Source: Patescibacteria group bacterium (GTDB lineage Archaea; Nanobdellota; Nanobdellia; Pacearchaeales; GW2011-AR1). From it: a stretch of DNA of 64,000 nt. Shown here piece by piece: positions 1 through 64,000 of this stretch. Each line of letters begins with the position of its first letter. The first letter of the stretch is position 1. Under the pieces are notes generated by a model. That model was not told where the DNA came from, ran no database searches, and saw only the letters and a program-made list of their open reading frames with translations. A program made the position numbers and the translations under genes. The stretch covers positions 116,363-180,362 of the forward strand of contig JAHYJW010000001.1 of NCBI GenBank assembly GCA_019428815.1, read 5' to 3'.

Positions 1-551
1 TCTTTTCCGGTAGGATGTCTTTGTAATATGTCTAAACCCGAAAGTTCTTTGTTTGTTTCTAAAGGAGTAAATTTTATTTTGTCTGGTTCTAATGCTTTAA
101 ATGTTATAGGGAGTTTTATTTTTTCTAAGGGATAAATTCCAATTGCAGCCTTTTTTCTTTTTCTCCCAACAGTTAAATGAAGTTTTTCTTGGAAATCTAT
201 TATTTCTTTAATTTTATCATCGTCTAATTTGAGATTCTTTACAATAGCACATGCAGTATAGGGTCTTATTTCTTTCACAGAACTGTCAATATAAACATCA
301 TAATCTTTCTCAGGCTTGTTTAATTTGTATTGCCTCAAACCTACTTTTTTTCCTAAAAAAGATAAAAAAGAATTCTTAAAACCCTGATAAGATAACAAAT
401 CAGGCCTATTGGGAAAGATTTCAATACTAATCTTGCCTTCATTAATTTCTTCAATTGGAGTACCAAACATAGCAACCTTATTTTGCATATTCTCGTCTAG
501 TTTTCCAATTTCTCTTTCAACCTGTTTTTTATTAAAAGTTACAACGGCCAT
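1..551 (-). CDS. pheT: Phenylalanyl-tRNA synthetase beta subunit, archaeal type (5' part only; continues past the window edge)
   Basis: Manual translation of the minus strand from the ATG at 551 gives MAVVTFNKKQVEREIGKLDENMQNKVAMFGTPIEE...IFPNRPDLLSYQGF...RPYTACAIVKNLKLDD...LHLTVGRKRKKAAIGIYPLEK. This is typical of the archaeal PheT N-terminal/B3-4 region. It lies 7 nt downstream of pheS. Confidence 0.8.
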   Translation of the reverse strand, partial: MAVVTFNKKQVEREIGKLDENMQNKVAMFGTPIEEINEGKISIEIFPNRPDLLSYQGFKNSFLSFLGKKVGLRQYKLNKPEKDYDVYIDSSVKEIRPYTACAIVKNLKLDDDKIKEIIDFQEKLHLTVGRKRKKAAIGIYPLEKIKLPITFKALEPDKIKFTPLETNKELSGLDILQRHPTGK

Positions 552-557
552 TTGATT

Positions 558-2087
558 TTATTTAAGTTCTCTTACCCAAAATTTTGTTTTTCTTAACTGA
601 GATAAATTATTCTTATAAATTTCCCTAAAATCTTTTATTTCATAATAATCCATAATCATCCTGTCTAATCCAGGTCCCCATGCAAGTACAGGAATATTTT
701 TTCCAAGTAAGGGAATTACAACTTCTGGTCTGAGAATTCCTGCCCCCCCAAGTTCAAACCAAACTTTTTTTTCATTATGCCAAACATCAATTTCAAGACT
801 TGGTTCAGTATAAGGAAAATAACCTGGCCTAAATCTTACTTTTTCAAAACCCATCTTTTTGAAGAACTCTTTTAGGTATCCCAAAAGATGTCTAAAATTA
901 GCATTTTTGTCTATGACTATCCCTTCAGTTTGATTAAATTCAAATCCATGACTCCAATCTATAGTTTCATTTCTGAAACATTTCCCTATTGCGAAGAACT
1001 TTTGAGGTAAAGATTCTAAATCCAATTCTGATAGAGTTTTTGCTGATAAACAGGTAGTGTGTGTTCTTAAAACAAGTTTTTTTGCTTCTTCTTCACTCCA
1101 TTTATTTCCCCACCCTTTACTACCCCCTACACCCTTTTCATGACTTTCCTTTATTTTTTGAATAATCTCTTTTTGAGGAATTTCCCCTTTTTTTTCAATG
1201 AAAAAAGTATCTTGCATTTCTCTTACAGGGTGGTCTTGAGCTGTAAATAACACATCAAAGTTCCAAAAAGAACTAAGAACCATCGGACCTGTCATTTCTT
1301 TAAATCCCATTTCTGTCCAGATTCTTCTAGCATAATCTATTGCTTGATTTACAATGTGCCTTTTACCACCTTCTATTTTTGGAAAAGGTCCTGAAACATT
1401 ATACCTCCTAAATTTCTTTCCTTTCCAAAATGATTCTTTTTTAAGAAGTTCAGGTGTTATTTGTTCAATTAAATCTCTTCCTTTTACTTCTTCTTCAATT
1501 ATTTTTTTTCCTAAATCTGTTATTTCTATGCCAATTTTCTTTTCTTCAGTAATCTGAATAATCTCTTTTCTTTTTTTAAGTGATTCTAAAATAACTCCCT
1601 GTTCCTGGTTTAAAGAATCAGGATTAATAGGCAAAATTTCTAAAAAATGTTCTTCAGGGGTTTTTTTTGTAATCTCTTCTCTATTTGCATTAAAAATGAT
1701 TTTTCCCTTTTTTAAATCAATCAAGTTTCTTTTTTTAAGAACCCCAATAGATGCCTTTAGTTCTTCTGATGAAAGTCCACTTTCTTTAGAAACATTAGAA
1801 AAATTTAAAATTCTTTTTTCATTTAGAAGATTTAATAATCTTCTTTCAGGTAAACCTTTCTTTTTGTATAATATCCCGTTAATCCCTAAATCAATAAGCT
1901 TTCTTTTTTCTATTGAGATTTTAATAATCCCTTTATTATCTAAATATTCTAAAGACCTTATCACTGAAACTTTTTCTAAATTAGACCTTTTACAAATTTC
2001 AATTAGGTCTTTTTCTTCAAGATAAGGGATAATTTTCCTTTCATTAGGACTTAATGAGTCTAATATTCTTTCTATATTCTCTTCCAT
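558..2087 (-). CDS. pheS: Phenylalanyl-tRNA synthetase alpha subunit, archaeal/eukaryotic type
   Basis: 509 aa. Class II core motifs: HPVREMQDTFF, FRPGYFPYTEPSLEIDV, GGAGILRPEV, LAWGPGLDRM. Long N-terminal winged-helix region as in archaeal PheS. Confidence 0.9.
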   Translation of the reverse strand: MEENIERILDSLSPNERKIIPYLEEKDLIEICKRSNLEKVSVIRSLEYLDNKGIIKISIEKRKLIDLGINGILYKKKGLPERRLLNLLNEKRILNFSNVSKESGLSSEELKASIGVLKKRNLIDLKKGKIIFNANREEITKKTPEEHFLEILPINPDSLNQEQGVILESLKKRKEIIQITEEKKIGIEITDLGKKIIEEEVKGRDLIEQITPELLKKESFWKGKKFRRYNVSGPFPKIEGGKRHIVNQAIDYARRIWTEMGFKEMTGPMVLSSFWNFDVLFTAQDHPVREMQDTFFIEKKGEIPQKEIIQKIKESHEKGVGGSKGWGNKWSEEEAKKLVLRTHTTCLSAKTLSELDLESLPQKFFAIGKCFRNETIDWSHGFEFNQTEGIVIDKNANFRHLLGYLKEFFKKMGFEKVRFRPGYFPYTEPSLEIDVWHNEKKVWFELGGAGILRPEVVIPLLGKNIPVLAWGPGLDRMIMDYYEIKDFREIYKNNLSQLRKTKFWVRELK

Positions 2088-2137
2088 TTTAAGATTATAA
2101 GATTAATATGTTACAGGTTAAAAGCGTTTTGTTTGGA

Positions 2138-2755
2138 TTATATCTCTTGAATCATCCACGTGGGCATTCCTAATACTAAACCGAGAGATTTTAAGTCATA
2201 TGAATCTCTTTTTTCTTCAGATAAAGAAATAAAACTCATCCTCAGATTATTTTTTTTACAAAGCATTATATTTTGTCTTATACGGGAGATTATCTTTGAT
2301 TTTTCTCTTTGGGATTTTTCTTTTAATATCTCTTCAAAGTTTATTCCTATTGAGATATTTTTTTTCTTGGCTATTTTAGCTAAGACTTGATTAAAACCAG
2401 AATCTCTTTGTTTTATCCTATCTCTTTTTTCAGAAAGATTCAAAAGAAGTACATCAATCTCTTCTTTTTCTATAACCTTTCTATTTAATTCATCATCATT
2501 ACTTGAAAAAATCACCTTAACCTTATTTTTTTGATTTTTTTTTGCCTCTCTTATTTTTTTCCTAGCTTTCTCAAAATCGGTTTCTTGAATATAAATCTTT
2601 TTTATGTTTTCCATCTTTATTAAAAAAGAAGGTTCTTTATAAAAATTAGCCTCTCTTTTTAAGAATCTTTTATTTGGAACTTTGTTATAAGTTACATTTT
2701 CTGTTTCTATTATGGGCTTTAATAGATTATTAAGTGAAAAAAGATAATAAAACAT
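2138..2755 (-). CDS. RNase P protein component 3 (Rpp30-like), tentative
   Basis: 205 aa. The C-terminal two thirds resemble Rpp30: GFNQVLAKIAKKKNISIGINFEEIL, RIRQNIMLCKKNNLRMSFISLSE, DLKSLGLVLGM. The true start may be an internal Met. Confidence 0.5.
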   Translation of the reverse strand: MFYYLFSLNNLLKPIIETENVTYNKVPNKRFLKREANFYKEPSFLIKMENIKKIYIQETDFEKARKKIREAKKNQKNKVKVIFSSNDDELNRKVIEKEEIDVLLLNLSEKRDRIKQRDSGFNQVLAKIAKKKNISIGINFEEILKEKSQREKSKIISRIRQNIMLCKKNNLRMSFISLSEEKRDSYDLKSLGLVLGMPTWMIQEI

Positions 2756-2772
2756 AACAGGAGCGGTTAAAA

Positions 2773-3462
2773 TTATCCCTTGATTAAAGTTCCCTTAAAA
2801 TTTTTTTTGTTGAGAACGTTTTCTAATTGATCCATATCTCTTCCAAGTATATAGGTAGGAATTCGGTTTTTCATGATAATCTTAGAAGCAGTTTGATCTA
2901 AAACAAAATTTTGTCCTGGAGAAAACTTATTTTTATTAACCATAATATCAAAATCCCCCCAACTTATTCTTGGGATAAATTTTGCGTCTTTATGCTCTTT
3001 AGGGTTTTTATCGTGAAGTCCAGAAACATTTGTTAGATTTATGAATATTGTCTTGAAGATTTTGGCAATTTCTGCAGAAGTGGAGTCTGAAGTTTGTTCG
3101 GGTTTGTATTCTAGCGCTCCTATAAATATTATATCCTCTTTTTTAAGATATTTTTTAAGAGTTTTTTTTGTGTGGGGTATTCCATACTCTGGATTTTTAC
3201 CAAAAAAATACGCCATAAATCTTGCATTCATTCTTGTTGCAGAAATTCCAGAAAAGTTTTGTAACTTTTCACTTAATTCTGCTTCTCTTAATGCATGAAT
3301 ATACTTCCTAGCAATACTTCCCCCTCCGCACACAACTATAAATTTATACCTCTTTGAATTTTTTAAAATTACTCTTTTAAATTCTCTTAAGAAACGAGTA
3401 TCAATTTCTTGTGGAATTATGAGACTCCCTCCTAAACTCAAAACAATTACCTCTTTTTTCAT
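2773..3462 (-). CDS. pyrH: UMP kinase, archaeal type (amino-acid kinase fold)
   Basis: 229 aa. Motifs VLSLGGSLIIP and VVCGGGSIARKYI. Size and layout match archaeal PyrH. Confidence 0.75.
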   Translation of the reverse strand: MKKEVIVLSLGGSLIIPQEIDTRFLREFKRVILKNSKRYKFIVVCGGGSIARKYIHALREAELSEKLQNFSGISATRMNARFMAYFFGKNPEYGIPHTKKTLKKYLKKEDIIFIGALEYKPEQTSDSTSAEIAKIFKTIFINLTNVSGLHDKNPKEHKDAKFIPRISWGDFDIMVNKNKFSPGQNFVLDQTASKIIMKNRIPTYILGRDMDQLENVLNKKNFKGTLIKG

Positions 3463-3503
3463 ATTAAGCTTAGTTAAAAAGGATTTTTATTTGTTTCTAA
3501 AGT

Positions 3504-3785
3504 TCATTTTATTGTAAACAATTTATCGTCATCTACATCAAAAATTCCAAGTCTAACTCCTGAGTCAATCCACCCATGAGCATAGTTCAAAGCAGCAAAA
3601 GAATTTACTAAATCACCCTTTTTTTCGAAGTATTCTGAATCTGAGATGTAATTTGAGGCCATATCAATAATCTCTTTAGCTTCTTTTTCTTTATTCTTTA
3701 TTATTGATCTTTTGGATATTTCTAAAGCCTTTTTAGTTAATTCTCTATATTTTTTTATCTTTTCTGAATTTACAATGTTCTTCAT
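3504..3785 (-). CDS. Small conserved archaeal protein, DUF357-like
   Basis: 93 aa. Contains the ALNYAHGWIDSGVRLGI motif that I recall from DUF357. Confidence 0.45.
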   Translation of the reverse strand: MKNIVNSEKIKKYRELTKKALEISKRSIIKNKEKEAKEIIDMASNYISDSEYFEKKGDLVNSFAALNYAHGWIDSGVRLGIFDVDDDKLFTIK

Positions 3786-3960
3786 CTTAAAATAATATCT
3801 CTTTTATGACTTTTTACGGCTTTTTATGATTTTATTCTTCTATCCCTTTACTCTTATAGGTTAAGGTTATGTCCTAGGAAAATAATGTTAATTTTTAAAT
3901 TTAATCAAAAAGTTGAAATTAGCTAGAAACATTTTTAAACAGTTCCTTCTTTATGGGTAA

Positions 3961-4233
3961 ATGGTAGATAAATCAAAAAGAATAATTATCTTACTTTTAA
4001 CTGTAATCACTATTCTTCTTGTATTCATTCTTTATAATTTTTTATTAAAGCCTCAAATTTCTGGTTATGTTGTAAATAAACAACTTGAGGGTTATTCTAT
4101 GGCTATTAATCAGATTGTTGAAATTGTAGCTCCCCCAAGGTGTGAACCTTTAGCGATTCAGTATGGTGATTTTCAAAATGAATCAATCCAAATTGTTTCA
4201 ATAGAATGTTATGACCTTTTTTCTGAATCTTAA
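3961..4233 (+). CDS. Small N-terminally membrane-anchored hypothetical protein
   Basis: 90 aa. Single hydrophobic helix IIILLLTVITILLVFILYNFLL. Confidence 0.4.
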   Translation: MVDKSKRIIILLLTVITILLVFILYNFLLKPQISGYVVNKQLEGYSMAINQIVEIVAPPRCEPLAIQYGDFQNESIQIVSIECYDLFSES

Positions 4234-4318
4234 TAAGAAATCTTAGTTTTTTATTCTAAAAAAATGCCAGATTTTAATTTTTAACTAGATTTATAAATAA
4301 AAATAACTTTGATATATT

Positions 4319-6088
4319 ATGGATTTTATCCAAGGATTGAAAAAGAGATTGAATACTAAAAAGGGAGTTTCTGAAATTGTTTCTGTTTTAATTATCATTC
4401 TTTTAGTTGTTGCATCTGCAGGGATTATCTGGGTTATTGTTATGTCTCTTATGAATTCTAGTTCTGAATCAATAAACCTCAACCGAAGATGTGCTGATGT
4501 TGAAATTGAATTCAGAAGTATTTCAAGATTATCTGAAAATTACAAACTTGTTCTTCGTAGAACTTCTGTAGGAGAAGAAATTAATGGGGTTAAGGTAATT
4601 TTTTATACAGAAGGGGGGAGCAGCGAATTTTCTCCAGAGGCTTTTAAAGATTGGGGTTCTCTTGAATTAAGAACCGGGTTTATAAATACTAACTTAGATG
4701 ATATACAAAGAATAGAATGGTTCCCTTATTTCATTAGTGAAAGCGGAGAAGAGCTTATTTGTCCAAATCCTTTTGAAAAAGTGATCAACTTCCAGATTCC
4801 ATCTGAAACATCTACCGAATTATCTATAACTTCTACTCCTGTTACTGAGATAAATGAGGGAAGTCTTTATTCTTATCAAATTATTGTTGAGGGGGGAACT
4901 CCCCCTTATTCATATCAACTAACTGAATGGCCCAACTGGCTTTCAATAAACTCCGAAACAGGTTTGATAAATGGAACTGCTCCTTTTGTTGATTCTGATA
5001 ACAACTCACTTGTCAAAGTAAGAGTTAATGATAGTTTGAATAATGAAGATTCTCAGGATTATACCCTAACAGTAAAAAACTCAGACTCTTTAGAGTTTGT
5101 ACCCATCAACGATTGTGAAGGATTGATAGGAATCCGAGAGGATCTTGCGGGTTCTTATAAGTTAGTGGGGGATATAGATTGTGGAAGCATTACAAACTTT
5201 AATCCTCTTCCTGAATTTAAGGGAATTTTGGAGGGAGATAATTTTTATATTAGAAATCTAGTAATTCCCTCTTGGAATTTAGGAACAGAAAATGGGCTAT
5301 TTGTTAAACTAAACTCTACGGGAGTAATTAAAAATTTAAAAATAAAAGACTTAAAAATTGTTACTGAAGAACAAATTAATCAACTGGGAGGTTTAGTGGG
5401 AATTAATCAAGGGAGTATCATTAATGTCTCTCTTTTTGGAGAGGTAAGTTCCAAGGGATATTCCGTTGGAGGTTTAGTGGGAATTAATCAGGGTATTATT
5501 TTATCTTCCAATTTCAAAGGAACTGTTAAAGGTTCAAATTATGTCGGGGGTTTAGTAGGACAAAACTCTCTTTTTATTAACAATTCTTATGTTAACAATT
5601 CTGAAAACATAAATATCACAGGGAATAACTTTGTCGGGGGTTTAGTAGGACAAAACACAAATGGAGGAGAAATGACTAACTGTTATTCTCGTACTACCAT
5701 TTCCTCTTCTGACGGGGGAAATTTATTAGGTGGCTTAGTAGGACAAAATGAACCTGGGGCAAATATTTCAAATTCTTACTCTGTTTCACAAATTTTTGGA
5801 GAAAATTTAAATTATGTCGGGGGGTTAGTTGGAGAGAACAATGGACAAATTGAAAATTCATTCTGGTATTCTGGTCGAGCTGGTACGGATAAATATCCAG
5901 ATGTTTGTTTTTATGGATGGTTGCCTACTTATGAAAAATGTAGAAGTATCCTTGAGGAGGGAGCTCTTTGGTCATATTTTTATGATGTGGATAATCCACC
6001 GATGAATAAATGGGATTTCTTAAACATATGGTCTAGAACCAACATATACCAAAATTTCCCAAATCTTTTATGGGAGGAAACGGTTTAA
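4319..6088 (+). CDS. Surface protein with archaeal type IV pilin-like (class III) signal peptide, Ig-like domain and GLUG-motif repeats
   Basis: N-terminus is KKGVSEIVSVLIIILLVVASAGIIWVIV (KG/VS prepilin-peptidase-type site followed by a hydrophobic helix). Ig-like segment SITSTPVTEINEGSLYSYQI. At least six (V/L)GGLVG(I/Q/E)N repeats. Confidence 0.7.
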   Translation: MDFIQGLKKRLNTKKGVSEIVSVLIIILLVVASAGIIWVIVMSLMNSSSESINLNRRCADVEIEFRSISRLSENYKLVLRRTSVGEEINGVKVIFYTEGGSSEFSPEAFKDWGSLELRTGFINTNLDDIQRIEWFPYFISESGEELICPNPFEKVINFQIPSETSTELSITSTPVTEINEGSLYSYQIIVEGGTPPYSYQLTEWPNWLSINSETGLINGTAPFVDSDNNSLVKVRVNDSLNNEDSQDYTLTVKNSDSLEFVPINDCEGLIGIREDLAGSYKLVGDIDCGSITNFNPLPEFKGILEGDNFYIRNLVIPSWNLGTENGLFVKLNSTGVIKNLKIKDLKIVTEEQINQLGGLVGINQGSIINVSLFGEVSSKGYSVGGLVGINQGIILSSNFKGTVKGSNYVGGLVGQNSLFINNSYVNNSENINITGNNFVGGLVGQNTNGGEMTNCYSRTTISSSDGGNLLGGLVGQNEPGANISNSYSVSQIFGENLNYVGGLVGENNGQIENSFWYSGRAGTDKYPDVCFYGWLPTYEKCRSILEEGALWSYFYDVDNPPMNKWDFLNIWSRTNIYQNFPNLLWEETV

Positions 6089-6105
6089 TTTGTAAAATTT
6101 TTTAA

Positions 6106-6858
6106 TTATCTAAATCTGGAAGGGGTTGGAGCAGAAGGAGGTTCGTAAATTTTTTTTATTGTGAACTTAGATCCTAGTGTTTCTGAAACAATCGCAGAAA
6201 GTTCAACTTTTCCTACTGCAACTCTAAATAACCCTTCATGAACAGGAATTCGTGAAGCCTCTGAAAAATTTATGATTATATCTTCAATTTCTTCTTTTGT
6301 TAATTGAATTTGGGTGATTTTTCTACCCATTTTTCCCATAACAACTATCCTTTCATTAGGCCCATTACATTCTACTAAGTTAACTGCTGGATCATCTATA
6401 ATTGGATTAAGAACCCCTAAATCTACCTCTCTTTCAGTGGAAGCTACAGGTCTTATATCTTGAACTGTTTTTGGAAGTTTTGGTCCAATAAGTTTTAAAG
6501 GAGGTATGAAAAATTTAGGAGGAGGTCCTAAAGGTCCATACAAAACTGGTTTTGAATCAAAACTTTCTAAAGATCTAATCCAAGGGATTGTTTGTTGCTT
6601 TCTCTGTCTTCTAACTATTCTTTTTATGTTATCTTCTTCTTTCTGAATTTTTTCATGAACTACCCCTCTAATAATTCTTCTAGGAATTTCTCCTAATCCT
6701 TTTTGTTCTTCGGATTCTAATTCGTCTTGAATTTCTTCTATTTCTTCATCCCTTCTTTCAGATAAAAGCTCTTGGTATACTTTTGTATTTCTTAATAATT
6801 CTTTAGTTATTTCTAGAATAATTAACTTTTCTATACCCTTCTCTATTTGTTCAGACAT
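6106..6858 (-). CDS. Protein resembling only the N-terminal domain of VirB11/CpaF/FlaI-type secretion ATPases (no ATPase core)
   Basis: LNPIIDDPAVNLVECNGPNERIVVMGKMGRKI...SEASRIPVHEGLFRVAVGKVELSAIVSETLGSKFTIKK matches the region just upstream of the Walker A motif in this family. The ORF ends about 15 aa later with no P-loop. Confidence 0.45.
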   Translation of the reverse strand: MSEQIEKGIEKLIILEITKELLRNTKVYQELLSERRDEEIEEIQDELESEEQKGLGEIPRRIIRGVVHEKIQKEEDNIKRIVRRQRKQQTIPWIRSLESFDSKPVLYGPLGPPPKFFIPPLKLIGPKLPKTVQDIRPVASTEREVDLGVLNPIIDDPAVNLVECNGPNERIVVMGKMGRKITQIQLTKEEIEDIIINFSEASRIPVHEGLFRVAVGKVELSAIVSETLGSKFTIKKIYEPPSAPTPSRFR

Positions 6859-6965
6859 CTTTTAAATAACTTTTAATTTTATTTTTATGGAATTAAATTT
6901 TTTTGAAGTAAATAACTCTTTAATTTTTTAATTTAATCACCTTTTTCTTTTTTAAGACTTTCAAA

Positions 6966-8003
6966 TTAAAACTGGGGAGAAACATTTCCTGTAGAAAAAC
7001 CCTCTTCTGAAAATTCATCTTCATTTGGTTCAACGTCTAAAGATTCCAAATCTGAGTCTTCAGAACTTAGAGGATCCATTGATTTTTGATAACCTTGTCT
7101 TTCCATATCTAATGGACCATTTATTTTATTCTGGGGGCTCGGTCTGTTTGGGTTTTCTCTTAGGGGTAAAGGTCTTCCTCCATCAGCTCCAGGAACTATT
7201 CTTTGAGGTGGTCTTGAACGTGGCGGAGGCATCATTCTTGGTGGCGGAGGCATTTGAGCCATTAAAGGAATATTGGGATTACTCTCCTCTTCTTCGTTAA
7301 ATGGGAGATTTTTTTCAGTGTTTATCTCATGTATTAATGCTAAACCTTTTCCAATTAACCCTGCTTGTTGTGATATGTTGTTCAATTTTCTTAAAATTTC
7401 TTTTGAATCATCTTCTGCATTAAACTCCTTATTTGCAAGAGACTCTGCAGAAGTTTCGAATAACTCTAGAAGTTTTGAAAGTTGATTTGAAAGATCGTCG
7501 AACTTACCTGCTAACGTGACCATTATTTTTTGTAATGAAGCAAAATTGTTTGCAATTGAAGTGTCAATTTCTTTTTGTTGGGGACTTCTTCTTACACGTT
7601 TACTCCTTTTTGAACTTGTTCTTTTTCTTTTAGGAGCCTTTATTTTTTCTTTTAATTCTGCTTCTTTTTTTTCTAATTCTTTTAATTCTGCTTCTCTTTT
7701 ACGTTCTTTTTCTTCTAATTCTCTTTCCCTTTTTTTAAAATAACTTTCAATAGTTTTTGTAACTTTTTCTTCAGCTACTTTTTTTTCTTTAGGTTTTTTA
7801 GGATGCTTAACATTTTTTTGAATTCTTTTAGCTCTTTTAACTGGAGATTTCTTAACTTTTTTAATAGGACGAGAAATTGTTTTTTTCTTTTTGTTAGGTG
7901 TTTTTTTCTTAGCTTTTTTCACCTTTTTTTTATTAGATTCTGTGTTTTTTTTCTTAGCTTTTTTTTCTAACTCTTCATCCCTCTTTTTGAAATACCTAAC
8001 CAT
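6966..8003 (-). CDS. Lys-rich / coiled-coil / Pro-rich low-complexity protein
   Basis: 345 aa. KKxK-rich N-terminal half, EKERKREAELKELEKKEAELKEK coiled coil, PPPPRMMPPPRSRPP tract, acidic tail. Confidence 0.5.
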   Translation of the reverse strand: MVRYFKKRDEELEKKAKKKNTESNKKKVKKAKKKTPNKKKKTISRPIKKVKKSPVKRAKRIQKNVKHPKKPKEKKVAEEKVTKTIESYFKKRERELEEKERKREAELKELEKKEAELKEKIKAPKRKRTSSKRSKRVRRSPQQKEIDTSIANNFASLQKIMVTLAGKFDDLSNQLSKLLELFETSAESLANKEFNAEDDSKEILRKLNNISQQAGLIGKGLALIHEINTEKNLPFNEEEESNPNIPLMAQMPPPPRMMPPPRSRPPQRIVPGADGGRPLPLRENPNRPSPQNKINGPLDMERQGYQKSMDPLSSEDSDLESLDVEPNEDEFSEEGFSTGNVSPQF

Positions 8004-8102
8004 ATATCTTATTAGTGTTTTTTATTTATAAATATTTAGTAGAGGAGACATCTTTATGTGTCCATCATTTTATTGGTATTAATTTTTAAAAATATTAAAA
8101 TA

Positions 8103-10691
8103 CTAAAATATATCCACCGAGTTAGGGTTATTCTCATTTTCTATTTTAGTGTCTTGATTTTCAATCTGATTTCCTTCTTTTTGGTTTTCTTCTGAATTCT
8201 CTGAATTTTGATCTGGATTTTGAATACCTGATGCTTCATCTGGATTTTCATTTTGAGACTCTTCTTGAGATGTATCTTGAGGCTCTTTTTGAGATGCATC
8301 TTGAGAACTAGGATTTTGTAATTCTGTTAATTCTCGATTTTCTACTACTTCTTGAGATTTTTCCAATTCTTCTTCAGGAGATTGAGGTTGAGGAGTTGAT
8401 TTTTCTAATTCCGACACATATTCTCCTATTTCAGAAGCTACATCGGCATTAAGGCTTAAACTGTCAATTCCTTTATCAAAAAGAAACTTTACCATCTCTT
8501 TTTTACTTCCCGCTTGTCCACAAACACTTGTTTCAATCCCTTTTTCTTTGCATAATTTTATTACATATTCAATTTGATTAAGAATTGCGGGATGCATCTC
8601 ATTGTAAATTTCTTGAACTTCTTCATTACCCCTATCAACCGCAAGAGTATATTGGGTTAAATCATTGGTTCCAAAAGAAATAAAATCAACTCCTTCTTCG
8701 CAAAGCTCTTTTATAATTTGAACAGAGGCAGGGGTTTCTATCATTATTCCAATTTTTGCATTATTAAAGCCTACTTGATTAACCAACTCTTTTAATTTTT
8801 TAACTTCTTCAACAGAAATTATCTGGGGTGCTAATATCCCAATTTTTTTACCTTGGTCTGATATTCTTTTCATTGCATTAAGCTCTGCTTTAAGAATTTC
8901 TGGATACTTTAAACTGTATCTTATTCCATGCATTCCTAACATTGGATTTGCTTCTACCTCTTTTGGAGAGCCCTCTAATTCCCGAAATTCATCACTTCTT
9001 ATATCTGAGGTTCTTACCCATATTTCTTCAAAATATTTTGCAATTTCATTTAGCCCATTAAAAATTATTCCTTCATACCCTCCAATATCATTTTTTTCTA
9101 AGAAGTATTGGGGATGTTTTCCAGATTCAGCGATTATTCCCTCAAGTCTTGCAAGTCCTACACCTTTTAAATTTGTTTTAGATGCTCTTTCTGCAAAGCT
9201 AGGTAAATCTACTAAAACTTTTAACTTTGTTCTGGTTGTTACTGTTACAGGTTTAATCTCTTTTTGAACATTCTCTGAAACTTTTCCTCTGTAAATTTTT
9301 CCGTCAAATCCATTAACAGTAATTATTTCTCCGTCTTGTAATATGCTTGTTGCCTTTTCAGTTCCAACAATTGCAGGGATCCCCATTTCTCTTGAAACAA
9401 TAGAAGCATGTGCGGTTAAACCTCCTTCGTCTGTTACAATTGCAGAACATTTTTTCATTGTTACAACCATATCTGGATTTGTCATTTTAGTAACTAAAAT
9501 ATCCCCCTCTATTATTTTCTTTAAATCTTCCATCTCTCCGATTATTCTTACATTTCCAGAAGCGATTCCTGGAGATGCTGCAAGACCTTTAAGAATTACT
9601 TCTCCTTCAATTTCTTTTTCTAAACCTACCTCCATTCTTTTTTCAATAGTAGTTATAGGTCTTGTTTGAACAATAAAGATTTTACCCCCTTCTATTGCAA
9701 ATTCAATATCTTGAGGTTTTTGGTAATGTTCTTCAAGTTTTAATGCAATTTCTGCTAGAATTTTTATTTCGTAGTCTGTTAGAGCTTGTTGTTTGGATTT
9801 TTCCTCTTTTAATTCCACAATTTCCTCTTTTCCAGAAGAATCTCTTGTAAATGCTATTTTTTTTGTCCCGATTTCTTTATTTTTTATTTTGAGTACCTCC
9901 TCTTCTTTGAGAACAATGTAAGTATCGGGGGTAATTTGACCAGAAACAATCCCTTCCCCTAATCCAAATACTGCTTCAATTATTATATCATCTCTTTTTA
10001 GGGTTGGATCTTTAGAAAAAATAACCCCAGATCTATCTGAATCTACCATTTTTTGCACTATTACAGATAAACTGGCTTCTTCATGTTTGAAACCTTTTTG
10101 ATTTCTATAGTATGTTGCTCTTGGTGTAAATAAAGAAGAGAAACATCTTTTTACCTTGCTTAAGAGTTCTTTTCCCCCTCTAACATTTAAAAAAGTCTCT
10201 TGTTGACCTGCAAAACTAGCTTCTGCTAAATCTTCCATTGTTGCAGAACTTCTAACAGCGACAAAAGATTCTTCTTTAATAGAAGGGCCTTTACTAATCA
10301 TCTCATAGGCTGGCTGATTTTTTAATTCAGCATCCTCGGTTCCTAGAATTTCATATGCCTCAAGAATTTCTTCTTCCATCTCCTTAGGTAAGGGAGAATT
10401 TTCAATCAAACTACGAATTTCTTTTGTCACATTATTTAACTGATCTGTATCTTCATAATTGATCTTTTCTAATAGCTCTTTAATCTTTTCTTTTATCCTG
10501 CTTTTTTCAATAAAATAGTCATATGCTTGGGCAGTAATAGCAAATCCAGGTGGAACAGGAATTTTAATATTGTAAATTTCCCCTAAGTTTGCACCCTTTC
10601 CTCCAGCAACATTTCCGGAGTTTTTGTTTAATTCAGAAAACCATTTTATTAGGTCTGGTCTTTCTCGATTTACCCCTTTTTCCTCAGTCAT
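8103..10691 (-). CDS. ppsA: Phosphoenolpyruvate synthase (pyruvate, water dikinase) with an acidic low-complexity C-terminal tail
   Basis: 862 aa. GGKGANLGE ATP-grasp start, phosphohistidine swivel GGLTAHASIVSREMGIPAIVG, PEP-utilising TIM barrel FISFGTNDLTQYTLAVDR. Confidence 0.9.
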   Translation of the reverse strand: MTEEKGVNRERPDLIKWFSELNKNSGNVAGGKGANLGEIYNIKIPVPPGFAITAQAYDYFIEKSRIKEKIKELLEKINYEDTDQLNNVTKEIRSLIENSPLPKEMEEEILEAYEILGTEDAELKNQPAYEMISKGPSIKEESFVAVRSSATMEDLAEASFAGQQETFLNVRGGKELLSKVKRCFSSLFTPRATYYRNQKGFKHEEASLSVIVQKMVDSDRSGVIFSKDPTLKRDDIIIEAVFGLGEGIVSGQITPDTYIVLKEEEVLKIKNKEIGTKKIAFTRDSSGKEEIVELKEEKSKQQALTDYEIKILAEIALKLEEHYQKPQDIEFAIEGGKIFIVQTRPITTIEKRMEVGLEKEIEGEVILKGLAASPGIASGNVRIIGEMEDLKKIIEGDILVTKMTNPDMVVTMKKCSAIVTDEGGLTAHASIVSREMGIPAIVGTEKATSILQDGEIITVNGFDGKIYRGKVSENVQKEIKPVTVTTRTKLKVLVDLPSFAERASKTNLKGVGLARLEGIIAESGKHPQYFLEKNDIGGYEGIIFNGLNEIAKYFEEIWVRTSDIRSDEFRELEGSPKEVEANPMLGMHGIRYSLKYPEILKAELNAMKRISDQGKKIGILAPQIISVEEVKKLKELVNQVGFNNAKIGIMIETPASVQIIKELCEEGVDFISFGTNDLTQYTLAVDRGNEEVQEIYNEMHPAILNQIEYVIKLCKEKGIETSVCGQAGSKKEMVKFLFDKGIDSLSLNADVASEIGEYVSELEKSTPQPQSPEEELEKSQEVVENRELTELQNPSSQDASQKEPQDTSQEESQNENPDEASGIQNPDQNSENSEENQKEGNQIENQDTKIENENNPNSVDIF

Positions 10692-10830
10692 AATCCTAAA
10701 AAAATATATGAGTTAATAAATGTTTTCTTTAAACTTAAATTTTAAGAAAAAAAAACAAATAAAATCAAAATAAATTCTCTAAAACAAAAATTTATAAGTT
10801 AAAATTCTTTTTAAAAAATTAAGAGGTTCA

Positions 10831-11796
10831 ATGATAGAATATCTTTTTTTTGTTTTAGGAATTGCCTTTTTAATAAAGGGAGCAGATTATTTAGTAGAAG
10901 GATCGTCTTCACTTGCTAAAAAATTAGGGGTTTCAAATTTAGTTATTGGTTTAACTATTGTGGCATTTGGGACATCTATGCCAGAACTAGTTGTCAATGT
11001 ACTTTCCTCTATTAAGGGCACTGGAAATATTGCACTTGGTAACATTATTGGGAGCAATATCTCAAACATTCTTTTAATTTTAGGAATTGTTGCATTAATT
11101 ACCAATCTTAAGGTTCAACATTCCACAACTTGGAAAGAGATCCCCTTTTCTTTTCTTTCTGTAATTGTTCTTTTTATTTTTTCTAGTGTTTATTTCTTAG
11201 ATAAGATTAACATAAGTTATCTTTTAAGAACAGAGGGAATAATTCTATTACTCTTTTTTATGATATTTCTTTATTATGTTTTTGAACTAGCTAAAAGAAA
11301 AAAGTCAGAATTAGAGAAGAAAAAAATTGTGATTAAAGAACGTTCAGGATTAACAATACTGCTTATGATTGTTGGGGGATTGGTTGGGTTGTATCTTGGA
11401 GGAAGATGGACAGTTAATGGTGCAATTTCAATTGCCCAATCTTTAGGTCTCAGTGAATTTTTAATCTCTGCAACAGTTATTGCTATTGGAACTTCTTTAC
11501 CCGAATTGGTTACTTCGATCAAAGCCGCATTAAAACAAAATGTTGATTTAGCTGTGGGAAATATTGTGGGAAGTAACATTTTTAATATTTTTTGGGTTTT
11601 GGGAGTAACAGCTGTAATAAGGCCTATACCAATACCTAGGTTTGCATTTATTGACATAGGAATTTTATTATTTGTTACAGGAATCTTGTTCCTATTTATG
11701 TTTGTTGGAAAAAAACATCAATTAGATAAATGGCAAGGAGCATTATTTGTTTTGATGTATATCTCTTATTTAATCTTTTTAATCATTAGAGGATAA
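10831..11796 (+). CDS. Na+/Ca2+ exchanger family (CaCA, YrbG-like) membrane protein
   Basis: Two alpha-repeats: GTSMPELVVNV...GNIIGSNISNILLILG and GTSLPELVTSI...GNIVGSNIFNIFWVLG. Confidence 0.85.
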   Translation: MIEYLFFVLGIAFLIKGADYLVEGSSSLAKKLGVSNLVIGLTIVAFGTSMPELVVNVLSSIKGTGNIALGNIIGSNISNILLILGIVALITNLKVQHSTTWKEIPFSFLSVIVLFIFSSVYFLDKINISYLLRTEGIILLLFFMIFLYYVFELAKRKKSELEKKKIVIKERSGLTILLMIVGGLVGLYLGGRWTVNGAISIAQSLGLSEFLISATVIAIGTSLPELVTSIKAALKQNVDLAVGNIVGSNIFNIFWVLGVTAVIRPIPIPRFAFIDIGILLFVTGILFLFMFVGKKHQLDKWQGALFVLMYISYLIFLIIRG

Positions 11797-12014
11797 TCAG
11801 TAAAATCTAGAAATAAAAAAATGATTATTCTTTATTCGGATTATTCTTTATTGGATCTTATTCTTTTTATTAAAACTTTTATTGAATCTTTTAATTTTTT
11901 AAGGTTTTAATTATAGTAACTTCTAAAATTTTAAAATTTGTATTTTAGTGCCAAGAGAGAACATTTTTAAAGTTTGGATTTTAATCTAAATAGTAAATTA
12001 AAAATATTCTAAAA

Positions 12015-13061
12015 ATGAATCCTAAATCAAATCCTAGCTCAAACCCTTCTTACAGGGGGAGAGGATTTAAAGCAAGAGGGGTAACTCCAATTAGGACTAA
12101 TTCTCAGGCAAATGTTAGTAAATCACATAAGACAAGAAATTTTAATAGAAAACCTTTATCAGGGGGATTTAAAGCAAGAGCTGATTCTTCAAGAAGTTCT
12201 CTTTACAACCCTAATGCTAGTTTATCTAAAAGTCTTATTCTTGCAATAGGCGGGGTTTCTTTAATTATAATCCTTCTTTTAGTTTCTATTATCTTTGGAA
12301 TTTTGGGAGACGTGCCTCCCTTTTTCCCAGGAAATAATAATACTGGAGGAACTGGGGGAACAGGGGGTACTGGTGGAGGTGGAGGAACTGGAGATACAGG
12401 CGATACCGGAAATGGAGATAACAATGGGACCGGGACAGGTGGAACAGGGGGTACTGGTGGAGGTGGAGGAACATCTACTACTTTAATGGGTCTTTTTTCA
12501 CATTTTTTAACAGGAATGATAACTGGTGGAGATTCTGGAACTCCGATTTATTATAATGATGGTTGGGTTGGAATTGGAACATCTAATCCAAGGAATACTC
12601 TTAATGTTGTGGGTTCTTTTAATGCAACTGGTTCGATTTTTATGGGAGGTATTAATTGTCTAGATAAGAATAAAATCCTATCGATAAGTCCTAATGGCCA
12701 ATTATCTTGTGTTGATATTTCTGATCAATTAAAAGATTTAAACTTTGTTTCTGGAACAGGCACCTGGGGAAAATTAGCTTTTTGGAATGGAACAAATTCT
12801 ATCAATAGCGATGTATATCTTAATTGGAATCCCTCATCTCAAAAATTAGGTGTAGGAGTTTCTAATCCTGTCACAACAGTGCATCTTAAAGAAACATTAA
12901 AAATAAATCCTTTGGATGGTCCACCTTTTACTTGTTCTTCAACTTATACTGGAACGTTATACGTTAAATTTGAAGCCCTTTGTTATTGTGATGGAACAAA
13001 TTGGATTGCAATAGTTGGTACACGGAATTGTGCACAATCTGGCCATGAAACTCCCCAATAA
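12015..13061 (+). CDS. Membrane-anchored Gly/Thr-rich protein with a fibre-like C-terminal domain
   Basis: Basic N-terminus, TM helix LILAIGGVSLIIILLLVSIIFGIL, (TGG)n/GDTG tract, then WVGIGTSNPRNTLNVVG-type motif. Confidence 0.55.
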   Translation: MNPKSNPSSNPSYRGRGFKARGVTPIRTNSQANVSKSHKTRNFNRKPLSGGFKARADSSRSSLYNPNASLSKSLILAIGGVSLIIILLLVSIIFGILGDVPPFFPGNNNTGGTGGTGGTGGGGGTGDTGDTGNGDNNGTGTGGTGGTGGGGGTSTTLMGLFSHFLTGMITGGDSGTPIYYNDGWVGIGTSNPRNTLNVVGSFNATGSIFMGGINCLDKNKILSISPNGQLSCVDISDQLKDLNFVSGTGTWGKLAFWNGTNSINSDVYLNWNPSSQKLGVGVSNPVTTVHLKETLKINPLDGPPFTCSSTYTGTLYVKFEALCYCDGTNWIAIVGTRNCAQSGHETPQ

Positions 13062-13155
13062 TTTTGAAATTAGAATTTCTTTAATTCAAAAGTTTGAATA
13101 AGAGAGTATCTAATCTGAGAATTTTAAAATTTTCTTTTTGGAGTAATTTGAGACA

Positions 13156-13165
13156 TTTTATAAAT
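13156..13165 (+). promoter_or_regulatory. TATA-box-like ttttataaat, about 25 nt upstream of the ATG at 13186
   Basis: Sequence and spacing. Confidence 0.4.
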
Positions 13166-13185
13166 CCCCCTTAATTATATTTTCT

Positions 13186-14328
13186 ATGGGATTCATAAAG
13201 GGGGCATTACTATCTCTTACAACCTTTTTACTCTTCATAACCATACTTTTGAGCATTGTTTTTTTTACTATGTCTTTTTCATTAAAATATGAAAATTTTG
13301 AAGATGAGTTTATATTGGTTGTTGAAAATTTAACTGATGGGAAGTTTAACCTTGTTGATGAAAATTTTGATTTGAAAAAAGATTTAAGTCCTTTTTTAGA
13401 ACCTATGATTCTTTATTGTGAAAATCTTGAAGAAAACTTAAGCTCATATACAAATACAAGTAACCTTTCTGGAGACCTCTCTCAAAATCTTTCTTTGGGT
13501 ATGTTTGAAAATTCTTCTGAAAATTCTTCTGAAAATAATCCTACAGTTTATGTATTCTCAACAGGGGGTTATATTTTTAGTTTTCCTTGTAATATTTTAG
13601 ACAATGGGGAAGGAGAAGAAAATCTCACAGATAGAATTAAAAATAAGGCTGTTTCAGATATAAGCCAGCAAGTTTATTATGCTGATTATGGGTGTGGTTT
13701 TTGGGATTGTTTTAAGGGTGCTGGAATCTCTTTTTTTAGAAAAGGTACTGAAGGATGGAGAGGAACTCTTTTTCTTGTTTCAGAAAAAGCAAGAAATTAT
13801 TGGAATGAAAAATTTTATTCTCTTTTAACATTTATTCTTATCCTTTTAGCTGCGACATTTGTTTTTACTAAACAAAAAATCAATACTCTGTCTATTCCCG
13901 GATTGATTCTTATTTCCTCTTCTTTTATACTTCTTTGGGCTAAAAAGAAATTGGAGGGGGTTACAATAAGTTACCTGATGTTTGTAAACGTCTTTCTTAA
14001 TAAAACCCCTATTGTCTTTAAACTAACTTTACTTTTAGGAATATCTTTTTTAATACTATGGTTATTTCTTTTAATTTGGAGATCTGAGTTATCAAAAAGA
14101 AAGTTTTCTAAGAGAGAAGTTATGGAGATTCTTAAAACAGAACTTAGTAAAATGAACCCTAAAAATCATTTTAAAAAAAATAAGAAAGTCTTGGGTAATT
14201 CGGAAAACTCTAAAAATTCAGAAAATTTAAATGCTAATTTAGATTCAAATAAGAATCAAGAGGAGTCTTTTAAGTCTAAGGATAAAACAAAAGATAATAA
14301 CCCCAAGCCCAAAGATAACAAAAAATAA
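13186..14328 (+). CDS. Multi-pass membrane protein, hypothetical, basic/Asn-rich tail
   Basis: 380 aa. N-terminal TM helix, extracytoplasmic domain, 3-4 C-terminal TM helices, KNSENS/KPK-rich tail. Confidence 0.5.
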   Translation: MGFIKGALLSLTTFLLFITILLSIVFFTMSFSLKYENFEDEFILVVENLTDGKFNLVDENFDLKKDLSPFLEPMILYCENLEENLSSYTNTSNLSGDLSQNLSLGMFENSSENSSENNPTVYVFSTGGYIFSFPCNILDNGEGEENLTDRIKNKAVSDISQQVYYADYGCGFWDCFKGAGISFFRKGTEGWRGTLFLVSEKARNYWNEKFYSLLTFILILLAATFVFTKQKINTLSIPGLILISSSFILLWAKKKLEGVTISYLMFVNVFLNKTPIVFKLTLLLGISFLILWLFLLIWRSELSKRKFSKREVMEILKTELSKMNPKNHFKKNKKVLGNSENSKNSENLNANLDSNKNQEESFKSKDKTKDNNPKPKDNKK

Positions 14329-14393
14329 ATAACAAAAAATAAACTGATTATAAACATCTAAAGAATGTTCTTTTTAATTTTCTTAAATTAAGA

Positions 14394-16445
14394 TTATCCC
14401 TTATCTTTCTTTTCTCTTTCTAAAAACTTTTTTATAAATCTTTTATATTCTTCAGAATCTTTTTTTATTTCTTTTATGGTGTAATATTCTAGATTATCTT
14501 TCTCTTGTTTTTCGGTTTTTACTCTACTTCTGATTCTTTCATTCATCTTTTCACTTATTAATATGTCTTCTTGTGCTAAAGAAGATATTTTTTTTGTTGA
14601 AGTCATTAGATTACCTAAACTCATAAACTTAAAGACCCCTTTTTCTAATTTGGCGACAATTGCTCCATAGGTTAAAGATATCCCAAAGCTTATTCTTTGT
14701 TTGAATAATTTATTATGTTGAAGGATTATTTCTTTAGCTTTCTGAGCTATTTCTAAGGCTAAGTTTTCATTACTGAATGTTCTCGTTTTAATAGGAGAGA
14801 TTATTAAGAATATGGTGTTATGGCTTTCATAGGTTATTACCTTATGTTCTTCTGAAAAATCAACAATTTTCTGAAGAGTTTCTTTTGCATTCCCGTCTTT
14901 TAATTGATTTTCTTTTATGTTTTTTATATTAATTGCAACAATGTTCACATTTTGTTTTTCACCTTTTATAGAAAGAGAAATCTCTGCAGGGTTTTTGCTA
15001 TTTATTAAGTTACCTTCATAAGAATTTACTTTTTCATTTGGTTTTTCCTTAACTTTTTTATCACCCTTTTTACCCCTTTCTTTTTTTACTCTGGATTTTA
15101 TGTAACCAATAAAAGTTCTTTGATATCCTTTTTTTATCATTATAAATACAACAAAAGCTAATAAAAAAGTGGTAAAAATCCAGATTAAGGAGTGTTGTAA
15201 AATAAGAGGAGTCCCTGAAATTTCTTGTATGTCTATTACTTTTCCTGTAAGGGCTATGTTCATTAATTCATTATAATCCCCCGAGACAATCTCCAGTGTA
15301 TAATTTCCGTCTGGGGCACTTAACATATACTTCTGGCTTTTACCTATTCCCAATATGATGTCTAAAGTTAAAGTCTCATTTCCAATATTTATAACTGATT
15401 TTTTTTCATAAGGGACATTCCCAACATTAGTGATAATCATTATTCTGCCTATTATTTCGATGCTAATCTCTTCATTTTCAACAATCTTAAAATTTGATTC
15501 TTTAATGAATTCTTCAGAAGAAGCGATTACACTCCAAGATTCAGGCAATTCATTTTTCGCAATCCAAAAATCAAAAAACTCATCTGTTTGGACCATAGTT
15601 TCTTTAACTATCTTATTATTCCTATCTTTTATAGATAACTTAACATCAGAAATAATCTTTTCTCCAGTTTGATCATGTAATATAGCTTTAACTCTCAAAT
15701 TTGACCCTGGTTTGACTTCTTTTGATTCGAAGAATATTTCCAAACTTGTAGGAATTTGGGGTATACTTATTCCTTGATCAAATATCCCTTGGTTCGTTAT
15801 TTTACCCGAATTATCTACTTCATAAGCTTTTAATCTTAAGATATAACTCCTTGCGGGCATATTTTGAGGTAGATTAATGTTAAAAGAAAAAATTCCATTA
15901 TTAACTGTCTCAGATTGATTTAAAAATATCTCCCCTTCTTTTAGAATTGTTGCTTCTATAAACCCATTAGCAGAATTTCCTGTTTCTTTATTTACTTGAC
16001 CCTCAACAAAAAAAGTTTCTCCGGGATTAAATTCTTTTATAGAAAGCTCTGTATTGAGTATTAATTTATCCGAAATCTTGAATTCCTCTGTTAAAACATA
16101 ATCATTACCAATATATGCCTTTATTCTACAATTCCCTTTTAATTCTCCAATAACTTCATTTATCAGAACCAATGAGGATTCTATTCTTTTTTCTTCCCCT
16201 GAAGCAAGTTGAACCCCGTCTCTAAAAAAATTAGTTTGAGATCCACCACAAATTAGGTCCATATTAAAAAAACCAGAAATCCCGCTTATTGTTTTTATTA
16301 CTACCGGGGTAGAAATCACTTCCCCTAGGTTATAAATTTGTTGGGGTTGTTGGCTGATTATTACTTGTGAAGAAGCTAAAGGAAGAATAAATGAAAATAT
16401 TAATACAAAAAATAGTACCCTCAATAATTTATTTTTTTTCTCCAT
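14394..16445 (-). CDS. Single-pass membrane protein: large extracellular beta-rich domain plus a cytoplasmic degenerate nucleotide-cyclase-like domain
   Basis: Signal peptide LLRVLFFVLIFSFILPLASS, TM helix SLIWIFTTFLLAFVVFIMI. The C-terminus (NVNIVAINIKNI...RISFGISLTYGAIVAK...FMSLGNLMTSTKKISSLAQEDILISEKM) is laid out like a class III cyclase domain but lacks the metal-binding Asp residues. Confidence 0.5.
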   Translation of the reverse strand: MEKKNKLLRVLFFVLIFSFILPLASSQVIISQQPQQIYNLGEVISTPVVIKTISGISGFFNMDLICGGSQTNFFRDGVQLASGEEKRIESSLVLINEVIGELKGNCRIKAYIGNDYVLTEEFKISDKLILNTELSIKEFNPGETFFVEGQVNKETGNSANGFIEATILKEGEIFLNQSETVNNGIFSFNINLPQNMPARSYILRLKAYEVDNSGKITNQGIFDQGISIPQIPTSLEIFFESKEVKPGSNLRVKAILHDQTGEKIISDVKLSIKDRNNKIVKETMVQTDEFFDFWIAKNELPESWSVIASSEEFIKESNFKIVENEEISIEIIGRIMIITNVGNVPYEKKSVINIGNETLTLDIILGIGKSQKYMLSAPDGNYTLEIVSGDYNELMNIALTGKVIDIQEISGTPLILQHSLIWIFTTFLLAFVVFIMIKKGYQRTFIGYIKSRVKKERGKKGDKKVKEKPNEKVNSYEGNLINSKNPAEISLSIKGEKQNVNIVAINIKNIKENQLKDGNAKETLQKIVDFSEEHKVITYESHNTIFLIISPIKTRTFSNENLALEIAQKAKEIILQHNKLFKQRISFGISLTYGAIVAKLEKGVFKFMSLGNLMTSTKKISSLAQEDILISEKMNERIRSRVKTEKQEKDNLEYYTIKEIKKDSEEYKRFIKKFLEREKKDKG

Positions 16446-16634
16446 ATTCCTGATGTTAATCCAAAATCGAGATTATTTATAAATATTGTTAAACTATTGT
16501 TAGGTTTAAGGATTTAAATGATTTTAGACTTTTAATCAAAAATCTCCCTTTTTTGTTATTTTGTTGTTAAATCTAAATCTTAATTTTTTTATTTTCCCAG
16601 ATAGTTTTAAAAGATTGAACAACTTTGTGTAATC

Positions 16635-17711
16635 ATGAACTTAGAATTACTTGAAGAAGATAATAAGAAATTAGTAAATAAATTTGGAGCTAGCGCTATG
16701 TCAAAATTTAAAGAGCAAGTGGATTTTTATACATTTAAAAATAAGTTAGTTTATTCTCATAGAGACTTTGATAAGTTTCTTTTATCTCTAAAAAAAGGAG
16801 AAAAATGTGCTATTGTTTCAGGATTAAACGCTTCAGGAACATTACACCTGGGTCATAAGCCTGTTTTTGATACTAATCTTTTTTTTCAAAAAAAATATGG
16901 CATTCCGGTTTATATTCCCCTTTCAGATGATGAAAGTTATGTTGCGGGAAAAGTAAAAGACCAGAAGGAATCTTTAGCTAATTCTTTAGAACTTGCAAGA
17001 GAACTCATAGCTTATGGTTTTGATCCAAATAAGACTTATTTTATAATTGATCAAATCTATACAAATATTTATAATTTAGCAATAAAACTTTCAAAAAAGG
17101 TAAACTTATCTGAGATTAAAGCAACTTATGGTTATAAAAACGAAGAAAATATAGGGTTACATTTTTATCCTTCTGTTCAGTCTGCTCATATTCTTCTTCC
17201 AGAAGAGGATTATGGAATAAAGAATGTTCTTGTTCCTATAGGTCCTGATGAAGATGCCCATATTAGGATTTCTAGGGATATCTCTAGAAGAGCAGGATAT
17301 AGACTTCCTTCAATATTACACCTATTCTTTTTGCCTGGAATTGATGGTACCAAGATGTCTAAAACTAAAAATAATGCGATATTTTTTAAGGATTCTCCTG
17401 AAGTTATAAAGAAGAAAGTAAACAAGGCATTTTCAGGAGGAAGAGATACTGCAGAAGAACAAAGAAAATACGGGGGAGATCCTGATAAAGACGTTTCAAT
17501 TTTTTATTTAACAAAACTTTTTTTAGATGAAAAAGAAGGAAAAAAGATTGTTGAAGATTATAAATCTGGGAAAATTATGTCTGGAGATGTTAAAAAGAAA
17601 CTTTATAACTTTTTGATTGATTTTACAGAAAACTTTCAGAAAAAATTAAAAAAGACAAGTTTAAAAGATGTAGAAAAATGCATCCTTAAGAATAAGGATT
17701 TTAAAATTTAG
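16635..17711 (+). CDS. trpS: Tryptophanyl-tRNA synthetase, archaeal/eukaryotic type
   Basis: HIGH-type GTLHLGH, LSDDESYV, KMSKT, AFSGGRDTAEEQRKYGGDPDKDV. Confidence 0.85.
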   Translation: MNLELLEEDNKKLVNKFGASAMSKFKEQVDFYTFKNKLVYSHRDFDKFLLSLKKGEKCAIVSGLNASGTLHLGHKPVFDTNLFFQKKYGIPVYIPLSDDESYVAGKVKDQKESLANSLELARELIAYGFDPNKTYFIIDQIYTNIYNLAIKLSKKVNLSEIKATYGYKNEENIGLHFYPSVQSAHILLPEEDYGIKNVLVPIGPDEDAHIRISRDISRRAGYRLPSILHLFFLPGIDGTKMSKTKNNAIFFKDSPEVIKKKVNKAFSGGRDTAEEQRKYGGDPDKDVSIFYLTKLFLDEKEGKKIVEDYKSGKIMSGDVKKKLYNFLIDFTENFQKKLKKTSLKDVEKCILKNKDFKI

Positions 17712-17835
17712 AATTCAATTTTTAATGTTTAATTAAAATTCAATTTTCGTTTTTTTGATATTTTGTCTATTTAATCCCTTTTTATGAGGTTTTTGTTTTA
17801 AATAATTTTTTAAACTTGATTTCCTTAATTTTAAA

Positions 17836-19722
17836 ATGAAGATACTAACACTCCACGTTGATTATATCAATTTTAAACCTCTGAAAAAGGCACTTAAAAC
17901 AGTAGGTGAGCTTTCTGAAAAAGATAAAAAAGAAATTAAAGTTGGTGAAAGTTTGGTCGTAATGATTGCGGTTGAAAAGGGGGACTCTGTTGAATCCTCT
18001 GTTGGTGATTTAATAAATAATATAAAAGATATTTCTTCTCAACTTAAGATAAAGAAAGTTGTACTTTATCCTTATGCTCATCTTTCAAGTAGTCTTTCAA
18101 ATCCTGATATTGCAATTGAAGTTTTAAATAAAACAGAAAAATTACTTTCCAAAGAATTTGATGTGATTAAAGCTCCGTTTGGTTATTATAAAGAATTTGA
18201 ATTAAAAGTTAAAGGTCATCCCTTAAGTGAACTTTCAAGAGAGATTGTTTCTGAAAAAGATAAAAAAGTTTTAATTGAAAACTTTGATGAAAAAATCGAT
18301 GAAAAAACAAATGCTCTTAAAGCAGAAGAAAAGATTAAATCTCAGTGGTATATTATGACCCCTGATGGGAAAATGCAAGAGGTGGATAAGTTTGATTATA
18401 AATCCCATAAAAATCTTAAGAAATTTGCATTTTATGAGAAATCAAAATCTCGAAAAGCGGTAAAAGAACCTGCTCATATAAAAACTATGAAAGCGTTAGA
18501 ATTAGTTGATTATGAACCGGCATCTGATTCTGGAAATTTTAGATATTATCCTAAAGGAAGATTGATAAAAAGTTTAATTGAAGAATATGTTACAAAAAGG
18601 GTTATTGACTATGGGGGAATGGAAGTTGAAACTCCAATTATGTATAATATCCAACATCCAGCATTATCTAGTTATTTACAAAAATTTCCTGCAAGGCAAT
18701 ATCAAATTGAATCTGATAAAAAAAAGTTTTTTTTGAGATTTAGTGCTTGCTTTGGGCAATTTTTAATGGCAAAAGATGCTCCTTTATCCTACAAAAATCT
18801 TCCCTTTAGAATATATGAGATGACTAGATATAGTTTTAGAAAAGAACAAAGTGGGGAGTTATCAGGATTAAGAAGGTTGAGATCTTTTACTATGCCAGAT
18901 GTTCATGCTCTTTGTAGTGATTTAGAACAATCCATGGAAGAATACAAAACAAGATTTGATTTGTGTATAGATGTTTTAGACAAGATAGGGATAAGTTTAG
19001 ATGATCTTGAATTAGGAATAAGATTTACTAAGGATTTTTATAACAAAAATAAGAAATTTGTAGAATACTTAGTAAAAAGATTAGGTAAACCCGCTTTAGT
19101 TGAAATGTGGAATGAAAGAGCTTTTTATTTTGTTTTAAAATATGAGTTTAATTTTGTAGACAGTGTTGATAAGGCAGCAGCATTATCCACAGATCAGATA
19201 GATGTTGAAAATGCAGAAAGATATGGGATTAAATTCAAAGATAAAGACAATATTAAGAAATATCCTTTGATTCTCCATTGTTCTCCTTCTGGAGCTGTAG
19301 AAAGAGTTATTTACGCTTTATTAGAAAAAGCAGAAATTAACAAAAGCCACTCTTTACCCTATTGGCTTTGTCCAACTCAACTAAGAATTGCTAGTATTTC
19401 GGAGAAGTTTAATGAAAAAGCAATAAGTTTAGCAGAAGAATTCAATCAGAGAGGGGTAAGAACTGATGTTGATGACCGAAATATTACTTTGCCTAAAAAA
19501 ATCTCTGATTCAGAGAGTGAATGGATTCCTTATGTTGTTGTGATTGGAGAAAAAGAAGCAGCTTCTGGTAAGATTGCCTTGAGAACTAGGAATAAGAAGG
19601 GAATTGAAATTTTAGATAAAGAAGAATTATTCAATCTTTTGAAAAAACAGCAAGAAGATATGCCCTGGAAAAGTTTGCCTTTGCCTAAATTATTGAGCAA
19701 AAGGCCTATTTTTGTTGGTTAA
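17836..19722 (+). CDS. thrS: Threonyl-tRNA synthetase with archaeal N-terminal editing domain
   Basis: 628 aa. MKILTLHVDYINFKP start (archaeal DTD-like editing domain), class II core (FRYYPKG, RLRSFTMPDVH), C-terminal anticodon-binding domain. Confidence 0.9.
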   Translation: MKILTLHVDYINFKPLKKALKTVGELSEKDKKEIKVGESLVVMIAVEKGDSVESSVGDLINNIKDISSQLKIKKVVLYPYAHLSSSLSNPDIAIEVLNKTEKLLSKEFDVIKAPFGYYKEFELKVKGHPLSELSREIVSEKDKKVLIENFDEKIDEKTNALKAEEKIKSQWYIMTPDGKMQEVDKFDYKSHKNLKKFAFYEKSKSRKAVKEPAHIKTMKALELVDYEPASDSGNFRYYPKGRLIKSLIEEYVTKRVIDYGGMEVETPIMYNIQHPALSSYLQKFPARQYQIESDKKKFFLRFSACFGQFLMAKDAPLSYKNLPFRIYEMTRYSFRKEQSGELSGLRRLRSFTMPDVHALCSDLEQSMEEYKTRFDLCIDVLDKIGISLDDLELGIRFTKDFYNKNKKFVEYLVKRLGKPALVEMWNERAFYFVLKYEFNFVDSVDKAAALSTDQIDVENAERYGIKFKDKDNIKKYPLILHCSPSGAVERVIYALLEKAEINKSHSLPYWLCPTQLRIASISEKFNEKAISLAEEFNQRGVRTDVDDRNITLPKKISDSESEWIPYVVVIGEKEAASGKIALRTRNKKGIEILDKEELFNLLKKQQEDMPWKSLPLPKLLSKRPIFVG

Positions 19723-19777
19723 ATTTTAGTGGCAAATATATCGTTAATTTTATTAACTATCTATTTTTTTTGTTTTA

Positions 19778-20275
19778 ATGAATCTGGGATTTTATTTCGA
19801 AAAACTACATTCTTCTGAGGTTTTTATAGATTTTATGGAAAAAAATCCTAAAGCATACTTATGCTCTGGTTTTTTTAGTATTGATAAGGAAGGCCAGGAT
19901 AATCAAAAACATTTTGATTTTTATGCTCCTGATGAAAAGAAAATGTTTAGTTTTAAACTTGAATCCAAAATCGAAAAAGTTCCTATGGAAATTTTTGAGG
20001 CAGTTCCAAAAGTCTTGGATATTGATTCTAATTTAGACTTTGATATAGATGATACAGAAAAGATTCTCCTCGAAAAAATGGAAGAACAAAAAATTAATAA
20101 CAAAATTCAAAAAATTTTAATATCTATACAAAATGTTGAGGAAAAGAATTTTTTAATTTGTACGGTTTTTATTAGTGGTTTGGGTCTTTTAAAGGTTCAA
20201 ATTGATCTTAAAACAAAAAAAATAACGTTTTTTGAGAAAAAAAGCTTTTTTGATTTTGTTAAAAGAGTTAAGTGA
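19778..20275 (+). CDS. Hypothetical protein
   Basis: 165-aa ORF in coding-like context. No recognisable motif. Confidence 0.4.
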   Translation: MNLGFYFEKLHSSEVFIDFMEKNPKAYLCSGFFSIDKEGQDNQKHFDFYAPDEKKMFSFKLESKIEKVPMEIFEAVPKVLDIDSNLDFDIDDTEKILLEKMEEQKINNKIQKILISIQNVEEKNFLICTVFISGLGLLKVQIDLKTKKITFFEKKSFFDFVKRVK

Positions 20276-20283
20276 TAAGTGAG

Positions 20284-21267
20284 TTAGGCAGTAAATTTTC
20301 CAGAGAAATACTCCTCAATTCCCTTCTGGTATAATTCAAAGAATTTAATCAAGTCTGAGTCTGGGAGTCTACTTAAGTAGATAGAGGGGTTTATCTCTTC
20401 AACTTCACTAATCATTGGGAAATCTCTTCGTCCAATAACATCAAATCTTGTGATTGGGGCATAATTTTTTCCTTTAAAATCCAGAATTTTTTCACAAACT
20501 TTTAATTCCTGTTTTGATGGTTTGATTTTCTCTGGAAGTCTCCCAAGAGTTCCAGTCGGAGGTAACCATCCCTCACCCCTGTATCTCAAAGCAGCATGTG
20601 AAAATTTTCTACTTACATAAACTAAGGACCTTTCATGATAAAGTTCAACATCAGGTATAAAAGCCTGAGCCAAAACTCCTCGAGATTTATTTTCTAAAAA
20701 GTATCCTTCTAGGTTAGAATCATCTGTTTCATTCAATCTAATAACTGAGTTTGCTCTTTCTCCAAATATTTTAGGCTTTAATACAACATCTTCTAAAGAC
20801 CCTTTAGATTTCTCCTGAACCCTTTTGATTATCTCTTCTCTAGGAGTATATACTTTAAGTTCTACTGTGGGTATAGTTGAAATTGAGTTTTCTTGTAATT
20901 CAACTAAATAAGACTTATTTAGGTTTTTCATCATAACCCTTGGAGGATTTATCATAAATGGGGGTTTTATTCTTTTACTGGTCATTTGTTCTAAAGTATT
21001 AAAAAATAAAGCAACATCCCTTTCTTTTTTTTCAAATTTTCCCATTGAGAGTACATGTAAGACATCAAAATCACTTAATCTCCACATTTCGTCTCTTTCT
21101 AAAAAAACTCTTTCAGATTTAGGATCAATTCTTGTGATTAATTCTCCTCCTCTTAGGGTTTCCCAGTCTAAAAAAGCAATATCATATCTCTCACCTAAAA
21201 TTTCTTGGAATAAGAATCTTTCATCATCATTACTTTTTGAAAATAAACATATCTTTTTCTTTTCCAT
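20284..21267 (-). CDS. ATP-grasp-like ligase (divergent), third gene of the racemase operon
   Basis: 327 aa. NKSYLVELQENSISTIPT and VVLKPKIFGERANSVIRL resemble the ATP-grasp central domain. Starts 13 nt downstream of the preceding ATP-grasp gene. Confidence 0.45.
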   Translation of the reverse strand: MEKKKICLFSKSNDDERFLFQEILGERYDIAFLDWETLRGGELITRIDPKSERVFLERDEMWRLSDFDVLHVLSMGKFEKKERDVALFFNTLEQMTSKRIKPPFMINPPRVMMKNLNKSYLVELQENSISTIPTVELKVYTPREEIIKRVQEKSKGSLEDVVLKPKIFGERANSVIRLNETDDSNLEGYFLENKSRGVLAQAFIPDVELYHERSLVYVSRKFSHAALRYRGEGWLPPTGTLGRLPEKIKPSKQELKVCEKILDFKGKNYAPITRFDVIGRRDFPMISEVEEINPSIYLSRLPDSDLIKFFELYQKGIEEYFSGKFTA

Positions 21268-21280
21268 TTTATCTTTAGGA

Positions 21281-22258
21281 TTATTCGATTATTTCAGTTC
21301 TAGTTTTAGTTAATCCCAAATTTTGTTTACCTTCTTTATAACTTTTTTCAGAATTTCTTTTTAAGAAATTTAATGTCGAATCTACAAACTGAACCATCCT
21401 TTTGTTGTCGTTTATTTTGTTGAAGTAATTTGGAGTAGGATTGTTCTCAATTACCACTGGTCCATCTTCAGAAAAAGAGATATCCACTTCATTAACTAAA
21501 GCCCCTATTAGATTTGTAGATCTTATTGCTAAGTTTATCTCATCGATTGTTGGCCTAAAAGAGGGTAATTCTTTTGAACCATTGCTTACAGATCCAAACC
21601 AAGGTTCTTCTCCTTCCTTTGAAGGAATTAAAGTTCTTGCAAATGCAAAGGTATAATTTCCATCAATTATGTTAACCCTACAATCATAACCTCGAACAGG
21701 TTTAACAAATTCTTGGGCTATAAAACTCCCAAAATACCCTTCTCCTCTTGCTAATTCTCTCTTAGAAGACATGATTGAAACAAACTCTTCTGGCGTTTCT
21801 ATTTTACATACATCCTTGCCCCTCCCCCCGGAATTTCTTTTTATTATTAATGGAAAACCTAACAGAGATTCTAACTTTTCTGATTTTTCCTTTAAATCTT
21901 CTTTCATGTCTATAAAAATGCTTTCTGGAGTAGGGACCCCCCCATAGGATAAACGTCTAAATGTTTGATATTTGTCATAATCATATCCCGAAGTTTTATA
22001 AGAGTTTAAACAATAAACCCCTCTTTTTTCTATTTCCCTGAGCAAATTAAGTGTAAGTACTATACTCCTATAATCTCTATTTGCTACACTTGCATAAACT
22101 CTATTTAAGACTAAATCATTTTTTATTATTTTTTCAAGAAAACAGTTTCTTACATCATAATGATTAACGATAACATCCCTTTCTCTTAAAAGACTTGTAA
22201 GTTCTTGCTCAGCAAATTCAAGATCATGGTGTAACATCCCGATTTCTAATCTTTTCAT
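21281..22258 (-). CDS. ATP-grasp ligase, RimK/LysX-like
   Basis: FPLIIKRNSGGRGKDVCKIETPEEF, FIAQEFVKPVRGYDCRVNIIDG, EVDISFSEDGPVVIENNPTPN. ATGA start/stop overlap with the racemase gene. Confidence 0.75.
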   Translation of the reverse strand: MKRLEIGMLHHDLEFAEQELTSLLRERDVIVNHYDVRNCFLEKIIKNDLVLNRVYASVANRDYRSIVLTLNLLREIEKRGVYCLNSYKTSGYDYDKYQTFRRLSYGGVPTPESIFIDMKEDLKEKSEKLESLLGFPLIIKRNSGGRGKDVCKIETPEEFVSIMSSKRELARGEGYFGSFIAQEFVKPVRGYDCRVNIIDGNYTFAFARTLIPSKEGEEPWFGSVSNGSKELPSFRPTIDEINLAIRSTNLIGALVNEVDISFSEDGPVVIENNPTPNYFNKINDNKRMVQFVDSTLNFLKRNSEKSYKEGKQNLGLTKTRTEIIE

Positions 22259-23109
22259 TTTAATTCTGCCTCCAAATCTACTTTTGTAAACATCTTTTCT
22301 GTATCTATCTCTGTAAACATCTTTTCTGCAAATTCTCTTATTTCATATTTCATAGTGACTATGACCTCATTTTCTGAACTTTCAACATAATTAACAATTT
22401 CTCTTGCGGTTAATTCCATAGGATCAAATACTTTTATCGAGAAATCTTTTTGTTTTATTACTAATGGAAGTTCTGTACACCCTAAAACAATAGCTTCTGC
22501 GCCTCTTTCTATAAGGCTTTTTATTGCTTGTGTAAGTAATCTTTTTGGGATTAACTTTTTACCAGATTTTATCCCCTCTTTACCATAAATTGATTTCATC
22601 ACTAAATTTTCTTGTTCATATTTATCGGGGAGTATAGTTTCTATTCCAACCTCGTTAAAATATGATTGAAATATTTTCGATTTTAAAGCCCCGTCTGTAG
22701 TTAAAAGTCCAATTTTTTTTAAATGATTCTTATCTAAAAGAATTTTTTTAACGAGAATTTTTTCCATATCTACAATCGGTACTTTGATTTCTTCTTGAAC
22801 CTTTGGGAGAAAGACATGTGCAGTGTTACAGGGCACAATAATTAAATCAACACCTAAATTTTCTAATATCTTAGATGTTTTTATTAATTCAGGGGTTGGA
22901 TCTTTACCTAGTCCTAATATGTAGTCTGTTCGATCTGGAATTTGAGGGTTACATAGGTGAACAAAGGGTATCTTATCCTGATCACATGTTCCTTTCTTTT
23001 TTGAAATTAAAAATTCACAAAATTTATTTGAAGCTTCAGGACCTACACCTCCAACTACTCCAATTAGCTTTTTTTTCACCTCAATAGAGGCATATTTGTT
23101 TATTTCCAC
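22255..23109 (-). CDS. Aspartate racemase family (Asp/Glu/hydantoin racemase)
   Basis: GVVGGVGPEAS start and two catalytic Cys boxes, VPCNTAHVF and LGCTELPLV. Confidence 0.8.
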   Translation of the reverse strand: MEINKYASIEVKKKLIGVVGGVGPEASNKFCEFLISKKKGTCDQDKIPFVHLCNPQIPDRTDYILGLGKDPTPELIKTSKILENLGVDLIIVPCNTAHVFLPKVQEEIKVPIVDMEKILVKKILLDKNHLKKIGLLTTDGALKSKIFQSYFNEVGIETILPDKYEQENLVMKSIYGKEGIKSGKKLIPKRLLTQAIKSLIERGAEAIVLGCTELPLVIKQKDFSIKVFDPMELTAREIVNYVESSENEVIVTMKYEIREFAEKMFTEIDTEKMFTKVDLEAELK

Positions 23110-23448
23110 TTTATTTTGATAGATTAGTTAAATTTAATTTAAGACATAAAGGGTTAATCTGGTTATCCCAATCAAGAAATATCATATTTTCTAAAGGATT
23201 TTTCAAAATTTCCTTTAATTTTTGGTTTTCTATAAGCATTTTTTAATCTCTTTTCAGGGTCTTCCATTTTTTACTTTTTTCGTTTATTTTTATGGTTTAT
23301 AAAACTTATGGTGCTATTCAATAATAACACCTTTATTAAAAAATAATCCCTTTAGTTTATAAAATTTTAGTTAATAGAGAATACATTCCCTCAATTTTTT
23401 GATAATTTATACCTTTTTTAGGCTTCTATTTTTTGAGATAGAAATAAA

Positions 23449-24117
23449 TCAAATTGGTTTATCTACAATCAGAATAATGCTTTTGGTATACTTCTTCTGA
23501 GGCATTTCTTTTGTTGAAACATGATTTATCTTGAAACCCACCTTTTTTAATAAATCTAAAATTTCGTTTTTATCGTAAAGGTAATAATATCTTTTAAGTG
23601 TCTTCTCGTTTATTTTCCAGGGGACATAAACTTCTTTTTTTTCTTGATTAAAACTCTTTTGATTTTTATCCCAGACTGTTATTAATGCTTTTTTTCCAGG
23701 CTTTAAGACTCTGAATAATTCTTTGAGGGTTTTGTATCTCAGATTAGAACCTTTAATACAGTGTAAGGAGTCTATAAACAGGGCAGAATCAAAAAAATTA
23801 TCATCAAAAGGAATATCCCATGCAAAACTTTTTTTAAAATTAGATTTAATCTTAAATTCTTTGGCTTTTTCTTTTGCATAACTAATCATTTTTTTTGAAA
23901 AATCTACCCCATAATAGTCCCCCTTTGTATTAATTAAATTTCGGCCACTACCACAACATAAATCAAGTATCTTTCCTTCTTGGTTTTTTAAAAAATTTAT
24001 AACTTCTGGAATGGGATGTATACGATATCCTTTCCAGACTTTTGAGATTTCGTCCCAAATTTTCTCTTGATTTAATCTAGAATCCTCTTTTTTGATCATC
24101 TTTTTTAATAAGTTCAT
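23449..24117 (-). CDS. Class I SAM-dependent methyltransferase
   Basis: Motif I ILDLCCGSGRN, post-I GVDFS, LKPGKKALI. Confidence 0.8.
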   Translation of the reverse strand: MNLLKKMIKKEDSRLNQEKIWDEISKVWKGYRIHPIPEVINFLKNQEGKILDLCCGSGRNLINTKGDYYGVDFSKKMISYAKEKAKEFKIKSNFKKSFAWDIPFDDNFFDSALFIDSLHCIKGSNLRYKTLKELFRVLKPGKKALITVWDKNQKSFNQEKKEVYVPWKINEKTLKRYYYLYDKNEILDLLKKVGFKINHVSTKEMPQKKYTKSIILIVDKPI

Positions 24118-24225
24118 TTATTTATCCATGAAGCTTTTGTTTATGAAGCAAGAGGGAGATATTTCCTTTAAAATTTTATTTTTTATTTTCTATCTTTTTA
24201 ATCCTTTTTTTAACATGATTTTTTA

Positions 24226-24711
24226 TTAAGAATATCCCAACATTCCTAAAATTTGGAGTGTTCCCAAGAGTACAAGGAGTCCTGCAATTAAAACTCCAAT
24301 GCTCATTGCAATAATACTCTTTTTTCTATTTAACCCTAATAGCCAAGAAATAAGAGATCCTGTCCAAATACCTGTTCCTGGTAAAGGCACTGCAACAGTT
24401 ATAGATAATGCTAAAAAACCAATAGTATCATATCGTTTTTCAAATTTATGAACCTTTCTTTGAAATCTTTTTATAAAATTACTAAAAAATTTGTTATAAA
24501 TTTTAATTTTTAATAGGTGAAGATGAATTTTATCTAAAAAATAAAAAACGAAGAATATTGTGAGGATGTTGACAATTACAATTATTAAAAAGATTAGTAA
24601 AATAGAAATATTATTGTCTCGAGCGAAAATTATGGCTAGAGGAAGCCCCGCCCTTAGTTCTGTTATGGGTAATATTGTCAGGATTATAGCGTATAATAAC
24701 CTAAGATCCAT
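24226..24711 (-). CDS. Small membrane protein, COG2426 / small multidrug-export-like
   Basis: 161 aa, 4 TM helices, PITELRAGLPLAI motif. Confidence 0.5.
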   Translation of the reverse strand: MDLRLLYAIILTILPITELRAGLPLAIIFARDNNISILLIFLIIVIVNILTIFFVFYFLDKIHLHLLKIKIYNKFFSNFIKRFQRKVHKFEKRYDTIGFLALSITVAVPLPGTGIWTGSLISWLLGLNRKKSIIAMSIGVLIAGLLVLLGTLQILGMLGYS

Positions 24712-24853
24712 ATTTAGATTTTTAAATTTTTAATCTTGTATTAAATATTTTTTTACTTATATATCCTTGCATAATTCCCTTCTTAGAAAGCTTAGATTTT
24801 TAACTTTATTTCAAATTTCCAAATTTATCCCAAATTCTTTAAAATTATTTCAA

Positions 24854-25795
24854 CTAAAATCTTTTCGAATCCTCAAATGAATTCCCACTATTTTTTGAAT
24901 CCTCAAATGAATCTTCACTATTCTCAGAAACCCTAAATGAATTCTCGCTATTTTTTGAATCCTCAAATGAATTCCCGCTGTTCTTAGAATATTTAAATGA
25001 ACCCCCACTATTCTCAGAACCAAAAAACGAATACCCCCTATTCTCAGAACTCCAAAATGAACCCCCACTATTCTCAGAACCCCTAAATGAATCTTCACTA
25101 TTCTCAGAAAACCCAAATGAATCCCCGCTGTTCTTAGAATATTTAAATGAACCCCCACTATTCTCAGAACCAAAAAACGAATACCTACTATTCTCAGAAC
25201 TCCAAAATGAACCCCCACTATTCTCAGAACCCCTAAATGAACCTCCACTACTCTCAGAAAACCTAAATGAATACCCCCTATTCTTAGAACCCCCAAATGA
25301 ACCCCCACTATTCTCAGAACCAAAAAACGAATACTCACTATTCTCAGAACCAAAAAACGAATACCCCCTATTCTTAGAACCCCAAAATGAATCCCCGCTA
25401 TTCTCAGAAAACCTAAAGGATTTCCCACTATTATTTGAATATGCAAAAGCCCTTCCACTATTTTTTGAAAACCATAACTGCTTTTTTCCAAATGATAATC
25501 CTGAGGGGGTATTCACTAAACTTATCCCTAAACCACCATACTCTAATTTTCTTAGGGGTTTTAGATCTCCTGTTAAGTTATAATAGGCAGAACTTGCAAT
25601 TCCTGAGATAAGCTCATTTTCATTAAACAAATATTCTATTAAGTTTTCAGGGCTTTCTTTATAAGCTTCTGTAATAATTTTAGTTAATTGCCTTATTCTA
25701 TTTCCATTTCCTTTTTCATGAACTAATTTCTCTAAAAAAGAACCCAGACTTTTTGTTTTAGAATCTTTATCTTGAATATCTTGCTCAGTTTTCAT
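24854..25795 (-). CDS. Protein with a ~105-aa N-terminal domain followed by 20 tandem decapeptide repeats S(E/K)NSGxSFxx
   Basis: Read directly from the translation: SENSGGSFWS SENSRYSFFG SENSGGSFKY SKNSGDSFGF and so on. Confidence 0.6.
   Translation of the reverse strand: MKTEQDIQDKDSKTKSLGSFLEKLVHEKGNGNRIRQLTKIITEAYKESPENLIEYLFNENELISGIASSAYYNLTGDLKPLRKLEYGGLGISLVNTPSGLSFGKKQLWFSKNSGRAFAYSNNSGKSFRFSENSGDSFWGSKNRGYSFFGSENSEYSFFGSENSGGSFGGSKNRGYSFRFSESSGGSFRGSENSGGSFWSSENSRYSFFGSENSGGSFKYSKNSGDSFGFSENSEDSFRGSENSGGSFWSSENRGYSFFGSENSGGSFKYSKNSGNSFEDSKNSENSFRVSENSEDSFEDSKNSGNSFEDSKRF
24860..25480. repeat. 30-bp tandem repeat array (~20 units) with a 150-bp higher-order duplication
   Basis: The unit resembles actattctcagaacCNNaaaatgaaccccc. 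24974-25090 and 25124-25240 are near-identical (2 mismatches seen in about 117 nt). Confidence 0.9.
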
Positions 25796-25956
25796 AAGAT
25801 TTTTAGAAATAAACTGCTTATAACCTTTATTGTGATGTAACTATCATAAAGTTAATCAAACTTTATCAGATGTTCTAATATGCGCCCCAAGATTGAAATT
25901 TTCTATTTTCAGAAATTTTTATTAAAGTTCATATTTTTAAACTTATATTTTAAAAG

Positions 25957-26520
25957 TCATCTCTCTTTTCTTATAAAAGGCTTGCCATTAATGCCTGATT
26001 TTTTTGCAATATCCAAAACCCTTTTTAAGTGGCGGGGATGGGTAATTATTAGTATATCTGTTCCGTTTAAATAATCCTTCTCTATATAATCGAAAAATGG
26101 CTCCTTTTGACAATAATCAAAATATAATTTTCCTTCTACTTCTCTCATAAATTCCTTTAAACAACTGTTTGACATCTTTTTTAATGATTTTATCCTAGTA
26201 TAATGACCATTAATAGTGCAAACATCCTTTTCTCTCCTAGTCCTTAAAATGGTTCCTAATTCGAGTTGGGTAATTATTTCTAATTCTTTTTTTTGATTAA
26301 AAGCTTCATAGAAATTTCTAGCAACAATTACTGTATCTGCAAGGACATGATTATAAGACTCTCTTCCAATTCCCTGATCAAAAGAGGGAGCGATAATATA
26401 ACTTGGATTAAGGTTAGGTTCACATAGAAAACTTTCTCCTTTAATCACAATCTCTTCTAAGTTTCTTAAATTTGAGTTTTTAAGAATATCAAAGACATTC
26501 TTAAATAGGTTGATGTTCAT
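25957..26520 (-). CDS. Hypothetical protein (weak DUF218/YdcF-like C-terminus)
   Basis: 187 aa. DILIITHPRHLKRVLDIAKKSG faintly resembles the YdcF motif. Confidence 0.35.
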   Translation of the reverse strand: MNINLFKNVFDILKNSNLRNLEEIVIKGESFLCEPNLNPSYIIAPSFDQGIGRESYNHVLADTVIVARNFYEAFNQKKELEIITQLELGTILRTRREKDVCTINGHYTRIKSLKKMSNSCLKEFMREVEGKLYFDYCQKEPFFDYIEKDYLNGTDILIITHPRHLKRVLDIAKKSGINGKPFIRKER

Positions 26521-26664
26521 AGTTTTGAAATAGAAGTACCCCTTTTAAAACTTCCTATCTGTAACCATTTGCCAGTAACTATAAATCTAGTCTAAATCCT
26601 CTTGAAGATAACCCTATTAAAGATAAATTCAGCGTTAATAAGTAATCGGTATCAGGGGAGAGTA

Positions 26665-26674
26665 TTTTTATAAG
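26665..26674 (+). promoter_or_regulatory. TATA-box-like tttttataag, about 25 nt upstream of the elp3 ATG at 26696
   Basis: Sequence and spacing. Confidence 0.4.
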
Positions 26675-26695
26675 TCTTAAATTTTTAGTTTTAGG

Positions 26696-28075
26696 ATGAT
26701 TGAAACAAAAAAAGTTAAGAAACCTGTAAGAACAATATCTGGAGTGACTCCTTTAACAGTTGTTTTGAAACCAAAAAAATGTAATCATGGAACATGTATT
26801 TACTGCCCTGGGGGTGATAATGTCCCACAGAGTTATACAGACAAAAGTCCAGCAATAATGAGAGCCTTAGCTTTAGAATTTGATCCTTATAGACAAGTAA
26901 TGAATCGGCTTGAAGTTTTAGAAAAAATGGGTCATCCAACCGACAAGATTGAATTGATTATTATTGGAGGAACCTTTTTGCAGTATGATATAAACTATCA
27001 GTATAAATTTGTAAAAGATTGTTATGATGCATTAAACGGAAAAAAGGCAAAAGATTTGAATCAAGCAAAAAAATGGAATGAAATATCAAAGCATAGGTGT
27101 GTTGCAATGTGTATTGAAAATAGGCCAGATAGTTGTTCTGAATCTGAGATAAACAGAATGTTAGAGTTTGGAACAACAAGAATTGAAATTGGGGTTCAAA
27201 TTTTAGATGATGAAATTTATCAAAAGGTTAATCGTGGGCATACTGTAAAAGATGTTATTGAATCTACAGAGAGATTAAAAAATGCAGGATTTAAATTAGG
27301 TTATCATGTAATGCCGGGGATTCCATACAGTAATCCTGAAAAAGATATAGAAATGTTTAAGAAAATTTTTGATGATAACAAATTTCGTCCTGATCAAATA
27401 AAAATCTATCCTTGCCAAATTGTTGAAGGCTCTTTACTTTCTAGAATTTATAAGGAAATAAATTTTAAATCATACACCCAAGAACAAGCAAGAAAAATTG
27501 TTACGGAAATGATGAAAATAATCCCAGAGTATTGTAGGGTTATGAGAATTATGAGGGAGATTCCTAAAGAAAAAATAACTAACGCAATAGAAAAATTAGA
27601 TTTAAGAAAAGATATTGAAAGGGAATTTAGAGATTCTGGTGTGAAAATAAAAGAAATTCGGATGAGAGAAATTGGGTTTAATAAAAAAGAAGGTGTTTCA
27701 GATATCAAACTTAAAATTTTGGAATATGAAGCTAGTAATGGAAAAGAATTCTTTTTACAATTTGTGGACTTAGATAATGTATTATACGGTTTATTAAGAT
27801 TGAGAATATTCAAAGATAAAGAGACTGGTCAAGATAAAGCTATAATAAGAGAGCTACATGTGTATGGTCAAGCATTTGAAATTGGGAAAAAAGGAGAAGA
27901 AAAAAATTTTACACAACATAGTGGTTTAGGAAAAATTTTACTTGAAAAAGCTGAGGAAATAACAAAAGAACAGGGAATAAAAAACCTTTTAATAATTTCT
28001 GGCGTTGGCGTAAGACAATACTATGAAAGATTAGGGTATGAATTAGATGGCCCCTATATGAATAAACATTTTTAG
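26696..28075 (+). CDS. elp3: Elp3-type tRNA uridine(34) modification enzyme (radical SAM + GNAT), short form
   Basis: VRTISGVTPLTVVLKPKKCNHGTCIYCPGG (Cx4Cx2C), central radical-SAM barrel, C-terminal GNAT LHVYGQA...HSGLGKILLEKAE. Confidence 0.85.
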   Translation: MIETKKVKKPVRTISGVTPLTVVLKPKKCNHGTCIYCPGGDNVPQSYTDKSPAIMRALALEFDPYRQVMNRLEVLEKMGHPTDKIELIIIGGTFLQYDINYQYKFVKDCYDALNGKKAKDLNQAKKWNEISKHRCVAMCIENRPDSCSESEINRMLEFGTTRIEIGVQILDDEIYQKVNRGHTVKDVIESTERLKNAGFKLGYHVMPGIPYSNPEKDIEMFKKIFDDNKFRPDQIKIYPCQIVEGSLLSRIYKEINFKSYTQEQARKIVTEMMKIIPEYCRVMRIMREIPKEKITNAIEKLDLRKDIEREFRDSGVKIKEIRMREIGFNKKEGVSDIKLKILEYEASNGKEFFLQFVDLDNVLYGLLRLRIFKDKETGQDKAIIRELHVYGQAFEIGKKGEEKNFTQHSGLGKILLEKAEEITKEQGIKNLLIISGVGVRQYYERLGYELDGPYMNKHF

Positions 28076-28094
28076 TTTTTTAATTCTCTAATTT

Positions 28095-29573
28095 TTACTT
28101 TTTTTTAAACTTCAATTTTTTTACATGGGGAAAAATTAAATCAATTGTTTCACTCATAGGTTTAATATTCCTAAGATGAAGTGCAGGTTTAAATTCTGAT
28201 AAATACTTTAACATTCCTGCCTTTTTCTTAACCTTTCTAACTTCTTTTATTTTTGGGAAAAATATCAAAGGCACAATAATTCTACCTGTTCCTGAGATTA
28301 ATATCACAAATAAAAGAGTATTCATGAAGGTTATTGTTAAGTGTTGTGCAAGTAATCCTCCTACTAACGCCCCAAAAAATATTCCTAAACCCTCAAAAAC
28401 ACTATAATATGCAACACATATCCCTCTCCTTTCAGGGGTTACAGAATCATAAATGAAATTAGATGCAGCTAAATTAAAACCTGCCCAACCAATCCCCCCT
28501 ACAAGTTGTGGAACAAGAATTAAGTATACTGGATTTGGGGAAAGAACCCATAAAAAACACATTAAGGGAATCATAGAACAAGCTAATTTTAACATTTCTT
28601 TATTTCCATATTTATCTGACAATCGTCCCCATATTGGAAGTGTTAACAAAGAGAAAAAAGAAGCAGAAACACTTACTAACATTAAGGTCGTATATGAAAA
28701 CCCTAAATCATTTAACATATAAACAGTAAAGAAAGGAGAACCAATCATTACCACGAAATAGAAAAATCCACTAAATAAAACAAATCTCCCAAAATTATTA
28801 TGGGGCATATTTTTTACAAATTTAAATATACTAAAATAATACCCTTCTTTTAATTCTAATTTTTTTTCTTTATGTTTAGTGAACAATCCCGCAGCAATTA
28901 ATCTAAAAATACAAGCAAAGAAAAATAATATCGAAAATGCCACAAGAACTATTCCTTTTGTTTGAAAATAATCTAAGAAAAATGCGGCGATTAAAGTTGC
29001 TATTAAGGAGACTGTTCCTGTAATCTTATTTCTTTTAGAAAAATATTTCCCCCTAATTTTTTCTGGGACAGCATCTCCCATTAAAGAAAACCAACTTGGT
29101 CCAGCTATTGCTCCAAATATAACATATAATGAGTAAAGAAGAATAAGTATATTTGGACTACTCTCTTGAAAAAATCCTTTCCAAAAAAGAATCCCTAATG
29201 TTAAGATAGGTAACCACATCAAAGCTTGAAGTGTAACATTCGTGATAATAACTTTTTTTCTGTCTTTTTTTTCTAAAAGACGACTTCCAAAAATCTGGGC
29301 TAAGGGTGATAAAAGACCTACAAAAGAACTAAGTAAACCAATTTGAAAATTATTTGCTTTTAATGCAAGAGCAAAGGGTGTTATTTGTGAGCTTCCAAAA
29401 CCAGTTGCAACAGAACTTGAGGCTCCCTCTTTTAAACTGAGAGCCATAGTTGTTTCTTGATTTATTCTTTCTTCAACACTTATGAGAATTTTCTTTCTTT
29501 TTTTTTGAATAATCTTCTCATTATGCATCTCCTCTTTTAAGGTTTTGATAACCGCTTCCTCTTTTTTTTCCAT
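28095..29573 (-). CDS. MFS-type transporter
   Basis: 492 aa, about 12 TM helices, typical MFS loop GRLSDKYGNK. Confidence 0.7.
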   Translation of the reverse strand: MEKKEEAVIKTLKEEMHNEKIIQKKRKKILISVEERINQETTMALSLKEGASSSVATGFGSSQITPFALALKANNFQIGLLSSFVGLLSPLAQIFGSRLLEKKDRKKVIITNVTLQALMWLPILTLGILFWKGFFQESSPNILILLYSLYVIFGAIAGPSWFSLMGDAVPEKIRGKYFSKRNKITGTVSLIATLIAAFFLDYFQTKGIVLVAFSILFFFACIFRLIAAGLFTKHKEKKLELKEGYYFSIFKFVKNMPHNNFGRFVLFSGFFYFVVMIGSPFFTVYMLNDLGFSYTTLMLVSVSASFFSLLTLPIWGRLSDKYGNKEMLKLACSMIPLMCFLWVLSPNPVYLILVPQLVGGIGWAGFNLAASNFIYDSVTPERRGICVAYYSVFEGLGIFFGALVGGLLAQHLTITFMNTLLFVILISGTGRIIVPLIFFPKIKEVRKVKKKAGMLKYLSEFKPALHLRNIKPMSETIDLIFPHVKKLKFKKK

Positions 29574-29704
29574 GGGATTATTATCTCTTTATTTCTATAA
29601 AAATCTAACTAAAAAAGTTTTATTTAATTTTTTAATTTTCTTTTTAATTATTTTGATAATTTAAATTCTAGAAAAGTTTATTAATCTTGAGCCTATAAGA
29701 TTTT

Positions 29705-30076
29705 ATGGCAACTTTAAAAGATTCTGAAATGAAAGAAGAAACTTCTAAAGAACAAATAAAACCAAAGAAAACCAGTATTTTTACTGAATTTTCTGAGTTT
29801 TTAAAGGAATATAAGGTGATTGGGCTTGCGATTGCTTTGATAATTGCTTTAGCTGCTACAGCTTTGGTTAAAGCTTTAGTTGATAACATTATCATGCCTC
29901 TTATAACCCCCTTTATTCCTGGAGGTGCATGGAGAGAAGCAACATTTGCAATTGGACCAATTATTATTGGAGGGGGTCCTTTTTTAGGAGAATTGATTAA
30001 CTTTGTAATCATTGCATTCGTTGTTTTTATTATTGCAAAAAAAGTTCTAAAAGAAGATAAAGTCACTAAGAAATAG
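29705..30076 (+). CDS. mscL: Large-conductance mechanosensitive channel
   Basis: FSEFLKEYKVIGLAIALIIALAATALVKALVDNIIMPLI followed by a second TM helix. 123 aa. Confidence 0.85.
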   Translation: MATLKDSEMKEETSKEQIKPKKTSIFTEFSEFLKEYKVIGLAIALIIALAATALVKALVDNIIMPLITPFIPGGAWREATFAIGPIIIGGGPFLGELINFVIIAFVVFIIAKKVLKEDKVTKK

Positions 30077-30130
30077 GCTTCTATTTTTGTTTTATTCTTT
30101 TTTGTTTTATTCTTTTTCTAATTATCCCTC

Positions 30131-30436
30131 TTATTCTTTATTCTGATTAAGACTTTTATTAAGAAATAAAAAGATTGGTAAAGCTTTTTGTTCTATTTCA
30201 GATAATAATTCTTTAAAGCTTTCTTTTGATTTAGGGATAATCATGGTATAACCAAAATTAGAACTTTTTTCTTTAAGTTCTGGAAATTCATATAAAATCT
30301 CTTTCTTTAAACGAATAATATTCCAAGATTGAGCACCTTCACTATAATGAATTTTCCCCTTAATTTTCACTATGCGATTATTAGGACTAAGTAATATCAC
30401 CCTTTCCCCTGGAGGTGGTTCTTTTCTTTTAGCCAC
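30131..30436 (-). CDS. Hypothetical protein
   Basis: 101-aa ORF with no recognisable motif. Confidence 0.35.
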   Translation of the reverse strand: MAKRKEPPPGERVILLSPNNRIVKIKGKIHYSEGAQSWNIIRLKKEILYEFPELKEKSSNFGYTMIIPKSKESFKELLSEIEQKALPIFLFLNKSLNQNKE

Positions 30437-30587
30437 TTTGTGTTGTAATTTTAAAGTGATTTCAGATATAATTTACAAGAATGGATTATATTTAAATCTT
30501 TTTATTTTTTACAGTAAATCGTAATTTACAGTAAATCGTAAAGTAACTTAAAAGGTTTTAATAGATAAAACATAACGTTTGTTAAAG

Positions 30588-31034
30588 TTATTCACGAATT
30601 TTTTTTGCTAGTTGAGCAAGTTCTTTATCATTAGCCCTTTCACCCATTAATGTTGTGATGTACCCTTCATATTCTTTAAAAAAGATTTTCTTATCTGCCC
30701 AAGTTTCTACAAACTTGTTTTTTAATCCATGTAGGGGGTATAATTTTATATGAATGTGGTCTATTCCCATTCCCTCCATCACCATTGCAACTCTCTTCAC
30801 GCTAAGTTTTTTCTCAAGGACTTTTGCAATCTTTTTCGAAATTAACATAAGATCAATATAGGCTTCTTTAGGCATATCAAAAGCATCAGAATGATAATGT
30901 TTTTTTGGAACAACTAGGGTCATACCTTTTGTGTTTGGGTGTATGTCTAAGAAAGCTAAATAATTATTATCTTCATATATCTTATGACAAGGAATTTCTT
31001 CGTTTATTATTTTACAAAATATACAATCTTTCAT
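30588..31034 (-). CDS. HIT (histidine triad) family hydrolase
   Basis: CIFCKII start and histidine triad DHIHIKLYP. Confidence 0.85.
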   Translation of the reverse strand: MKDCIFCKIINEEIPCHKIYEDNNYLAFLDIHPNTKGMTLVVPKKHYHSDAFDMPKEAYIDLMLISKKIAKVLEKKLSVKRVAMVMEGMGIDHIHIKLYPLHGLKNKFVETWADKKIFFKEYEGYITTLMGERANDKELAQLAKKIRE

Positions 31035-31233
31035 TTTCTTTAATTAATTCTCCTATTTTTTGTACTTTCCTATACTTTTATTTGTTTCTTATTTTCTTCA
31101 CAGATTAGATAGGATACTTTGATCTTCATAATACTATGTAATAAAATTTATTATAACCTAGATATTTTTTTTATCTCTAATAAAAAATTGATAGTTATAA
31201 TATTCCCTAAACGTTATAGCCTTTAAATATCTC

Positions 31234-32931
31234 TTATTTAAAGCGATTTGGAAAAAGTTTAGCTAAGATGTCGATTTTTTCCTGGTGCGTCTTCTTTGGT
31301 TTTATCTCTTCTTCGTTTCTTTGGCCTTTATTTATGTAAATCGACTTCCTTGTTTCTCGAACAATCTCCTTAAGAAGTATTTTTATTCTATGTCTAATAA
31401 AATCTAATAGTAAAGGATGATTTGTGATTAAGACAGAATTTGGTGAGCCCCACATTACCATTCTTTCTTCTATTCCTAACTCTAATTTAATTTTTTCATT
31501 AAGTTCTTTTAAAAGATCTGTTAATTCTTGGGGATCTAATCCGGTTATGTATTCTTCATGAAAACCAGCATATTCATTGTTTGTTTTTTCTTTTAATCTT
31601 TTTTCCCAGTTTAATACAACGTCATCAACAAGGATATTTTGCCTTCTTAATGGACATTTTAATTTTAAACCATCTAAAGATTTAATTCTACTAAATGCTA
31701 CATATGCATGACCGGTTTCCCAAGGAGCATAAGTTAAATCAATGTAAGCTTTATCTAGTGTTTGGCCTTGACTTCTGTGTATTGTCATTGCCCATGCTAA
31801 TTTTAGAGGTATTTGTGAGATACTTCCAATACTTTTTTGTCTTATTTCATTATTGGTAATGTCTGTGTCTATAATTTCCCATGTGAAATTTCCAATTGAA
31901 ATTTCTTTTCCAGAATCTAACTGAATTGTAACTGATTTTTCTTCCATTGATTTTATAGTTCCAAGGCTTCCATTAACATATCGGTTATGTTCAGAAATAT
32001 CATTTACTATAACAACTACCCTAGCGCCTTCCTTTAAAACTAACTCTTTTTCTGCATTACAAAATTGTTTTATATCATTAATTTCTTGTGGCCAATGGGG
32101 CGGATTTTTTATTTCTGCATAGTAAACTTTTGTTTTTCCAGGTAATTCTAAAAGCTTTTTTGTGTTATAAGCTTCAACTGTATTATTCTTTGTTGAGAGA
32201 ATTGGTTCTTTATCTGGATGTTCTAAAGTCACTCTTTGGTTTATTACTTCTAAATCTTTATCTGTGATTTCATTTTTTCTCATTCTATTGAGTATCTCGG
32301 CGTATTTTTTATCTTCTTTTTGTCTATAAATCTCATTAAGATTTAAAACAATAAGGTCTAATTCTGGGAATATCTTTGAATTAAAAAAATAAGTAGGTTC
32401 TGTATGGTAAAGTGACCTTAATCTTTCTTGTTCTTCTTTTTTTGTGACAGGTGGAAGTTGATACATATCCCCAAACATGACTAATTTAGCACCTCCAAAG
32501 GGTCTTTTACATTTTTTGTATTTTTTCATAATTTTATCCATAACATCAAAAACATCTTTTCTAACCATTGAAATTTCATCTATGACTATGGTGTCTATTT
32601 TTTCATAAATTTTGGATCTTTTGTCTCTTTTCTCATTTGCAAAATTTTCAGGTGTTTGAACTCCAAGTTTAAGTTTAAAAAAAGAATGTATTGTTTGTCC
32701 GTTAATATTACTTGCAGCAATGCCTGTGGGGGATAGTACTATAGTGTTTTTTGTTTTTTCTTGAAATTTTTTTAGAATAGTTGATTTCCCTGTTCCCCCT
32801 GCACCAGTTATAAGAATATTAGACCTACAATCTTTTAGTAATGAGTAAATCCCATCTTTTTCAAATTCTTCTGAATTTAACCCATTATTCCTTTCGTACC
32901 ATGCCTTAATAGGCATAAAAATAGATTCCAT
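31234..32931 (-). CDS. Pif1/RecD-like SF1 helicase with a C-terminal extension
   Basis: Walker A ITGAGGTGKST, Walker B VIDEISMV, GDMYQLPPV, TIHRSQGQT. Confidence 0.75.
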   Translation of the reverse strand: MESIFMPIKAWYERNNGLNSEEFEKDGIYSLLKDCRSNILITGAGGTGKSTILKKFQEKTKNTIVLSPTGIAASNINGQTIHSFFKLKLGVQTPENFANEKRDKRSKIYEKIDTIVIDEISMVRKDVFDVMDKIMKKYKKCKRPFGGAKLVMFGDMYQLPPVTKKEEQERLRSLYHTEPTYFFNSKIFPELDLIVLNLNEIYRQKEDKKYAEILNRMRKNEITDKDLEVINQRVTLEHPDKEPILSTKNNTVEAYNTKKLLELPGKTKVYYAEIKNPPHWPQEINDIKQFCNAEKELVLKEGARVVVIVNDISEHNRYVNGSLGTIKSMEEKSVTIQLDSGKEISIGNFTWEIIDTDITNNEIRQKSIGSISQIPLKLAWAMTIHRSQGQTLDKAYIDLTYAPWETGHAYVAFSRIKSLDGLKLKCPLRRQNILVDDVVLNWEKRLKEKTNNEYAGFHEEYITGLDPQELTDLLKELNEKIKLELGIEERMVMWGSPNSVLITNHPLLLDFIRHRIKILLKEIVRETRKSIYINKGQRNEEEIKPKKTHQEKIDILAKLFPNRFK

Positions 32932-33023
32932 TAAATCCTTAAAATGAGTTTCTTTTTATAGGTTCTGGATAAAATTAACATTCTTACCTAAAGATTTTTA
33001 TATTTAATTAAATTATTTTTGAG

Positions 33024-33395
33024 ATGACAAAAGATTCAGAAAGAAAGATATCTGAGTTAAAAGAAAAAATTAAAGATTTTTGCGAAGTTAGGGATTGGGA
33101 TCAATTTCATAATGCTAAAGATTTGGCAATTGCTTTGTCAATTGAAGTTTCTGAGTTATTAGAGATATTTAGGTGGAAAACTCGTGAAGAAGTTCAGGAT
33201 TTATTTAAAGACGAAAAAAAGAAAGAAAACATCCAAGACGAAATGGCAGATATTTTATATTTCTTAGTCAGAATTGCTCAAAGATATGATATTGATTTAT
33301 CAGAAGCATTTGACAAAAAAATGGAGAAAAATGAACAGAATTATCCTGTGGAAAAGTCAAAAGGTTGTCATAAAAAGTACAACGAATTAGATTAA
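33024..33395 (+). CDS. MazG-type nucleotide pyrophosphohydrolase (dCTPase-like)
   Basis: RDWDQFHNAKDLAIALSIEVSELLEIFRWK and EMADILYFLVRIA. Confidence 0.8.
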   Translation: MTKDSERKISELKEKIKDFCEVRDWDQFHNAKDLAIALSIEVSELLEIFRWKTREEVQDLFKDEKKKENIQDEMADILYFLVRIAQRYDIDLSEAFDKKMEKNEQNYPVEKSKGCHKKYNELD

Positions 33396-33553
33396 AGCTA
33401 AATAAAAGGTTAATTAAATAAAAAACTTAAACCTCTATTGCTTTTTTGAAAATTTTAAACTTAGATAATTATCTGAGAATAAAGCCCAAAATAAAATTTT
33501 TATAAACTACCCCCCACTTATTATTACAACTGTTCAGGTTTAAAACAATTAAG

Positions 33554-34279
33554 ATGATAACTCATAGCACAAGAAATGATATTTACATTGGGAGAGGGGC
33601 AGGTAAGAAATTAAAAGAAGATTTAGAGAATGCTTCTAAGAGCGTTAAGATTGTTTCTCCTTACTTAACACCTTCATATGTTGAAGATTTATTAAAATTA
33701 GTTCATAGGGGTGTTAATGTTACTTTGATTACTTCTAATGATGTGGAACAAGGAGACGGAAATTATTCTTCTTTTAGACACACAGATTTAATTAAACAAA
33801 AAAGAAGCATTAATACTAAGGAAAAAGAATTAAGAAAAAAAGGAATCAAATATTCCCTGCTTTCATTCATAATTCCCTTATTTCTCTTTTATGCTAAACA
33901 GTATCTTTATGCTTTTTTTGGGGCTATGGTTTTAGGATTTATTTTTTATTACTTTTATAACAGAAAAATATACTCTTATTCATATTATTCCCCTATAAGG
34001 TTAAAAGTTGTTCCAGATGAATATCATGATAGAGAAAAAGGAAAATTTTTGATTCATTCAAAGATTTATTTAATAGATGAAAAAATTGCTTATTTAGGCT
34101 CGATTAATTATACCCATAAGGCCTTTAGGTATAATTATGAAACTGCAATAAAAGTAACCTCTTCAAGGGCAGTTAATGATATCTCTAATGAAGTAGAAAG
34201 ACTTTTTGAAGATAAAGAGCTTTATGAAAAAGATATTGATGAGTGGGGAAGAGAGTTATACCCTGAGCCTAGACATTAA
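33554..34279 (+). CDS. Single-HKD phospholipase D-family (Nuc-like) protein with an internal hydrophobic insertion
   Basis: HKD motif LIHSKIYLIDEKIAYLGSINYT. Two hydrophobic helices (YSLLSFIIPLFLFY, FFGAMVLGFIFYYFY) lie between the N-terminal half and the HKD motif. Confidence 0.6.
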   Translation: MITHSTRNDIYIGRGAGKKLKEDLENASKSVKIVSPYLTPSYVEDLLKLVHRGVNVTLITSNDVEQGDGNYSSFRHTDLIKQKRSINTKEKELRKKGIKYSLLSFIIPLFLFYAKQYLYAFFGAMVLGFIFYYFYNRKIYSYSYYSPIRLKVVPDEYHDREKGKFLIHSKIYLIDEKIAYLGSINYTHKAFRYNYETAIKVTSSRAVNDISNEVERLFEDKELYEKDIDEWGRELYPEPRH

Positions 34280-34366
34280 CTAATTAACAAAAAATAAAGA
34301 CTACCTTTTTATGATACGATTCAGTTGATTAAGTAAACTTCTTGTTGAAAAGCCTGTACGTAAAAA

Positions 34367-35044
34367 CTAAAGATCTTCTTTTAAATAATCTACACATTTA
34401 TTCAAAAGTGAATCAAAATCTTTTTCTTTTTTCCATTCTCTTTCTATAAAATCTCTAAGTTTTTGTTGGTCATCACTATCATATCCCTCATCCCTTAATA
34501 TCCAAAGACCCTTAAATTCAAGATTAAGTAAAACAGTCAATGCTTCTTTTAGATTAGAAGTCTTTTCTTTTCCCACCTGTTTCTCTAATCTTGGCCAGTC
34601 TGTATTGTGGAAGTGTATGTGCATTAATTCATGGGCACAGACTTTTAGTGCATTTGGAATACTGCTGAATATACTAACCATAAATGAGGGTTCTTTAGGG
34701 TCATAAGGACATCTTTTTTGAGTTGTTAAATAACCGGTTATCATATCAAAAGGCATAGGTTTCCCTGTTATTTTTTTAAGAATCCTGAAATATTCATCGT
34801 TGATATTATCCCAAGATCTTTGAAATGCTTCGATCACGGAGTATAATAACTTGTTATCATGTATTGGTTTTAAAAATTTTTCAACATCTTTTTTACATTC
34901 CTCTAACCCTTTGTTTTTACATATCTTGTCAATCTCTGTAAAATCATTCGCTTTCTTTTTTGTCCAAGGGGAAATATAATTGGAAGTATCCCAATGATTC
35001 CAGATGTCTTTTCTCTTATCAAACTTAAATTTTACCTGCGGCAT
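34367..35044 (-). CDS. Hypothetical HExxH-motif protein
   Basis: 225 aa. CAHELMHIHFH. Confidence 0.4.
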   Translation of the reverse strand: MPQVKFKFDKRKDIWNHWDTSNYISPWTKKKANDFTEIDKICKNKGLEECKKDVEKFLKPIHDNKLLYSVIEAFQRSWDNINDEYFRILKKITGKPMPFDMITGYLTTQKRCPYDPKEPSFMVSIFSSIPNALKVCAHELMHIHFHNTDWPRLEKQVGKEKTSNLKEALTVLLNLEFKGLWILRDEGYDSDDQQKLRDFIEREWKKEKDFDSLLNKCVDYLKEDL

Positions 35045-35062
35045 TTTATTTGTAACTTTTGA

Positions 35063-35446
35063 TTAAGCCTTAACACTTTTTATTTCTTTTTCTGGATCAA
35101 ACTTTGTCCAAAATAGCGGACATCCCCCCGCACAATTTTCAGTACAAGAATTTTCATTACATCTCTTTGAGGGATATCTGCCTACTCTTTCTCTGAAAGT
35201 ATCAGGAAGATTATTTGGTGAGTTATACATTTTTAAAAATTCCCCCTTTGCTAATCTTTCATCTAAGATTTCAAGAGGAGTTTTTTCTCTTTTTGCAATT
35301 TCAGGAATTGGAACAATACGGTCCTTTCCGTAGCCTGTTTTTGATCTGTTTGGATTTTTGTTATCTCTTATTTTTATTGTTCTTGTTTCAAGATAAATAT
35401 CTGAGATTTCAAGATTGCAAACTTCTCTGATTCTCAATCTACACAT
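35063..35446 (-). pseudogene. Tyrosine-recombinase-like fragment fused to an unrelated Cys-rich tail
   Basis: RLRIREVCNLEISDIYLETRTIKIRDNK...GKDRIVPIP matches the box-I region of integrases. The N-terminal domain and the catalytic H-x-x-R/Y region are absent. Confidence 0.4.
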
Positions 35447-35456
35447 TTATTTAAGA

Positions 35457-36338
35457 TTAAATAGAATATTTTTCAGTTTCACTTTCAATAAATTTTTCTA
35501 GGTTAAAATTAAATCTTCTTTTAAAATTAGGGATATTTTTATTTGCATACGCAATTAATCTATCCAAGGTTTTATTAATAACAGTTGTAAAATCTGCTTC
35601 TGTATTTATTAATTCAACCATTTTCTTTCTAGCCAATTCTAGATAACCATTTCTTACTCTATCAAAAAATTCCGGATCTTCTAAGGATTTTGCTTCAAAA
35701 TAATTTGGATCCTTTACCCGGTTAATTGCTAATTTTACATCTAAATCAAATATAAATGTTATTCCTGGGATAATCCCCTGAGTTACAATGGTATTAATTT
35801 TTTTAATTTCATTTAGATCATAATTGCCCCCATAACCTTGATACACAGTTGAAGAAAAATTATTTCTATCAGATATAACAACACTATTCTCATAAGGCTC
35901 AGTTATGTTTGGATTAAGTACGGGCATTTTTCTTATAATATCTTTTTCAATGTCAAATTCATCATTATCATTTAAAACCTTATACACCAATAAACTAATT
36001 GTTTCTTTAAACAAGTCATAATAATTTTTATTATCCTCTAAAAAACGATTAATTTCTTGTTTTTGTAAGCAAAAAGGTATTACAATATTATCAATATGAA
36101 TACTTCTGTCCATTGACATCAAGGTAAATTCTTTTTTTGGCGTTTTTGGGAGATTTTTATTAAGTAATATCTTCCTTAAATCTAAATTAATACCATTGTG
36201 TGGGCTTCCCGGTTCTTTAGTCAATAGGACATCATAATTCATTTTTTCAAAAAAATCAGCCATAACCCTTGCCTTTAATGTTTTACCTGAACCATCAATT
36301 CCTTCTAATACAACATAATTCGATAACACTTTTTTCAT
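35457..36338 (-). CDS. tmk: Thymidylate kinase with an internal insertion of ~55-60 aa
   Basis: VLEGIDGSGKT P-loop, TKEPG, MSMDRSIH, then an insertion, then VVISDRNNFSSTVYQGYGG. Confidence 0.7.
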   Translation of the reverse strand: MKKVLSNYVVLEGIDGSGKTLKARVMADFFEKMNYDVLLTKEPGSPHNGINLDLRKILLNKNLPKTPKKEFTLMSMDRSIHIDNIVIPFCLQKQEINRFLEDNKNYYDLFKETISLLVYKVLNDNDEFDIEKDIIRKMPVLNPNITEPYENSVVISDRNNFSSTVYQGYGGNYDLNEIKKINTIVTQGIIPGITFIFDLDVKLAINRVKDPNYFEAKSLEDPEFFDRVRNGYLELARKKMVELINTEADFTTVINKTLDRLIAYANKNIPNFKRRFNFNLEKFIESETEKYSI

Positions 36339-36503
36339 TTTACCAATATCTCAAATTTAGTTGATTTTTTATATTATTAGGTTATTTAATAATCAAAATC
36401 AAGAGATAATTTATAACTACTCTCAAGTGTCGAAACATTTATAAACTCTTGTTTATTTATTTTATTATATTTTCATTAAATAAAATATAAATTAATAATA
36501 AAA

Positions 36504-37058
36504 ATGGGAATAGAAGAAAAACTCCAAGAAATAGGCATAAAACGAGTATTAGTTGTAGATGATTCTGAAGAAAATTTAGCAGTAGCTAGTAGATATTTTC
36601 ATAAAATTGGAGTAGATATCGATTTAGCTTTTAATAGAGAAAGTGCATTAGAAATGCTTAAGGAATCACAAGTTTCAGAAAAAAGATATGACTTGGTTAT
36701 AAGTGACTTAGAAATGGAAACAAAAGATGCAGGAATGGATGTTGTAAGAAAAGCTCTCGAAACAATTACTTATCCTATCATTTTAACTGGAAGAAATTAT
36801 AACCTTCCAGATTCACATCCCCATGGCCCAAATACTGCTATTATTCCTGCTGAAGAATCTGTAAAGGGAAAAAAGAGTGCAACAGAAACTTGGGAAATTG
36901 CTCTTGAAAAAATAGTTGAATATCTTTCGTCTTCTGAAACTCAAAGAATCTATAATTCTGCAAGAAGATATCAGAAGCATTTGAATGAAGTTCCTAATAT
37001 TTTTGTAGAGACGATGCTTAAATTGTATGAACATCCTTCTACTTTTAGCAAGACTTAA
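36504..37058 (+). CDS. Stand-alone response-regulator receiver domain protein with a C-terminal extension
   Basis: KRVLVVDDSEENL and DLVISDLEM (phospho-acceptor Asp context). Confidence 0.65.
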   Translation: MGIEEKLQEIGIKRVLVVDDSEENLAVASRYFHKIGVDIDLAFNRESALEMLKESQVSEKRYDLVISDLEMETKDAGMDVVRKALETITYPIILTGRNYNLPDSHPHGPNTAIIPAEESVKGKKSATETWEIALEKIVEYLSSSETQRIYNSARRYQKHLNEVPNIFVETMLKLYEHPSTFSKT

Positions 37059-37197
37059 AGTGTATGAACGCCCGTCTACTGAGAAATAACAAAAAATGAG
37101 GGTAGGTAAGAAATTAAAAGAAAATTGATAAAAGTTAATAAAAAATATTTGCTAAAAAATAATAAAAGAGTAAAAAATAGAAAAAAATAGAAAAAAA

Positions 37198-38043
37198 TTA
37201 AGTACTATCAAAAAAACTTATTTTTCCTTCTTGCCAATCTCTTAATATCCTTTTTGATGTTCGGTCTTCATCAACAATATTCCCCTTTTTTAAGTAGTTT
37301 AACTTTCTGCCTAATTTTTCTATAAGAACCTCTGAATTCCCCTTTGCCTCTATTTTATAATGTTTTTCAAAGAGATAAGGGTATTGCTGTGTTAGTCTAA
37401 ATACCACCATCTCTGGATTTTTTATTTTATTCCAAGTTATTGCCCCTATTCTCGGAAGTTTTGACATGCCTTTATCTCCAATCTCTGTTTTTTCATAAGG
37501 TGGGATTACTCCGGGGGTATCAATTAAATAAACTCCTTTTGAAAGTTTTAACTTTTGTATTCCTTTTGTATACCCTGCTTCTGAAGAAGTTTTTGCGGAA
37601 GATTTTCCTATAAGGTAATTTATCAATGAACTTTTTCCAGAATTAGGGTAACCAATAACCCCAATTATTATAGGGCTTTTATCTAATTTTTCTGATTTTA
37701 TTTTTATGATTTCTCTTAAAGTATGGGCCCCTTTTCTTTCTTTAGAAGAGAAAAATAAATACGGTTTTATTTTTTCAAGTTCGATATTCTTTGTTATATC
37801 ATTAGGATTAACAAGGTCTGATTTATTAAGAACATAGATTAGTACCTTACCAAATCTTTTTACTTTGTCTTCTATTTCTAAATTTCTAGATTTTTCAATA
37901 AACCTCACATCAAGAATCTCAAGGACGATATCTGATTCCCAAATAATTTTATCAATTAAAGAAACTACTGGAATTCGATGTTTATTTGTTTTAGGGCTTT
38001 TTCTTTTTGCAGCTTTTTTTGTTCTTCCAAGTCCACGTGTCAT
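37198..38043 (-). CDS. Circularly permuted YlqF/RbgA-type ribosome-biogenesis GTPase
   Basis: The G4 motif NKSDLV precedes G1 GYPNSGKSSLIN and G3 DTPGV. Confidence 0.75.
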   Translation of the reverse strand: MTRGLGRTKKAAKRKSPKTNKHRIPVVSLIDKIIWESDIVLEILDVRFIEKSRNLEIEDKVKRFGKVLIYVLNKSDLVNPNDITKNIELEKIKPYLFFSSKERKGAHTLREIIKIKSEKLDKSPIIIGVIGYPNSGKSSLINYLIGKSSAKTSSEAGYTKGIQKLKLSKGVYLIDTPGVIPPYEKTEIGDKGMSKLPRIGAITWNKIKNPEMVVFRLTQQYPYLFEKHYKIEAKGNSEVLIEKLGRKLNYLKKGNIVDEDRTSKRILRDWQEGKISFFDST

Positions 38044-38136
38044 GTTTTACTAAAGAAATCGTAGTTTAAAAAACAAACTTAATTCAAAAACCAAAAAAAT
38101 CAAATACTTTTTAAAGCCTAATCTCTTTTAATAAAT

Positions 38137-38697
38137 ATGAATTTTCTAAATATTTTAGAATATTTAAAAGTAGGTGGTAGTGGTGATTTTGGGTTTTTAG
38201 AAGTAATTACCCTTCTTTTTGCTTTTTTATATCTATTTGCCTTATTATTCATAGGAATTTATGTTTATCTTTCTTTAGCTTTTACAGCTATTGCAAAGAA
38301 AAATAAATTAGATCATCCTGGGATTGCTTGGATTCCTTCTTTTGGACCTAAGATTATTGCCTTTAAAATATCTAAGATGCACTGGTGGCCTTGGTTACTT
38401 TACGTACCCCTTTTTCTTAGTTGGATATTAATTCTTTTTAATCCTTTATTGGGTTATTTCTTTTACATTCCGGGTTCATTAGCATTGGCAGCTTTTTTTA
38501 TAATTTGGGATTGGAAAATGTTTGAATCAGTTAATAAACCTGGATGGTGGGCTTTAACAGTTCTCTTCCTTCCATTATACTTAGTTTTTGTGGGTATTGC
38601 CGCCTGGAGTGATAAAAAAAAGATTTCTGAGAGTAAATCTAGAAATGAATTAAATTCTAGAAAAAATAAACCTAATTTAAGAAAAAAAGTTAAATAA
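38137..38697 (+). CDS. Multi-pass membrane protein, hypothetical
   Basis: 186 aa, 4-5 hydrophobic helices, basic tail. Confidence 0.45.
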   Translation: MNFLNILEYLKVGGSGDFGFLEVITLLFAFLYLFALLFIGIYVYLSLAFTAIAKKNKLDHPGIAWIPSFGPKIIAFKISKMHWWPWLLYVPLFLSWILILFNPLLGYFFYIPGSLALAAFFIIWDWKMFESVNKPGWWALTVLFLPLYLVFVGIAAWSDKKKISESKSRNELNSRKNKPNLRKKVK

Positions 38698-38698
38698 T

Positions 38699-39049
38699 AT
38701 GGAAAAGAAGATATTCAAATGTGAAGTTTGTGGAAATATTGTTGAACTATTGTATGAGGGAGGTGGCAAATTAGTCTGCTGTGGAAAAGAGATGGTTGAA
38801 CAAGAAACAAAGACTTTAGATACTGGTTTGGAGAAACATGTCCCTGTAATTAAAGGAAATAAAGTCAGTGTTGGAGAATTTATGCATCCTATGGAAGAGA
38901 AACACTATATCCAATGGATAGAGGCTTCAAATAAAGATGAAGTTTCTAAGGTTTTTTTATCACCTAGTAAAAAGCCTGAAGCAGAATTTTCTTTTGATGT
39001 TAAAAACGCAAGAATTTATTGTAATATCCATGGCTTGTGGAAAGCATAG
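38699..39049 (+). CDS. dfx: Desulfoferrodoxin (2Fe superoxide reductase)
   Basis: Desulforedoxin-like CEVCGN...CCGKEM, then KHVPVI, HPMEEKHYIQWIE, CNIHGLW. Confidence 0.85.
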   Translation: MEKKIFKCEVCGNIVELLYEGGGKLVCCGKEMVEQETKTLDTGLEKHVPVIKGNKVSVGEFMHPMEEKHYIQWIEASNKDEVSKVFLSPSKKPEAEFSFDVKNARIYCNIHGLWKA

Positions 39050-39227
39050 GGTCATTTCTTTAGAAGGCCTTTTTATTAACGTTACTAATCTTCTTATTTT
39101 AAGATATCTTTTGACTCGTTTAGTATATGATCGTTTCCCCCCTATTAAGGGACAACAATCTTTATATAGTACAGATTAATGAGATATTTACCGATTTAAA
39201 ATTAATCTTTTTTCAATAAAAAACAAA

Positions 39228-39509
39228 ATGAGTCTAGATAAAAAAATAGATAAAAAAGTAACCGGTGAGAATAATAGGGAAAACTCAGATTTGTGGTCTG
39301 AATGGCGTTTCTCAGTCAATAAGATTAAGGAGTATGTCGCAAACCAAATAAGATCTTGTTTTGGACGCTCTGTTGATACTGAATTTTCTAATCAGAATAA
39401 AAAGACTAGGGATTCAGAGGATTATATTTTAAACGAAAATTATTTAAATGAAGAAAGCCTTAATAATAAGTATAGAGGGTATAATAAATCGATTAGAGGA
39501 AAAAAATAA
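39228..39509 (+). CDS. Hypothetical protein
   Basis: 93-aa hydrophilic ORF that ends 2 nt before the next gene. Confidence 0.3.
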   Translation: MSLDKKIDKKVTGENNRENSDLWSEWRFSVNKIKEYVANQIRSCFGRSVDTEFSNQNKKTRDSEDYILNENYLNEESLNNKYRGYNKSIRGKK

Positions 39510-39511
39510 AA

Positions 39512-40711
39512 ATGAATATTAACAAAGAAAATAAAAAAATTGCTGTTTTCTTAGGAATCTTTATAATTAGTCTATTAATTTTTTCAATGGGTTTAGTGGG
39601 GGCTACAGGTCCATTACCTCCTATTGATATAGAAGAAATTGAAGATTTTTCCCCTATATGGCCTAGAGGTTCAGAATTAACCTTATCCCTTACTGAAGAG
39701 AAGAATATTCTTTTAGAGTGGGATCCTGCCATATCCTTTTGTTCTGAATTAGAGAATCATATAGAATCTTATATCATTTTTCGGAAGGTTACAGGGGGGA
39801 GTACTCCCGTTGATAATCCTTATTTAATTGTTGATGCATTCCAGTATATTACAGAGGTACCTTCAAACGATTTAAGTTATTTAGACTTAATTGGTTCTTT
39901 TGAAAAGGAGAAAACATACACTTACAATATTTATGCTGTTGATTCTTCTGGGCGAATTAGTCCTGTTCTTTCTTCAGAAGTTACCCCTGTTAGCGAAGAA
40001 CCATGGATTTCATGTCCCCCTAGATGGTCCAAAAATGCTGAATTAACCTTATCCCTTACTGAAGAGAAGAGTATTCTTTTAGAGTGGGATCCTGCAATAT
40101 CACATTGTTCTGAATTAGAGCGTTATATCATTTTTCGGGAGGTTATAGAAGGTGAGGTACCTTCTCCTTCTTTAATTGTAGATGGATTTCAATATATTGC
40201 TAGTATTAATAGCTTATTTTTAAGTTATGTAGACTCAAAAGGACCTTTTATAGAAGGTCAAACTTATGTGTATAAGATTTATGTTGTTGATTCTTTTGGT
40301 TTGCGTAGTATCCCTCTTTCTTCGGAAATCATAGTCGAATTTTCAGATACCCCTAGCTCTTCTAGTGGTAAAAAAACTCGTACCCCCCTTTGGGATTGTG
40401 GATACTGGACTGAATGTGGTGAAGACGGAATACAAACAAGAATTTGTATGGACCTTAATGGTTATTATTCTAACACAACTGAAAGTAGAACCTGTGTCTT
40501 TGAGGCTATCTCAGAAGAGAGTAGTTTAGATGAAAACCCCGAACAAACTCCTGTTGATTTTACTAATGAAACAAATGAGGGTAATTTCTTTTCAAGGATT
40601 ACTGGGGCAGTTATTGGTGCTTTAGGACCTGGAGGTGCTACATTTGCATTGTTATTTGTTCTTTTAGTTGTCTTTAGTTTTATTGCTGTTCTTGTTAAAA
40701 AGAAAGAATAA
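39512..40711 (+). CDS. Secreted, C-terminally membrane-anchored protein with two FN3-like repeats
   Basis: Signal peptide. Duplicated ELTLSLTEEK(N/S)ILLEWDPAIS...YIIFR...Y(T/V)Y(N/K)IY(A/V)VDS modules. Cys-rich module. C-terminal TM helix plus KKKE. Confidence 0.6.
   Translation: MNINKENKKIAVFLGIFIISLLIFSMGLVGATGPLPPIDIEEIEDFSPIWPRGSELTLSLTEEKNILLEWDPAISFCSELENHIESYIIFRKVTGGSTPVDNPYLIVDAFQYITEVPSNDLSYLDLIGSFEKEKTYTYNIYAVDSSGRISPVLSSEVTPVSEEPWISCPPRWSKNAELTLSLTEEKSILLEWDPAISHCSELERYIIFREVIEGEVPSPSLIVDGFQYIASINSLFLSYVDSKGPFIEGQTYVYKIYVVDSFGLRSIPLSSEIIVEFSDTPSSSSGKKTRTPLWDCGYWTECGEDGIQTRICMDLNGYYSNTTESRTCVFEAISEESSLDENPEQTPVDFTNETNEGNFFSRITGAVIGALGPGGATFALLFVLLVVFSFIAVLVKKKE
39674..39754 (+). 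repeat. 81-nt segment, copy 1 of an intragenic near-identical duplication (partner at 40040-40120)
   Basis: gaattaaccttatcccttactgaagagaaga(a/g)tattcttttagagtgggatcctgc... About 4 mismatches counted by eye. Confidence 0.8.
40040..40120 (+). repeat. 81-nt segment, copy 2 of the intragenic duplication
   Basis: See the partner copy at 39674-39754. Confidence 0.8.
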
Positions 40712-41020
40712 AGATTAAAGATAAGTGAATATTCAAGTGAATGTTAGACTAATAATTTTTTATCAATCATGTTAATAAATTAGTATAATAAAGGCGTATT
40801 TTTTTCTTGAGTTTTACTCTCCTAATAAGAATAAATTAAAATGATAACAAAGATAACAAAGGGATTCCATATTCATAGTCATAGAACCTTAAGGTTCTAC
40901 TTTCAGAAAAAGATTCAGAGTGAGATATCCTCAGGAATAAACCGTATTTAAAATTTAGAAATAATCCCCCCTTAAAACTATTGGTTTAATACTCTAAGAA
41001 AGATTTCTTTTAAAAGAATT

Positions 41021-41584
41021 TTATCTTTGCCAACTACTTCTTTGTTGTTGCATTTGTGATGTTTGTTGTGGCTGTTGTTGTTGTGTTTGAAACATCTGCT
41101 GTTGTGGTTGAGCTTGTGGATTTTGCTGCATCTGAGGAATTTGTTGTTGTGGCTGTGAGAACCTAGGAATTAGGGGTTGGGGTTGTTGTTGAATAGGTAT
41201 TAAAGGTGCAGGTGGAGGACCAAATTGTTGCCCTGGGATAAATGGCGGATTTATTACATCTTCTAAATCCATTTCAATTCCCCCCACTAATCGAGCGATT
41301 AAGTTGTATACCAAAGCTGAAATAATTCCATTTACAAAATTTATCCCTGCAAATATAAGCGGTAAAATAATCAACCCAAAAAGGATTGCTAAACCTTTTC
41401 CAAAATTTAATAAACCTGCAATATTCATCGTGCTGCTTGAAGAATCTAAGGCTGTTGAAACCCCTGAAGAAAGAAGAAAGAAAAAGATGATATAAATTAT
41501 TCCTAATAATAATCCTACTAAAGCTCCTAATATCGCTTGGAATTTTCCTAAAGAAAGAACACCAATTTTTTTTACTTTCTTCAT
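41021..41584 (-). CDS. Membrane protein with a Gln/Pro-rich C-terminal tail
   Basis: 3 TM helices, then PPPAPLIPIQQQPQPL...QQQMFQTQQQQPQQTSQMQQQ. Confidence 0.5.
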   Translation of the reverse strand: MKKVKKIGVLSLGKFQAILGALVGLLLGIIYIIFFFLLSSGVSTALDSSSSTMNIAGLLNFGKGLAILFGLIILPLIFAGINFVNGIISALVYNLIARLVGGIEMDLEDVINPPFIPGQQFGPPPAPLIPIQQQPQPLIPRFSQPQQQIPQMQQNPQAQPQQQMFQTQQQQPQQTSQMQQQRSSWQR

Positions 41585-41700
41585 CTTATCCTCTTTTATA
41601 TTTAATAGGAAAAATCATTAATAAACCTTTCGAGAGCTTTTTTTTATTTATCAAATTGAGAGGAGGGTATCCTCTTAACTGTTTTCAAGTTCTTTAAAAA

Positions 41701-42738
41701 TTATTTCTTTAAGTGAACATCTAATTGAGGGAAAGGTATTGAAATTCCAGTTCTATTCAAGACATCATAAATCATAGTATTTGCTTTATCAATTGATTCC
41801 CATTTCTTTGAGATTGAATCTACCCAAAAGTAAGCCTTGAAATCTAAGGAAGAATTTGACATTTCAGTAAATCTAATTAATGGTTCTGGATAACTCTCAC
41901 ATTGGGGAATTTTTTTTACCTCATTTAGGACAATTTTTTTTACTTTTTCTATATCTGAACCATAAGCAACACTAAAAGGTATAACTACTCTTGATTTAGG
42001 TTCTGGTAAAGAAACATTTTGAACTTTACCTTCAGCAAGTTTGTTGTTAGGAATTATTAACATCTCGTTATCAAATGTTTTAATTTTTGTACTTCTAAAT
42101 CCTACTTTTTCTATAGTTCCTTTAGTGTCTTTATCTAAATAAACTAAATCTCCTAAACCAACTGTTTTGTCTATTATTATTGATAGTCCAGAAAAGATAT
42201 TACTTAATGTTGGTTGTAATGCTAAACCAACAACAATTCCAATAATTCCTAAACCTGCAAGAATTGGTCCGAGGTTTACATTCCAAGTAGCGAATATATA
42301 AACAACGATAAACACAACTATTAGAATCTTTAACATTGTGTTAATTAAAAGAGCAAAACTTCTATCAAATGTTTTTTTGAATCTTTTTGAATAACTTTCG
42401 AGAGTCTTAAACAAAATTGCATTAAGAATGATATACCCCAAATAACCTAAACAGATAAGTAGAGTACTATAAACTGATTTATTTAATACGGTTCCTAAAA
42501 CACCCTCAAAAATAATTTCCCTAAGTCCGATGTAAATGCTTAATAAAAAAGCAAAAATTGTCAAGGGAAAAGAAAGTTTTTCTAATATAAAAATTCCGAT
42601 TTTAGTCTTTTTTTTCTTTACCAAAATAGAAGCTATTTTTTCAAAACCTAAAATAACTAGTCTAATAAAAACAAAAATTAACATAGCAACTATAACTGCC
42701 CTTAAATATTCATTAGCTATGTATGTATTCAAAACCAT
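41701..42738 (-). CDS. Small-conductance mechanosensitive channel (MscS family)
   Basis: TM3-like GLGIIGIVVGLALQPTLSNIFSGLSIIIDK followed by the beta domain GDLVYLD...GTIEKVGFRSTKIKTFDN. Confidence 0.8.
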   Translation of the reverse strand: MVLNTYIANEYLRAVIVAMLIFVFIRLVILGFEKIASILVKKKKTKIGIFILEKLSFPLTIFAFLLSIYIGLREIIFEGVLGTVLNKSVYSTLLICLGYLGYIILNAILFKTLESYSKRFKKTFDRSFALLINTMLKILIVVFIVVYIFATWNVNLGPILAGLGIIGIVVGLALQPTLSNIFSGLSIIIDKTVGLGDLVYLDKDTKGTIEKVGFRSTKIKTFDNEMLIIPNNKLAEGKVQNVSLPEPKSRVVIPFSVAYGSDIEKVKKIVLNEVKKIPQCESYPEPLIRFTEMSNSSLDFKAYFWVDSISKKWESIDKANTMIYDVLNRTGISIPFPQLDVHLKK

Positions 42739-42791
42739 GATAGTTATAATTAATATTTCTTTAAAAATCTTTCTTGGAGGTCAATATAAAT

Positions 42792-44324
42792 TTATAAAAA
42801 ATCTTTAAAACTAATTTTTTCTAGAAGTAAACTTCTTAAGATATTACTTAATTCAGGAATTTTGATACGTATTTGTTTTTCTGAATCCCTGTCTCTTATT
42901 GTTACATCATTATCTATTAGAGATTTTCCGTCAATTGTTACTGCAAAAGGGGTTCCTGCTGTTGAACTTCTTAAATAACGCCTACCAATACTCCCTGCGG
43001 AATCATAATCTATAATAAATTCGTTCTCTAAAATCTCTTTTACTTTTTCAGAGAGTTTTAAAATTCCTTTATCATTTTTAATCAGTGGAAAAACAGAAAC
43101 CTCTATAGGAGCCATTTTGTAGGGTATTTTAAATGTAGTCTTACCAGAACTCTCTTCTTTTTTTTCGTAGAATATATCAATAAGAGCATAAGTTGGTCTA
43201 TCTGTACCAAACGCAATTTCTAAGATATGGGGTGTGAACTTGGATCCATCTTCTCTTTGGGCAACTAATTCTTTTCCAGAGAATTTTGAATGTTGTTTTA
43301 AATCATAATCTGTTCTATCATGAATCCCACAAACTTCAACCCAACCATAAAAATTAAGTTTTATTTCTATATCCCAAGCGTCTTCAGCGTAAAAAGCCAT
43401 CTCATCTGGATGATGTTGTCTTATACGCATTTTTTTTTCAGGAATTCCAAAATTAATAAATTGGGTATATGCTAACCATAAACACCATGCATAAGCTTGA
43501 CTTTTTAAAATTCCTTTTTTTAACGCGTTGTCAATTTTAATTTTGGGTATTTCCGTGTTATCCAAATTAGACTTCTGACTTTTGTAATCCCAAAGAGGGA
43601 GCATTTGATCTTTTATTGACTCATACTTTTCCCAATTATTCTTTGTTTTAGGATCTATGAAAATTTGACCTTCTCCCTGAGTAAATTCTCTTCCCCTTAA
43701 GACACTTTGTCTTGGAGAAATCTCATTTCTATAGGCTTTACCTATCTGAAAAACTCCAAAAGGTAATTTTTTTCTAAAATAATTATACAATCTTAAATAA
43801 GGTAAATACGTGACAGTTGCTGTTTCTGGTCTCAAAGAAGCTTCTTTTCCTGCAACATTAGTTTTCATCATTAGACTTTGCGTATCAATTGAGGTTTCTA
43901 ATTTACCCTTGCAACTTGGACAAGAAATATTATTCTTAGAGATTAAGTCAAGTAGTTTATCATTTGGAAGCCCTTCTGCAATTATCTTTGTTTTCTCTTC
44001 TATTAATTTATCTACCCTAAAAATAGCATTACACTTTGAACATTTTATTAATTTATTTTTAAAGGCATTAAGATGACCTGAAGCATTCCAAACTTCATCT
44101 GGAAGAATTGTAGGACATTCTAATTCCATAAGTCCATTTGAGGTGAAAATATTTCTGATAGACCTTTCAACTTTATTTTTTAATAATTTTCCTAAAGGTC
44201 CGTATTCATAGAACCCTGATAATCCCCCATAAATTTCAGGACTAGGTCCCCAAACTAATCCAGATTCATTTAGAAAACTAATAAAGTCTTTTTCTTTCTG
44301 ATTATCTTTTTTCATGTAATTCAT
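42792..44324 (-). CDS. glyS: Glycyl-tRNA synthetase, archaeal/eukaryotic dimeric type
   Basis: GLVWGPSPEIYGGLSGFYEYGPLG, FRNEISPR, LRGREFTQGE, anticodon-binding C-terminus. Confidence 0.9.
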   Translation of the reverse strand: MNYMKKDNQKEKDFISFLNESGLVWGPSPEIYGGLSGFYEYGPLGKLLKNKVERSIRNIFTSNGLMELECPTILPDEVWNASGHLNAFKNKLIKCSKCNAIFRVDKLIEEKTKIIAEGLPNDKLLDLISKNNISCPSCKGKLETSIDTQSLMMKTNVAGKEASLRPETATVTYLPYLRLYNYFRKKLPFGVFQIGKAYRNEISPRQSVLRGREFTQGEGQIFIDPKTKNNWEKYESIKDQMLPLWDYKSQKSNLDNTEIPKIKIDNALKKGILKSQAYAWCLWLAYTQFINFGIPEKKMRIRQHHPDEMAFYAEDAWDIEIKLNFYGWVEVCGIHDRTDYDLKQHSKFSGKELVAQREDGSKFTPHILEIAFGTDRPTYALIDIFYEKKEESSGKTTFKIPYKMAPIEVSVFPLIKNDKGILKLSEKVKEILENEFIIDYDSAGSIGRRYLRSSTAGTPFAVTIDGKSLIDNDVTIRDRDSEKQIRIKIPELSNILRSLLLEKISFKDFL

Positions 44325-44417
44325 TATTGCTCTAACTTTAAAAAATTATGTTTATCCTATGAACTAATATTTAAAATACTCAAAACAATTTTTAAAGCTT
44401 AAGATACTAAACCTATA

Positions 44418-44963
44418 ATGAATAATAAGAATCTAATTAAAATCCTTGTTTTATTTGTTATGTTAGTTGGGGTTACTTTTTTTATTTTTAGCATAATCTA
44501 TATGGATTATTTTAGACTTAAAATAGAGGGAAATGTAAAAGATTATGGGGTGATTATGATCTTTTTAGTTGTTTTTATTTTAGAACTTTTTCCCCAATAT
44601 CTGTCTCCACATTTAGTTATGATTAATGGGTGGGTTATTGGATTACCCCTATTAAAGCTTACATTGTTCATTGTTTTAGCGCATATTTTAGCTTCAACAT
44701 TGGGTTTTTATCTAGGTAAAAGATATGGTTTAAGATTAATTAAAAAAATTTATGGCCAAAATGAAATTTTTAAAATAAGTCACAAAATGGATAGATATGG
44801 GAAATGGGTAGTGCTTTTATCTGCTTTTTTACCTATCCCTTACACACCCCTTATTTTTGGCTCGTTAAATCTTAGTTGGAATAAATTTACCTTTTTTGGT
44901 ATTATCCCAAGAGGAGTCAGTTTTATTTTATTAGGCCTTGGATTTTGGTTTTTAACACTATAA
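44418..44963 (+). CDS. Membrane protein, possibly DedA/VTT-domain-like
   Basis: 181 aa, 4-5 TM helices, weak resemblance only. Confidence 0.35.
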   Translation: MNNKNLIKILVLFVMLVGVTFFIFSIIYMDYFRLKIEGNVKDYGVIMIFLVVFILELFPQYLSPHLVMINGWVIGLPLLKLTLFIVLAHILASTLGFYLGKRYGLRLIKKIYGQNEIFKISHKMDRYGKWVVLLSAFLPIPYTPLIFGSLNLSWNKFTFFGIIPRGVSFILLGLGFWFLTL

Positions 44964-45161
44964 CCATTTAACCTAGGATTCCTCTTTTTTTATTTATTAA
45001 TAAGTCCCTTTATCTTTTAAACAATTTAAGAAATAAGGGGTAGGTAAAAAATAAGAATATTGAATATGTTGTAATTACAAAGGGAGTACAAAAGGAAAGA
45101 TTTATAAATCTCTTTTATTTGATTGATTTGATTAATTAAATTCAGAAAAATTCAAATTAAA

Positions 45162-46106
45162 ATGCCAGAAAAATATCAAGATTATCCTAAAACAGTTAAA
45201 GGGGGAGGTGAACTATTTAGGGATAAAGGGGTATCTATTGTTAGAGTAGGAGGAAAGGAGAGGTGGTATAAGTCTTTAAATGGAGAGGAAGAATTTGATG
45301 GAGATTCTCTTTATATAAGAATGAAACCCGAAGATGATCATCTTTTGATAGATGGGTTGGATATTAATGATGTAGGGATATTTCATATTTATGGAAATAC
45401 TTTTAGAAGAATAAGAATTGAAGATGATCCTGGTTTTATGATTGCTTATTCGAAGTCCAGGATGTTAAAAAGTCCTAATGATAAGGAATTTTCTTTAGAC
45501 CTTTTAGTAGGTAATTTACAAAAAAATGAATTTGATAAGAAATTTTTAGTTTATAAAAATTTAAATGATTTAGTCATACAAAAATTGCCCCCTGAAGTTT
45601 ATGTCAACGATCAAGATCAAAAGTTAGCAATAACTCAAAGACTAGTTTACCCTCATTCAATGAGTTTTGATCAAGGACCAAGAAGTGATGCCCTTAGTTG
45701 GGAAATTGACCTTAATCAACTTGGAATTTCCTTAGAAAAAATTGTTAGAAAAGGTTTAGATCCTTCGTATGTTGAAAATTATGTTAGTAGTATCGCACCA
45801 CATTTAGGATGCGATTGCACATATTCTCCTGTTTTTCCAAAAATAAGAAAGGATGTTTGTGTAGTAAGACATTTAGCAGAAAATGGGAGTAGTTATGGTT
45901 ATGATACACTTTACTTAGTTTGGGAAGGTGGTGATAACGAAATTCATACTCAAGAATTTGCTACTACAAGAGATAATCCTAAACAACCTTACCTTCATAT
46001 TGAAGATTTATCAGAAGAAAATGATTGCATAAAGGTTAAAGTGTCTGATTCTGATCAAAGGGAATACAATTATTCTTTTGATGAAAGAGAACTTGGTTTA
46101 GAATAA
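45162..46106 (+). CDS. Hypothetical soluble protein
   Basis: 314-aa ORF with no recognisable motif. Confidence 0.45.
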   Translation: MPEKYQDYPKTVKGGGELFRDKGVSIVRVGGKERWYKSLNGEEEFDGDSLYIRMKPEDDHLLIDGLDINDVGIFHIYGNTFRRIRIEDDPGFMIAYSKSRMLKSPNDKEFSLDLLVGNLQKNEFDKKFLVYKNLNDLVIQKLPPEVYVNDQDQKLAITQRLVYPHSMSFDQGPRSDALSWEIDLNQLGISLEKIVRKGLDPSYVENYVSSIAPHLGCDCTYSPVFPKIRKDVCVVRHLAENGSSYGYDTLYLVWEGGDNEIHTQEFATTRDNPKQPYLHIEDLSEENDCIKVKVSDSDQREYNYSFDERELGLE

Positions 46107-46140
46107 AAATAAACAAAAGTTTAATTTGAGTTGTAAATAC

Positions 46141-47082
46141 TTAGATTTTTAGAGATTCCTCTTTTTTTATTTCTTCGTAAGCAGAATGTGCAGCTATTGC
46201 GCCTTCACCACAAGCAGTTATAACCTGTTTTAAGGGATTATCTGTTATATCTCCTGCGGCATAAAATCCTTTGATATTTGTTTCTTGTTTTTTATTAACC
46301 TTAATATACCCGTTTTCCATTTCCACTTTTAATTGTTGGGGTATTTCTTCATTAGGAATAGACCCAATTTCAATGAAGACTCCATCAACTGCTAATGTTT
46401 TTTCATTATCCAGAGTCATTTCTTCAACTTTCTCTTTTCCGTTAATTTTTATTACATTTGAATTAAAGAGAACCTTTATTTTTTTGTTCTTTTTGACTAA
46501 CTCAATCCAACTTGGCTCTGCTCTAAAAAAACTATCTTTTCTAGAAATTATAACAACCTCTTTAGCATATTCTGAGAGTAATAATGCAGAAGTTAAAGCA
46601 GCATCACTCCCGCCTATAACTGCAACAACTTTATCTTTAAAGAACCCAGAATCACAAGTAGCACAGTAACTAACCCCTTTCCCTAAGAACTCTTCTTCGC
46701 CAGGGATATCTAATTTTCTTTTTTTTGTTCCTATTGCTAATATTACCTTTTTTGTTTTATATGTTTCTTTATTCCCTTTAATTAAAAAAATTTCCTCGCT
46801 TTTGCTTATCTCTTTTACGCTTTCTTGTTTAATAACTCCCCCAAGTTCTTTAACATGGCTTATTAATTTTTGAGTTAATTCGAAACCTGAAATGTTGTTC
46901 TGAGTAGGGAAATTACAAATTTTATGAGACTCAGAAATCATTCCCCCCTCAATTTCTCCTAGAACAAGAGTTTTAAGAAGATATCTTTCTGCATAGATTG
47001 CAGCAGTCAATCCTGCAGGACCTGTTCCAATTATTATTAAGTCGTATGTAACTTCTTCGGGTTTATCGGGTTTACTTTCCAT
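46141..47082 (-). CDS. trxB: Thioredoxin reductase
   Basis: YDLIIIGTGPAGLTAAIYAER, redox CATC, second Rossmann VAVIGGSDAA, GDITD. Confidence 0.85.
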   Translation of the reverse strand: MESKPDKPEEVTYDLIIIGTGPAGLTAAIYAERYLLKTLVLGEIEGGMISESHKICNFPTQNNISGFELTQKLISHVKELGGVIKQESVKEISKSEEIFLIKGNKETYKTKKVILAIGTKKRKLDIPGEEEFLGKGVSYCATCDSGFFKDKVVAVIGGSDAALTSALLLSEYAKEVVIISRKDSFFRAEPSWIELVKKNKKIKVLFNSNVIKINGKEKVEEMTLDNEKTLAVDGVFIEIGSIPNEEIPQQLKVEMENGYIKVNKKQETNIKGFYAAGDITDNPLKQVITACGEGAIAAHSAYEEIKKEESLKI

Positions 47083-47154
47083 TTTAGATATCTTTTTTAA
47101 ATTTTTTTCTGCTATTTTTTCTTTTGTTATTACTTAAATCAATCTCCCTTTTCA

Positions 47155-47493
47155 TTACTCTAAATCAATTTCTTTTTTCAATTCTTCTTTTAACATTTCC
47201 TTTGATCTCAAACCAACAAATTCTTTAACGATTTTTCCATTTTCAAAGAGTTTTAAATTTGGGATTCCTTGTATTTGATATCTTATTGCAAGAATTTGAT
47301 TTGAAGGTTCATCTACATTTACTTTCCCAATTTTTAATTTTCCTTCTTGTTCTTCTGAAAGTTCATCTAATATTGGGGACATCATTAAACAAGGTCGACA
47401 CCAAGGGGCCCAGAAATCTACTAAAATTGGAAGCTTTGACTTTAAAACCTCTTCTTCAAAATTCTCAGAATCTATTTTTAATGTTTTTGTCAT
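47155..47493 (-). CDS. trxA: Thioredoxin (active site WCRPC)
   Basis: VDFWAPWCRPC. 112 aa. Confidence 0.85.
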   Translation of the reverse strand: MTKTLKIDSENFEEEVLKSKLPILVDFWAPWCRPCLMMSPILDELSEEQEGKLKIGKVNVDEPSNQILAIRYQIQGIPNLKLFENGKIVKEFVGLRSKEMLKEELKKEIDLE

Positions 47494-47631
47494 TTTTTAT
47501 TTCCTCCTTTCAATTTTTTATTTTTTTAATTAAACTTTTTAGGGGGATTTTTTAAGATGAATGAACACTTTTTTTAGTAAATGCAAATAAAGTTAGTAAA
47601 CTAATCTAATCAAATAACCCTAATTAAATCT

Positions 47632-48447
47632 CTATTTTTTAATTTTTGTTTTTTTGAACTTTAGACTGTTTTTTAAAAGTTTCTTTTTACTGATTAAATA
47701 ACCAACAAAAAAGAGGAATGAACCAATACAAAACAAGGTAGAAAAGATAATACCGGGATATTGATTCCCAAATCCAGATGGGGAAGTGTGTTTTATTAAA
47801 ATTCCAACATAAGCCCAAGTAAAAACTAATCCATAGGCAATATCCTGATTTTTCATTATTGTTAAAATTCCTATAATTGCTCCTATAAAGAGTATTGACA
47901 TAGTCCAAATTTCAGGCGCAACACCAAAACCTTCCCAATTTAAACTGACTAATAATACTGTAATATTTGCAATTGAGGCAACAGTTATCCACCCAAAGTA
48001 AAGACTAAAGGGTAAACGCATGAATAGATATTCTTTTTTTGATAATTTTTCTTGATTTAACATTGTGATAATTTTGATTAATGAAAAAAGAATTATAGCC
48101 ATAAATAATACTGATAAATAGATTATATCATAATGCCAAGATAAAATCCAAGATATATTAGCTACTGAAGAAATAATGAAATAAAGACCTATTTTTTTTA
48201 ATAAATCTTCTTTTATTTTGATTTTTTTAAATACCCCCAATTGATAAAGAACATAAATTCCTAAAAGAAGGTAAATAAGCCCCCAAATAGAGAAAGTTAG
48301 TCCTGTCGGAGCAAATAAATTAGCATATGAATCTGATATTTGACCTGTGTCCCTATTGTTTATTGGGAGAAAATTAGCTAAAAAATTTACAATTATCATA
48401 GCTAGATAACTGAATGTTACAAGTATTTTAGTGATTATATTATTCAT
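47632..48447 (-). CDS. Multi-pass Trp-rich membrane protein (TspO-related?)
   Basis: 271 aa, about 7 TM helices, LFAPTGLTFSIWGLIYLLL. Confidence 0.45.
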   Translation of the reverse strand: MNNIITKILVTFSYLAMIIVNFLANFLPINNRDTGQISDSYANLFAPTGLTFSIWGLIYLLLGIYVLYQLGVFKKIKIKEDLLKKIGLYFIISSVANISWILSWHYDIIYLSVLFMAIILFSLIKIITMLNQEKLSKKEYLFMRLPFSLYFGWITVASIANITVLLVSLNWEGFGVAPEIWTMSILFIGAIIGILTIMKNQDIAYGLVFTWAYVGILIKHTSPSGFGNQYPGIIFSTLFCIGSFLFFVGYLISKKKLLKNSLKFKKTKIKK

Positions 48448-48541
48448 TTTCTTTGATTTAGGGTATTCTTTTCTCCTTATAAAGTTTTCTTGAAAATCTT
48501 TTTTGACAAATTTTTTTTAGAAAACTATTTGTTTTTATCCT

Positions 48542-49450
48542 TTAATCTAAGTAGAACTTTTCATAATCCTCAATATCATTACCAATATGATTTACTAAAA
48601 GGATTGATTTTCCTTCTTTTGTTGCTAATTCTTGAGCAAGTTTCTGATAAGTCCGTCCAATATGTGTCACATCATTTTTTCCGCAATACGCTTCCATAGT
48701 CATAGGTTTTGTAGGTGTTATTAAATCATTATACCTATTTCCTCTTCCAGTCATGCCTGCATCCCCCTGTTCAAGACTTGTTCCTGTAACAGTATTAAAA
48801 CAAGTTTTTTCATTGTCACCTGTATTTATAAAAATATTCTCATTTTCGTACTTTTTTCTTAAACTAATCTCAAAACTTTTTTTTAGTTCATCATACCTTC
48901 TTCTTGTTTCACATATTAATGCTAATGCAATAAATATTTTCCCATTTATGTACATTACTTTATGATCTGTTCCTATTTCTTTAGAATCTAATGCTTCTTT
49001 TTCTAAAAAATGTGATATCTCTAAAACTTTCTTTTCTGCTTCTGTGTATGGGTGTCCTACAGAAAAACTAGTATCATTACAAAGATTTTTGTTAAAATTA
49101 TCACTCAAATCAGGACTTCCTTCTGCTATGTGATTAAAAACTTCATATTTTAATCCTCTGTTTATCTCTATTTCTAAAACTTCATTAACTGTTTTTTTTA
49201 ATAAGTCTTCTATTTCTTCTGTTTTTGTTGCGTTTCCACTAAAAACTATTTTTACTGGACTTATCATTTCTTTTTTATCATAATCCACTTTTCCACAGCT
49301 TGCTAATACCTTATCAACATTGTAATGTTGTATTTTTCCGTATTCTTTAAGGTACTGATTTTTTAGTTTTTTTCCTAAAACTTCCGCGAGATTATCAGCT
49401 ATTGTATCAGGATGCCCTCTTCCCTTTCTTTCTATTATTTCACTTGTCAT
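48542..49450 (-). CDS. Archaeal-type S-adenosylmethionine synthetase (short form)
   Basis: ERKGRGHPDTIADNLAE, HYNVDK, GTSLEQGDAGMTGRGNRYNDLITPTKPMTMEAYCGKN. Confidence 0.75.
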   Translation of the reverse strand: MTSEIIERKGRGHPDTIADNLAEVLGKKLKNQYLKEYGKIQHYNVDKVLASCGKVDYDKKEMISPVKIVFSGNATKTEEIEDLLKKTVNEVLEIEINRGLKYEVFNHIAEGSPDLSDNFNKNLCNDTSFSVGHPYTEAEKKVLEISHFLEKEALDSKEIGTDHKVMYINGKIFIALALICETRRRYDELKKSFEISLRKKYENENIFINTGDNEKTCFNTVTGTSLEQGDAGMTGRGNRYNDLITPTKPMTMEAYCGKNDVTHIGRTYQKLAQELATKEGKSILLVNHIGNDIEDYEKFYLD

Positions 49451-49473
49451 TCTATCTTTATTTTTTCTTAAGT

Positions 49474-49896
49474 TTAAATCTTTTTTTGTTTAAAATATCC
49501 CCTTTCTTTAATCTTTTTTAAGAAATCTATTGTAAGGGGATATTCCCAAAAAATCCCTTCATTAGCCTTTACTGCTGCAATTATACAAAATGCAATATTG
49601 AATATTGAAAGTAAAGAGAGTATTAAAGAGAAGGGGAAGATTACTGTAAAATCTGAAAAATTCCCTTCTAGAATAGAAGATATAAATGATAAAAAGAGGG
49701 TTACTCCAGAATAAATAAATAGACTAATCTGCCAATTTAATGCATTTTGGGCATGTTTTTTTACTTCTTTTTCTTTAGTTAAAAGAAATATCAACAAAGC
49801 CCCGAGTATGTAAGAAAAGATACCTATGATGTGGGTGACTATTTCTAATGTTCGATCTTTTTTCTTATTTCTTTTGTTTATTTTTTTATTTTTCAT
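49474..49896 (-). CDS. Small membrane protein, DUF4870-like
   Basis: 140 aa, 3 TM helices, NALNWQISLFIY. Confidence 0.4.
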   Translation of the reverse strand: MKNKKINKRNKKKDRTLEIVTHIIGIFSYILGALLIFLLTKEKEVKKHAQNALNWQISLFIYSGVTLFLSFISSILEGNFSDFTVIFPFSLILSLLSIFNIAFCIIAAVKANEGIFWEYPLTIDFLKKIKERGYFKQKKI

Positions 49897-50012
49897 AATG
49901 TTCTCTTTTATTCTTTAATTAGATTTCTTTATATCTTTTTTTAAATATATAAACTTTTTGAGAACTCTTTATTAAGAAATATCTTAGAAAATCTAATTTT
50001 TTCTTTACCTTT

Positions 50013-50216
50013 TTACCTTTTCTTTGGATTTTTTCTTATCCTTTTGTTAATCTTCTTTTTTGAACCAGAAGGTTTTTCTTTTTTTGAAATTAATTCTTCT
50101 AGTCTTAAAAGTAGTCTTGTTTGTTGCTCTTTCAAATTTAAAATCTCTTGTTGAAGGATAGTTATATCACTTTTTACAGAATTAAAGGAGCTTATTACAT
50201 TTCTTTCGTTTACCAT
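50013..50216 (-). CDS. Small coiled-coil protein with a basic tail
   Basis: 67 aa. ILQQEILNLKEQQTRLLLRLEEL followed by KKKINKRIRKNPKKR. Confidence 0.3.
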   Translation of the reverse strand: MVNERNVISSFNSVKSDITILQQEILNLKEQQTRLLLRLEELISKKEKPSGSKKKINKRIRKNPKKR

Positions 50217-50363
50217 GAGAATAATTAAACGTCAAAACGATATAAAAAGACTATTATTCTGAAACCTATATTTCCAAGGGAGTTGCTTATCAAGGGTTAA
50301 ATTAAGATATTAATCTTAATTAGAGAGAGATTTTGTAAATTTAATAGAAATCAGTATCTAAAG

Positions 50364-51428
50364 TTATAACCACCTTTTTTTCTTAAAATAAACAATCATA
50401 GCCCCTGCAACTAAAAACATTAAACCTAAAACAGCAAAATAACCAAAAGACCAGCTTAGTTCTGGCATGAAACTAAAGTTCATACCATAAATTCCTGCGA
50501 TAAATGTAAGGGGGATAAATATTGTTGCAATTATAGTTAAGACTTTCATAACTTCATTCATTCTGTTACTTGTATTGGATAAATATAAATCAAGCATACC
50601 TGATAATAGGTCTCTAGCTGTTTCTACAATGTCAATTATTTGTATTGTATGGTCATATAAATCTTCTAAATACGGGAGCGTCTTCTTTTTTATTAATGAG
50701 GATTCAGATTTTTTCAATTTATTAATAGAGTCCCTAAAAGGCCAAATCGCTTTTCTTAAAAATAATACCTCCCTTTTTAGACCATAGATTTCGTTTAAGA
50801 TATTTGATTTTTGTTCAAATAAAAGAGATTTTTCAAAAATTTCAATTTTTTCACCAATTTCTTCTAAAATCATAAAATAATAATCAGTTATGATATCCAT
50901 AATAGCATAAGTAAGATAATCTGGGCCCCTATCTCTTATTCTTCCCACCCTTTTTTTGATTCTTTCAATTAAAGGATCAAACACATTACTTGGACCTTCA
51001 TCAAGAGAAATAACGAAATCCTTACCTAATATCAAACTAACTTGATTTGAGATTATCTTGGATTTATTTTCTTCGAAATTAAGCATTTTTAATACAATAA
51101 AAATGTAATCATCAAAGATTTCTATTTTTGGCCTTTGATCTGTATTTAACGCATCCTCTAAGATTAAAGGGTGAATTTTACAGTATTCCCCAATTTTGTT
51201 AATAATCTCTGTTTCATGAAGTCCCTCAACATTTAACCAAGTGATTTCTGGAGATTTTTTAAACGGGAAAGCTTCTGTGATGTCTTTCAAGTTTTTTTCT
51301 TCAACTTTCTCTTGATTATAACTGATAACAGAAATTTGAACTCTTGGGGTTTTTTTAGTTCCAACAAAAACAAGACTTCCGGGGGATAAACCCTTTTTTT
51401 GAGATCTTTTCTTTATTAATCTTGACAT
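50364..51428 (-). CDS. corA: CorA-type Mg2+/Co2+ transporter
   Basis: YGMNF signature between two C-terminal TM helices. 354 aa. Confidence 0.85.
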   Translation of the reverse strand: MSRLIKKRSQKKGLSPGSLVFVGTKKTPRVQISVISYNQEKVEEKNLKDITEAFPFKKSPEITWLNVEGLHETEIINKIGEYCKIHPLILEDALNTDQRPKIEIFDDYIFIVLKMLNFEENKSKIISNQVSLILGKDFVISLDEGPSNVFDPLIERIKKRVGRIRDRGPDYLTYAIMDIITDYYFMILEEIGEKIEIFEKSLLFEQKSNILNEIYGLKREVLFLRKAIWPFRDSINKLKKSESSLIKKKTLPYLEDLYDHTIQIIDIVETARDLLSGMLDLYLSNTSNRMNEVMKVLTIIATIFIPLTFIAGIYGMNFSFMPELSWSFGYFAVLGLMFLVAGAMIVYFKKKRWL

Positions 51429-51475
51429 TGAACTTCTTAAAAGGCGGGATTATATAAGTTTTTTTGTTTTAAATT

Positions 51476-52483
51476 TCAAAATAAAAACAAATTCCAATAA
51501 TTGGAGATAATTTCATTAACACAAAATTCAACTAATTCTCTATATTCTTTTACATTAGTAGAACTTAAATCAGACTTATCTGCAGTTTGCATAGTATCAA
51601 GATAGTCTTCCCTAAACTTCTTTTGAATTATAATTGGGGGATGCTTATCTTTCATTAAGATATAATTCATAATCATCCTTCCAGTTCTTCCATTTCCATC
51701 TGCAAAAGGATGAATCTTCTCAAACTTATGGTGAAAAAGAGTTGCTAAAACAAGAGGATCTAGTTTAGATTTATTTTCTTTATACCATTTAAGTAAAAGT
51801 TCCATATCTGTTTTAAGATATTGAACAGGGCTAGCATCAAAATTACTTTTGAAAACCTTTATTTCCATATTTCTTAATCCCTTTCTTTTATCTATATTTT
51901 CTAAAAGAGAATCGTGGATTTTTATAATAAAATTTAAAGATAATTCTTCTTTAAACTTTTTATCATACAACTCAAAAAAGACTCTTTTAGTGTTCTGTAA
52001 ATCATAGATCTCTCTAAGTGTCTTGTCTTTTGGAGTTTTACCCTCTTCTAAAAGGTTTTTTGCTTCCTTCAAAGTTATTGTATTGCCTTCTATAGATGTT
52101 GTGTTGAACGCAAATTCAATTAAAAAATTATTCAAGATTTCTCTTTTTGTTAATTCATCTAATTTAAGAAAACTATCAAAAAAATGAATTTTACAAGCTT
52201 CTAATTCTAATTGCTTTTTTCCTAAAAACTCATCTTTTTTTAATTTTTTTTTCTTTGCTTTTTCAAGATGGTAATTAGAATCTAAGAAGACTTTGAGTGT
52301 GTGATAAGCTTTCCTAATTTCTTTTTCGTGTGAACTAAGGTTGTCTAAATTTTCTTCAACTTTTTTCAAGTTATCTCCCAGATAAGCAATATCTTTTACT
52401 ACAACTTTTTTACCTTCACGTTTTGAAGCTCTTAAGTAATAATATTCTTTATTTCCAACTTTCTTTTTGTATATGTAAACCAT
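51476..52483 (-). CDS. Fic family protein (class II, N-terminal inhibitory motif)
   Basis: Fic motif HPFADGNGRTGR and upstream TTSIEGN ((S/T)xxxE(G/N)). N-terminus is paralogous to the 54074-54997 protein. Confidence 0.85.
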   Translation of the reverse strand: MVYIYKKKVGNKEYYYLRASKREGKKVVVKDIAYLGDNLKKVEENLDNLSSHEKEIRKAYHTLKVFLDSNYHLEKAKKKKLKKDEFLGKKQLELEACKIHFFDSFLKLDELTKREILNNFLIEFAFNTTSIEGNTITLKEAKNLLEEGKTPKDKTLREIYDLQNTKRVFFELYDKKFKEELSLNFIIKIHDSLLENIDKRKGLRNMEIKVFKSNFDASPVQYLKTDMELLLKWYKENKSKLDPLVLATLFHHKFEKIHPFADGNGRTGRMIMNYILMKDKHPPIIIQKKFREDYLDTMQTADKSDLSSTNVKEYRELVEFCVNEIISNYWNLFLF

Positions 52484-52694
52484 AAAAGATATAGAAAAAT
52501 AAACTATTTAAACTTTACCCCTTACATTTTTATTTTAGATTGTAGAGGGTATGCACCCCGATCGAATCTCTGACCCTCTGGACATCTTGGAGAAGTGTGG
52601 TTTTTTACTATGGTTTGTTGTTGGTGGCTTTTGTTTATAAGAATGGTCGAGATTAGGTGTACAGATATTTATTTTGCTGATGAAGAAATTAATT

Positions 52695-53018
52695 TTATGT
52701 AAACTTAAACAACTTTTCATAATCCTTATGATTCATCCAATCAAGAACTATTGCTAAAACATCAATTTCATCTCTTCCGATAGAGTAAAGTAATCGCCAA
52801 TCTTTTCTTAAATTATAAATCCACAGATTATTAATTTTATATCTTTGTATCAGTTCTTTAGGAATTAATTTCTTTTTTACGTTTCTCCCACAAAAGGCAT
52901 TTTTACAAATGTCGTTTAATGCTTTTGTTATTTCCTTATATAGCCTTTCATTACGATCTTTGAGATTATCAAAGGTCTCTTTTAATTTTAAGTCGAAAAA
53001 ATTTATTTTGCATTCCAT
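52695..53018 (-). CDS. RelE/ParE-superfamily toxin-like protein
   Basis: 107 aa. NLWIYNLRKDWRLLYSIGRDEIDVLAIVLDWMNHKDY. Confidence 0.5.
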   Translation of the reverse strand: MECKINFFDLKLKETFDNLKDRNERLYKEITKALNDICKNAFCGRNVKKKLIPKELIQRYKINNLWIYNLRKDWRLLYSIGRDEIDVLAIVLDWMNHKDYEKLFKFT

Positions 53019-53308
53019 TCTAACTCTTTTTTGTTTCTGTATTTTTTAACTAATTCTGGATTCCAGATATAAACAACATGCCCCTTATTATCATATGCAA
53101 TTTTTCCAATGTTTTCTAAATACTCCATAATCACTTGAAATGTTTGCCACATCACCTTTTTAGGAAGATTGTTAAACAAATCTGTTTTTTTATATTCTCC
53201 AGAATTTTCATCTATGAATTTCTCAACCATTAAAACTGTTTGAAGTGTTGGGCTTCTTGCTACATTATTTAATTCAGAATAATTTTTTTTAATTGTTGTA
53301 AATTCCAT
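53003..53308 (-). CDS. Putative cognate antitoxin / small winged-helix-like protein
   Basis: 101 aa. Lies upstream of the toxin-like ORF and overlaps it by 16 nt. Confidence 0.35.
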   Translation of the reverse strand: MEFTTIKKNYSELNNVARSPTLQTVLMVEKFIDENSGEYKKTDLFNNLPKKVMWQTFQVIMEYLENIGKIAYDNKGHVVYIWNPELVKKYRNKKELEWNAK

Positions 53309-53527
53309 TTTATTATAATATCAATTGATATTACTATTTAAATCTTTTGGATGTTAGAACATTTAGATTAAATAAATATGCTTTTGATTGTGAGGCGCTT
53401 TTACTTGCAGGGAATAATGCAGCGGGAAAGTATTCTATTAAATATTATAATGGTAAATTTAACGCTTACCAAAGAACCTATGTTCTAACGTTAAAAAATA
53501 AGGAAGATAATTTTAGATATTTTCATT

Positions 53528-54070
53528 TTATTTTTTAGTTCCATTATGTACTAATCCCTCTCTAAAAGGAGTTAAATCTTCTTTTTCAATATATTGTTTA
53601 AAACAAGAAGGATCTTCGAAAAACAAATTTCCTTTTTTAGCATATGTAACCGCGCGACAACACCTATAATAAGGTTTATGTTCACAATTGGTTTCCAATT
53701 TATTAAAACCTCTTAAATTATTCATTGTTTGATTTTCCGTTATTAATTTAACTAATCCTTCTGAGATATGTCCAATTATAAACTGTTCCGTCCGCAAGAA
53801 TTGCAACACCTGTAAATCCTGCAGAACACCCTCCAGAATAAAAATTATTCTCTCTAGCAAACCTCTTTTGTACACTATCTGTCCTCATTAAGTGCCACAT
53901 AACCTCTGTTTGTAGAACAACAATTTTTTTATGCTTTCTATCTAATTCTCTGGCTTCTTTAAATGAATCATAAGTGTTTTTTGGGTTAACAAATTCTGCA
54001 TCATTTGGTCCTGAAGGAACATAGATTTGAAACCCAAAAAAACTTGCTATTCTGGAAAGGTGCCCACAAA
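53528..54070 (-). pseudogene. Decayed radical-SAM/SPASM-type gene remnant (C-terminal part, multiple frame breaks)
   Basis: One frame reads ...FYSGGCSAGFTGVAILADGTVY then stops. The adjacent frame (the ORF 53528-53875) continues IIGHISEGLVKL...NCEHKPYYRCCRAVTYAKKG...EDPSC. Together they resemble C-x-x-G...DG-x-V-Y...iG-n-i plus a degenerate CX2CX5CX3C. A TAG interrupts the upstream frame near 53942. Confidence 0.4.
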
Positions 54071-54073
54071 TTC

Positions 54074-54997
54074 TTATTTTTTATTTTTTGTAGCCACCTT
54101 TTTTATAGTCTTTTTATATTGCTTCAAAAGAAAGTCTAATGTGGGCTTTAGATTGTCTTTCTTTGAATATTCTTGCAAGGTTCTATAATATTCTTGCCTA
54201 TCTTCTAAAAGAATGTTTATTGGAGGGTATTTTCTCTTTAGTAAGATAAAGTTTAATAGTAACCTTCCAACCCTTCCGTTTCCATCTTGGAAAGGATGAA
54301 TATCCTCAAATTGATTATGAACTATTGCCGACAAAACTAAAGGAGCAAACCTATTCTTGTTTTCTTTATACCACTCAATAAACTCTTTTAGTGCGATCTC
54401 CAAATGTTCTACTGGGGCTCCTGAATGAATTATTTCTCCTTTAGAGTTTTTTATAACTACATTAACATTTCTAAATCTACCTGCATAACTTTTAGAGTTT
54501 TCAAAACAAAGCTTATGCAGTTTCAATAATAAGTCCAAAGAAAGGTCTTCTTTGGTTTCTTTAATGTATTCTATAGCCTTGGCTACTCCTTTGGTTTCAA
54601 TTTCTTCTTCATTTTCGGCTCTTGGTTTTTTAAGAATTTCTGAGACTTCATTCTCTTGAATTGTAGAACCTTCAATAGCATTAGTATTAAAAACAAAATC
54701 TTCCTTAAAATTCTGCCATTCTTTATTTGTTAAATGAAACACTTGTATCCTTTCTTGATATTTATTGAGTCTCTCTAATTGTTTTTTTGTAAGCCTAAAA
54801 GAAAAAATGTTTATACTTCTTTGGTTTAACTCTTCTAAGATTTCCTTTTCTCTTTCTTTGGATTTTTGTTCTAATTCTTTTTGGGATAGATTTGAACCAA
54901 GATACTTTCTTATTTTTTCAACTTTGTCTCCTTCTCTGTAAGAATGAACTAAATAATATTTTATACTTTTGCCAACTTTTCTTTTTTCTACATACAT
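54074..54997 (-). CDS. Fic family protein (class II)
   Basis: HPFQDGNGRVGR and TNAIEGS inhibitory motif. Confidence 0.85.
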   Translation of the reverse strand: MYVEKRKVGKSIKYYLVHSYREGDKVEKIRKYLGSNLSQKELEQKSKEREKEILEELNQRSINIFSFRLTKKQLERLNKYQERIQVFHLTNKEWQNFKEDFVFNTNAIEGSTIQENEVSEILKKPRAENEEEIETKGVAKAIEYIKETKEDLSLDLLLKLHKLCFENSKSYAGRFRNVNVVIKNSKGEIIHSGAPVEHLEIALKEFIEWYKENKNRFAPLVLSAIVHNQFEDIHPFQDGNGRVGRLLLNFILLKRKYPPINILLEDRQEYYRTLQEYSKKDNLKPTLDFLLKQYKKTIKKVATKNKK

Positions 54998-55298
54998 AAT
55001 ATAACAAAGGTGCCTACATTTTTAAATCTTTTTAATTTTGTGGTCACCTTAAAGAATTACAATTTTTCTATTTCTTTCAAAATTTCCTCAGAAGAAAATT
55101 CCGAGTGTCCATCTTAGCCATGTTTCCATAATTTTACAAAGAAAGAAGTATCTTTGTTTATTTCTAAGATTTCTGAGTCTTCTTTCAATAATCCTATCTG
55201 TCTTTCGTATTGTCTTTTGTAATTGTGTATATCCATACCCTCGATAAAATCGCAGTAGTTTTTATACCGCGATTAAAGGCGTTGAACTTTTATAAGAC

Positions 55299-55385
55299 GC
55301 CCCGAGCGGGCAAGGGGCTATCGTGGCACTTTAGAGGGTTTTCATTAATTATAATGATTTTTTTTGATGAAGAGGATTTTTAAAG
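55299..55385 (+). repeat. GC-rich repeat element, copy A
   Basis: gccccgagcgggcaaggggctatcgtggcactttagagggttttcattaattataatgattttttttgatgaagagg... aligns with 62801-62887 at roughly 75-80% identity by eye. Confidence 0.6.
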
Positions 55386-55451
55386 ATAATCAGAAGGACT
55401 TATTTATGCTATAATTAACAAAAATTATGATTTTTTTGTAAAAATAGTTAA

Positions 55452-55462
55452 TTTTATAAATA
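55452..55462 (+). promoter_or_regulatory. TATA-box-like element ttttataaata, about 25 nt upstream of the ATG at 55482
   Basis: The position and sequence fit an archaeal TATA box with a very short leader. Confidence 0.4.
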
Positions 55463-55481
55463 AGGAAATACTTTCTTTTTT

Positions 55482-56636
55482 ATGCCTACAAAATATGATG
55501 TATTTGCTGAAATTTTTGAAAAAGCACCTTGCAAACCAAAGGATCTTGAATTTAAAACTCCTATCTATGCACAGGTAAACTCTCTTATTAGCCAGGGATG
55601 GGTTAAAAAAACAAAACAAGGAATTTTAAATCCTATAAAAAATAAAGAAACTGAATTTATATTTAGTATTCTTAAATGGTCTTTAAAAAATAATCTTAAT
55701 TATAACTTTTGGTTTTCTGAAAATCTTCCAAATATTTTAAGAGTCTTGTCAAAATCAATACCCAAAATAAATCCCAAAGCATTATCTAATAATAAAAAAA
55801 AGCAAGAAATTGTTAATTTTTTTGAGGATAATCAATTTTTAGTCTTATGGAAAAGAAAACCTAAACTTGGAACTTTGTTAAATCACTCTTTATTTGATTT
55901 AATTATGGAAAAAAAAGGTATTAAAGAAAAGATAAACGAAAAATATCTTTCTTATATTGAAATTAATAAAGAAATATTAAAAATTTCTAAGAAAGAAATT
56001 AATCCTTTTGATATAAAAATATTTGAATTTTTAGCAGGTTCAGCGCAATTGGAAGGAAGCACAGTAAGTATTGGAGAAACAGTTGATTTAATTTTAAAAT
56101 CAATTTATCCAGATAAACCAAATGAAGATATTCAAATGGTTAAGAATCTTAACGAATCTTTGCATTTTATAATTGACAATTTAGATAAAGATTTGACTAT
56201 TGATAGTTTAAAAGAAATAAACAAAAGGTGTCTTTTTTCATTGCATAAAGGGGCTGGAGAGTTTAAGAAAACACAAAATAAAATTCTTGGAAATCCTAAT
56301 TTTAAAACTACCTCTCCAGAAAAAGTTGTTAATGAACTTGAAAAATTCTGTGAAGGATTTAACAAAATCAAAACAAGAGAAGAATGTCTTAAACAATTAG
56401 GATTTATTCATAATCAGCATCAGAGAATACACCCCTTTGTTGATGGAAATAGTAGAACGACTAGATTTTTAGTAAATTGGTTGTTAATGAAATTTAAATT
56501 TCCTTTATTAATTATTAAACCTGGAGCATTTGAAAAATATATGAGTCTAACAAAATTATCAACTAGAAGAGACGATGATAACTTAAGAGATTTTTTACTT
56601 CACTTAATTTTGCATGAAGAATTAGTAAATAGATAA
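55482..56636 (+). CDS. Fic family protein (class II) with an N-terminal winged-helix-like domain
   Basis: HPFVDGNSRTTR and SAQLEGS inhibitory motif. Paralogous in layout to the 61328-62569 protein. Confidence 0.85.
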   Translation: MPTKYDVFAEIFEKAPCKPKDLEFKTPIYAQVNSLISQGWVKKTKQGILNPIKNKETEFIFSILKWSLKNNLNYNFWFSENLPNILRVLSKSIPKINPKALSNNKKKQEIVNFFEDNQFLVLWKRKPKLGTLLNHSLFDLIMEKKGIKEKINEKYLSYIEINKEILKISKKEINPFDIKIFEFLAGSAQLEGSTVSIGETVDLILKSIYPDKPNEDIQMVKNLNESLHFIIDNLDKDLTIDSLKEINKRCLFSLHKGAGEFKKTQNKILGNPNFKTTSPEKVVNELEKFCEGFNKIKTREECLKQLGFIHNQHQRIHPFVDGNSRTTRFLVNWLLMKFKFPLLIIKPGAFEKYMSLTKLSTRRDDDNLRDFLLHLILHEELVNR

Positions 56637-56640
56637 ACTC

Positions 56641-56690
56641 CCTTTAAGGTGCCAAAAGTGTAAAACACCCTAACTCGGGGCATATCAGAA
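56641..56690 (-). repeat. GC-rich repeat element, diverged inverted copy C
   Basis: ccctttaaggtgcca...ctcggggcatat matches the reverse complements of copy A (ccctctaaagtgcca...ctcggggcg) and copy B (...ccggggcataat). Confidence 0.45.
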
Positions 56691-56757
56691 TGAACTAGGG
56701 TTTCAGATATTTTCTACGATTAGAATAATTTCTTCCTATAATTTTTCTTTTTTTGGA

Positions 56758-57363
56758 CTAATTCCAAAGAGGTCTTTTAAGAGAAGTTTTATTTAATTTC
56801 TTTCCAAGCTTATCTTTTAAGTTAGACAAGTCTTCTTCAGTAGTACAGACAAAACTAAAGTTGTCCTGTTCGGAACAAAGTTTTTCATATCCAGATATTT
56901 TTTCTTTCATTACGTTAGCATATTTTTCCTCATTCCTCCCAAAATGTTCTATAATTATAGTTTCATTTCCATCGTTTATAACAAAATCTGGATGGTAGCA
57001 GTGCCCGTCAAAATTCATTTCTTCTTCATATAATGGGTGTAGTTTGTTTTGAACCAAAAAAAGATATATTATGACTTCTGATTTAGATTTAAAAGGTATT
57101 TGATTAAAGTAGTATTTTCCTTTATATTTTTCTCTAAACTCTTCTTCTTTTTTATTTTCTACAAATTTTATTTGCTTAATCTTTTTTTCTTCTTGTTGCC
57201 TTTCAAGCCAATGGATCTTACAGAGATTATGTCCCTCTTGAACTTCAGCACCACAAACTTCACATTTTGGCTTTTGTTTTTCTTTTTGAGAACATTCCCA
57301 ACAATAATTAAACCAGGGTTTCTTTTGATTTCCGCACTTTGGGCATATATTTTTATTAACCAT
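56758..57363 (-). CDS. Double zinc-ribbon protein with a PD-(D/E)xK-nuclease-like C-terminal domain (tentative)
   Basis: CPKCGN...CWEC and CEVCGA...CKIH. C-terminal SKSEVIIYLFL...YHPDFVI...IIIEHFG resembles restriction-endonuclease-fold modules. Confidence 0.4.
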   Translation of the reverse strand: MVNKNICPKCGNQKKPWFNYCWECSQKEKQKPKCEVCGAEVQEGHNLCKIHWLERQQEEKKIKQIKFVENKKEEEFREKYKGKYYFNQIPFKSKSEVIIYLFLVQNKLHPLYEEEMNFDGHCYHPDFVINDGNETIIIEHFGRNEEKYANVMKEKISGYEKLCSEQDNFSFVCTTEEDLSNLKDKLGKKLNKTSLKRPLWN

Positions 57364-57511
57364 AATTAAACTCTAATTTTTCCCGTTTATAGAATTAAAC
57401 AGAAAAATAGCTTTATATAATTAATCAAAGAACCATCTAAAAAAGAGGAAGAAAACTATCTTTTTTGTATTAATAGTGCTGAAAATTGAAGATATTTTCT
57501 ATAATAGAAAT

Positions 57512-57521
57512 CCTTTTAAAC
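57512..57521 (+). promoter_or_regulatory. TATA-like element ccttttaaac, about 25 nt upstream of the precursor ATG
   Basis: Same spacing as the other candidate promoters in this window. Confidence 0.3.
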
Positions 57522-57541
57522 TTTTGAGTACTTAGGATTTT

Positions 57542-57739
57542 ATGGTAGAAGATTCAAAACTTGAAAGTGTGAAAATTGAAGATCTTGAGGGTATATGTGT
57601 TTCAGGTAAAAGCCTAGGGGACGATAAAGAATATGTGACTTCTGAGGATATCTACAGAGCCCTAAGTTCGCCTAAAGATTCGTTAAATTGTGCTTGGGGA
57701 AGATGTGTTTGGGGTCAATGTAATTATTCCCGAAAATAA
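57542..57739 (+). CDS. Candidate precursor peptide (acidic leader plus Cys/Trp-rich C-terminal core)
   Basis: 65 aa ending in ...SPKDSLNCAWGRCVWGQCNYSRK. Lies 28 nt upstream of two radical-SAM/SPASM genes. Confidence 0.6.
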   Translation: MVEDSKLESVKIEDLEGICVSGKSLGDDKEYVTSEDIYRALSSPKDSLNCAWGRCVWGQCNYSRK

Positions 57740-57742
57740 AAA

Positions 57743-57753
57743 GATTTATTAAC
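57743..57753 (+). promoter_or_regulatory. TATA-like element gatttattaac, about 20 nt upstream of the ATG at 57768
   Basis: Near-identical to gatttattaatt at 62919-62930, which has the same spacing to the ATG at 62950. Confidence 0.3.
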
Positions 57754-57767
57754 ATACCCCCACAAAA

Positions 57768-59003
57768 ATGAAACTAAAAGCACCCCTGAGTACACAAATA
57801 GAGGTGACTTCAAGTTGTAACCATAGCTGTGTCTATTGCTATAATCCTTTTGAACATAAAACAATCTCAATGGATAAATCTCAGTTGCATTATATAATAA
57901 ACGAATTGTGTGATCATGAGGTTTTTTCTTTAATTTTTACTGGGGGTGAACCTTTTATGAACAGAGGTGTTTTAATTAATGGTTTAAGATCCGCTCAAGA
58001 AAAGGGGAGGGATACTTACCTAAATTCGAACCTATCAATTCCTTTAAGAAATGAAGAAATTAATGTCTTAAAAAATGTTAAAAATATACTATTCTCCTTT
58101 CCTTCTTCTAATCCTAAAAAATATTTTCAAATAACAAACCAAGATAGTTTTAAAAATGTTTTAAAGAATTTAGAGAGGCTTGCATCCAATGAAATTACTC
58201 TTACGGCAAACCAGGTGGTCATACCCTTAAATAGAGAAGAAATTTATGAAAATGCGTCGTTTCTTAAGGATCTCTTTGACATAAGGAATTTTTGTGCAAC
58301 CCCAGTAAACCCCTCTGGGTGTCTTAGGGAACAGTATTCTTTATTCCAGGAGGATTATACTAAAATTATTCGGGATTTATTAGAAGTAAAAGATACTCTT
58401 GATATGGAAGTTGGAGTACTTACCTGCTTGCCCCCCTGTCTTTTAGAAGAAGACCTTAGATCAAATAGCCTCATTAATAAGATATGTTCTGCAGGAAAAA
58501 GCTCATCTGCCGTTGGTGTAAATGGAGAAGTTAGAAAATGTGTTGAATGCGATAAATCTTATGGAAACATATTTGAAGAATCTTTTTCTGGAATATGGAA
58601 TAGAATAAATTCAGAACAAACCACCGTTCATGAAATTTGTAAAGACTGCCCTATTAAAATAGGTTGTAGTACTGGTTGTGAAGCAAGAGCGCTTAAAAAT
58701 AAGGGTGTTGATCCATTAATCCAAGGGCCAATACCTTTTTTTTCTCAACCGCCCCCTATAGAGATGAATAACCAATCTTTTTATTTTTTAAAAAGATTTA
58801 ACAGTAGAAATGAAGAAGGGGAACAATACATTATAACAGATGAAGGTTCTTTTCTTCTTTATGGAAACAGGTCTTTAATTAATTTCTTAGAAAAGTTAAA
58901 AGATAAAATATTTACAATTTCTGAAATAAAAACAGAATTGGGAGAAAGGGGCTTAGGGCTTATAAAATATCTCAATTCACAAGGTTTAATTGAAAAAAAA
59001 TGA
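57768..59003 (+). CDS. Radical SAM / SPASM-domain peptide maturase with a C-terminal PqqD(RRE)-like tail
   Basis: C17-x3-C21-x2-C24 (CNHSCVYC), GGEPF, SPASM CSAGKSSSAVGVNGEVRKC...CKDCPIKIGCSTGC (CX2CX5CX3C), and a ~90-aa tail ...YIITDEGSFLLYGNRSLINFLEKLKDKIFTISEIKTELG...YLNSQGLIEKK. Confidence 0.85.
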   Translation: MKLKAPLSTQIEVTSSCNHSCVYCYNPFEHKTISMDKSQLHYIINELCDHEVFSLIFTGGEPFMNRGVLINGLRSAQEKGRDTYLNSNLSIPLRNEEINVLKNVKNILFSFPSSNPKKYFQITNQDSFKNVLKNLERLASNEITLTANQVVIPLNREEIYENASFLKDLFDIRNFCATPVNPSGCLREQYSLFQEDYTKIIRDLLEVKDTLDMEVGVLTCLPPCLLEEDLRSNSLINKICSAGKSSSAVGVNGEVRKCVECDKSYGNIFEESFSGIWNRINSEQTTVHEICKDCPIKIGCSTGCEARALKNKGVDPLIQGPIPFFSQPPPIEMNNQSFYFLKRFNSRNEEGEQYIITDEGSFLLYGNRSLINFLEKLKDKIFTISEIKTELGERGLGLIKYLNSQGLIEKK

Positions 59004-60232
59004 AAAAAATTGAATTATCTCAAAATAAATCTTTTTTAATAAATCCTGAAAATGGTAAATGGGGAATTTCAAGTACTAAAAAAATAGGAGAATTAGAGGA
59101 AAAATTAAGAGACCCTTTACCAAAAAAAGAATATTTAGGAACAAGATTAATTGTCATTAATTCTTCCAACAAATGTAATCTTGATTGTGTTTATTGTTCA
59201 GAAAAAGAACACAGAATGAATTCTGAGGAAATGACATACGAAATTGCAAAGAAAATAGTGGATAGGTCAATCGAAGACCAATATAATCCTGAAATTGTTT
59301 TTCATGGAAGTGAACCAACAAGGAATTTCGATTTTATTAAAAAAGTTATTTTTTATGGGTATGAAAAATCAAGGGAATTAAATAAAAGAATTAGATTTTC
59401 CATTCAGAGCAATTTAGCTGAAATTCCGGAAGATTTTTTAGATTTTATTAAAGAATATAGTGTTGGTGTTTCTACAAGTATCGATGGAACTCGAGAAATT
59501 CATGATAAACTAAGACCTTATAAAGGTCAAGTATCCTCTTTTGAGGACATCTTTTCTAATGCAAAAAGAATCTTGAATCAACAAGGGACTTTGAATGTAG
59601 TTACAGTTATAACTAAGTTTAATGTAAAAATGCTTAATGAAATCTCAGATTTTTTTGAATCTGAAGGAATTACCTCTTGGCAAACAATACCTGTAGAAAA
59701 AAGTCATTTTTATGCTCCAGAACCCCAAATTTTAGGTGAATCCTACACCCAATTTTTTGATAAAATATTCTCAAAAATTGAAGAAAAGAAACAAAGGTTG
59801 GAAATAAAATCTTTAGCTCAATATCTTAGTTCAATTTTTTTTCATAATGGTATAGACTCTTGTAGAATCTGTAGTTCAAGCAATTTTCATCCTTTAATAG
59901 CTATTGACCAGGAAGGAGACGCTTATCCTTGTGATTATTTTTGGGGCGATAAAAAATTTAAAATTGGGAATGTAACTAATCAGTCTCTTAAAGAGATAGT
60001 TGATAATCCTTCAAACTTACGTATGAGAGATATAAACGAAACTAATTGTTCAGTATGTACTTGGAAAATGATTTGTGGGGGAGGTTGTTTAGCGGGAAGT
60101 TATGAGTCTAATAATGAAAAACCGCCCTATTGTTTAACTCATAAAATTGTCTATGATTATCTTTCTAAAAAAATGCCTGAACTAATAGGTAAAGATTTAA
60201 TTAACCCTGTTCTTTCTTGGTTAATAAAATGA
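59000..60232 (+). CDS. Radical SAM / SPASM-domain peptide maturase (second paralog, N-terminal extension)
   Basis: CNLDCVYC at about residue 59, HGSEPT, SPASM CRICSS...DQEGDAYPC...CSVCTWKMICGGGC. ATGA overlap with the upstream gene. Confidence 0.85.
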   Translation: MKKIELSQNKSFLINPENGKWGISSTKKIGELEEKLRDPLPKKEYLGTRLIVINSSNKCNLDCVYCSEKEHRMNSEEMTYEIAKKIVDRSIEDQYNPEIVFHGSEPTRNFDFIKKVIFYGYEKSRELNKRIRFSIQSNLAEIPEDFLDFIKEYSVGVSTSIDGTREIHDKLRPYKGQVSSFEDIFSNAKRILNQQGTLNVVTVITKFNVKMLNEISDFFESEGITSWQTIPVEKSHFYAPEPQILGESYTQFFDKIFSKIEEKKQRLEIKSLAQYLSSIFFHNGIDSCRICSSSNFHPLIAIDQEGDAYPCDYFWGDKKFKIGNVTNQSLKEIVDNPSNLRMRDINETNCSVCTWKMICGGGCLAGSYESNNEKPPYCLTHKIVYDYLSKKMPELIGKDLINPVLSWLIK

Positions 60233-60885
60233 AAACTAAGTTAATAATAAAAAAGAATAAAATTGTTTCGCCAACTATTGGAAAATGTAATGATTACACT
60301 AAGGAGGCTATCTCTAAAATTGAAAAATTTTTTAATAAAAAAATAGATTTTAAGATTATTTTTTTAAAATCAAGAGATGAAATAAATAAAACTTATTCAA
60401 ATTTTTTTGGTAAAGATTATCAAACAGAAAACTGGGTTGTAGGAGGTTTTTTTGGTAAAGATACTGTTTATATTCTCAACGAAGATTCTTTTGATTCTGA
60501 ATCCTGCCATCCCAAAAAAGAATTTTTTCCAACTCTTGTTCATGAAATAACTCATATTTTTATTAAAAAAATCTTTGGATTTCAGTATCCTTTTTGGCTT
60601 AATGAAGGAATTGCATCTGTTGTTGCAGATCAAGATAATATCAATTTAGACAAAAAAGATAACTTACAAAATGCTTATACTCAAGAGGACTGGATTAAAA
60701 AAAATCCTTATTTAACTGCGGGGAAATTTACAAGATTTTTAATAAATGAATATAGTAAAGAAAAGGTCTTTGAGCTTATGAAGAAACTAGATATCCAAGA
60801 AAAAAAAGATTCATTCAAAGAAAAGTTTAAAAAAATCTTTGAAAATGATTTTGATACTATTTGGGAATGTTGGTTTAAAAAATGA
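60229..60885 (+). CDS. HExxH...NEG gluzincin-like (peptidase MA-like) protein, candidate leader peptidase
   Basis: LVHEITHIF...PFWLNEGIASV. The Met at 60229 gives an ATGA overlap with the preceding stop codon. The ORF track starts it at 60217. Confidence 0.55.
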   Translation: MKTKLIIKKNKIVSPTIGKCNDYTKEAISKIEKFFNKKIDFKIIFLKSRDEINKTYSNFFGKDYQTENWVVGGFFGKDTVYILNEDSFDSESCHPKKEFFPTLVHEITHIFIKKIFGFQYPFWLNEGIASVVADQDNINLDKKDNLQNAYTQEDWIKKNPYLTAGKFTRFLINEYSKEKVFELMKKLDIQEKKDSFKEKFKKIFENDFDTIWECWFKK

Positions 60886-61292
60886 AAATAAAATTATATC
60901 ATGGTTCTTCAAGAAAATTAAGAGTATTAAAACCCTCTTTAGCCAAAGGAATAGGGCCCTTTCAAAACCAAAAAGCCATATTTCTTACTAAAGATTTTGA
61001 GCAGGCAGCATTATACTCTATTTCAAAACATTTAAAGGGAAAAACACAGTTTGCTTTACCTCCCAAAAAGCTCATAATTGTAGGAAAATTTAAACTTTCT
61101 AAAGGGTATGTTTATGAGATAGAACTAAATAAAAAAGATGTTTTAAAAGGAGATTTAAAAGATTATGAATTTGCATATTTAAAACCGATTAAAAAGTTTA
61201 AGATTTATGAAATAGATCCTCAAAATTACAAAAAACAGATTATTTTGGTAGGTACCCCCGAAGAAATGACAAGGCTATTAAATCGAAAATAA
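60882..61292 (+). CDS. Hypothetical 136-aa protein translationally coupled to the peptidase-like gene
   Basis: ATGA overlap. LYHGSS...AIFLTKDFEQAALYS...GYVYEIE. No secure family assignment. Confidence 0.45.
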   Translation: MKIKLYHGSSRKLRVLKPSLAKGIGPFQNQKAIFLTKDFEQAALYSISKHLKGKTQFALPPKKLIIVGKFKLSKGYVYEIELNKKDVLKGDLKDYEFAYLKPIKKFKIYEIDPQNYKKQIILVGTPEEMTRLLNRK

Positions 61293-61327
61293 AAATAATA
61301 TAACAAATTAGTTGATATGTATTAATA

Positions 61328-62569
61328 CTATATCAACTTCTCATTGATTTTTTTTAGATTGAATAAGATTGTTTTTTGTAGATTTTCAAAAAGTTGTTTA
61401 TCTTCTCTTTTTTTTGATCCCTTAGTATAGCTGAGATACTCATCTAACAATCCAAATGGAATGTCTAACATTGGGATTCCTTTTGAATGTAATAAGTGGA
61501 ATGTTATTAATCTAGTAGTTCTACTGTTTCCATCTCCAAAAGGATGAATATACTGAAATTGATTATGAAAGTATGCAGAAAAATCAATTATTTCTTTTAT
61601 TGAAGTTTTTTTATTTTTTAGAAATTTGTCATATTTTTCTAATAGCTCTTTAAGAAGATATTTTACTTCTTCTGGCTTTGCTGTTTTAAAATTCGGATTG
61701 TTTTTTATACTAACTGGATAATCTCTTATCATCCCTGCAAATTCTTTTTTATGTTCCATTGCTATTTGATGGTACTCTAAAACTGCTTCTTGTGTTAATG
61801 TTCTTCCTTGTTGGGCATCATTTAGCATCTTGAGAATGGCCTTTTGATAATTTTTAACTTCTTCAATATCTTCATTTCTTAAATCTCTTGGGATTACTTC
61901 TTGTTTTAAAATTTTTATTGTATCTGGGAGGGTTATTGGATTGCCTTCTAAAGAAAGACTATGTTGGACAAAATTAATTTCAAATTCGTTTACTAGTTTT
62001 TCATATCCCTTTTCATTTTGTTTTTTTAATCTTTTGAATAGGATTAATTCTTTTTCTATTTCATCTAGATAATTAATTGAATTTTTTCTTGAGGGTTTTA
62101 TTTTATAATCAAAATAAACTAGGAGATTATTAATTAAAGTATTATCAAAAACTCTTGCCTTTAGTGGTTTTTTAGAACTTATTAAAATCAAACCATATTT
62201 ATCTAAAATTTTTATATATTTTTTAAAGGTTTTAGGATTAACTTTAATATCTTTTTGTTGAAATTCTTCTTTTTTTAAGGATTCGTAAATAAAATCTGCT
62301 AAATTTTTATCTAATAAAAGATTGTAATTGATGTCATTTCGAGTACAATAATAAATTAGCTTGTATAAAAGCTCTGTTTTTTCTGATTTCTTTATTTGAA
62401 ATTCTGAGCCCTTTTTGATTAAAAGATTTTCTTTTACTAAATCGTTTAAAATTCTGTGAATGTTTTTATATTCTGAACTATCTTTGTTAAGAATTCTTGC
62501 TACTTCAATAGGTTTTGTTAGAGACTTATTTTTATAAACAATTTCGAACACATCATTTTTAGTTACCAT
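61328..62569 (-). CDS. Fic family protein (class II) with an N-terminal winged-helix-like domain
   Basis: HPFGDGNSRTTR and SLSLEGN inhibitory motif. Confidence 0.85.
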   Translation of the reverse strand: MVTKNDVFEIVYKNKSLTKPIEVARILNKDSSEYKNIHRILNDLVKENLLIKKGSEFQIKKSEKTELLYKLIYYCTRNDINYNLLLDKNLADFIYESLKKEEFQQKDIKVNPKTFKKYIKILDKYGLILISSKKPLKARVFDNTLINNLLVYFDYKIKPSRKNSINYLDEIEKELILFKRLKKQNEKGYEKLVNEFEINFVQHSLSLEGNPITLPDTIKILKQEVIPRDLRNEDIEEVKNYQKAILKMLNDAQQGRTLTQEAVLEYHQIAMEHKKEFAGMIRDYPVSIKNNPNFKTAKPEEVKYLLKELLEKYDKFLKNKKTSIKEIIDFSAYFHNQFQYIHPFGDGNSRTTRLITFHLLHSKGIPMLDIPFGLLDEYLSYTKGSKKREDKQLFENLQKTILFNLKKINEKLI

Positions 62570-62800
62570 ACTATCCCTATGTTCTAATACTTTATAAATC
62601 TTACTATTTAGTACTATTTATAGAACTTTTATCTATTTTTGGTACTAAATGGCATAATATCTTCGGTTTCAACGCCCAGCTTGTGTGTTGATTTCTTTTA
62701 TAAATTAAATGGAAAAAGATTACATCACTAAACTCTATCCAATAAAACATCTTCGAAAGAAGCAAGAGTAGATCACTTAGAAATTGCATAATAGTATTAT

Positions 62801-62887
62801 GCCCCGGCCGAGCAAGGGGTTCTTGTAGCATATTAGGGGGTTTTTATTAATCATCATGATTTTTTTGTTGATGAAGGTGATTTAAAA
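62801..62887 (+). repeat. GC-rich repeat element, copy B
   Basis: gccccggccgagcaaggggttcttgtagcatattagggggtttttattaatcatcatgatttttttgttgatgaaggtg... is a direct repeat of copy A. Confidence 0.6.
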
Positions 62888-62918
62888 ATGTTGGGGAAGC
62901 AAATCAATTAAAAGAAAA

Positions 62919-62930
62919 GATTTATTAATT
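62919..62930 (+). promoter_or_regulatory. TATA-like element gatttattaatt, about 25 nt upstream of the ATG at 62950
   Basis: The sequence and spacing recur elsewhere in the window. Confidence 0.3.
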
Positions 62931-62949
62931 ATTTAAAGATTGTTGACTT

Positions 62950-63705
62950 ATGGTAAAAGATGAAATTAAAATTGATAAAATTTATAAGTCTGAAACATTT
63001 GATGGATCACAAGAATTTCTTTTCCATGAAAACTCCACCAAGAGACCCTCTTGGGTAAAAGCAAATTTAGATAAAAAAGTCATATTCTTAAAAATAATAT
63101 TCAAAGGGGAAGCCTTTTGGTATAGAAGATATTTCCAAGACTATTTTTTCATATTTGATGCAGTCTCGCAAGATTACAAAAATTATTACAATGAAATTGC
63201 GCAAAATTATGAAAGTTATATACCTCAAAATAAAGTAATGAGAAAAATAATACTGGATTTTTTAGAGGAACTTAAAGTCAATAAAAATTCAAAGATTTTA
63301 GATATTGGAGCAGGCACAGGCATTGTTACTGAAGGAATAGCCCAAGCAGGATATAATGACTTAACACTTCTAGATATTTCAGATAAAGAATTAGAAATCG
63401 CAAAAAACAAACCTATTTTATCAAATGCAAAGTTTCAAACTGTAGATTTAGTTAATGAAGAAATTCTGGGGAAATTCAATGTTGTTTTTGAAACAATGTC
63501 ACTTGATTATTTTAAGGGAGAAAAACTAAAACTAATATTAAGCAAAATTAAAAATTCTTTAGTTAAAAGAGGCAACATTATTATTATAGATCGACACATC
63601 TATCCAGAATTTAATGATTATTTTAAGGAAATTAAAAAAGGTAAGACTGAGCTAGACACTCCTGAAGGGAAATTTGATTATTATTATTTTATTGGCAAGA
63701 ACTAA
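62950..63705 (+). CDS. Class I SAM-dependent methyltransferase
   Basis: Motif I ILDIGAGTGIVTE, LLDIS. Confidence 0.8.
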   Translation: MVKDEIKIDKIYKSETFDGSQEFLFHENSTKRPSWVKANLDKKVIFLKIIFKGEAFWYRRYFQDYFFIFDAVSQDYKNYYNEIAQNYESYIPQNKVMRKIILDFLEELKVNKNSKILDIGAGTGIVTEGIAQAGYNDLTLLDISDKELEIAKNKPILSNAKFQTVDLVNEEILGKFNVVFETMSLDYFKGEKLKLILSKIKNSLVKRGNIIIIDRHIYPEFNDYFKEIKKGKTELDTPEGKFDYYYFIGKN

Positions 63706-64000
63706 CTACTCAATTTTTCTTCCACAAGAATTCCTTTTTCTAGTAAATAGATTACCTCTTGTCTAATATCTTGGCTCGTTATTTTATCAAAAGAAATTTT
63801 TCCTAATGACTGCAAAGCCTGTAATAACTCGAGACTGATTGGATAATACTTATATTCATAATCGCTATATATTCCAAATTTTGTTAAACATGCCCAAGGG
63901 GCGATAATTAAGGTTTTTACTTGAGAATCTTCCTCTAATTTTATTGCTAATGGCGAGCTTATTTTAGAATTAACAATAACCTTCTCATACCCTTCAAGCA
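63702..64000 (-). CDS. Hypothetical protein, C-terminal part only (gene starts beyond the window)
   Basis: Manual minus-strand translation is open from the window edge: ...LEGYEKVIVNSKISSPLAIKLEEDSQVKTLIIAPWACLTKFGIYSDYEYKYYPISLELLQALQSLGKISFDKITSQDIRQEVIYLLEKGILVEEKLSS-stop. The stop overlaps the convergent methyltransferase stop by 4 nt. Confidence 0.45.
   Translation of the reverse strand, partial: LEGYEKVIVNSKISSPLAIKLEEDSQVKTLIIAPWACLTKFGIYSDYEYKYYPISLELLQALQSLGKISFDKITSQDIRQEVIYLLEKGILVEEKLSS

Follow-up and report, generated by a model that had tools for sequence, protein, structure and literature searches.

Why should a DPANN archaeon (Woesearchaeota/Nanoarchaeota) with a genome of about 0.65 Mb carry four Fic genes within 11.1 kb of DNA? 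A preliminary description of the window, the whole stretch of 64,000 nucleotides analysed here, had read these genes as two paralog pairs that frame an accessory island. It had called their density remarkable and had proposed either a defence or addiction hotspot or effectors used against a host cell. We analysed the genes, their N-terminal domains, their relatives and their neighbours.

Results

Four class-II Fic proteins

An ORF check and a regular-expression scan confirmed the four genes together with the catalytic and inhibitory motifs that had been quoted for them (Table 1). All four encode genuine class-II Fic proteins (classes as defined in PMC3667792). They score 56.7-76.6 bits against the Pfam Fic/DOC profile PF02661 (cut-off, 24 bits), and in each of them a spacing of 128-138 residues separates the inhibitory (S/T)xxxE(G/N) motif from the catalytic motif that follows it on the same chain. 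The inhibitory motif is kept in essentially all relatives examined (n=360). Fold predictions agree with the solved class-II structures of BT_2513, FICD and CdFic; the best Foldseek matches were 3cuc, FICD and 4x2d for the AF2 model of FicA (pLDDT 93.6), and 3cuc and FICD for that of FicD (pLDDT 92.7). The earlier assignment to class II with an in-chain inhibitor is thus borne out by motif spacing, conservation and fold. FicC and FicD have Ser where the signature motif has its second Gly, which makes AMP transfer by these two proteins less certain; HxFxDGNSRxxR is invariant in 238 of 240 FicC/D-type relatives.

Table 1. Features of the Fic island and its flanks (positions in the window; motif positions are from the regular-expression scan)
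Feature	Position	Strand	Length	Description
CorA	50364-51428			Flanking gene
FicA	51476-52483	-	335 aa	Class-II Fic; three-stranded beta-module, residues 2-36; catalytic HPFADGNGRTGR at 258, inhibitory TTSIEG at 128
RelE/ParE/YoeB-like gene	52695-53018	-	107 aa	Small toxin candidate; Pfam ParE_toxin 22.4 bits, borderline (cut-off 23)
Partner of RelE-like gene	53003-53308	-	101 aa	Putative winged-helix antitoxin; weak TBPIP winged-helix match
SPASM-domain remnant	53528-54070	-		Decayed; includes 115-aa GTG ORF at 53528-53875
FicB	54074-54997	-	307 aa	Class-II Fic; beta-module N-terminus as in FicA; catalytic HPFQDGNGRVGR at 234, inhibitory TNAIEG at 105
Direct repeat, copy 1	55298-55380	+	83 nt	100 nt upstream of FicC; head a GC-rich hairpin, tail AT-rich
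FicC	55482-56636	+	384 aa	Class-II Fic; winged-helix-like N-terminus; catalytic HPFVDGNSRTTR (variant) at 317, inhibitory SAQLEG at 187
Zinc-ribbon protein	56758-57363	-	201 aa	N-terminal zinc ribbon; weak Pfam DZR match
Cys-rich peptide	57542-57739	+	65 aa	Candidate precursor of radical-SAM operon, directly upstream of maturases
Two radical-SAM/SPASM genes	57768-60232	+	411, 410 aa	Overlapping, peptide-maturase type; Pfam Radical_SAM, Fer4_12, SPASM
HExxH metallopeptidase-like gene and coupled gene	60217-61292	+	222, 136 aa	Weak BSP and Peptidase_MA_2 matches
FicD	61328-62569	-	413 aa	Class-II Fic; two predicted helix-helix-helix-beta-hairpin units; catalytic HPFGDGNSRTTR (variant) at 342, inhibitory SLSLEG at 204
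Direct repeat, copy 2	62800-62883	+	83 nt	Divergent spacer between FicD and methyltransferase
Methyltransferase	62950-63705			Flanking gene

Four old subfamilies rather than two duplications

FicA and FicB align over their full lengths with 37% identity (E 1e-41 to 1e-46), as do FicC and FicD with 28% (E 1e-35), and matches across the pairs (25-32% identity) are confined to the Fic core. The pairing first drawn from the N-termini therefore stands, but the duplication that the term "paralog pairs" implies does not. In a tree, each protein falls in its own well-supported clade, with FicC and FicD forming a superclade, and the closest orthologs elsewhere are 69-90% identical, as against 28-37% within the island pairs. 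Identity to orthologs reaches 89% for FicA, 90% for FicC and 82% for FicD; for FicB it is 68% in two genomes (G003 and G046) and 67% in a third (G315). The pairs are ancient rather than duplicates, and the four proteins represent four separate, old, DPANN-wide subfamilies. Among the clusters listed for each subfamily, the best 120 all keep at least 48-60% identity over the full length.

The N-termini of FicC and FicD are predicted to be tandem winged-helix-like, the two units of FicD comprising residues 1-60 and 88-140. This call is based on predicted topology and on weak Pfam winged-helix matches in FicC/D family members, rather than on a fold match of the isolated domain; searches of the isolated N-terminal domains against PDB and Pfam gave no PDB match and no significant Pfam match. 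The beta-module of FicA and FicB is also found, at 46-55% identity, as the N-terminal part of MntA antitoxins (genomes G012 and G315); these antitoxins belong to HepT/MntA pairs adjoining Fic genes in other genomes. Judging from the models, the N-termini likely resemble DNA-binding modules and are putative DNA-binding heads; the beta-module, being shared with MntA antitoxins, may be a regulatory head.

Relation to known Fic systems

In Shewanella oneidensis, SoFic (SO_4266) joins Fic and a winged-helix DNA-binding domain in one protein and serves as a single-gene anti-phage system. It acts by abortive infection and is accompanied by a small antitoxin (PMC12249575); it AMPylates EF-Tu and also binds to the promoter of its own gene (10.64898/2026.07.09.737422). 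Like FicA-D, it is a class-II protein whose inhibitory glutamate sits in-chain, on an N-terminal helix. However, its DNA-binding domain is C-terminal, whereas in FicA-D the DNA-binding-like domains occupy the N-terminus; Fic_N was not detected in FicA-D, a small downstream antitoxin gene like AS1 is not evident in the island, and the host is archaeal rather than bacterial. FicA-D score 24-63 bits against the NCBIfam SoFic equivalog (cut-off, 550), and their sequence matches to SoFic structures span only part of the core. The PADLOC models SoFic (all four proteins, E 1e-18 to 7e-37) and PDC-S04 match the island Fic genes, which reflects the shared Fic domain.

The best core matches in both sequence and fold, inhibitory helix included, were FICD/HYPE and Caenorhabditis elegans Fic-1, at about 20-22% identity. 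By analogy, their glutamate-dependent switch between AMPylation and deAMPylation is likely the regulatory logic here, although FicA-D have no detected TPR or membrane anchor and differ in their N-terminal domains. BT_2513 (3cuc) and Clostridium difficile Fic (4x2c/d/e) gave the highest target-normalised TM-scores (0.72-0.84 for FicA, 0.72-0.75 for FicD); these are compact bacterial class-II proteins without the beta-module or tandem winged-helix-like domains. A mechanistic precedent for a DNA-gated Fic is CbFic2 of Coxiella burnetii, a bifunctional class-II protein whose activity is switched by DNA binding via its HTH domain (PMC10628234). Unlike FicA-D, CbFic2 is bacterial, has its HTH at the C-terminus and is secreted as an effector that acts on histone H3 of the host.

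The closest precedent for the set as a whole is the toxin-antitoxin network of Campylobacter fetus subsp. venerealis, where, as here, four Fic genes of one genome lie on islands. Control of that network combines an intramolecular inhibitory helix with cross-neutralisation between Fic proteins (PMC5651007). The network is bacterial and includes class-I-type pairs with separate antitoxins as well as one degenerate Fic, in contrast to FicA-D, all four of which have intact motifs and in-chain inhibitors.

A real cluster, fairly ordinary for its lineage

The island genes are the only Fic matches in the 645-kb genome, and in a placement simulation four random positions fell within 11.1 kb with P of about 1.6e-5; the clustering is non-random. 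The density was nevertheless overstated as remarkable: Fic is present in 110 of 151 genomes of the taxonomic family (73%) and at least four Fic genes in 19 of them (maximum, 7), and tight multi-Fic clusters recur. The cluster is thus real yet fairly ordinary for the lineage, in which most Fic orthologs are solo rather than clustered and no Fic gene was seen in 41 of the 151 genomes.

The locus is variable

No synteny was found around the Fic orthologs in relatives, so that the accessory character first proposed for the island is upheld. By nucleotide match, FicA-, FicB- and FicD-type genes occur in just 2-3 of 41 genus genomes and FicC-type genes in none. The flanking CorA and methyltransferase genes are also rare (0 and 2 of 40 genus genomes), and the accessory stretch is therefore wider than the four Fic genes. 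In a related population, orthologs of FicD, FicC and FicA lie at three separate loci, the flanks of which map in this genome to C1:4-8 kb plus C9, C5:43-47 kb and C5:17-18 kb, with a clean empty site for FicC on C5, beside tRNA-Tyr. An identical FicD-family protein was found with two different left flanks. The decayed SPASM gene inside the island also counts toward variability; by tblastn it weakly matches residues 314-350 of rSAM2 (E 0.006, against a tiny database), and its frame-shifted translation reads GGCSAGFTGVAILADGTVY, then C..KPYYRCC.

Neighbours of the Fic genes

The RelE-like gene and its partner, which overlap by 16 nt, recur across the genus, often in multiple copies, and adjoin Fic genes in G006 and G027; the partner is co-conserved with the toxin at five loci (L030, L036, L044, L045 and L232). 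The presence of this pair both in the island and beside Fic genes elsewhere provides a toxin-antitoxin/defence context. By its sequence, the zinc-ribbon gene may be read as nuclease-like. The C-terminal domain of its product matches the C-termini of the PADLOC defence candidates PDC-S68 and PDC-S69 (E 6e-13 and 1.4e-11), with no sequence match in PDB. The best NCBIfam matches of the radical-SAM genes were of PapB, DynA and sulfatase-maturase types, all under the equivalog cut-offs, and the Cys-rich peptide had no family match in Pfam or NCBIfam profile searches. A homolog (45%) of the 136-aa protein lies near a FicD ortholog in L020.

Elsewhere, Fic orthologs neighbour restriction-modification genes, PD-(D/E)xK and HNH nucleases and a Schlafen/AlbA-domain gene, and Doc-like genes and HepT/MntA pairs adjoin Fic genes in relatives. 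In close relatives, Fic orthologs also stand among the housekeeping genes Suf/NifU, Maf and those of ribosomal proteins. The idea of a defence or addiction hotspot thus gains from the toxin-antitoxin and defence neighbours and the PADLOC matches, but is partly contradicted by this housekeeping company.

Discussion

The main competitor, which we regard as possible though doubtful, is that the Fic proteins are housekeeping regulatory (de)AMPylases which, like FICD acting on BiP, tune the proteostasis of a reduced cell. AMP would then mainly be removed from, or reversibly added to, chaperones or translation factors, and co-location with toxin-antitoxin genes would be incidental. FICD and Fic-1 being the closest solved relatives, the near-universal inhibitory glutamate, the family-wide frequency of at least one Fic gene and the Suf/NifU, Maf and ribosomal neighbours all agree with such a role, and the strong full-length conservation of each subfamily is as compatible with a conserved role in the cell as with one in defence. 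Against it stand the patchiness of the subfamilies in the genus, the family genomes in which no Fic gene was seen, the lack of conserved synteny with presence/absence polymorphism at the loci, and the recurrence of Fic beside Doc, HepT/MntA and RelE-like modules.

A further reading, which we consider improbable, takes the 83-nt repeats as the ends of a cassette that is or once was mobile, with the stretch from FicC to FicD (about 7.5 kb) as its cargo and the Fic genes as its passengers or addiction modules. FicC, the nuclease-like zinc-ribbon gene, the radical-SAM operon and FicD all lie between the two repeats, which occur nowhere else in the genome, but the copies are only 80% identical, match nothing in Rfam and had no counterpart in 200 genomes of the order; both also lie upstream of plus-strand genes and could be duplicated promoter regions. 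A tRNA gene is a classical integration site, and a FicC ortholog abuts tRNA-Tyr in a relative; a search for a tRNA fragment, however, gave none above chance level. The Fic genes are 77-81% identical in nucleotide sequence to those of the related population, as against 66-75% for flanking housekeeping genes, yet Pfam searches of the segment and its surroundings revealed neither an integrase nor a transposase nor a replication gene, and its gene content is shared by no ortholog locus.

Delivery of the proteins as effectors into the host cell of an episymbiotic archaeon, the other original proposal, is very hard to credit: Fic effectors are known in host-associated bacteria, such as CbFic2 (PMC10628234), and DPANN archaea are mostly symbionts, but reading of the four N-termini revealed no signal peptide or transmembrane segment, these N-termini are predicted folded winged-helix-like (DNA-binding-like) or beta-sheet modules, the latter common to the intracellular antitoxin MntA, and Pfam searches found no secretion-system neighbours.

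We consider it somewhat probable that this locus, close to the end of a contig, represents a variable island of toxin-antitoxin/defence type that has gathered one member of each of four class-II Fic subfamilies. Its Fic proteins are best read as four single-chain, self-inhibited, probably self-regulated toxin-type AMP-transferases. Each gene would be a self-contained, three-part module: a putative N-terminal DNA-binding head (tandem winged helices in FicC/D, the three-stranded beta-module in FicA/B), an inhibitory helix whose (S/T)xxxE(G/N) glutamate would block productive ATP binding, and the Fic catalytic core. If these proteins behave like SoFic, CbFic2 and FICD, they would at rest be inhibited or act as deAMPylases, and the head may bind the promoter of its own gene or other DNA. 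Relief of the glutamate would need a trigger, such as stress, infection, altered oligomeric state or altered DNA binding; the released enzyme would then AMPylate a conserved target in the cell, plausibly a translation factor, and growth would stop.

Results

The preliminary description reported four Fic genes, with catalytic and inhibitory motifs quoted for each, and our ORF and motif scan found all of them exactly as described; the interpretation placed on this observation was supported in part. FicA, FicB, FicC and FicD score 76.6, 74.5, 56.7 and 61.1 bits against PF02661 (Fic/DOC; curated gathering cut-off 24 bits), and so belong to the Fic/Fido superfamily. [quoted passage not shown] Foldseek matched the models with a probability of 1.00 to many solved Fic structures, including the same class-II ones that were returned by sequence searches, in which the nearest solved relatives were FICD, C. 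elegans Fic-1, BT_2513 and C. difficile Fic. The canonical motif HxFx(D/E)GNGRxxR is matched by FicA (HPFADGNGRTGR) and FicB (HPFQDGNGRVGR), and GNGR was present in all 120 FicA-family relatives examined. In all four proteins an (S/T)xxxE(G/N) motif precedes the catalytic motif by 128-138 residues in the same chain; in the models it stands at the end of a helix (residues 110-131 of FicA and 186-207 of FicD), and it is essentially invariant among 360 database relatives. Class II is defined by an inhibitory helix within the same chain, N-terminal to the Fic core (PMC3667792), and by this definition all four are class-II Fic proteins.

The four proteins fall outside two other Fic groups. Against the SoFic equivalog model NF046030, FicA to FicD score 46.3, 63.4, 23.8 and 40.8 bits, compared with the at least 550 required, and the winged helix of SoFic is C-terminal to the Fic core, whereas the extra domains of FicA-D are N-terminal. 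Doc toxins of Phd/Doc systems are ~125 aa long and carry the motif HxFx(D/N)(A/G)NKR; FicA-D, in contrast, have 307-413 aa and G or S, not K, at the variable motif position, and the DOC_P1 score was 18.6 against a cut-off of 38.65. A virus-borne origin was also rejected: Fic genes are many in IMG/VR but generic, at no more than 37% identity over the best segment, and no close relatives of the FicA or FicD subfamilies were found there.

Features of the Fic island, its surroundings and related loci (unlabelled positions refer to the window; G, genome, with G000 the source genome; C, contig; L, locus extracted from a relative)
Feature	Location	Strand	Remark
Last gene with clear genus-wide conservation	46141-47082
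SAM synthetase, archaeal type	48542-49450		302 aa
CorA	50364-51428
FicA	51476-52483	-	335 aa
RelE-like pair	52695-53308	-
SPASM remnant	53528-54070	-
FicB	54074-54997	-	307 aa
Best tRNA match	55297-55310	-	tRNA-Glu(UUC) 3' end, 13/14, E 0.85
Direct repeat, copy 1	55298-55380	+
FicC	55482-56636	+	384 aa
Zinc-ribbon gene	56758-57363	-
Radical-SAM operon	57542-61292	+	range takes in orf136 (136 aa)
FicD	61328-62569	-	413 aa
Direct repeat, copy 2	62800-62883	+
Methyltransferase	62950-63705
tRNA-Tyr(GUA)	G000 C5:43093-43289		outside the window; intron ~100 nt
tRNA-Tyr(GUA)	L232:11218-11520		intron ~230 nt
FicD-like gene	L024:1792-2796		aligns to FicD residues 1-217 and 328-412 only
HepT/MntA pair	L029:7680-8593 (G012:C2)		MntA with FicA/B-type beta-module
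HepT/MntA pair	L067:4704-5506 (G315:C15)		MntA with FicA/B-type beta-module
Fic cluster	G305:C10		three genes of different subfamilies in 4.5 kb
Fic cluster	G027:C1		three matches in 6.4 kb, one Doc-like
Fic cluster	G315:C15		two in 2.4 kb
Fic cluster	G127:C12		three in 25 kb

We compared the four proteins with each other and with their relatives. They had been described as two paralog pairs, and in terms of shared N-terminal architecture this stands; duplication within this genome does not. End-to-end identity is 37% for FicA/FicB and 28% for FicC/FicD, and similarity across the pairs is limited to the Fic core. In a maximum-likelihood tree of 53 Fic proteins the four genes occupy four separate, well-supported clades, so that the pairs reflect two architectures and not duplication within this genome. 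Local tandem duplication was rejected on the tree and on the identities, which are 28-37% among the island proteins and 69-90% between them and orthologs in other genomes (nearest relatives: FicA 89%, FicC 90%, FicD 81-82%, and FicB 69% in the tree alignment or 68% by BLASTP). FicC and FicD form one superclade with 100% support, and FicA and FicB belong to a second one, which also includes three or more other short subfamilies.

The catalytic motif of FicC and FicD is HPFxDGNSRTTR, in which Ser replaces the second Gly, so that HxFx(D/E)GNGRxxR as defined is not matched. Doc has Lys at this position. Since GNSR occurs in 238 of 240 FicC- and FicD-family relatives, the Ser is a hallmark of the superclade and not a local mutation. 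Named database members of the superclade are nearly all DPANN archaea, and we found no paper mentioning the GNSR variant in the literature searched. The motif keeps the His, Phe, Asp, Asn and both Arg residues and, because the Fic anion nest is built from backbone amides (PMC3667792), FicC and FicD may retain AMPylating activity despite the Ser.

The two architectures differ in their N-terminal modules. In the AF2 model of FicD, two helix-helix-helix-beta-hairpin units follow each other (residues 1-60 and ~88-140), which is a winged-helix topology. Members of the FicD family give scattered sub-threshold Pfam matches to HTH_45, MCM_C, eWH_GTF3C1 and Penicillinase_R, and a profile search of the PDB returned nothing for the FicD N-terminal region and no matches outside the Fic core; we therefore treat the tandem winged helix of FicC and FicD as predicted. 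FicA begins with a three-stranded beta-meander (residues 2-36, AF2). This beta-module of FicA and FicB also heads, at 46-55% identity, the MntA nucleotidyltransferases of two relatives, each encoded immediately 5' of a gene for a HepT-like RNase. These two HepT/MntA toxin-antitoxin pairs adjoin Fic genes at distances of no more than ~1.5 kb. When the beta-module alone was searched against 1.8 billion proteins, the matches were mostly short proteins of 46-262 aa, which we read as probable fragments of the same family; a few had the module joined to another domain (an aminoacyl-tRNA-synthetase core, an FtsK-alpha domain or a Ser hydrolase). Antitoxins commonly bear a DNA-binding head for autoregulation and, given its presence on MntA antitoxins, we infer that the beta-module is a putative DNA-binding or regulatory head.

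The density of Fic genes had been called remarkable. The four island genes are the sole Fic matches in the genome, and in a placement simulation four randomly placed genes came to lie within 11.1 kb with P ~1.6e-5, so the clustering is non-random. Multi-Fic clusters are, however, common in the family, and the island is an instance of this pattern. In the genus and order, 26 of 41 genomes have Fic matches (0-5 each); in a family-wide set of 151 genomes, sampled at about one per genus, Fic genes occur in 110, and 19 genomes have at least four, with a maximum of 7 and a mean of 1.6. The four genes in 11 kb seen here make up the largest of the clusters observed.

In the source genome (645 kb in 9 contigs, 85% complete) the window is C1:116363-180362, and the island stops ~2.7 kb short of the end of this contig of 181,602 bases. 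The archaeal-type SAM synthetase and close relatives among Candidatus Woesearchaeota and Nanoarchaeota put the genome within the DPANN archaea. GC content is ~27-30% all along, with no compositional step at the island. Past FicD there are only the methyltransferase and an ORF of ~475 aa, which we read as glycosyltransferase-like from its sequence. On the other side, the match of the SAM synthetase to its Pfam profile of 395 positions is confined to 19-330, and the C-terminal part of the protein appears to be missing. CorA is a full-length magnesium transporter (260 bits) found in none of 40 genus genomes at E<=1e-20, and seems to be an accessory gene in the genus; the methyltransferase is present in 2 of the 40.

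That the island is variable is borne out by orthologs without shared neighbours, by their scatter over contigs and by an empty site for FicC. FicA-, FicB- and FicD-type genes lie on differing contigs in different species of the genus, and no FicC-type gene was detected in the genus genomes. At 11 named MAG loci with FicD orthologs, the other island genes are absent save for one orf136 homolog. In a related population (loci L226-L234), whose housekeeping genes are 66-75% identical to those of the source genome at the nucleotide level, orthologs of FicD, FicC and FicA (77-81%) stand at three loci, the flanks of which map to other parts of the source genome. One of these loci has a FicB-like gene (49%), Maf and the FicA ortholog (77%), reproducing the FicB-then-FicA order and orientation of the island. 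At another, the FicC ortholog lies immediately upstream of a tRNA-Tyr that contains an intron; this tRNA-Tyr has no adjoining Fic gene on C5 of the source genome, which is thus an empty site for FicC. Finally, an identical FicD-family protein with the same right flank has two unrelated left flanks in two ENA assemblies (L061 and L062), which puts the Fic gene exactly at a rearrangement or insertion breakpoint. The island itself holds a decayed SPASM-domain gene. A conserved link between FicB and radical-SAM genes was rejected: the intact rSAM/SPASM gene that lies close to the FicB ortholog of one relative (G046) has no significant similarity to the remnant in the window.

Several further observations concern these loci. 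The higher identity of the Fic orthologs than of the flanking housekeeping genes in the related population fits either stronger constraint on the Fic genes or their more recent exchange. The tRNA-Tyr(GUA) is split by a long intron in both genomes and was not reported by ARAGORN; in L232 the FicC ortholog ends ~55 nt upstream of it. The FicD-like gene of L024 is convergent to an intact short-type Fic gene, and its alignment suggests an internal deletion. A syntenic core block, containing genes orthologous to those at 17836, 19778, 23449 and 26696 of the window, recurs in L043 (G017:C2), L034 (G016:C2) and L067 (G315:C15). In G017 and G315 the block gives way to FicB-type genes, and in G016 to variable content that includes the winged-helix antitoxin-like gene; in the window no Fic gene stands at this position, which may be an insertion hotspot.

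An 83-nt direct repeat, with copies 80% identical, brackets the segment from FicC to FicD. The two copies are private to this genome and a third is absent. The repeat had no Rfam match at gathering score or at E<=1, and in 200 genomes of the order it gave only chance-level AT-rich matches. Pfam revealed no integrase or transposase in the island. As both copies lie upstream of plus-strand genes, they may equally well be promoter regions that were duplicated or the ends of a cassette. A search of the island for tRNA fragments as att remnants likewise gave chance-level matches only; the best of them lies precisely on the repeat boundary, over the initial 14 nt of copy 1.

Within the island the Fic genes are accompanied by a RelE/ParE-like pair, which scores borderline for ParE_toxin (22.4 bits; cut-off 23) and below the cut-off for YoeB (19.7 bits; cut-off 27). 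The two genes overlap by 16 nt, are co-conserved in many genomes and adjoin Fic genes in G006 and G027. This RelE-like/winged-helix pair is also among the sequences of the window's last 20 kb most widely shared at the nucleotide level, with up to 85% identity within the genus, and some genomes, G008 and G004 among them, have several copies of it; this suggests a mobile toxin-antitoxin module. The island further holds a zinc-ribbon protein that matches PADLOC candidates and a radical-SAM/SPASM peptide operon; a PDB sequence search returned nothing for the zinc-ribbon protein, the RelE-like gene or orf136. Elsewhere, orthologs of the Fic genes neighbour restriction-modification genes, PD-(D/E)xK and HNH nucleases, a Schlafen/AlbA-domain gene, and Doc-like and HepT/MntA genes, as well as Suf/NifU, Maf and ribosomal genes. 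The association of Fic with toxin-antitoxin and defence genes is suggestive.

Discussion

Our preferred model, by analogy with SoFic, CbFic2 and the C. fetus Fic network, is that the four proteins would be single-chain toxin-type enzymes. SoFic mediates abortive infection (PMC12249575), AMPylates EF-Tu and binds its own promoter (10.64898/2026.07.09.737422); CbFic2 has its activity switched by DNA binding (PMC10628234); and C. fetus has a network of Fic proteins (PMC5651007). The reading of the genes as defence functions draws on gene context and on the PADLOC model matches. The strong conservation of the proteins and the housekeeping neighbours of some orthologs point to the chief alternative, in which the proteins act as housekeeping (de)AMPylases; set against the toxin-type reading, we consider it rather unlikely. 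More doubtful still is that the FicC/FicD superclade is a distinct Fic lineage, in which the Ser alters the chemistry or ties activity to DNA binding, and that multi-Fic islands form an interacting Fic-Fic network. The altered chemistry might then involve another nucleotide or another transferred group, and the island genes might interact rather than work independently. The suggestion that the proteins are effectors used against a host cell found no support.

Bacterial and animal Fic enzymes have been studied extensively; in the literature searched we found no paper on those of DPANN archaea. In one DPANN family they are common, at ~1.6 per genome of ~0.4-1.4 Mb, comprise several conserved subfamilies with N-terminal modules not studied before, and are often grouped with toxin-antitoxin genes in parts of the genome that vary. 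Both the genes and their variable genomic setting are of known kinds, of which the locus is a good, not an exceptional, example; its main interest lies in the invariant Ser-variant clade and in the N-terminal module held in common with MntA antitoxins. If that clade or the beta-module gates activity through DNA binding, regulation of the SoFic and CbFic2 type would extend to archaea, and the genes would offer compact single-gene toxin modules for study.

Follow-up and report, generated by a model that had tools for sequence, protein, structure and literature searches.

A candidate family of radical SAM-modified ribosomal peptides encoded by a four-gene cassette of DPANN-type archaea

Several described RiPP families with radical SAM (rSAM)/SPASM maturases offer a comparison for the locus analysed here. 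Among the ranthipeptides, PapB acts on C-x3-D/E, as described in PMC9413430 and PMC10739248; the C-x3-Q of the present family parallels this motif. Triceptides are defined by aromatic-X-X cyclophane motifs, which tolerate exchanges of W for F, Y for H and K for R, as exemplified by HTK, FTK, YDR and HNR (PMC11499958). WPR and WGK cross-links are also known, and cluster C11 of the paper that describes them is said to include six sequences from archaea in which the WxR/K motif occurs once (PMC11851443). Streptide contains a Lys-Trp C-C cross-link installed by SuiB/StrB. RiPP biosynthesis of DPANN archaea is essentially uncharted: our literature searches ('Cys-every-fifth', core strings, rSAM + RiPP + DPANN, ranthipeptide + DPANN taxa) returned no paper that ties ranthipeptides to DPANN lineages or gives a defined rSAM RiPP pathway there, and no description of the family presented below.

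Here, we provide evidence from comparative sequence analysis that an open reading frame (ORF) in a 64,000-nt stretch of DNA (the window) probably encodes, at a probability of roughly 0.6, the precursor of an undescribed family of rSAM-modified ribosomal peptides, which low-GC archaea of the DPANN type specify in a cassette of four genes. The host of the window is archaeal; its NCBI label is Patescibacteria. The precursor locus comprises the following features.

57514..57521, + strand: TATA-like box TTTTAAAC, 28 nt 5' of the ATG
57542..57739, + strand: precursor gene, 65 aa (NCBI MBW6442326.1, annotated as hypothetical protein)
57542..57685, + strand: leader region, residues 1-48
57686..57736, + strand: core NCAWGRCVWGQCNYSRK, three 5-residue modules C-x-aromatic-x-(R/Q) (CAWGR / CVWGQ / CNYSR), then K

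The ORF translates as MVEDSKLESVKIEDLEGICVSGKSLGDDKEYVTSEDIYRALSSPKDSLNCAWGRCVWGQCNYSRK. The original prediction had called it a RiPP-type precursor directly 5' of two radical SAM/SPASM genes, an arrangement that is kept in all related loci, and had read the core exactly as it is encoded. Three Cys stand at i, i+5 and i+10 of the window core, the exact 5-residue spacing that had been claimed, with W at +2 in both intervals. The pattern C-x-W-x-x-C-x-W-x-x-C occurs once in the six-frame stop-free segments of the window vs 5e-5 occurrences expected from composition and is thus not a product of chance. The two 15-nt modules of the window core are identical at 11/15 positions at the DNA level.

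Homologues were found via the neighbours of the first maturase gene (rSAM1) and then with a profile derived from members of the family. This gave 17 distinct precursors, all metagenomic, and with the window a small family of 18 aligned cores. Queried on its own against an index of 5.8 billion proteins, the precursor matched only itself; no Pfam model and no NCBIfam model (E<=0.01) matched it, and an Rfam search of the window returned no matches. The core, which the original prediction had not assigned to any described RiPP family, is absent from Pfam, NCBIfam and the searchable literature. A scan of JGI metagenomes yielded only four loci, scans of viral contigs yielded none, and a scan of the 185,579 GTDB species representatives with the rSAM1 alignment gave no match above 30% identity; the family is absent from them.

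All 18 cores share an invariant C-x-[WF]-x-Q-C, with Cys(0), W/F(+2), Gln(+4) and Cys(+5); W/F(-3), G(-2), R/K(-1), V(+1), Y/H(+7) and R/K(+9) are nearly invariant, which gives the consensus [WF]-G-[KR]-C-V-[WF]-x-Q-C-x-[YH]-x-[RK]. The 5-residue period is real in this alignment, but aromatic-x-[K/R/Q]-Cys-x (WGR-CV / WGQ-CN / YSR-K) describes it better than the twofold C-x-W-G-x-C unit with three Cys that had been proposed: two Cys are kept across the family, five cores have F instead of W at each aromatic position, and the second-module Gly is S, G, N or R. The first Cys of the window core is found in 1/18 cores, that of the window, where 'C-A' is a 2-residue insertion specific to this genome and the source of that Cys. 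Only the window core has a Cys two residues ahead of the first triplet, in module position, and by this alignment the window peptide is a variant in which the extra Cys completes a third C-x-aromatic-x-R module. A fourth Cys is indeed present in the leader, at residue 20, as had been pointed out; its position is not conserved, and about eight homologues have a leader Cys elsewhere.

Substitutions in the core are class-conservative, exchanging W and F, Y and H, or K and R at the i/i+2 positions. The first aromatic-G-K/R triplet is kept in 16/18 cores (in homologue P0026, a Cys replaces the aromatic residue), and distant members have lost the first or the third triplet, never the Cys. The cores contain no Glu or Thr; Asp occurs only at the variable position +6, directly after the second Cys (5/18 cores), and never at the i+4 acceptor position. 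Core pN/pS is 0.26 (pS 0.81, pN 0.21; synonymous change is saturated), compared with 0.70 for the leader, and the invariant core residues are encoded by differing codons among the homologues. The core is under purifying selection. The leaders share the motifs L-E-G-[IV]-x-V-x-G and Y-[VILM]-T-[SP]-[DE]-[DE]-[IV].

A TTTAWATA-type box precedes the precursor gene in 11 of 13 homologous loci, its start lying exactly 29-30 nt ahead of the ATG; the background density of such 8-mers is about 0.01 per position. The window carries a weaker TTTTAAA variant at the box position of the family. This TATA-like box probably is an archaeal promoter, and the precursor mRNA driven by it would be leaderless or nearly so. 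Conservation, codon analysis and the fixed promoter spacing together rule out a spurious ORF, and we regard 57542..57739 as a real gene.

A short precursor gene with variable leader and conserved core adjoins the maturase gene in 13 loci. Downstream of the precursor, the window encodes the remainder of the cassette.

57768..59003, + strand: radical SAM/SPASM maturase 1 (rSAM1), 411 aa, Pfam Radical_SAM and SPASM
58770..59000, + strand: RRE-like C-terminal domain of maturase 1, residues ~335-411, predicted winged-helix, PqqD-type fold
59000..60232, + strand: radical SAM/SPASM maturase 2 (rSAM2), 410 aa, Pfam Radical_SAM and SPASM
60217..60885, + strand: HExxH metallopeptidase-like protein, 222 aa, weak Pfam BSP and Peptidase_MA_2 matches

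Every locus with enough flanking DNA encodes the precursor, both rSAM/SPASM proteins and the HExxH peptidase, in one of two gene orders: precursor, rSAM1, rSAM2, HExxH protein (loci L001, L003, L005, L007, L094 and L098) or precursor, rSAM1, peptidase, rSAM2 (L090 and L095). The flanks are unrelated between loci and include EF-2, an r-protein operon and Fic genes. The cassette itself contains neither a transporter nor an immunity gene. Two neighbouring ORFs of the window, a 136-aa ORF at 60882-61292 and a zinc-ribbon ORF at 56758-57363, were rejected as cassette members, as neither recurs in other loci or contains an informative domain. Wherever a locus extends far enough, the HExxH protein is encoded there. 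Its residues H109, E110, H113, W127 and E130 are invariant over eight loci ('HEITH...WLNEG', a gluzincin/M1-like signature), and it probably acts as the leader peptidase.

Both maturases combine CxxxCxxC with SPASM auxiliary-cluster Cys, as expected of rSAM/SPASM-dependent RiPP enzymes, and neither reaches any curated NCBIfam family cut-off. Maturase 1 has its CxxxCxxC at residues 17-24, lacks an N-terminal extension and conserves the auxiliary-cluster Cys 224, 240, 258, 291, 294, 300 and 304, with C220 in 7/8 sequences and no Cys after the Cx2Cx5Cx3C. Its best NCBIfam scores, 77 bits for NirJ2 and 66 bits for PapB, are far under the cut-offs. A profile search of the PDB retrieved SuiB (2.4e-10), and also SkfB and CteB. 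SuiB is likewise the top Foldseek match of an AF2 whole-protein model whose pLDDT is only 61.7 and falls below 50 for residues 241-330, in the SPASM region. The nearest relatives outside the family, at about 30% identity, lie in bacterial NeuB/sugar clusters and not in RiPP clusters; because of this location, the best bacterial matches (L009, L010, L012 and P0008 in L092) were rejected as family members.

Modelled in isolation, the C-terminal domain of maturase 1 reaches a pLDDT of 72.5 with the topology beta-beta-beta-beta-alpha-beta-alpha-alpha-beta. Its top Foldseek matches are RREs, with TM scores of 0.60-0.65 and marginal E-values of 5e-3 or worse; they include the PbtF RRE (8t19, TM 0.65), ThcOx, McbB, LynD, the CteB RRE, TbiB1 and MccB. 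Searches by sequence gave no PqqD match in Pfam and only noise in Pfam and the PDB (ArsR, 0.02), so that the domain is RRE-like in fold only.

Maturase 2 has a N-terminal extension of about 50 aa with a conserved F-x-I-N-x-x-x-G-x-W-G, CxxxCxxC at residues 59-66 and a full set of SPASM Cys (288, 291, 311, 350, 353, 359, 363 and 378). It scores 167.9 bits against anSME (TIGR03942, cut-off 349), 162.5 against PapB (NF047865, cut-off 340), 159 against DynA and 140.9 against the SCIFF maturase (TIGR03974, cut-off 425), all below cut-off, and lower still against the cyclophane synthase models YhhB (98, cut-off 445), GrrM/OscB (89, cut-off 310) and AmcB (81, cut-off 425). In the PDB, CteB is the best single-sequence match (9e-33), and a profile search retrieved anSME (2.5e-49), CteB (6.9e-47) and ChlB (8e-27). 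At 21% mutual identity, the two maturases are deep paralogues and, judged from their sequences, non-redundant. This divergence makes two different modifications plausible, an option that the original prediction had raised. The nearest relatives point, weakly, to both a thioether and a C-C cross-link, with CteB, PapB and anSME on the side of maturase 2 and SuiB and SkfB on that of maturase 1.

It is tempting to propose, if only tentatively, that the family represents a RiPP class of hybrid chemistry: of its two unrelated rSAM enzymes, one would place aromatic C-C cyclophanes and the other Cys thioethers on an interleaved 5-residue repeat and thereby generate a fused polycyclic 14-17-mer. In the maturation route inferred for the family in general, the leader would dock via its Y-x-T-S-D/E-E-I and L-E-G-I-x-V-x-G motifs on the RRE-like domain of maturase 1. 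Each maturase would then use a 5'-deoxyadenosyl radical for H-atom abstraction and form intramolecular cross-links in the core of about 14-17 residues, and the HExxH peptidase would cut off the leader. In the most likely, although speculative, assignment, the CteB/PapB/anSME-like maturase 2 might form one or more Cys-derived thioethers, with Cys(0) to Gln(+4) as a candidate C-x3-Q ring analogous to that of PapB, and the SuiB-like maturase 1 might form aromatic-to-aliphatic C-C cyclophanes on WG[KR], [WF]xQ and [YH]x[RK]. This division of chemistry is drawn solely from remote similarity. In the reading that we favour, the product possibly bears both Cys thioethers and aromatic C-C cyclophanes. 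Conservation of the aromatic and basic residues could alternatively reflect target binding instead of cross-link sites.

Among the alternatives, a purely thioether-based chemistry is the most credible, although on balance doubtful. Each rSAM enzyme would then install one Cys-to-carbon thioether of the sacti-/ranthipeptide type from one invariant Cys, and the aromatic and basic residues would serve bioactivity, as in a Trp/Arg-rich peptide. Two invariant Cys and two enzymes fit this arrangement, as do the proximity of rSAM2 to CteB, PapB and the SCIFF maturase, the matches of rSAM1 to SkfB, CteB and PapB, and remote DPANN rSAM1-like enzymes that adjoin Cys-rich small ORFs (L011, L013). Sactipeptide clusters with two rSAM genes, such as those of thuricin CD and thuricin Z, provide a further parallel. 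Left unexplained, however, are the class-conservative exchanges at fixed i/i+2 spacing and the retention of the first triplet in cores that, except for the window, have no Cys in module position; moreover, by fold as well as by profile, rSAM1 is most similar to SuiB, a Lys-Trp cross-linking enzyme. In a second alternative, one or both enzymes would link the three aromatic-x-(K/R/Q) triplets in a triceptide-like manner, leaving the Cys to disulfide formation, metal binding or auxiliary Fe-S ligation during catalysis. The triplets recur with an exact 5-residue period and class-conservative substitutions, YSR resembles YDR of ChlB and HNR of YhhB (PMC11499958), W-x-R and W-G-K cross-links have precedents (PMC11851443), and rSAM2 matches DynA and ChlB. 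Yet we consider a chemistry of cyclophanes only unlikely, as no residues are conserved more strictly than the Cys (18/18), which persist where triplets are lost, and rSAM2 scores thioether-forming and Cys-oxidising enzymes above any cyclophane synthase model.

The resemblance of C-x-Y-x-R in the core to the sulfatase motif C-x-[PA]-x-R, together with anSME being the top NCBIfam and PDB profile match of rSAM2, raises the thought that maturase 2 oxidises Cys to a formylglycine or thioaldehyde that reacts further; alternatively, a C-terminal core in a cassette of rSAM enzymes and a peptidase without transporter might yield a small redox cofactor, like PQQ or mycofactocin, instead of a secreted peptide. 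Both routes are very improbable. rSAM2 stays under the anSME cut-off and no sulfatase gene is present in the cassette, a rare and patchy family that is missing from the GTDB species representatives does not fit a cofactor, and at least 10 core positions are conserved vs the one or two residues used in cofactor precursors. There is hardly any chance that the tandem C-x-W-G-x-C, with three equally spaced Cys and the leader Cys as cross-link donors, applies literally: the window genome alone arranges three Cys, two Trp and two Gly in this way, in near-repeated 15-nt modules, and the family alignment already contradicts the model at its first Cys, its second Gly, its Trp positions and its leader Cys.

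If the proposed combination of thioethers and cyclophanes holds true, the cassette would represent the first RiPP pathway to be defined in DPANN archaea, and its leader would be recognised by an RRE at the C-terminus of a SPASM enzyme. Should the two enzymes place different cross-links on the interleaved repeat, the rSAM toolbox for peptide macrocyclisation would gain a new scaffold and two new enzyme specificities, along with a hint at how ultra-small symbiotic archaea deal chemically with hosts or competitors; if both make thioethers only, the result would be a new but ordinary ranthi/sactipeptide family. The compact conserved cassette of about 3.4 kb and a very short core whose motif is clear and testable make the system suited to heterologous reconstitution.

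Like the rSAM/SPASM-RRE systems CteB and PapB (ranthipeptide/SCIFF), the family has a leader, a C-terminal Cys-containing core and a rSAM/SPASM maturase with a (here predicted) RRE-like domain, and PapA has periodic C-x3-D repeats where the window family has C-x3-Q / C-x3-R at a 5-residue period. In contrast, rSAM2 is below the PapB and SCIFF maturase cut-offs, the putative acceptors are Gln, Arg and Lys instead of Asp, Glu and Thr, two conserved Cys stand against the six-Cys motif of SCIFF, and the RRE-like domain is C-terminal on the other enzyme, maturase 1. Two unrelated rSAM enzymes, aromatics conserved inside every ring and an archaeal host set the family further apart. CefA/CefB ('Cys-every-fifth', NCBIfam NF038107), for which our literature search found no paper, likewise joins a rSAM/SPASM maturase to a peptide with Cys at each fifth residue; rSAM2 reaches only 80.8 bits vs a cut-off of 600, the precursor has no NCBIfam match, and two Cys are conserved here.

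Triceptides and other 3-residue cyclophane RiPPs (XyeB, GrrM/OscB, YhhB, ChlB, HtkB; WgkB, WprB, RrrB) resemble the family in recurring aromatic-X-X motifs whose X3 is K, R or Q, in the W/F, Y/H and K/R swaps and in a rSAM/SPASM maturase. Triceptide products are marked by a cross-link from an aromatic carbon to a C-beta. WG[KR], [WF]xQ and [YH]x[RK] conform to the aromatic1-X2-X3 definition (PMC11499958). Unlike in triceptides, invariant Cys lie between the motifs, and the enzyme scores are far under the cyclophane-synthase cut-offs, so that rSAM2 falls outside the 3-CyFE family models (YhhB, GrrM/OscB, AmcB) and is closer to anSME than to ChlB in the PDB profile search. The tryglysin motif is W-G-K and that of WprB is W-x-R (PMC11851443), whereas the family has W/F-G-K/R with W replaceable by F, and rSAM1 reaches 40.8 bits against WgkB (cut-off 650), outside the tryglysin/WprB group, which is also characterised by a separate RRE protein. 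With streptide, the family shares the relationship of rSAM1 to SuiB, its best PDB relative by both profile and fold, and a core Trp that lies two residues from Lys or Arg. Identity to SuiB is about 16%, the RRE of SuiB is N-terminal, and streptide, which lacks Cys, forms a K-x-x-x-W ring. The paired-rSAM systems HxsB/HxsC (His-Xaa-Ser), ScmE/ScmF and TrnC/TrnD of thuricin CD also set two rSAM genes beside a short repeat-motif peptide; their peptide motifs differ, the scores (rSAM2-HxsB 142 bits vs 370, rSAM1-HxsC 41 vs 268, rSAM1-ScmE 41 vs 400) are below cut-off, and the cassette has no HxsD- or ScmC/D-like partner.

The 65-aa ORF upstream of two radical SAM (rSAM)/SPASM genes (rSAM1 and rSAM2) and a gene for an HExxH protein belongs to a genuine and new family of precursor peptides, and we put the probability of an rSAM RiPP pathway at this locus at roughly 85%. 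The parts observed are a peptide with conserved leader and core, a pair of distinct rSAM/SPASM enzymes, the signature of a zinc peptidase and, in the structural model, an RRE-like fold on rSAM1.

57514-57521, TATA-like box TTTTAAAC, 28 nt upstream of the precursor ATG
57542-57739, + strand, precursor ORF, encoding the 65-aa MVEDSKLESVKIEDLEGICVSGKSLGDDKEYVTSEDIYRALSSPKDSLNCAWGRCVWGQCNYSRK
57686-57736, + strand, precursor core, encoding NCAWGRCVWGQCNYSRK
57768-59003, rSAM/SPASM 1, 411 aa, downstream of the precursor
59000-60232, rSAM/SPASM 2, 410 aa, downstream of the precursor
60217-60885, HExxH protein, 222 aa, downstream of the precursor

The translated core agrees exactly with the residues of the original prediction. 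The pattern C-x-W-x-x-C-x-W-x-x-C is found a single time in the stop-free segments of all six reading frames of the window, where composition predicts ~5e-5 occurrences, and the 15-nt modules TGTGCTTGGGGAAGA and TGTGTTTGGGGTCAA are identical at 11 of 15 positions. As sole query, the peptide matched only itself at NCBI (MBW6442326.1, annotated as 'hypothetical protein K0A97_00900'). Searching with rSAM1 retrieved five relatives (46-63% identity), each on a contig with a 58-64-aa ORF immediately upstream that is alignable to the window precursor, and a profile built from peptides upstream of rSAM1 relatives added members to a total of 17 distinct homologues. Codon analysis of eight close members gave a pN/pS of 0.26 for the core (pS 0.81, pN 0.21) and 0.70 for the leader, with different codons behind invariant core residues (TGT/TGC, GTT/GTC/GTA, CAA/CAG). 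A TTTAWATA-type box, which has a background density of ~0.01 per position, begins exactly 29-30 nt 5' of the precursor ATG in 11 of 13 loci. This fixed spacing settles the start codon. Judged from sequence, the geometry is that of an archaeal TATA promoter with a predicted leaderless or near-leaderless mRNA, and it argues for transcription of the precursor gene. The family is rare: JGI metagenomes yielded four loci, viral contig scans yielded none, and the family was absent above 30% identity from 185,579 GTDB species representatives.

Residues in 18 aligned cores, numbered with the first invariant Cys as position 0
-3: W 11, F 5, other 2
-2: G 14
-1: R 14, K 3
0: C 18
+1: V 17
+2: W 13, F 5
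+3: variable (S, G, N, R)
+4: Q 18
+5: C 18
+6: variable
+7: Y 15, H 1, C 2
+8: S in most cores
+9: R 13, K 1

Across the family the motif reads [WF]-G-[KR]-C-V-[WF]-x-Q-C-x-[YH]-x-[RK], and it should replace the tandem C-x-W-G-x-C with three Cys that had been proposed as the unit. That unit is specific to this genome, because its first Cys is part of a two-residue 'C-A' insertion absent from all other members and because the position of leader Cys20, also put forward as a feature, is not conserved in the homologues. A single leader Cys is present in about 8 of the 17 homologues (P0013, P0014, P0017, P0019, P0020, P0022, P0023 and P0024), 4-5 residues before a conserved 'DL' motif (E-x-C-x3-L) and not, as in the window, after it. 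The predicted 5-residue period is real as judged from the alignment, with module boundaries better drawn as aromatic-x-[K/R/Q]-Cys-x (in the window, WGR-CV / WGQ-CN / YSR-K). Read in the alternative register, C-x-aromatic-x-(R/Q), the window alone among family members has three complete modules (CAWGR / CVWGQ / CNYSR). The original observation is confirmed in part, and its interpretation is partly supported. In one homologue, P0021 (L094 2001-2318, 105 aa), two leader-plus-core copies are fused in a single ORF as a double precursor; its cores, DWGRCVWGQCHCYGK and DWGRCVWGQCHCYGV, have a third Cys in place of the Tyr position, and it adjoins an archaeal ribosomal-protein operon.

All four cassette genes are present in every homologous locus of sufficient length, either in the window's order of precursor, rSAM1, rSAM2 and HExxH protein (L001, L003, L005, L007, L094, L098) or with the peptidase gene preceding rSAM2 (L090, L095). 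Since the cassette recurs together while its flanks differ, with EF-2 in L003, the ribosomal-protein operon in L094 and Fic genes in the window, the four genes form an autonomous unit. No transporter or immunity gene was found in the cassette. The cassette looks like part of a variable, accessory region of the genome. Four Fic/DOC-domain paralogues flank it within 11 kb (51476-52483(-), 54074-54997(-), 55482-56636(+), 61328-62569(-)), with a ParE/YoeB-like toxin ORF among them (52695-53018(-)). A 136-aa ORF (60882-61292) overlaps the peptidase stop codon and drew no match in Pfam or NCBIfam; it is doubtful as a pathway gene, as it is not conserved beside the cassette in other loci. In L005, a second HExxH paralogue (Peptidase_MA_2 / M1-like) follows the cassette (3449-4072). 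On the two contigs of one locus (L090 5505-6748, L091 2303-3546), a frameshift within the G/T homopolymer coding the GGEPF motif breaks rSAM1 into ORFs of 78 and 264 aa, which may reflect a pseudogene or an assembly error at the homopolymer; the break is present in both the NCBI MAG and the Logan assembly (run SRR7048227), two sources that may share reads.

The window is archaeal, as it encodes archaeal-type PheS (PRK04172) and ThrRS equivalogs, the latter with the archaea-specific editing domain, Elp3 and archaeal AdoMet synthetase (558-2087, 17836-19722, 26696-28075, 48542-49450). An archaeal host also agrees with the TATA promoters and with the L19e/L32e operon of L094, and at 29% GC and with its multiple Fic genes the window suits a DPANN-type genome. 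NCBI lists the contig's proteins under 'Patescibacteria group bacterium', probably because a DPANN-type archaeal MAG was wrongly binned or labelled.

rSAM1 and rSAM2 share only 21% identity and are, on sequence comparison, ancient paralogues and not the outcome of a recent duplication. rSAM2 has an N-terminal extension of ~50 aa and a complete SPASM cysteine set. Its nearest PDB sequence is the thioether synthase CteB (9e-33) in single-sequence searches, and its profile matched anSME (2.5e-49), CteB (6.9e-47) and, more remotely, the triceptide synthase ChlB (8e-27). rSAM1 is much more divergent (NCBIfam: NirJ2 77, PapB 66 bits); SuiB is nearest to its profile in the PDB (2.4e-10), followed by SkfB and CteB, and also ranks top in a Foldseek search based on an AF2 model of mediocre quality (pLDDT 61.7). 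rSAM1 is without an N-terminal extension and has ~80 additional residues beyond the SPASM motif. Modelled in isolation (pLDDT 72.5), this C-terminal domain folds as beta-beta-beta-beta-alpha-beta-alpha-alpha-beta, and its best structural matches are nearly all RREs (PbtF RRE, TM 0.65; ThcOx, McbB, LynD, CteB RRE, TbiB1, MccB) at marginal E-values of 5e-3 and worse; a PqqD Pfam match was not found. Residues H109, E110, H113, W127 and E130 of the HExxH protein are invariant ('HEITH...WLNEG') and form a predicted gluzincin/M1-like signature; with weak Pfam matches to BSP and Peptidase_MA_2, the protein is consistent with a candidate leader peptidase.

The nearest rSAM1 relatives outside the family are bacterial, align over full length including the C-terminal domain at ~30% identity, and occur in NeuB / CMP-sugar / TylF-methyltransferase clusters (L092 5006-7386; L009, L010 and L012 ~6000-7400), where a second rSAM/SPASM gene forms a pair with each of them, which suggests that the rSAM pair of this clade may act on nonulosonic-acid-type sugars. 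rSAM1-like enzymes with 24-28% identity, likewise extended at the C-terminus, occur in Woesearchaeota and Nanoarchaeota MAGs (L013 226-1785; L011 668-2403) beside Cys-rich small ORFs (e.g., ...RCEIPLPCRCDCNCRECECDGY...) and may represent further uncharacterised archaeal RiPP families.

In the proposed pathway, the leader would dock on the RRE-like domain of rSAM1, each rSAM enzyme would abstract a hydrogen atom via a 5'-deoxyadenosyl radical, leading to ring closure in the core, and the peptidase would take off the leader. By analogy, the core has two features that hint at two chemistries. The Cys at 0 and +5 are the most strictly conserved residues, Cys(0)-x3-Gln(+4) parallels the spacing of the thioether rings that PapB forms on C-x3-D/E (PMC9413430, PMC10739248), and rSAM2 is nearest to CteB, PapB and anSME, which points to thioethers. 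The tolerance for W/F or Y/H aromatics with K/R at i+2 resembles the aromatic1-X2-X3 motifs that define triceptide cyclophanes (e.g., HTK, FTK, YDR, HNR; PMC11499958) as well as the cross-linked WGK and WPR motifs (PMC11851443), and rSAM1 is akin to SuiB, the streptide enzyme and its nearest solved relative, which forms a Lys-Trp C-C bond. The preferred model is a hybrid in which rSAM2 would form the thioether(s) and rSAM1 the cyclophane(s), a specific division of labour that we rate as less likely than not.

Thioethers only, with one enzyme for each Cys, would gain weak support from the remote DPANN rSAM1-like enzymes beside Cys-rich ORFs (L011, L013) and would have to be reconciled with the aromatic motif and the SuiB kinship. 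Cyclophanes only would draw on the aromatic motif, with the Cys, strictly conserved as they are, joined in a disulfide or serving as metal ligands. A further rival is a cofactor route or a Cys oxidation of the anSME kind, to be set beside the anSME match of the rSAM2 profile and an anSME score well under the family cut-off. For rSAM1, the NeuB/sugar-cluster surroundings of its nearest bacterial relatives are a caveat.

The impression that the precursor core lies outside described families held: the precursor matched no NCBIfam model and in Pfam only EFhand_Ca_insen at a chance-level, sub-threshold score (18.4 bits, cut-off 27), and in the literature searched neither the core strings nor an rSAM RiPP of DPANN archaea were found. 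Overlap is possible with cluster C11 of the WprB paper, in which six enzymes from archaea are mentioned whose precursors have a single WxR/K motif (PMC11851443). The best rSAM2 scores against NCBIfam models, all well under the curated cut-offs, were for anSME (168 bits, cut-off 349), PapB (162, 340), DynA (159, 450), HxsB (142) and SCIFF maturase (141, 425); YhhB (98, 445), GrrM/OscB (89, 310), the 'Cys-every-fifth' CefB (81, 600) and, for rSAM1, WgkB (41, 650) also remained below theirs. The system resembles rSAM/SPASM RiPP pathways yet, by these scores, fails membership of every named family tested, and it counts as a novel variation on rSAM RiPP biosynthesis.
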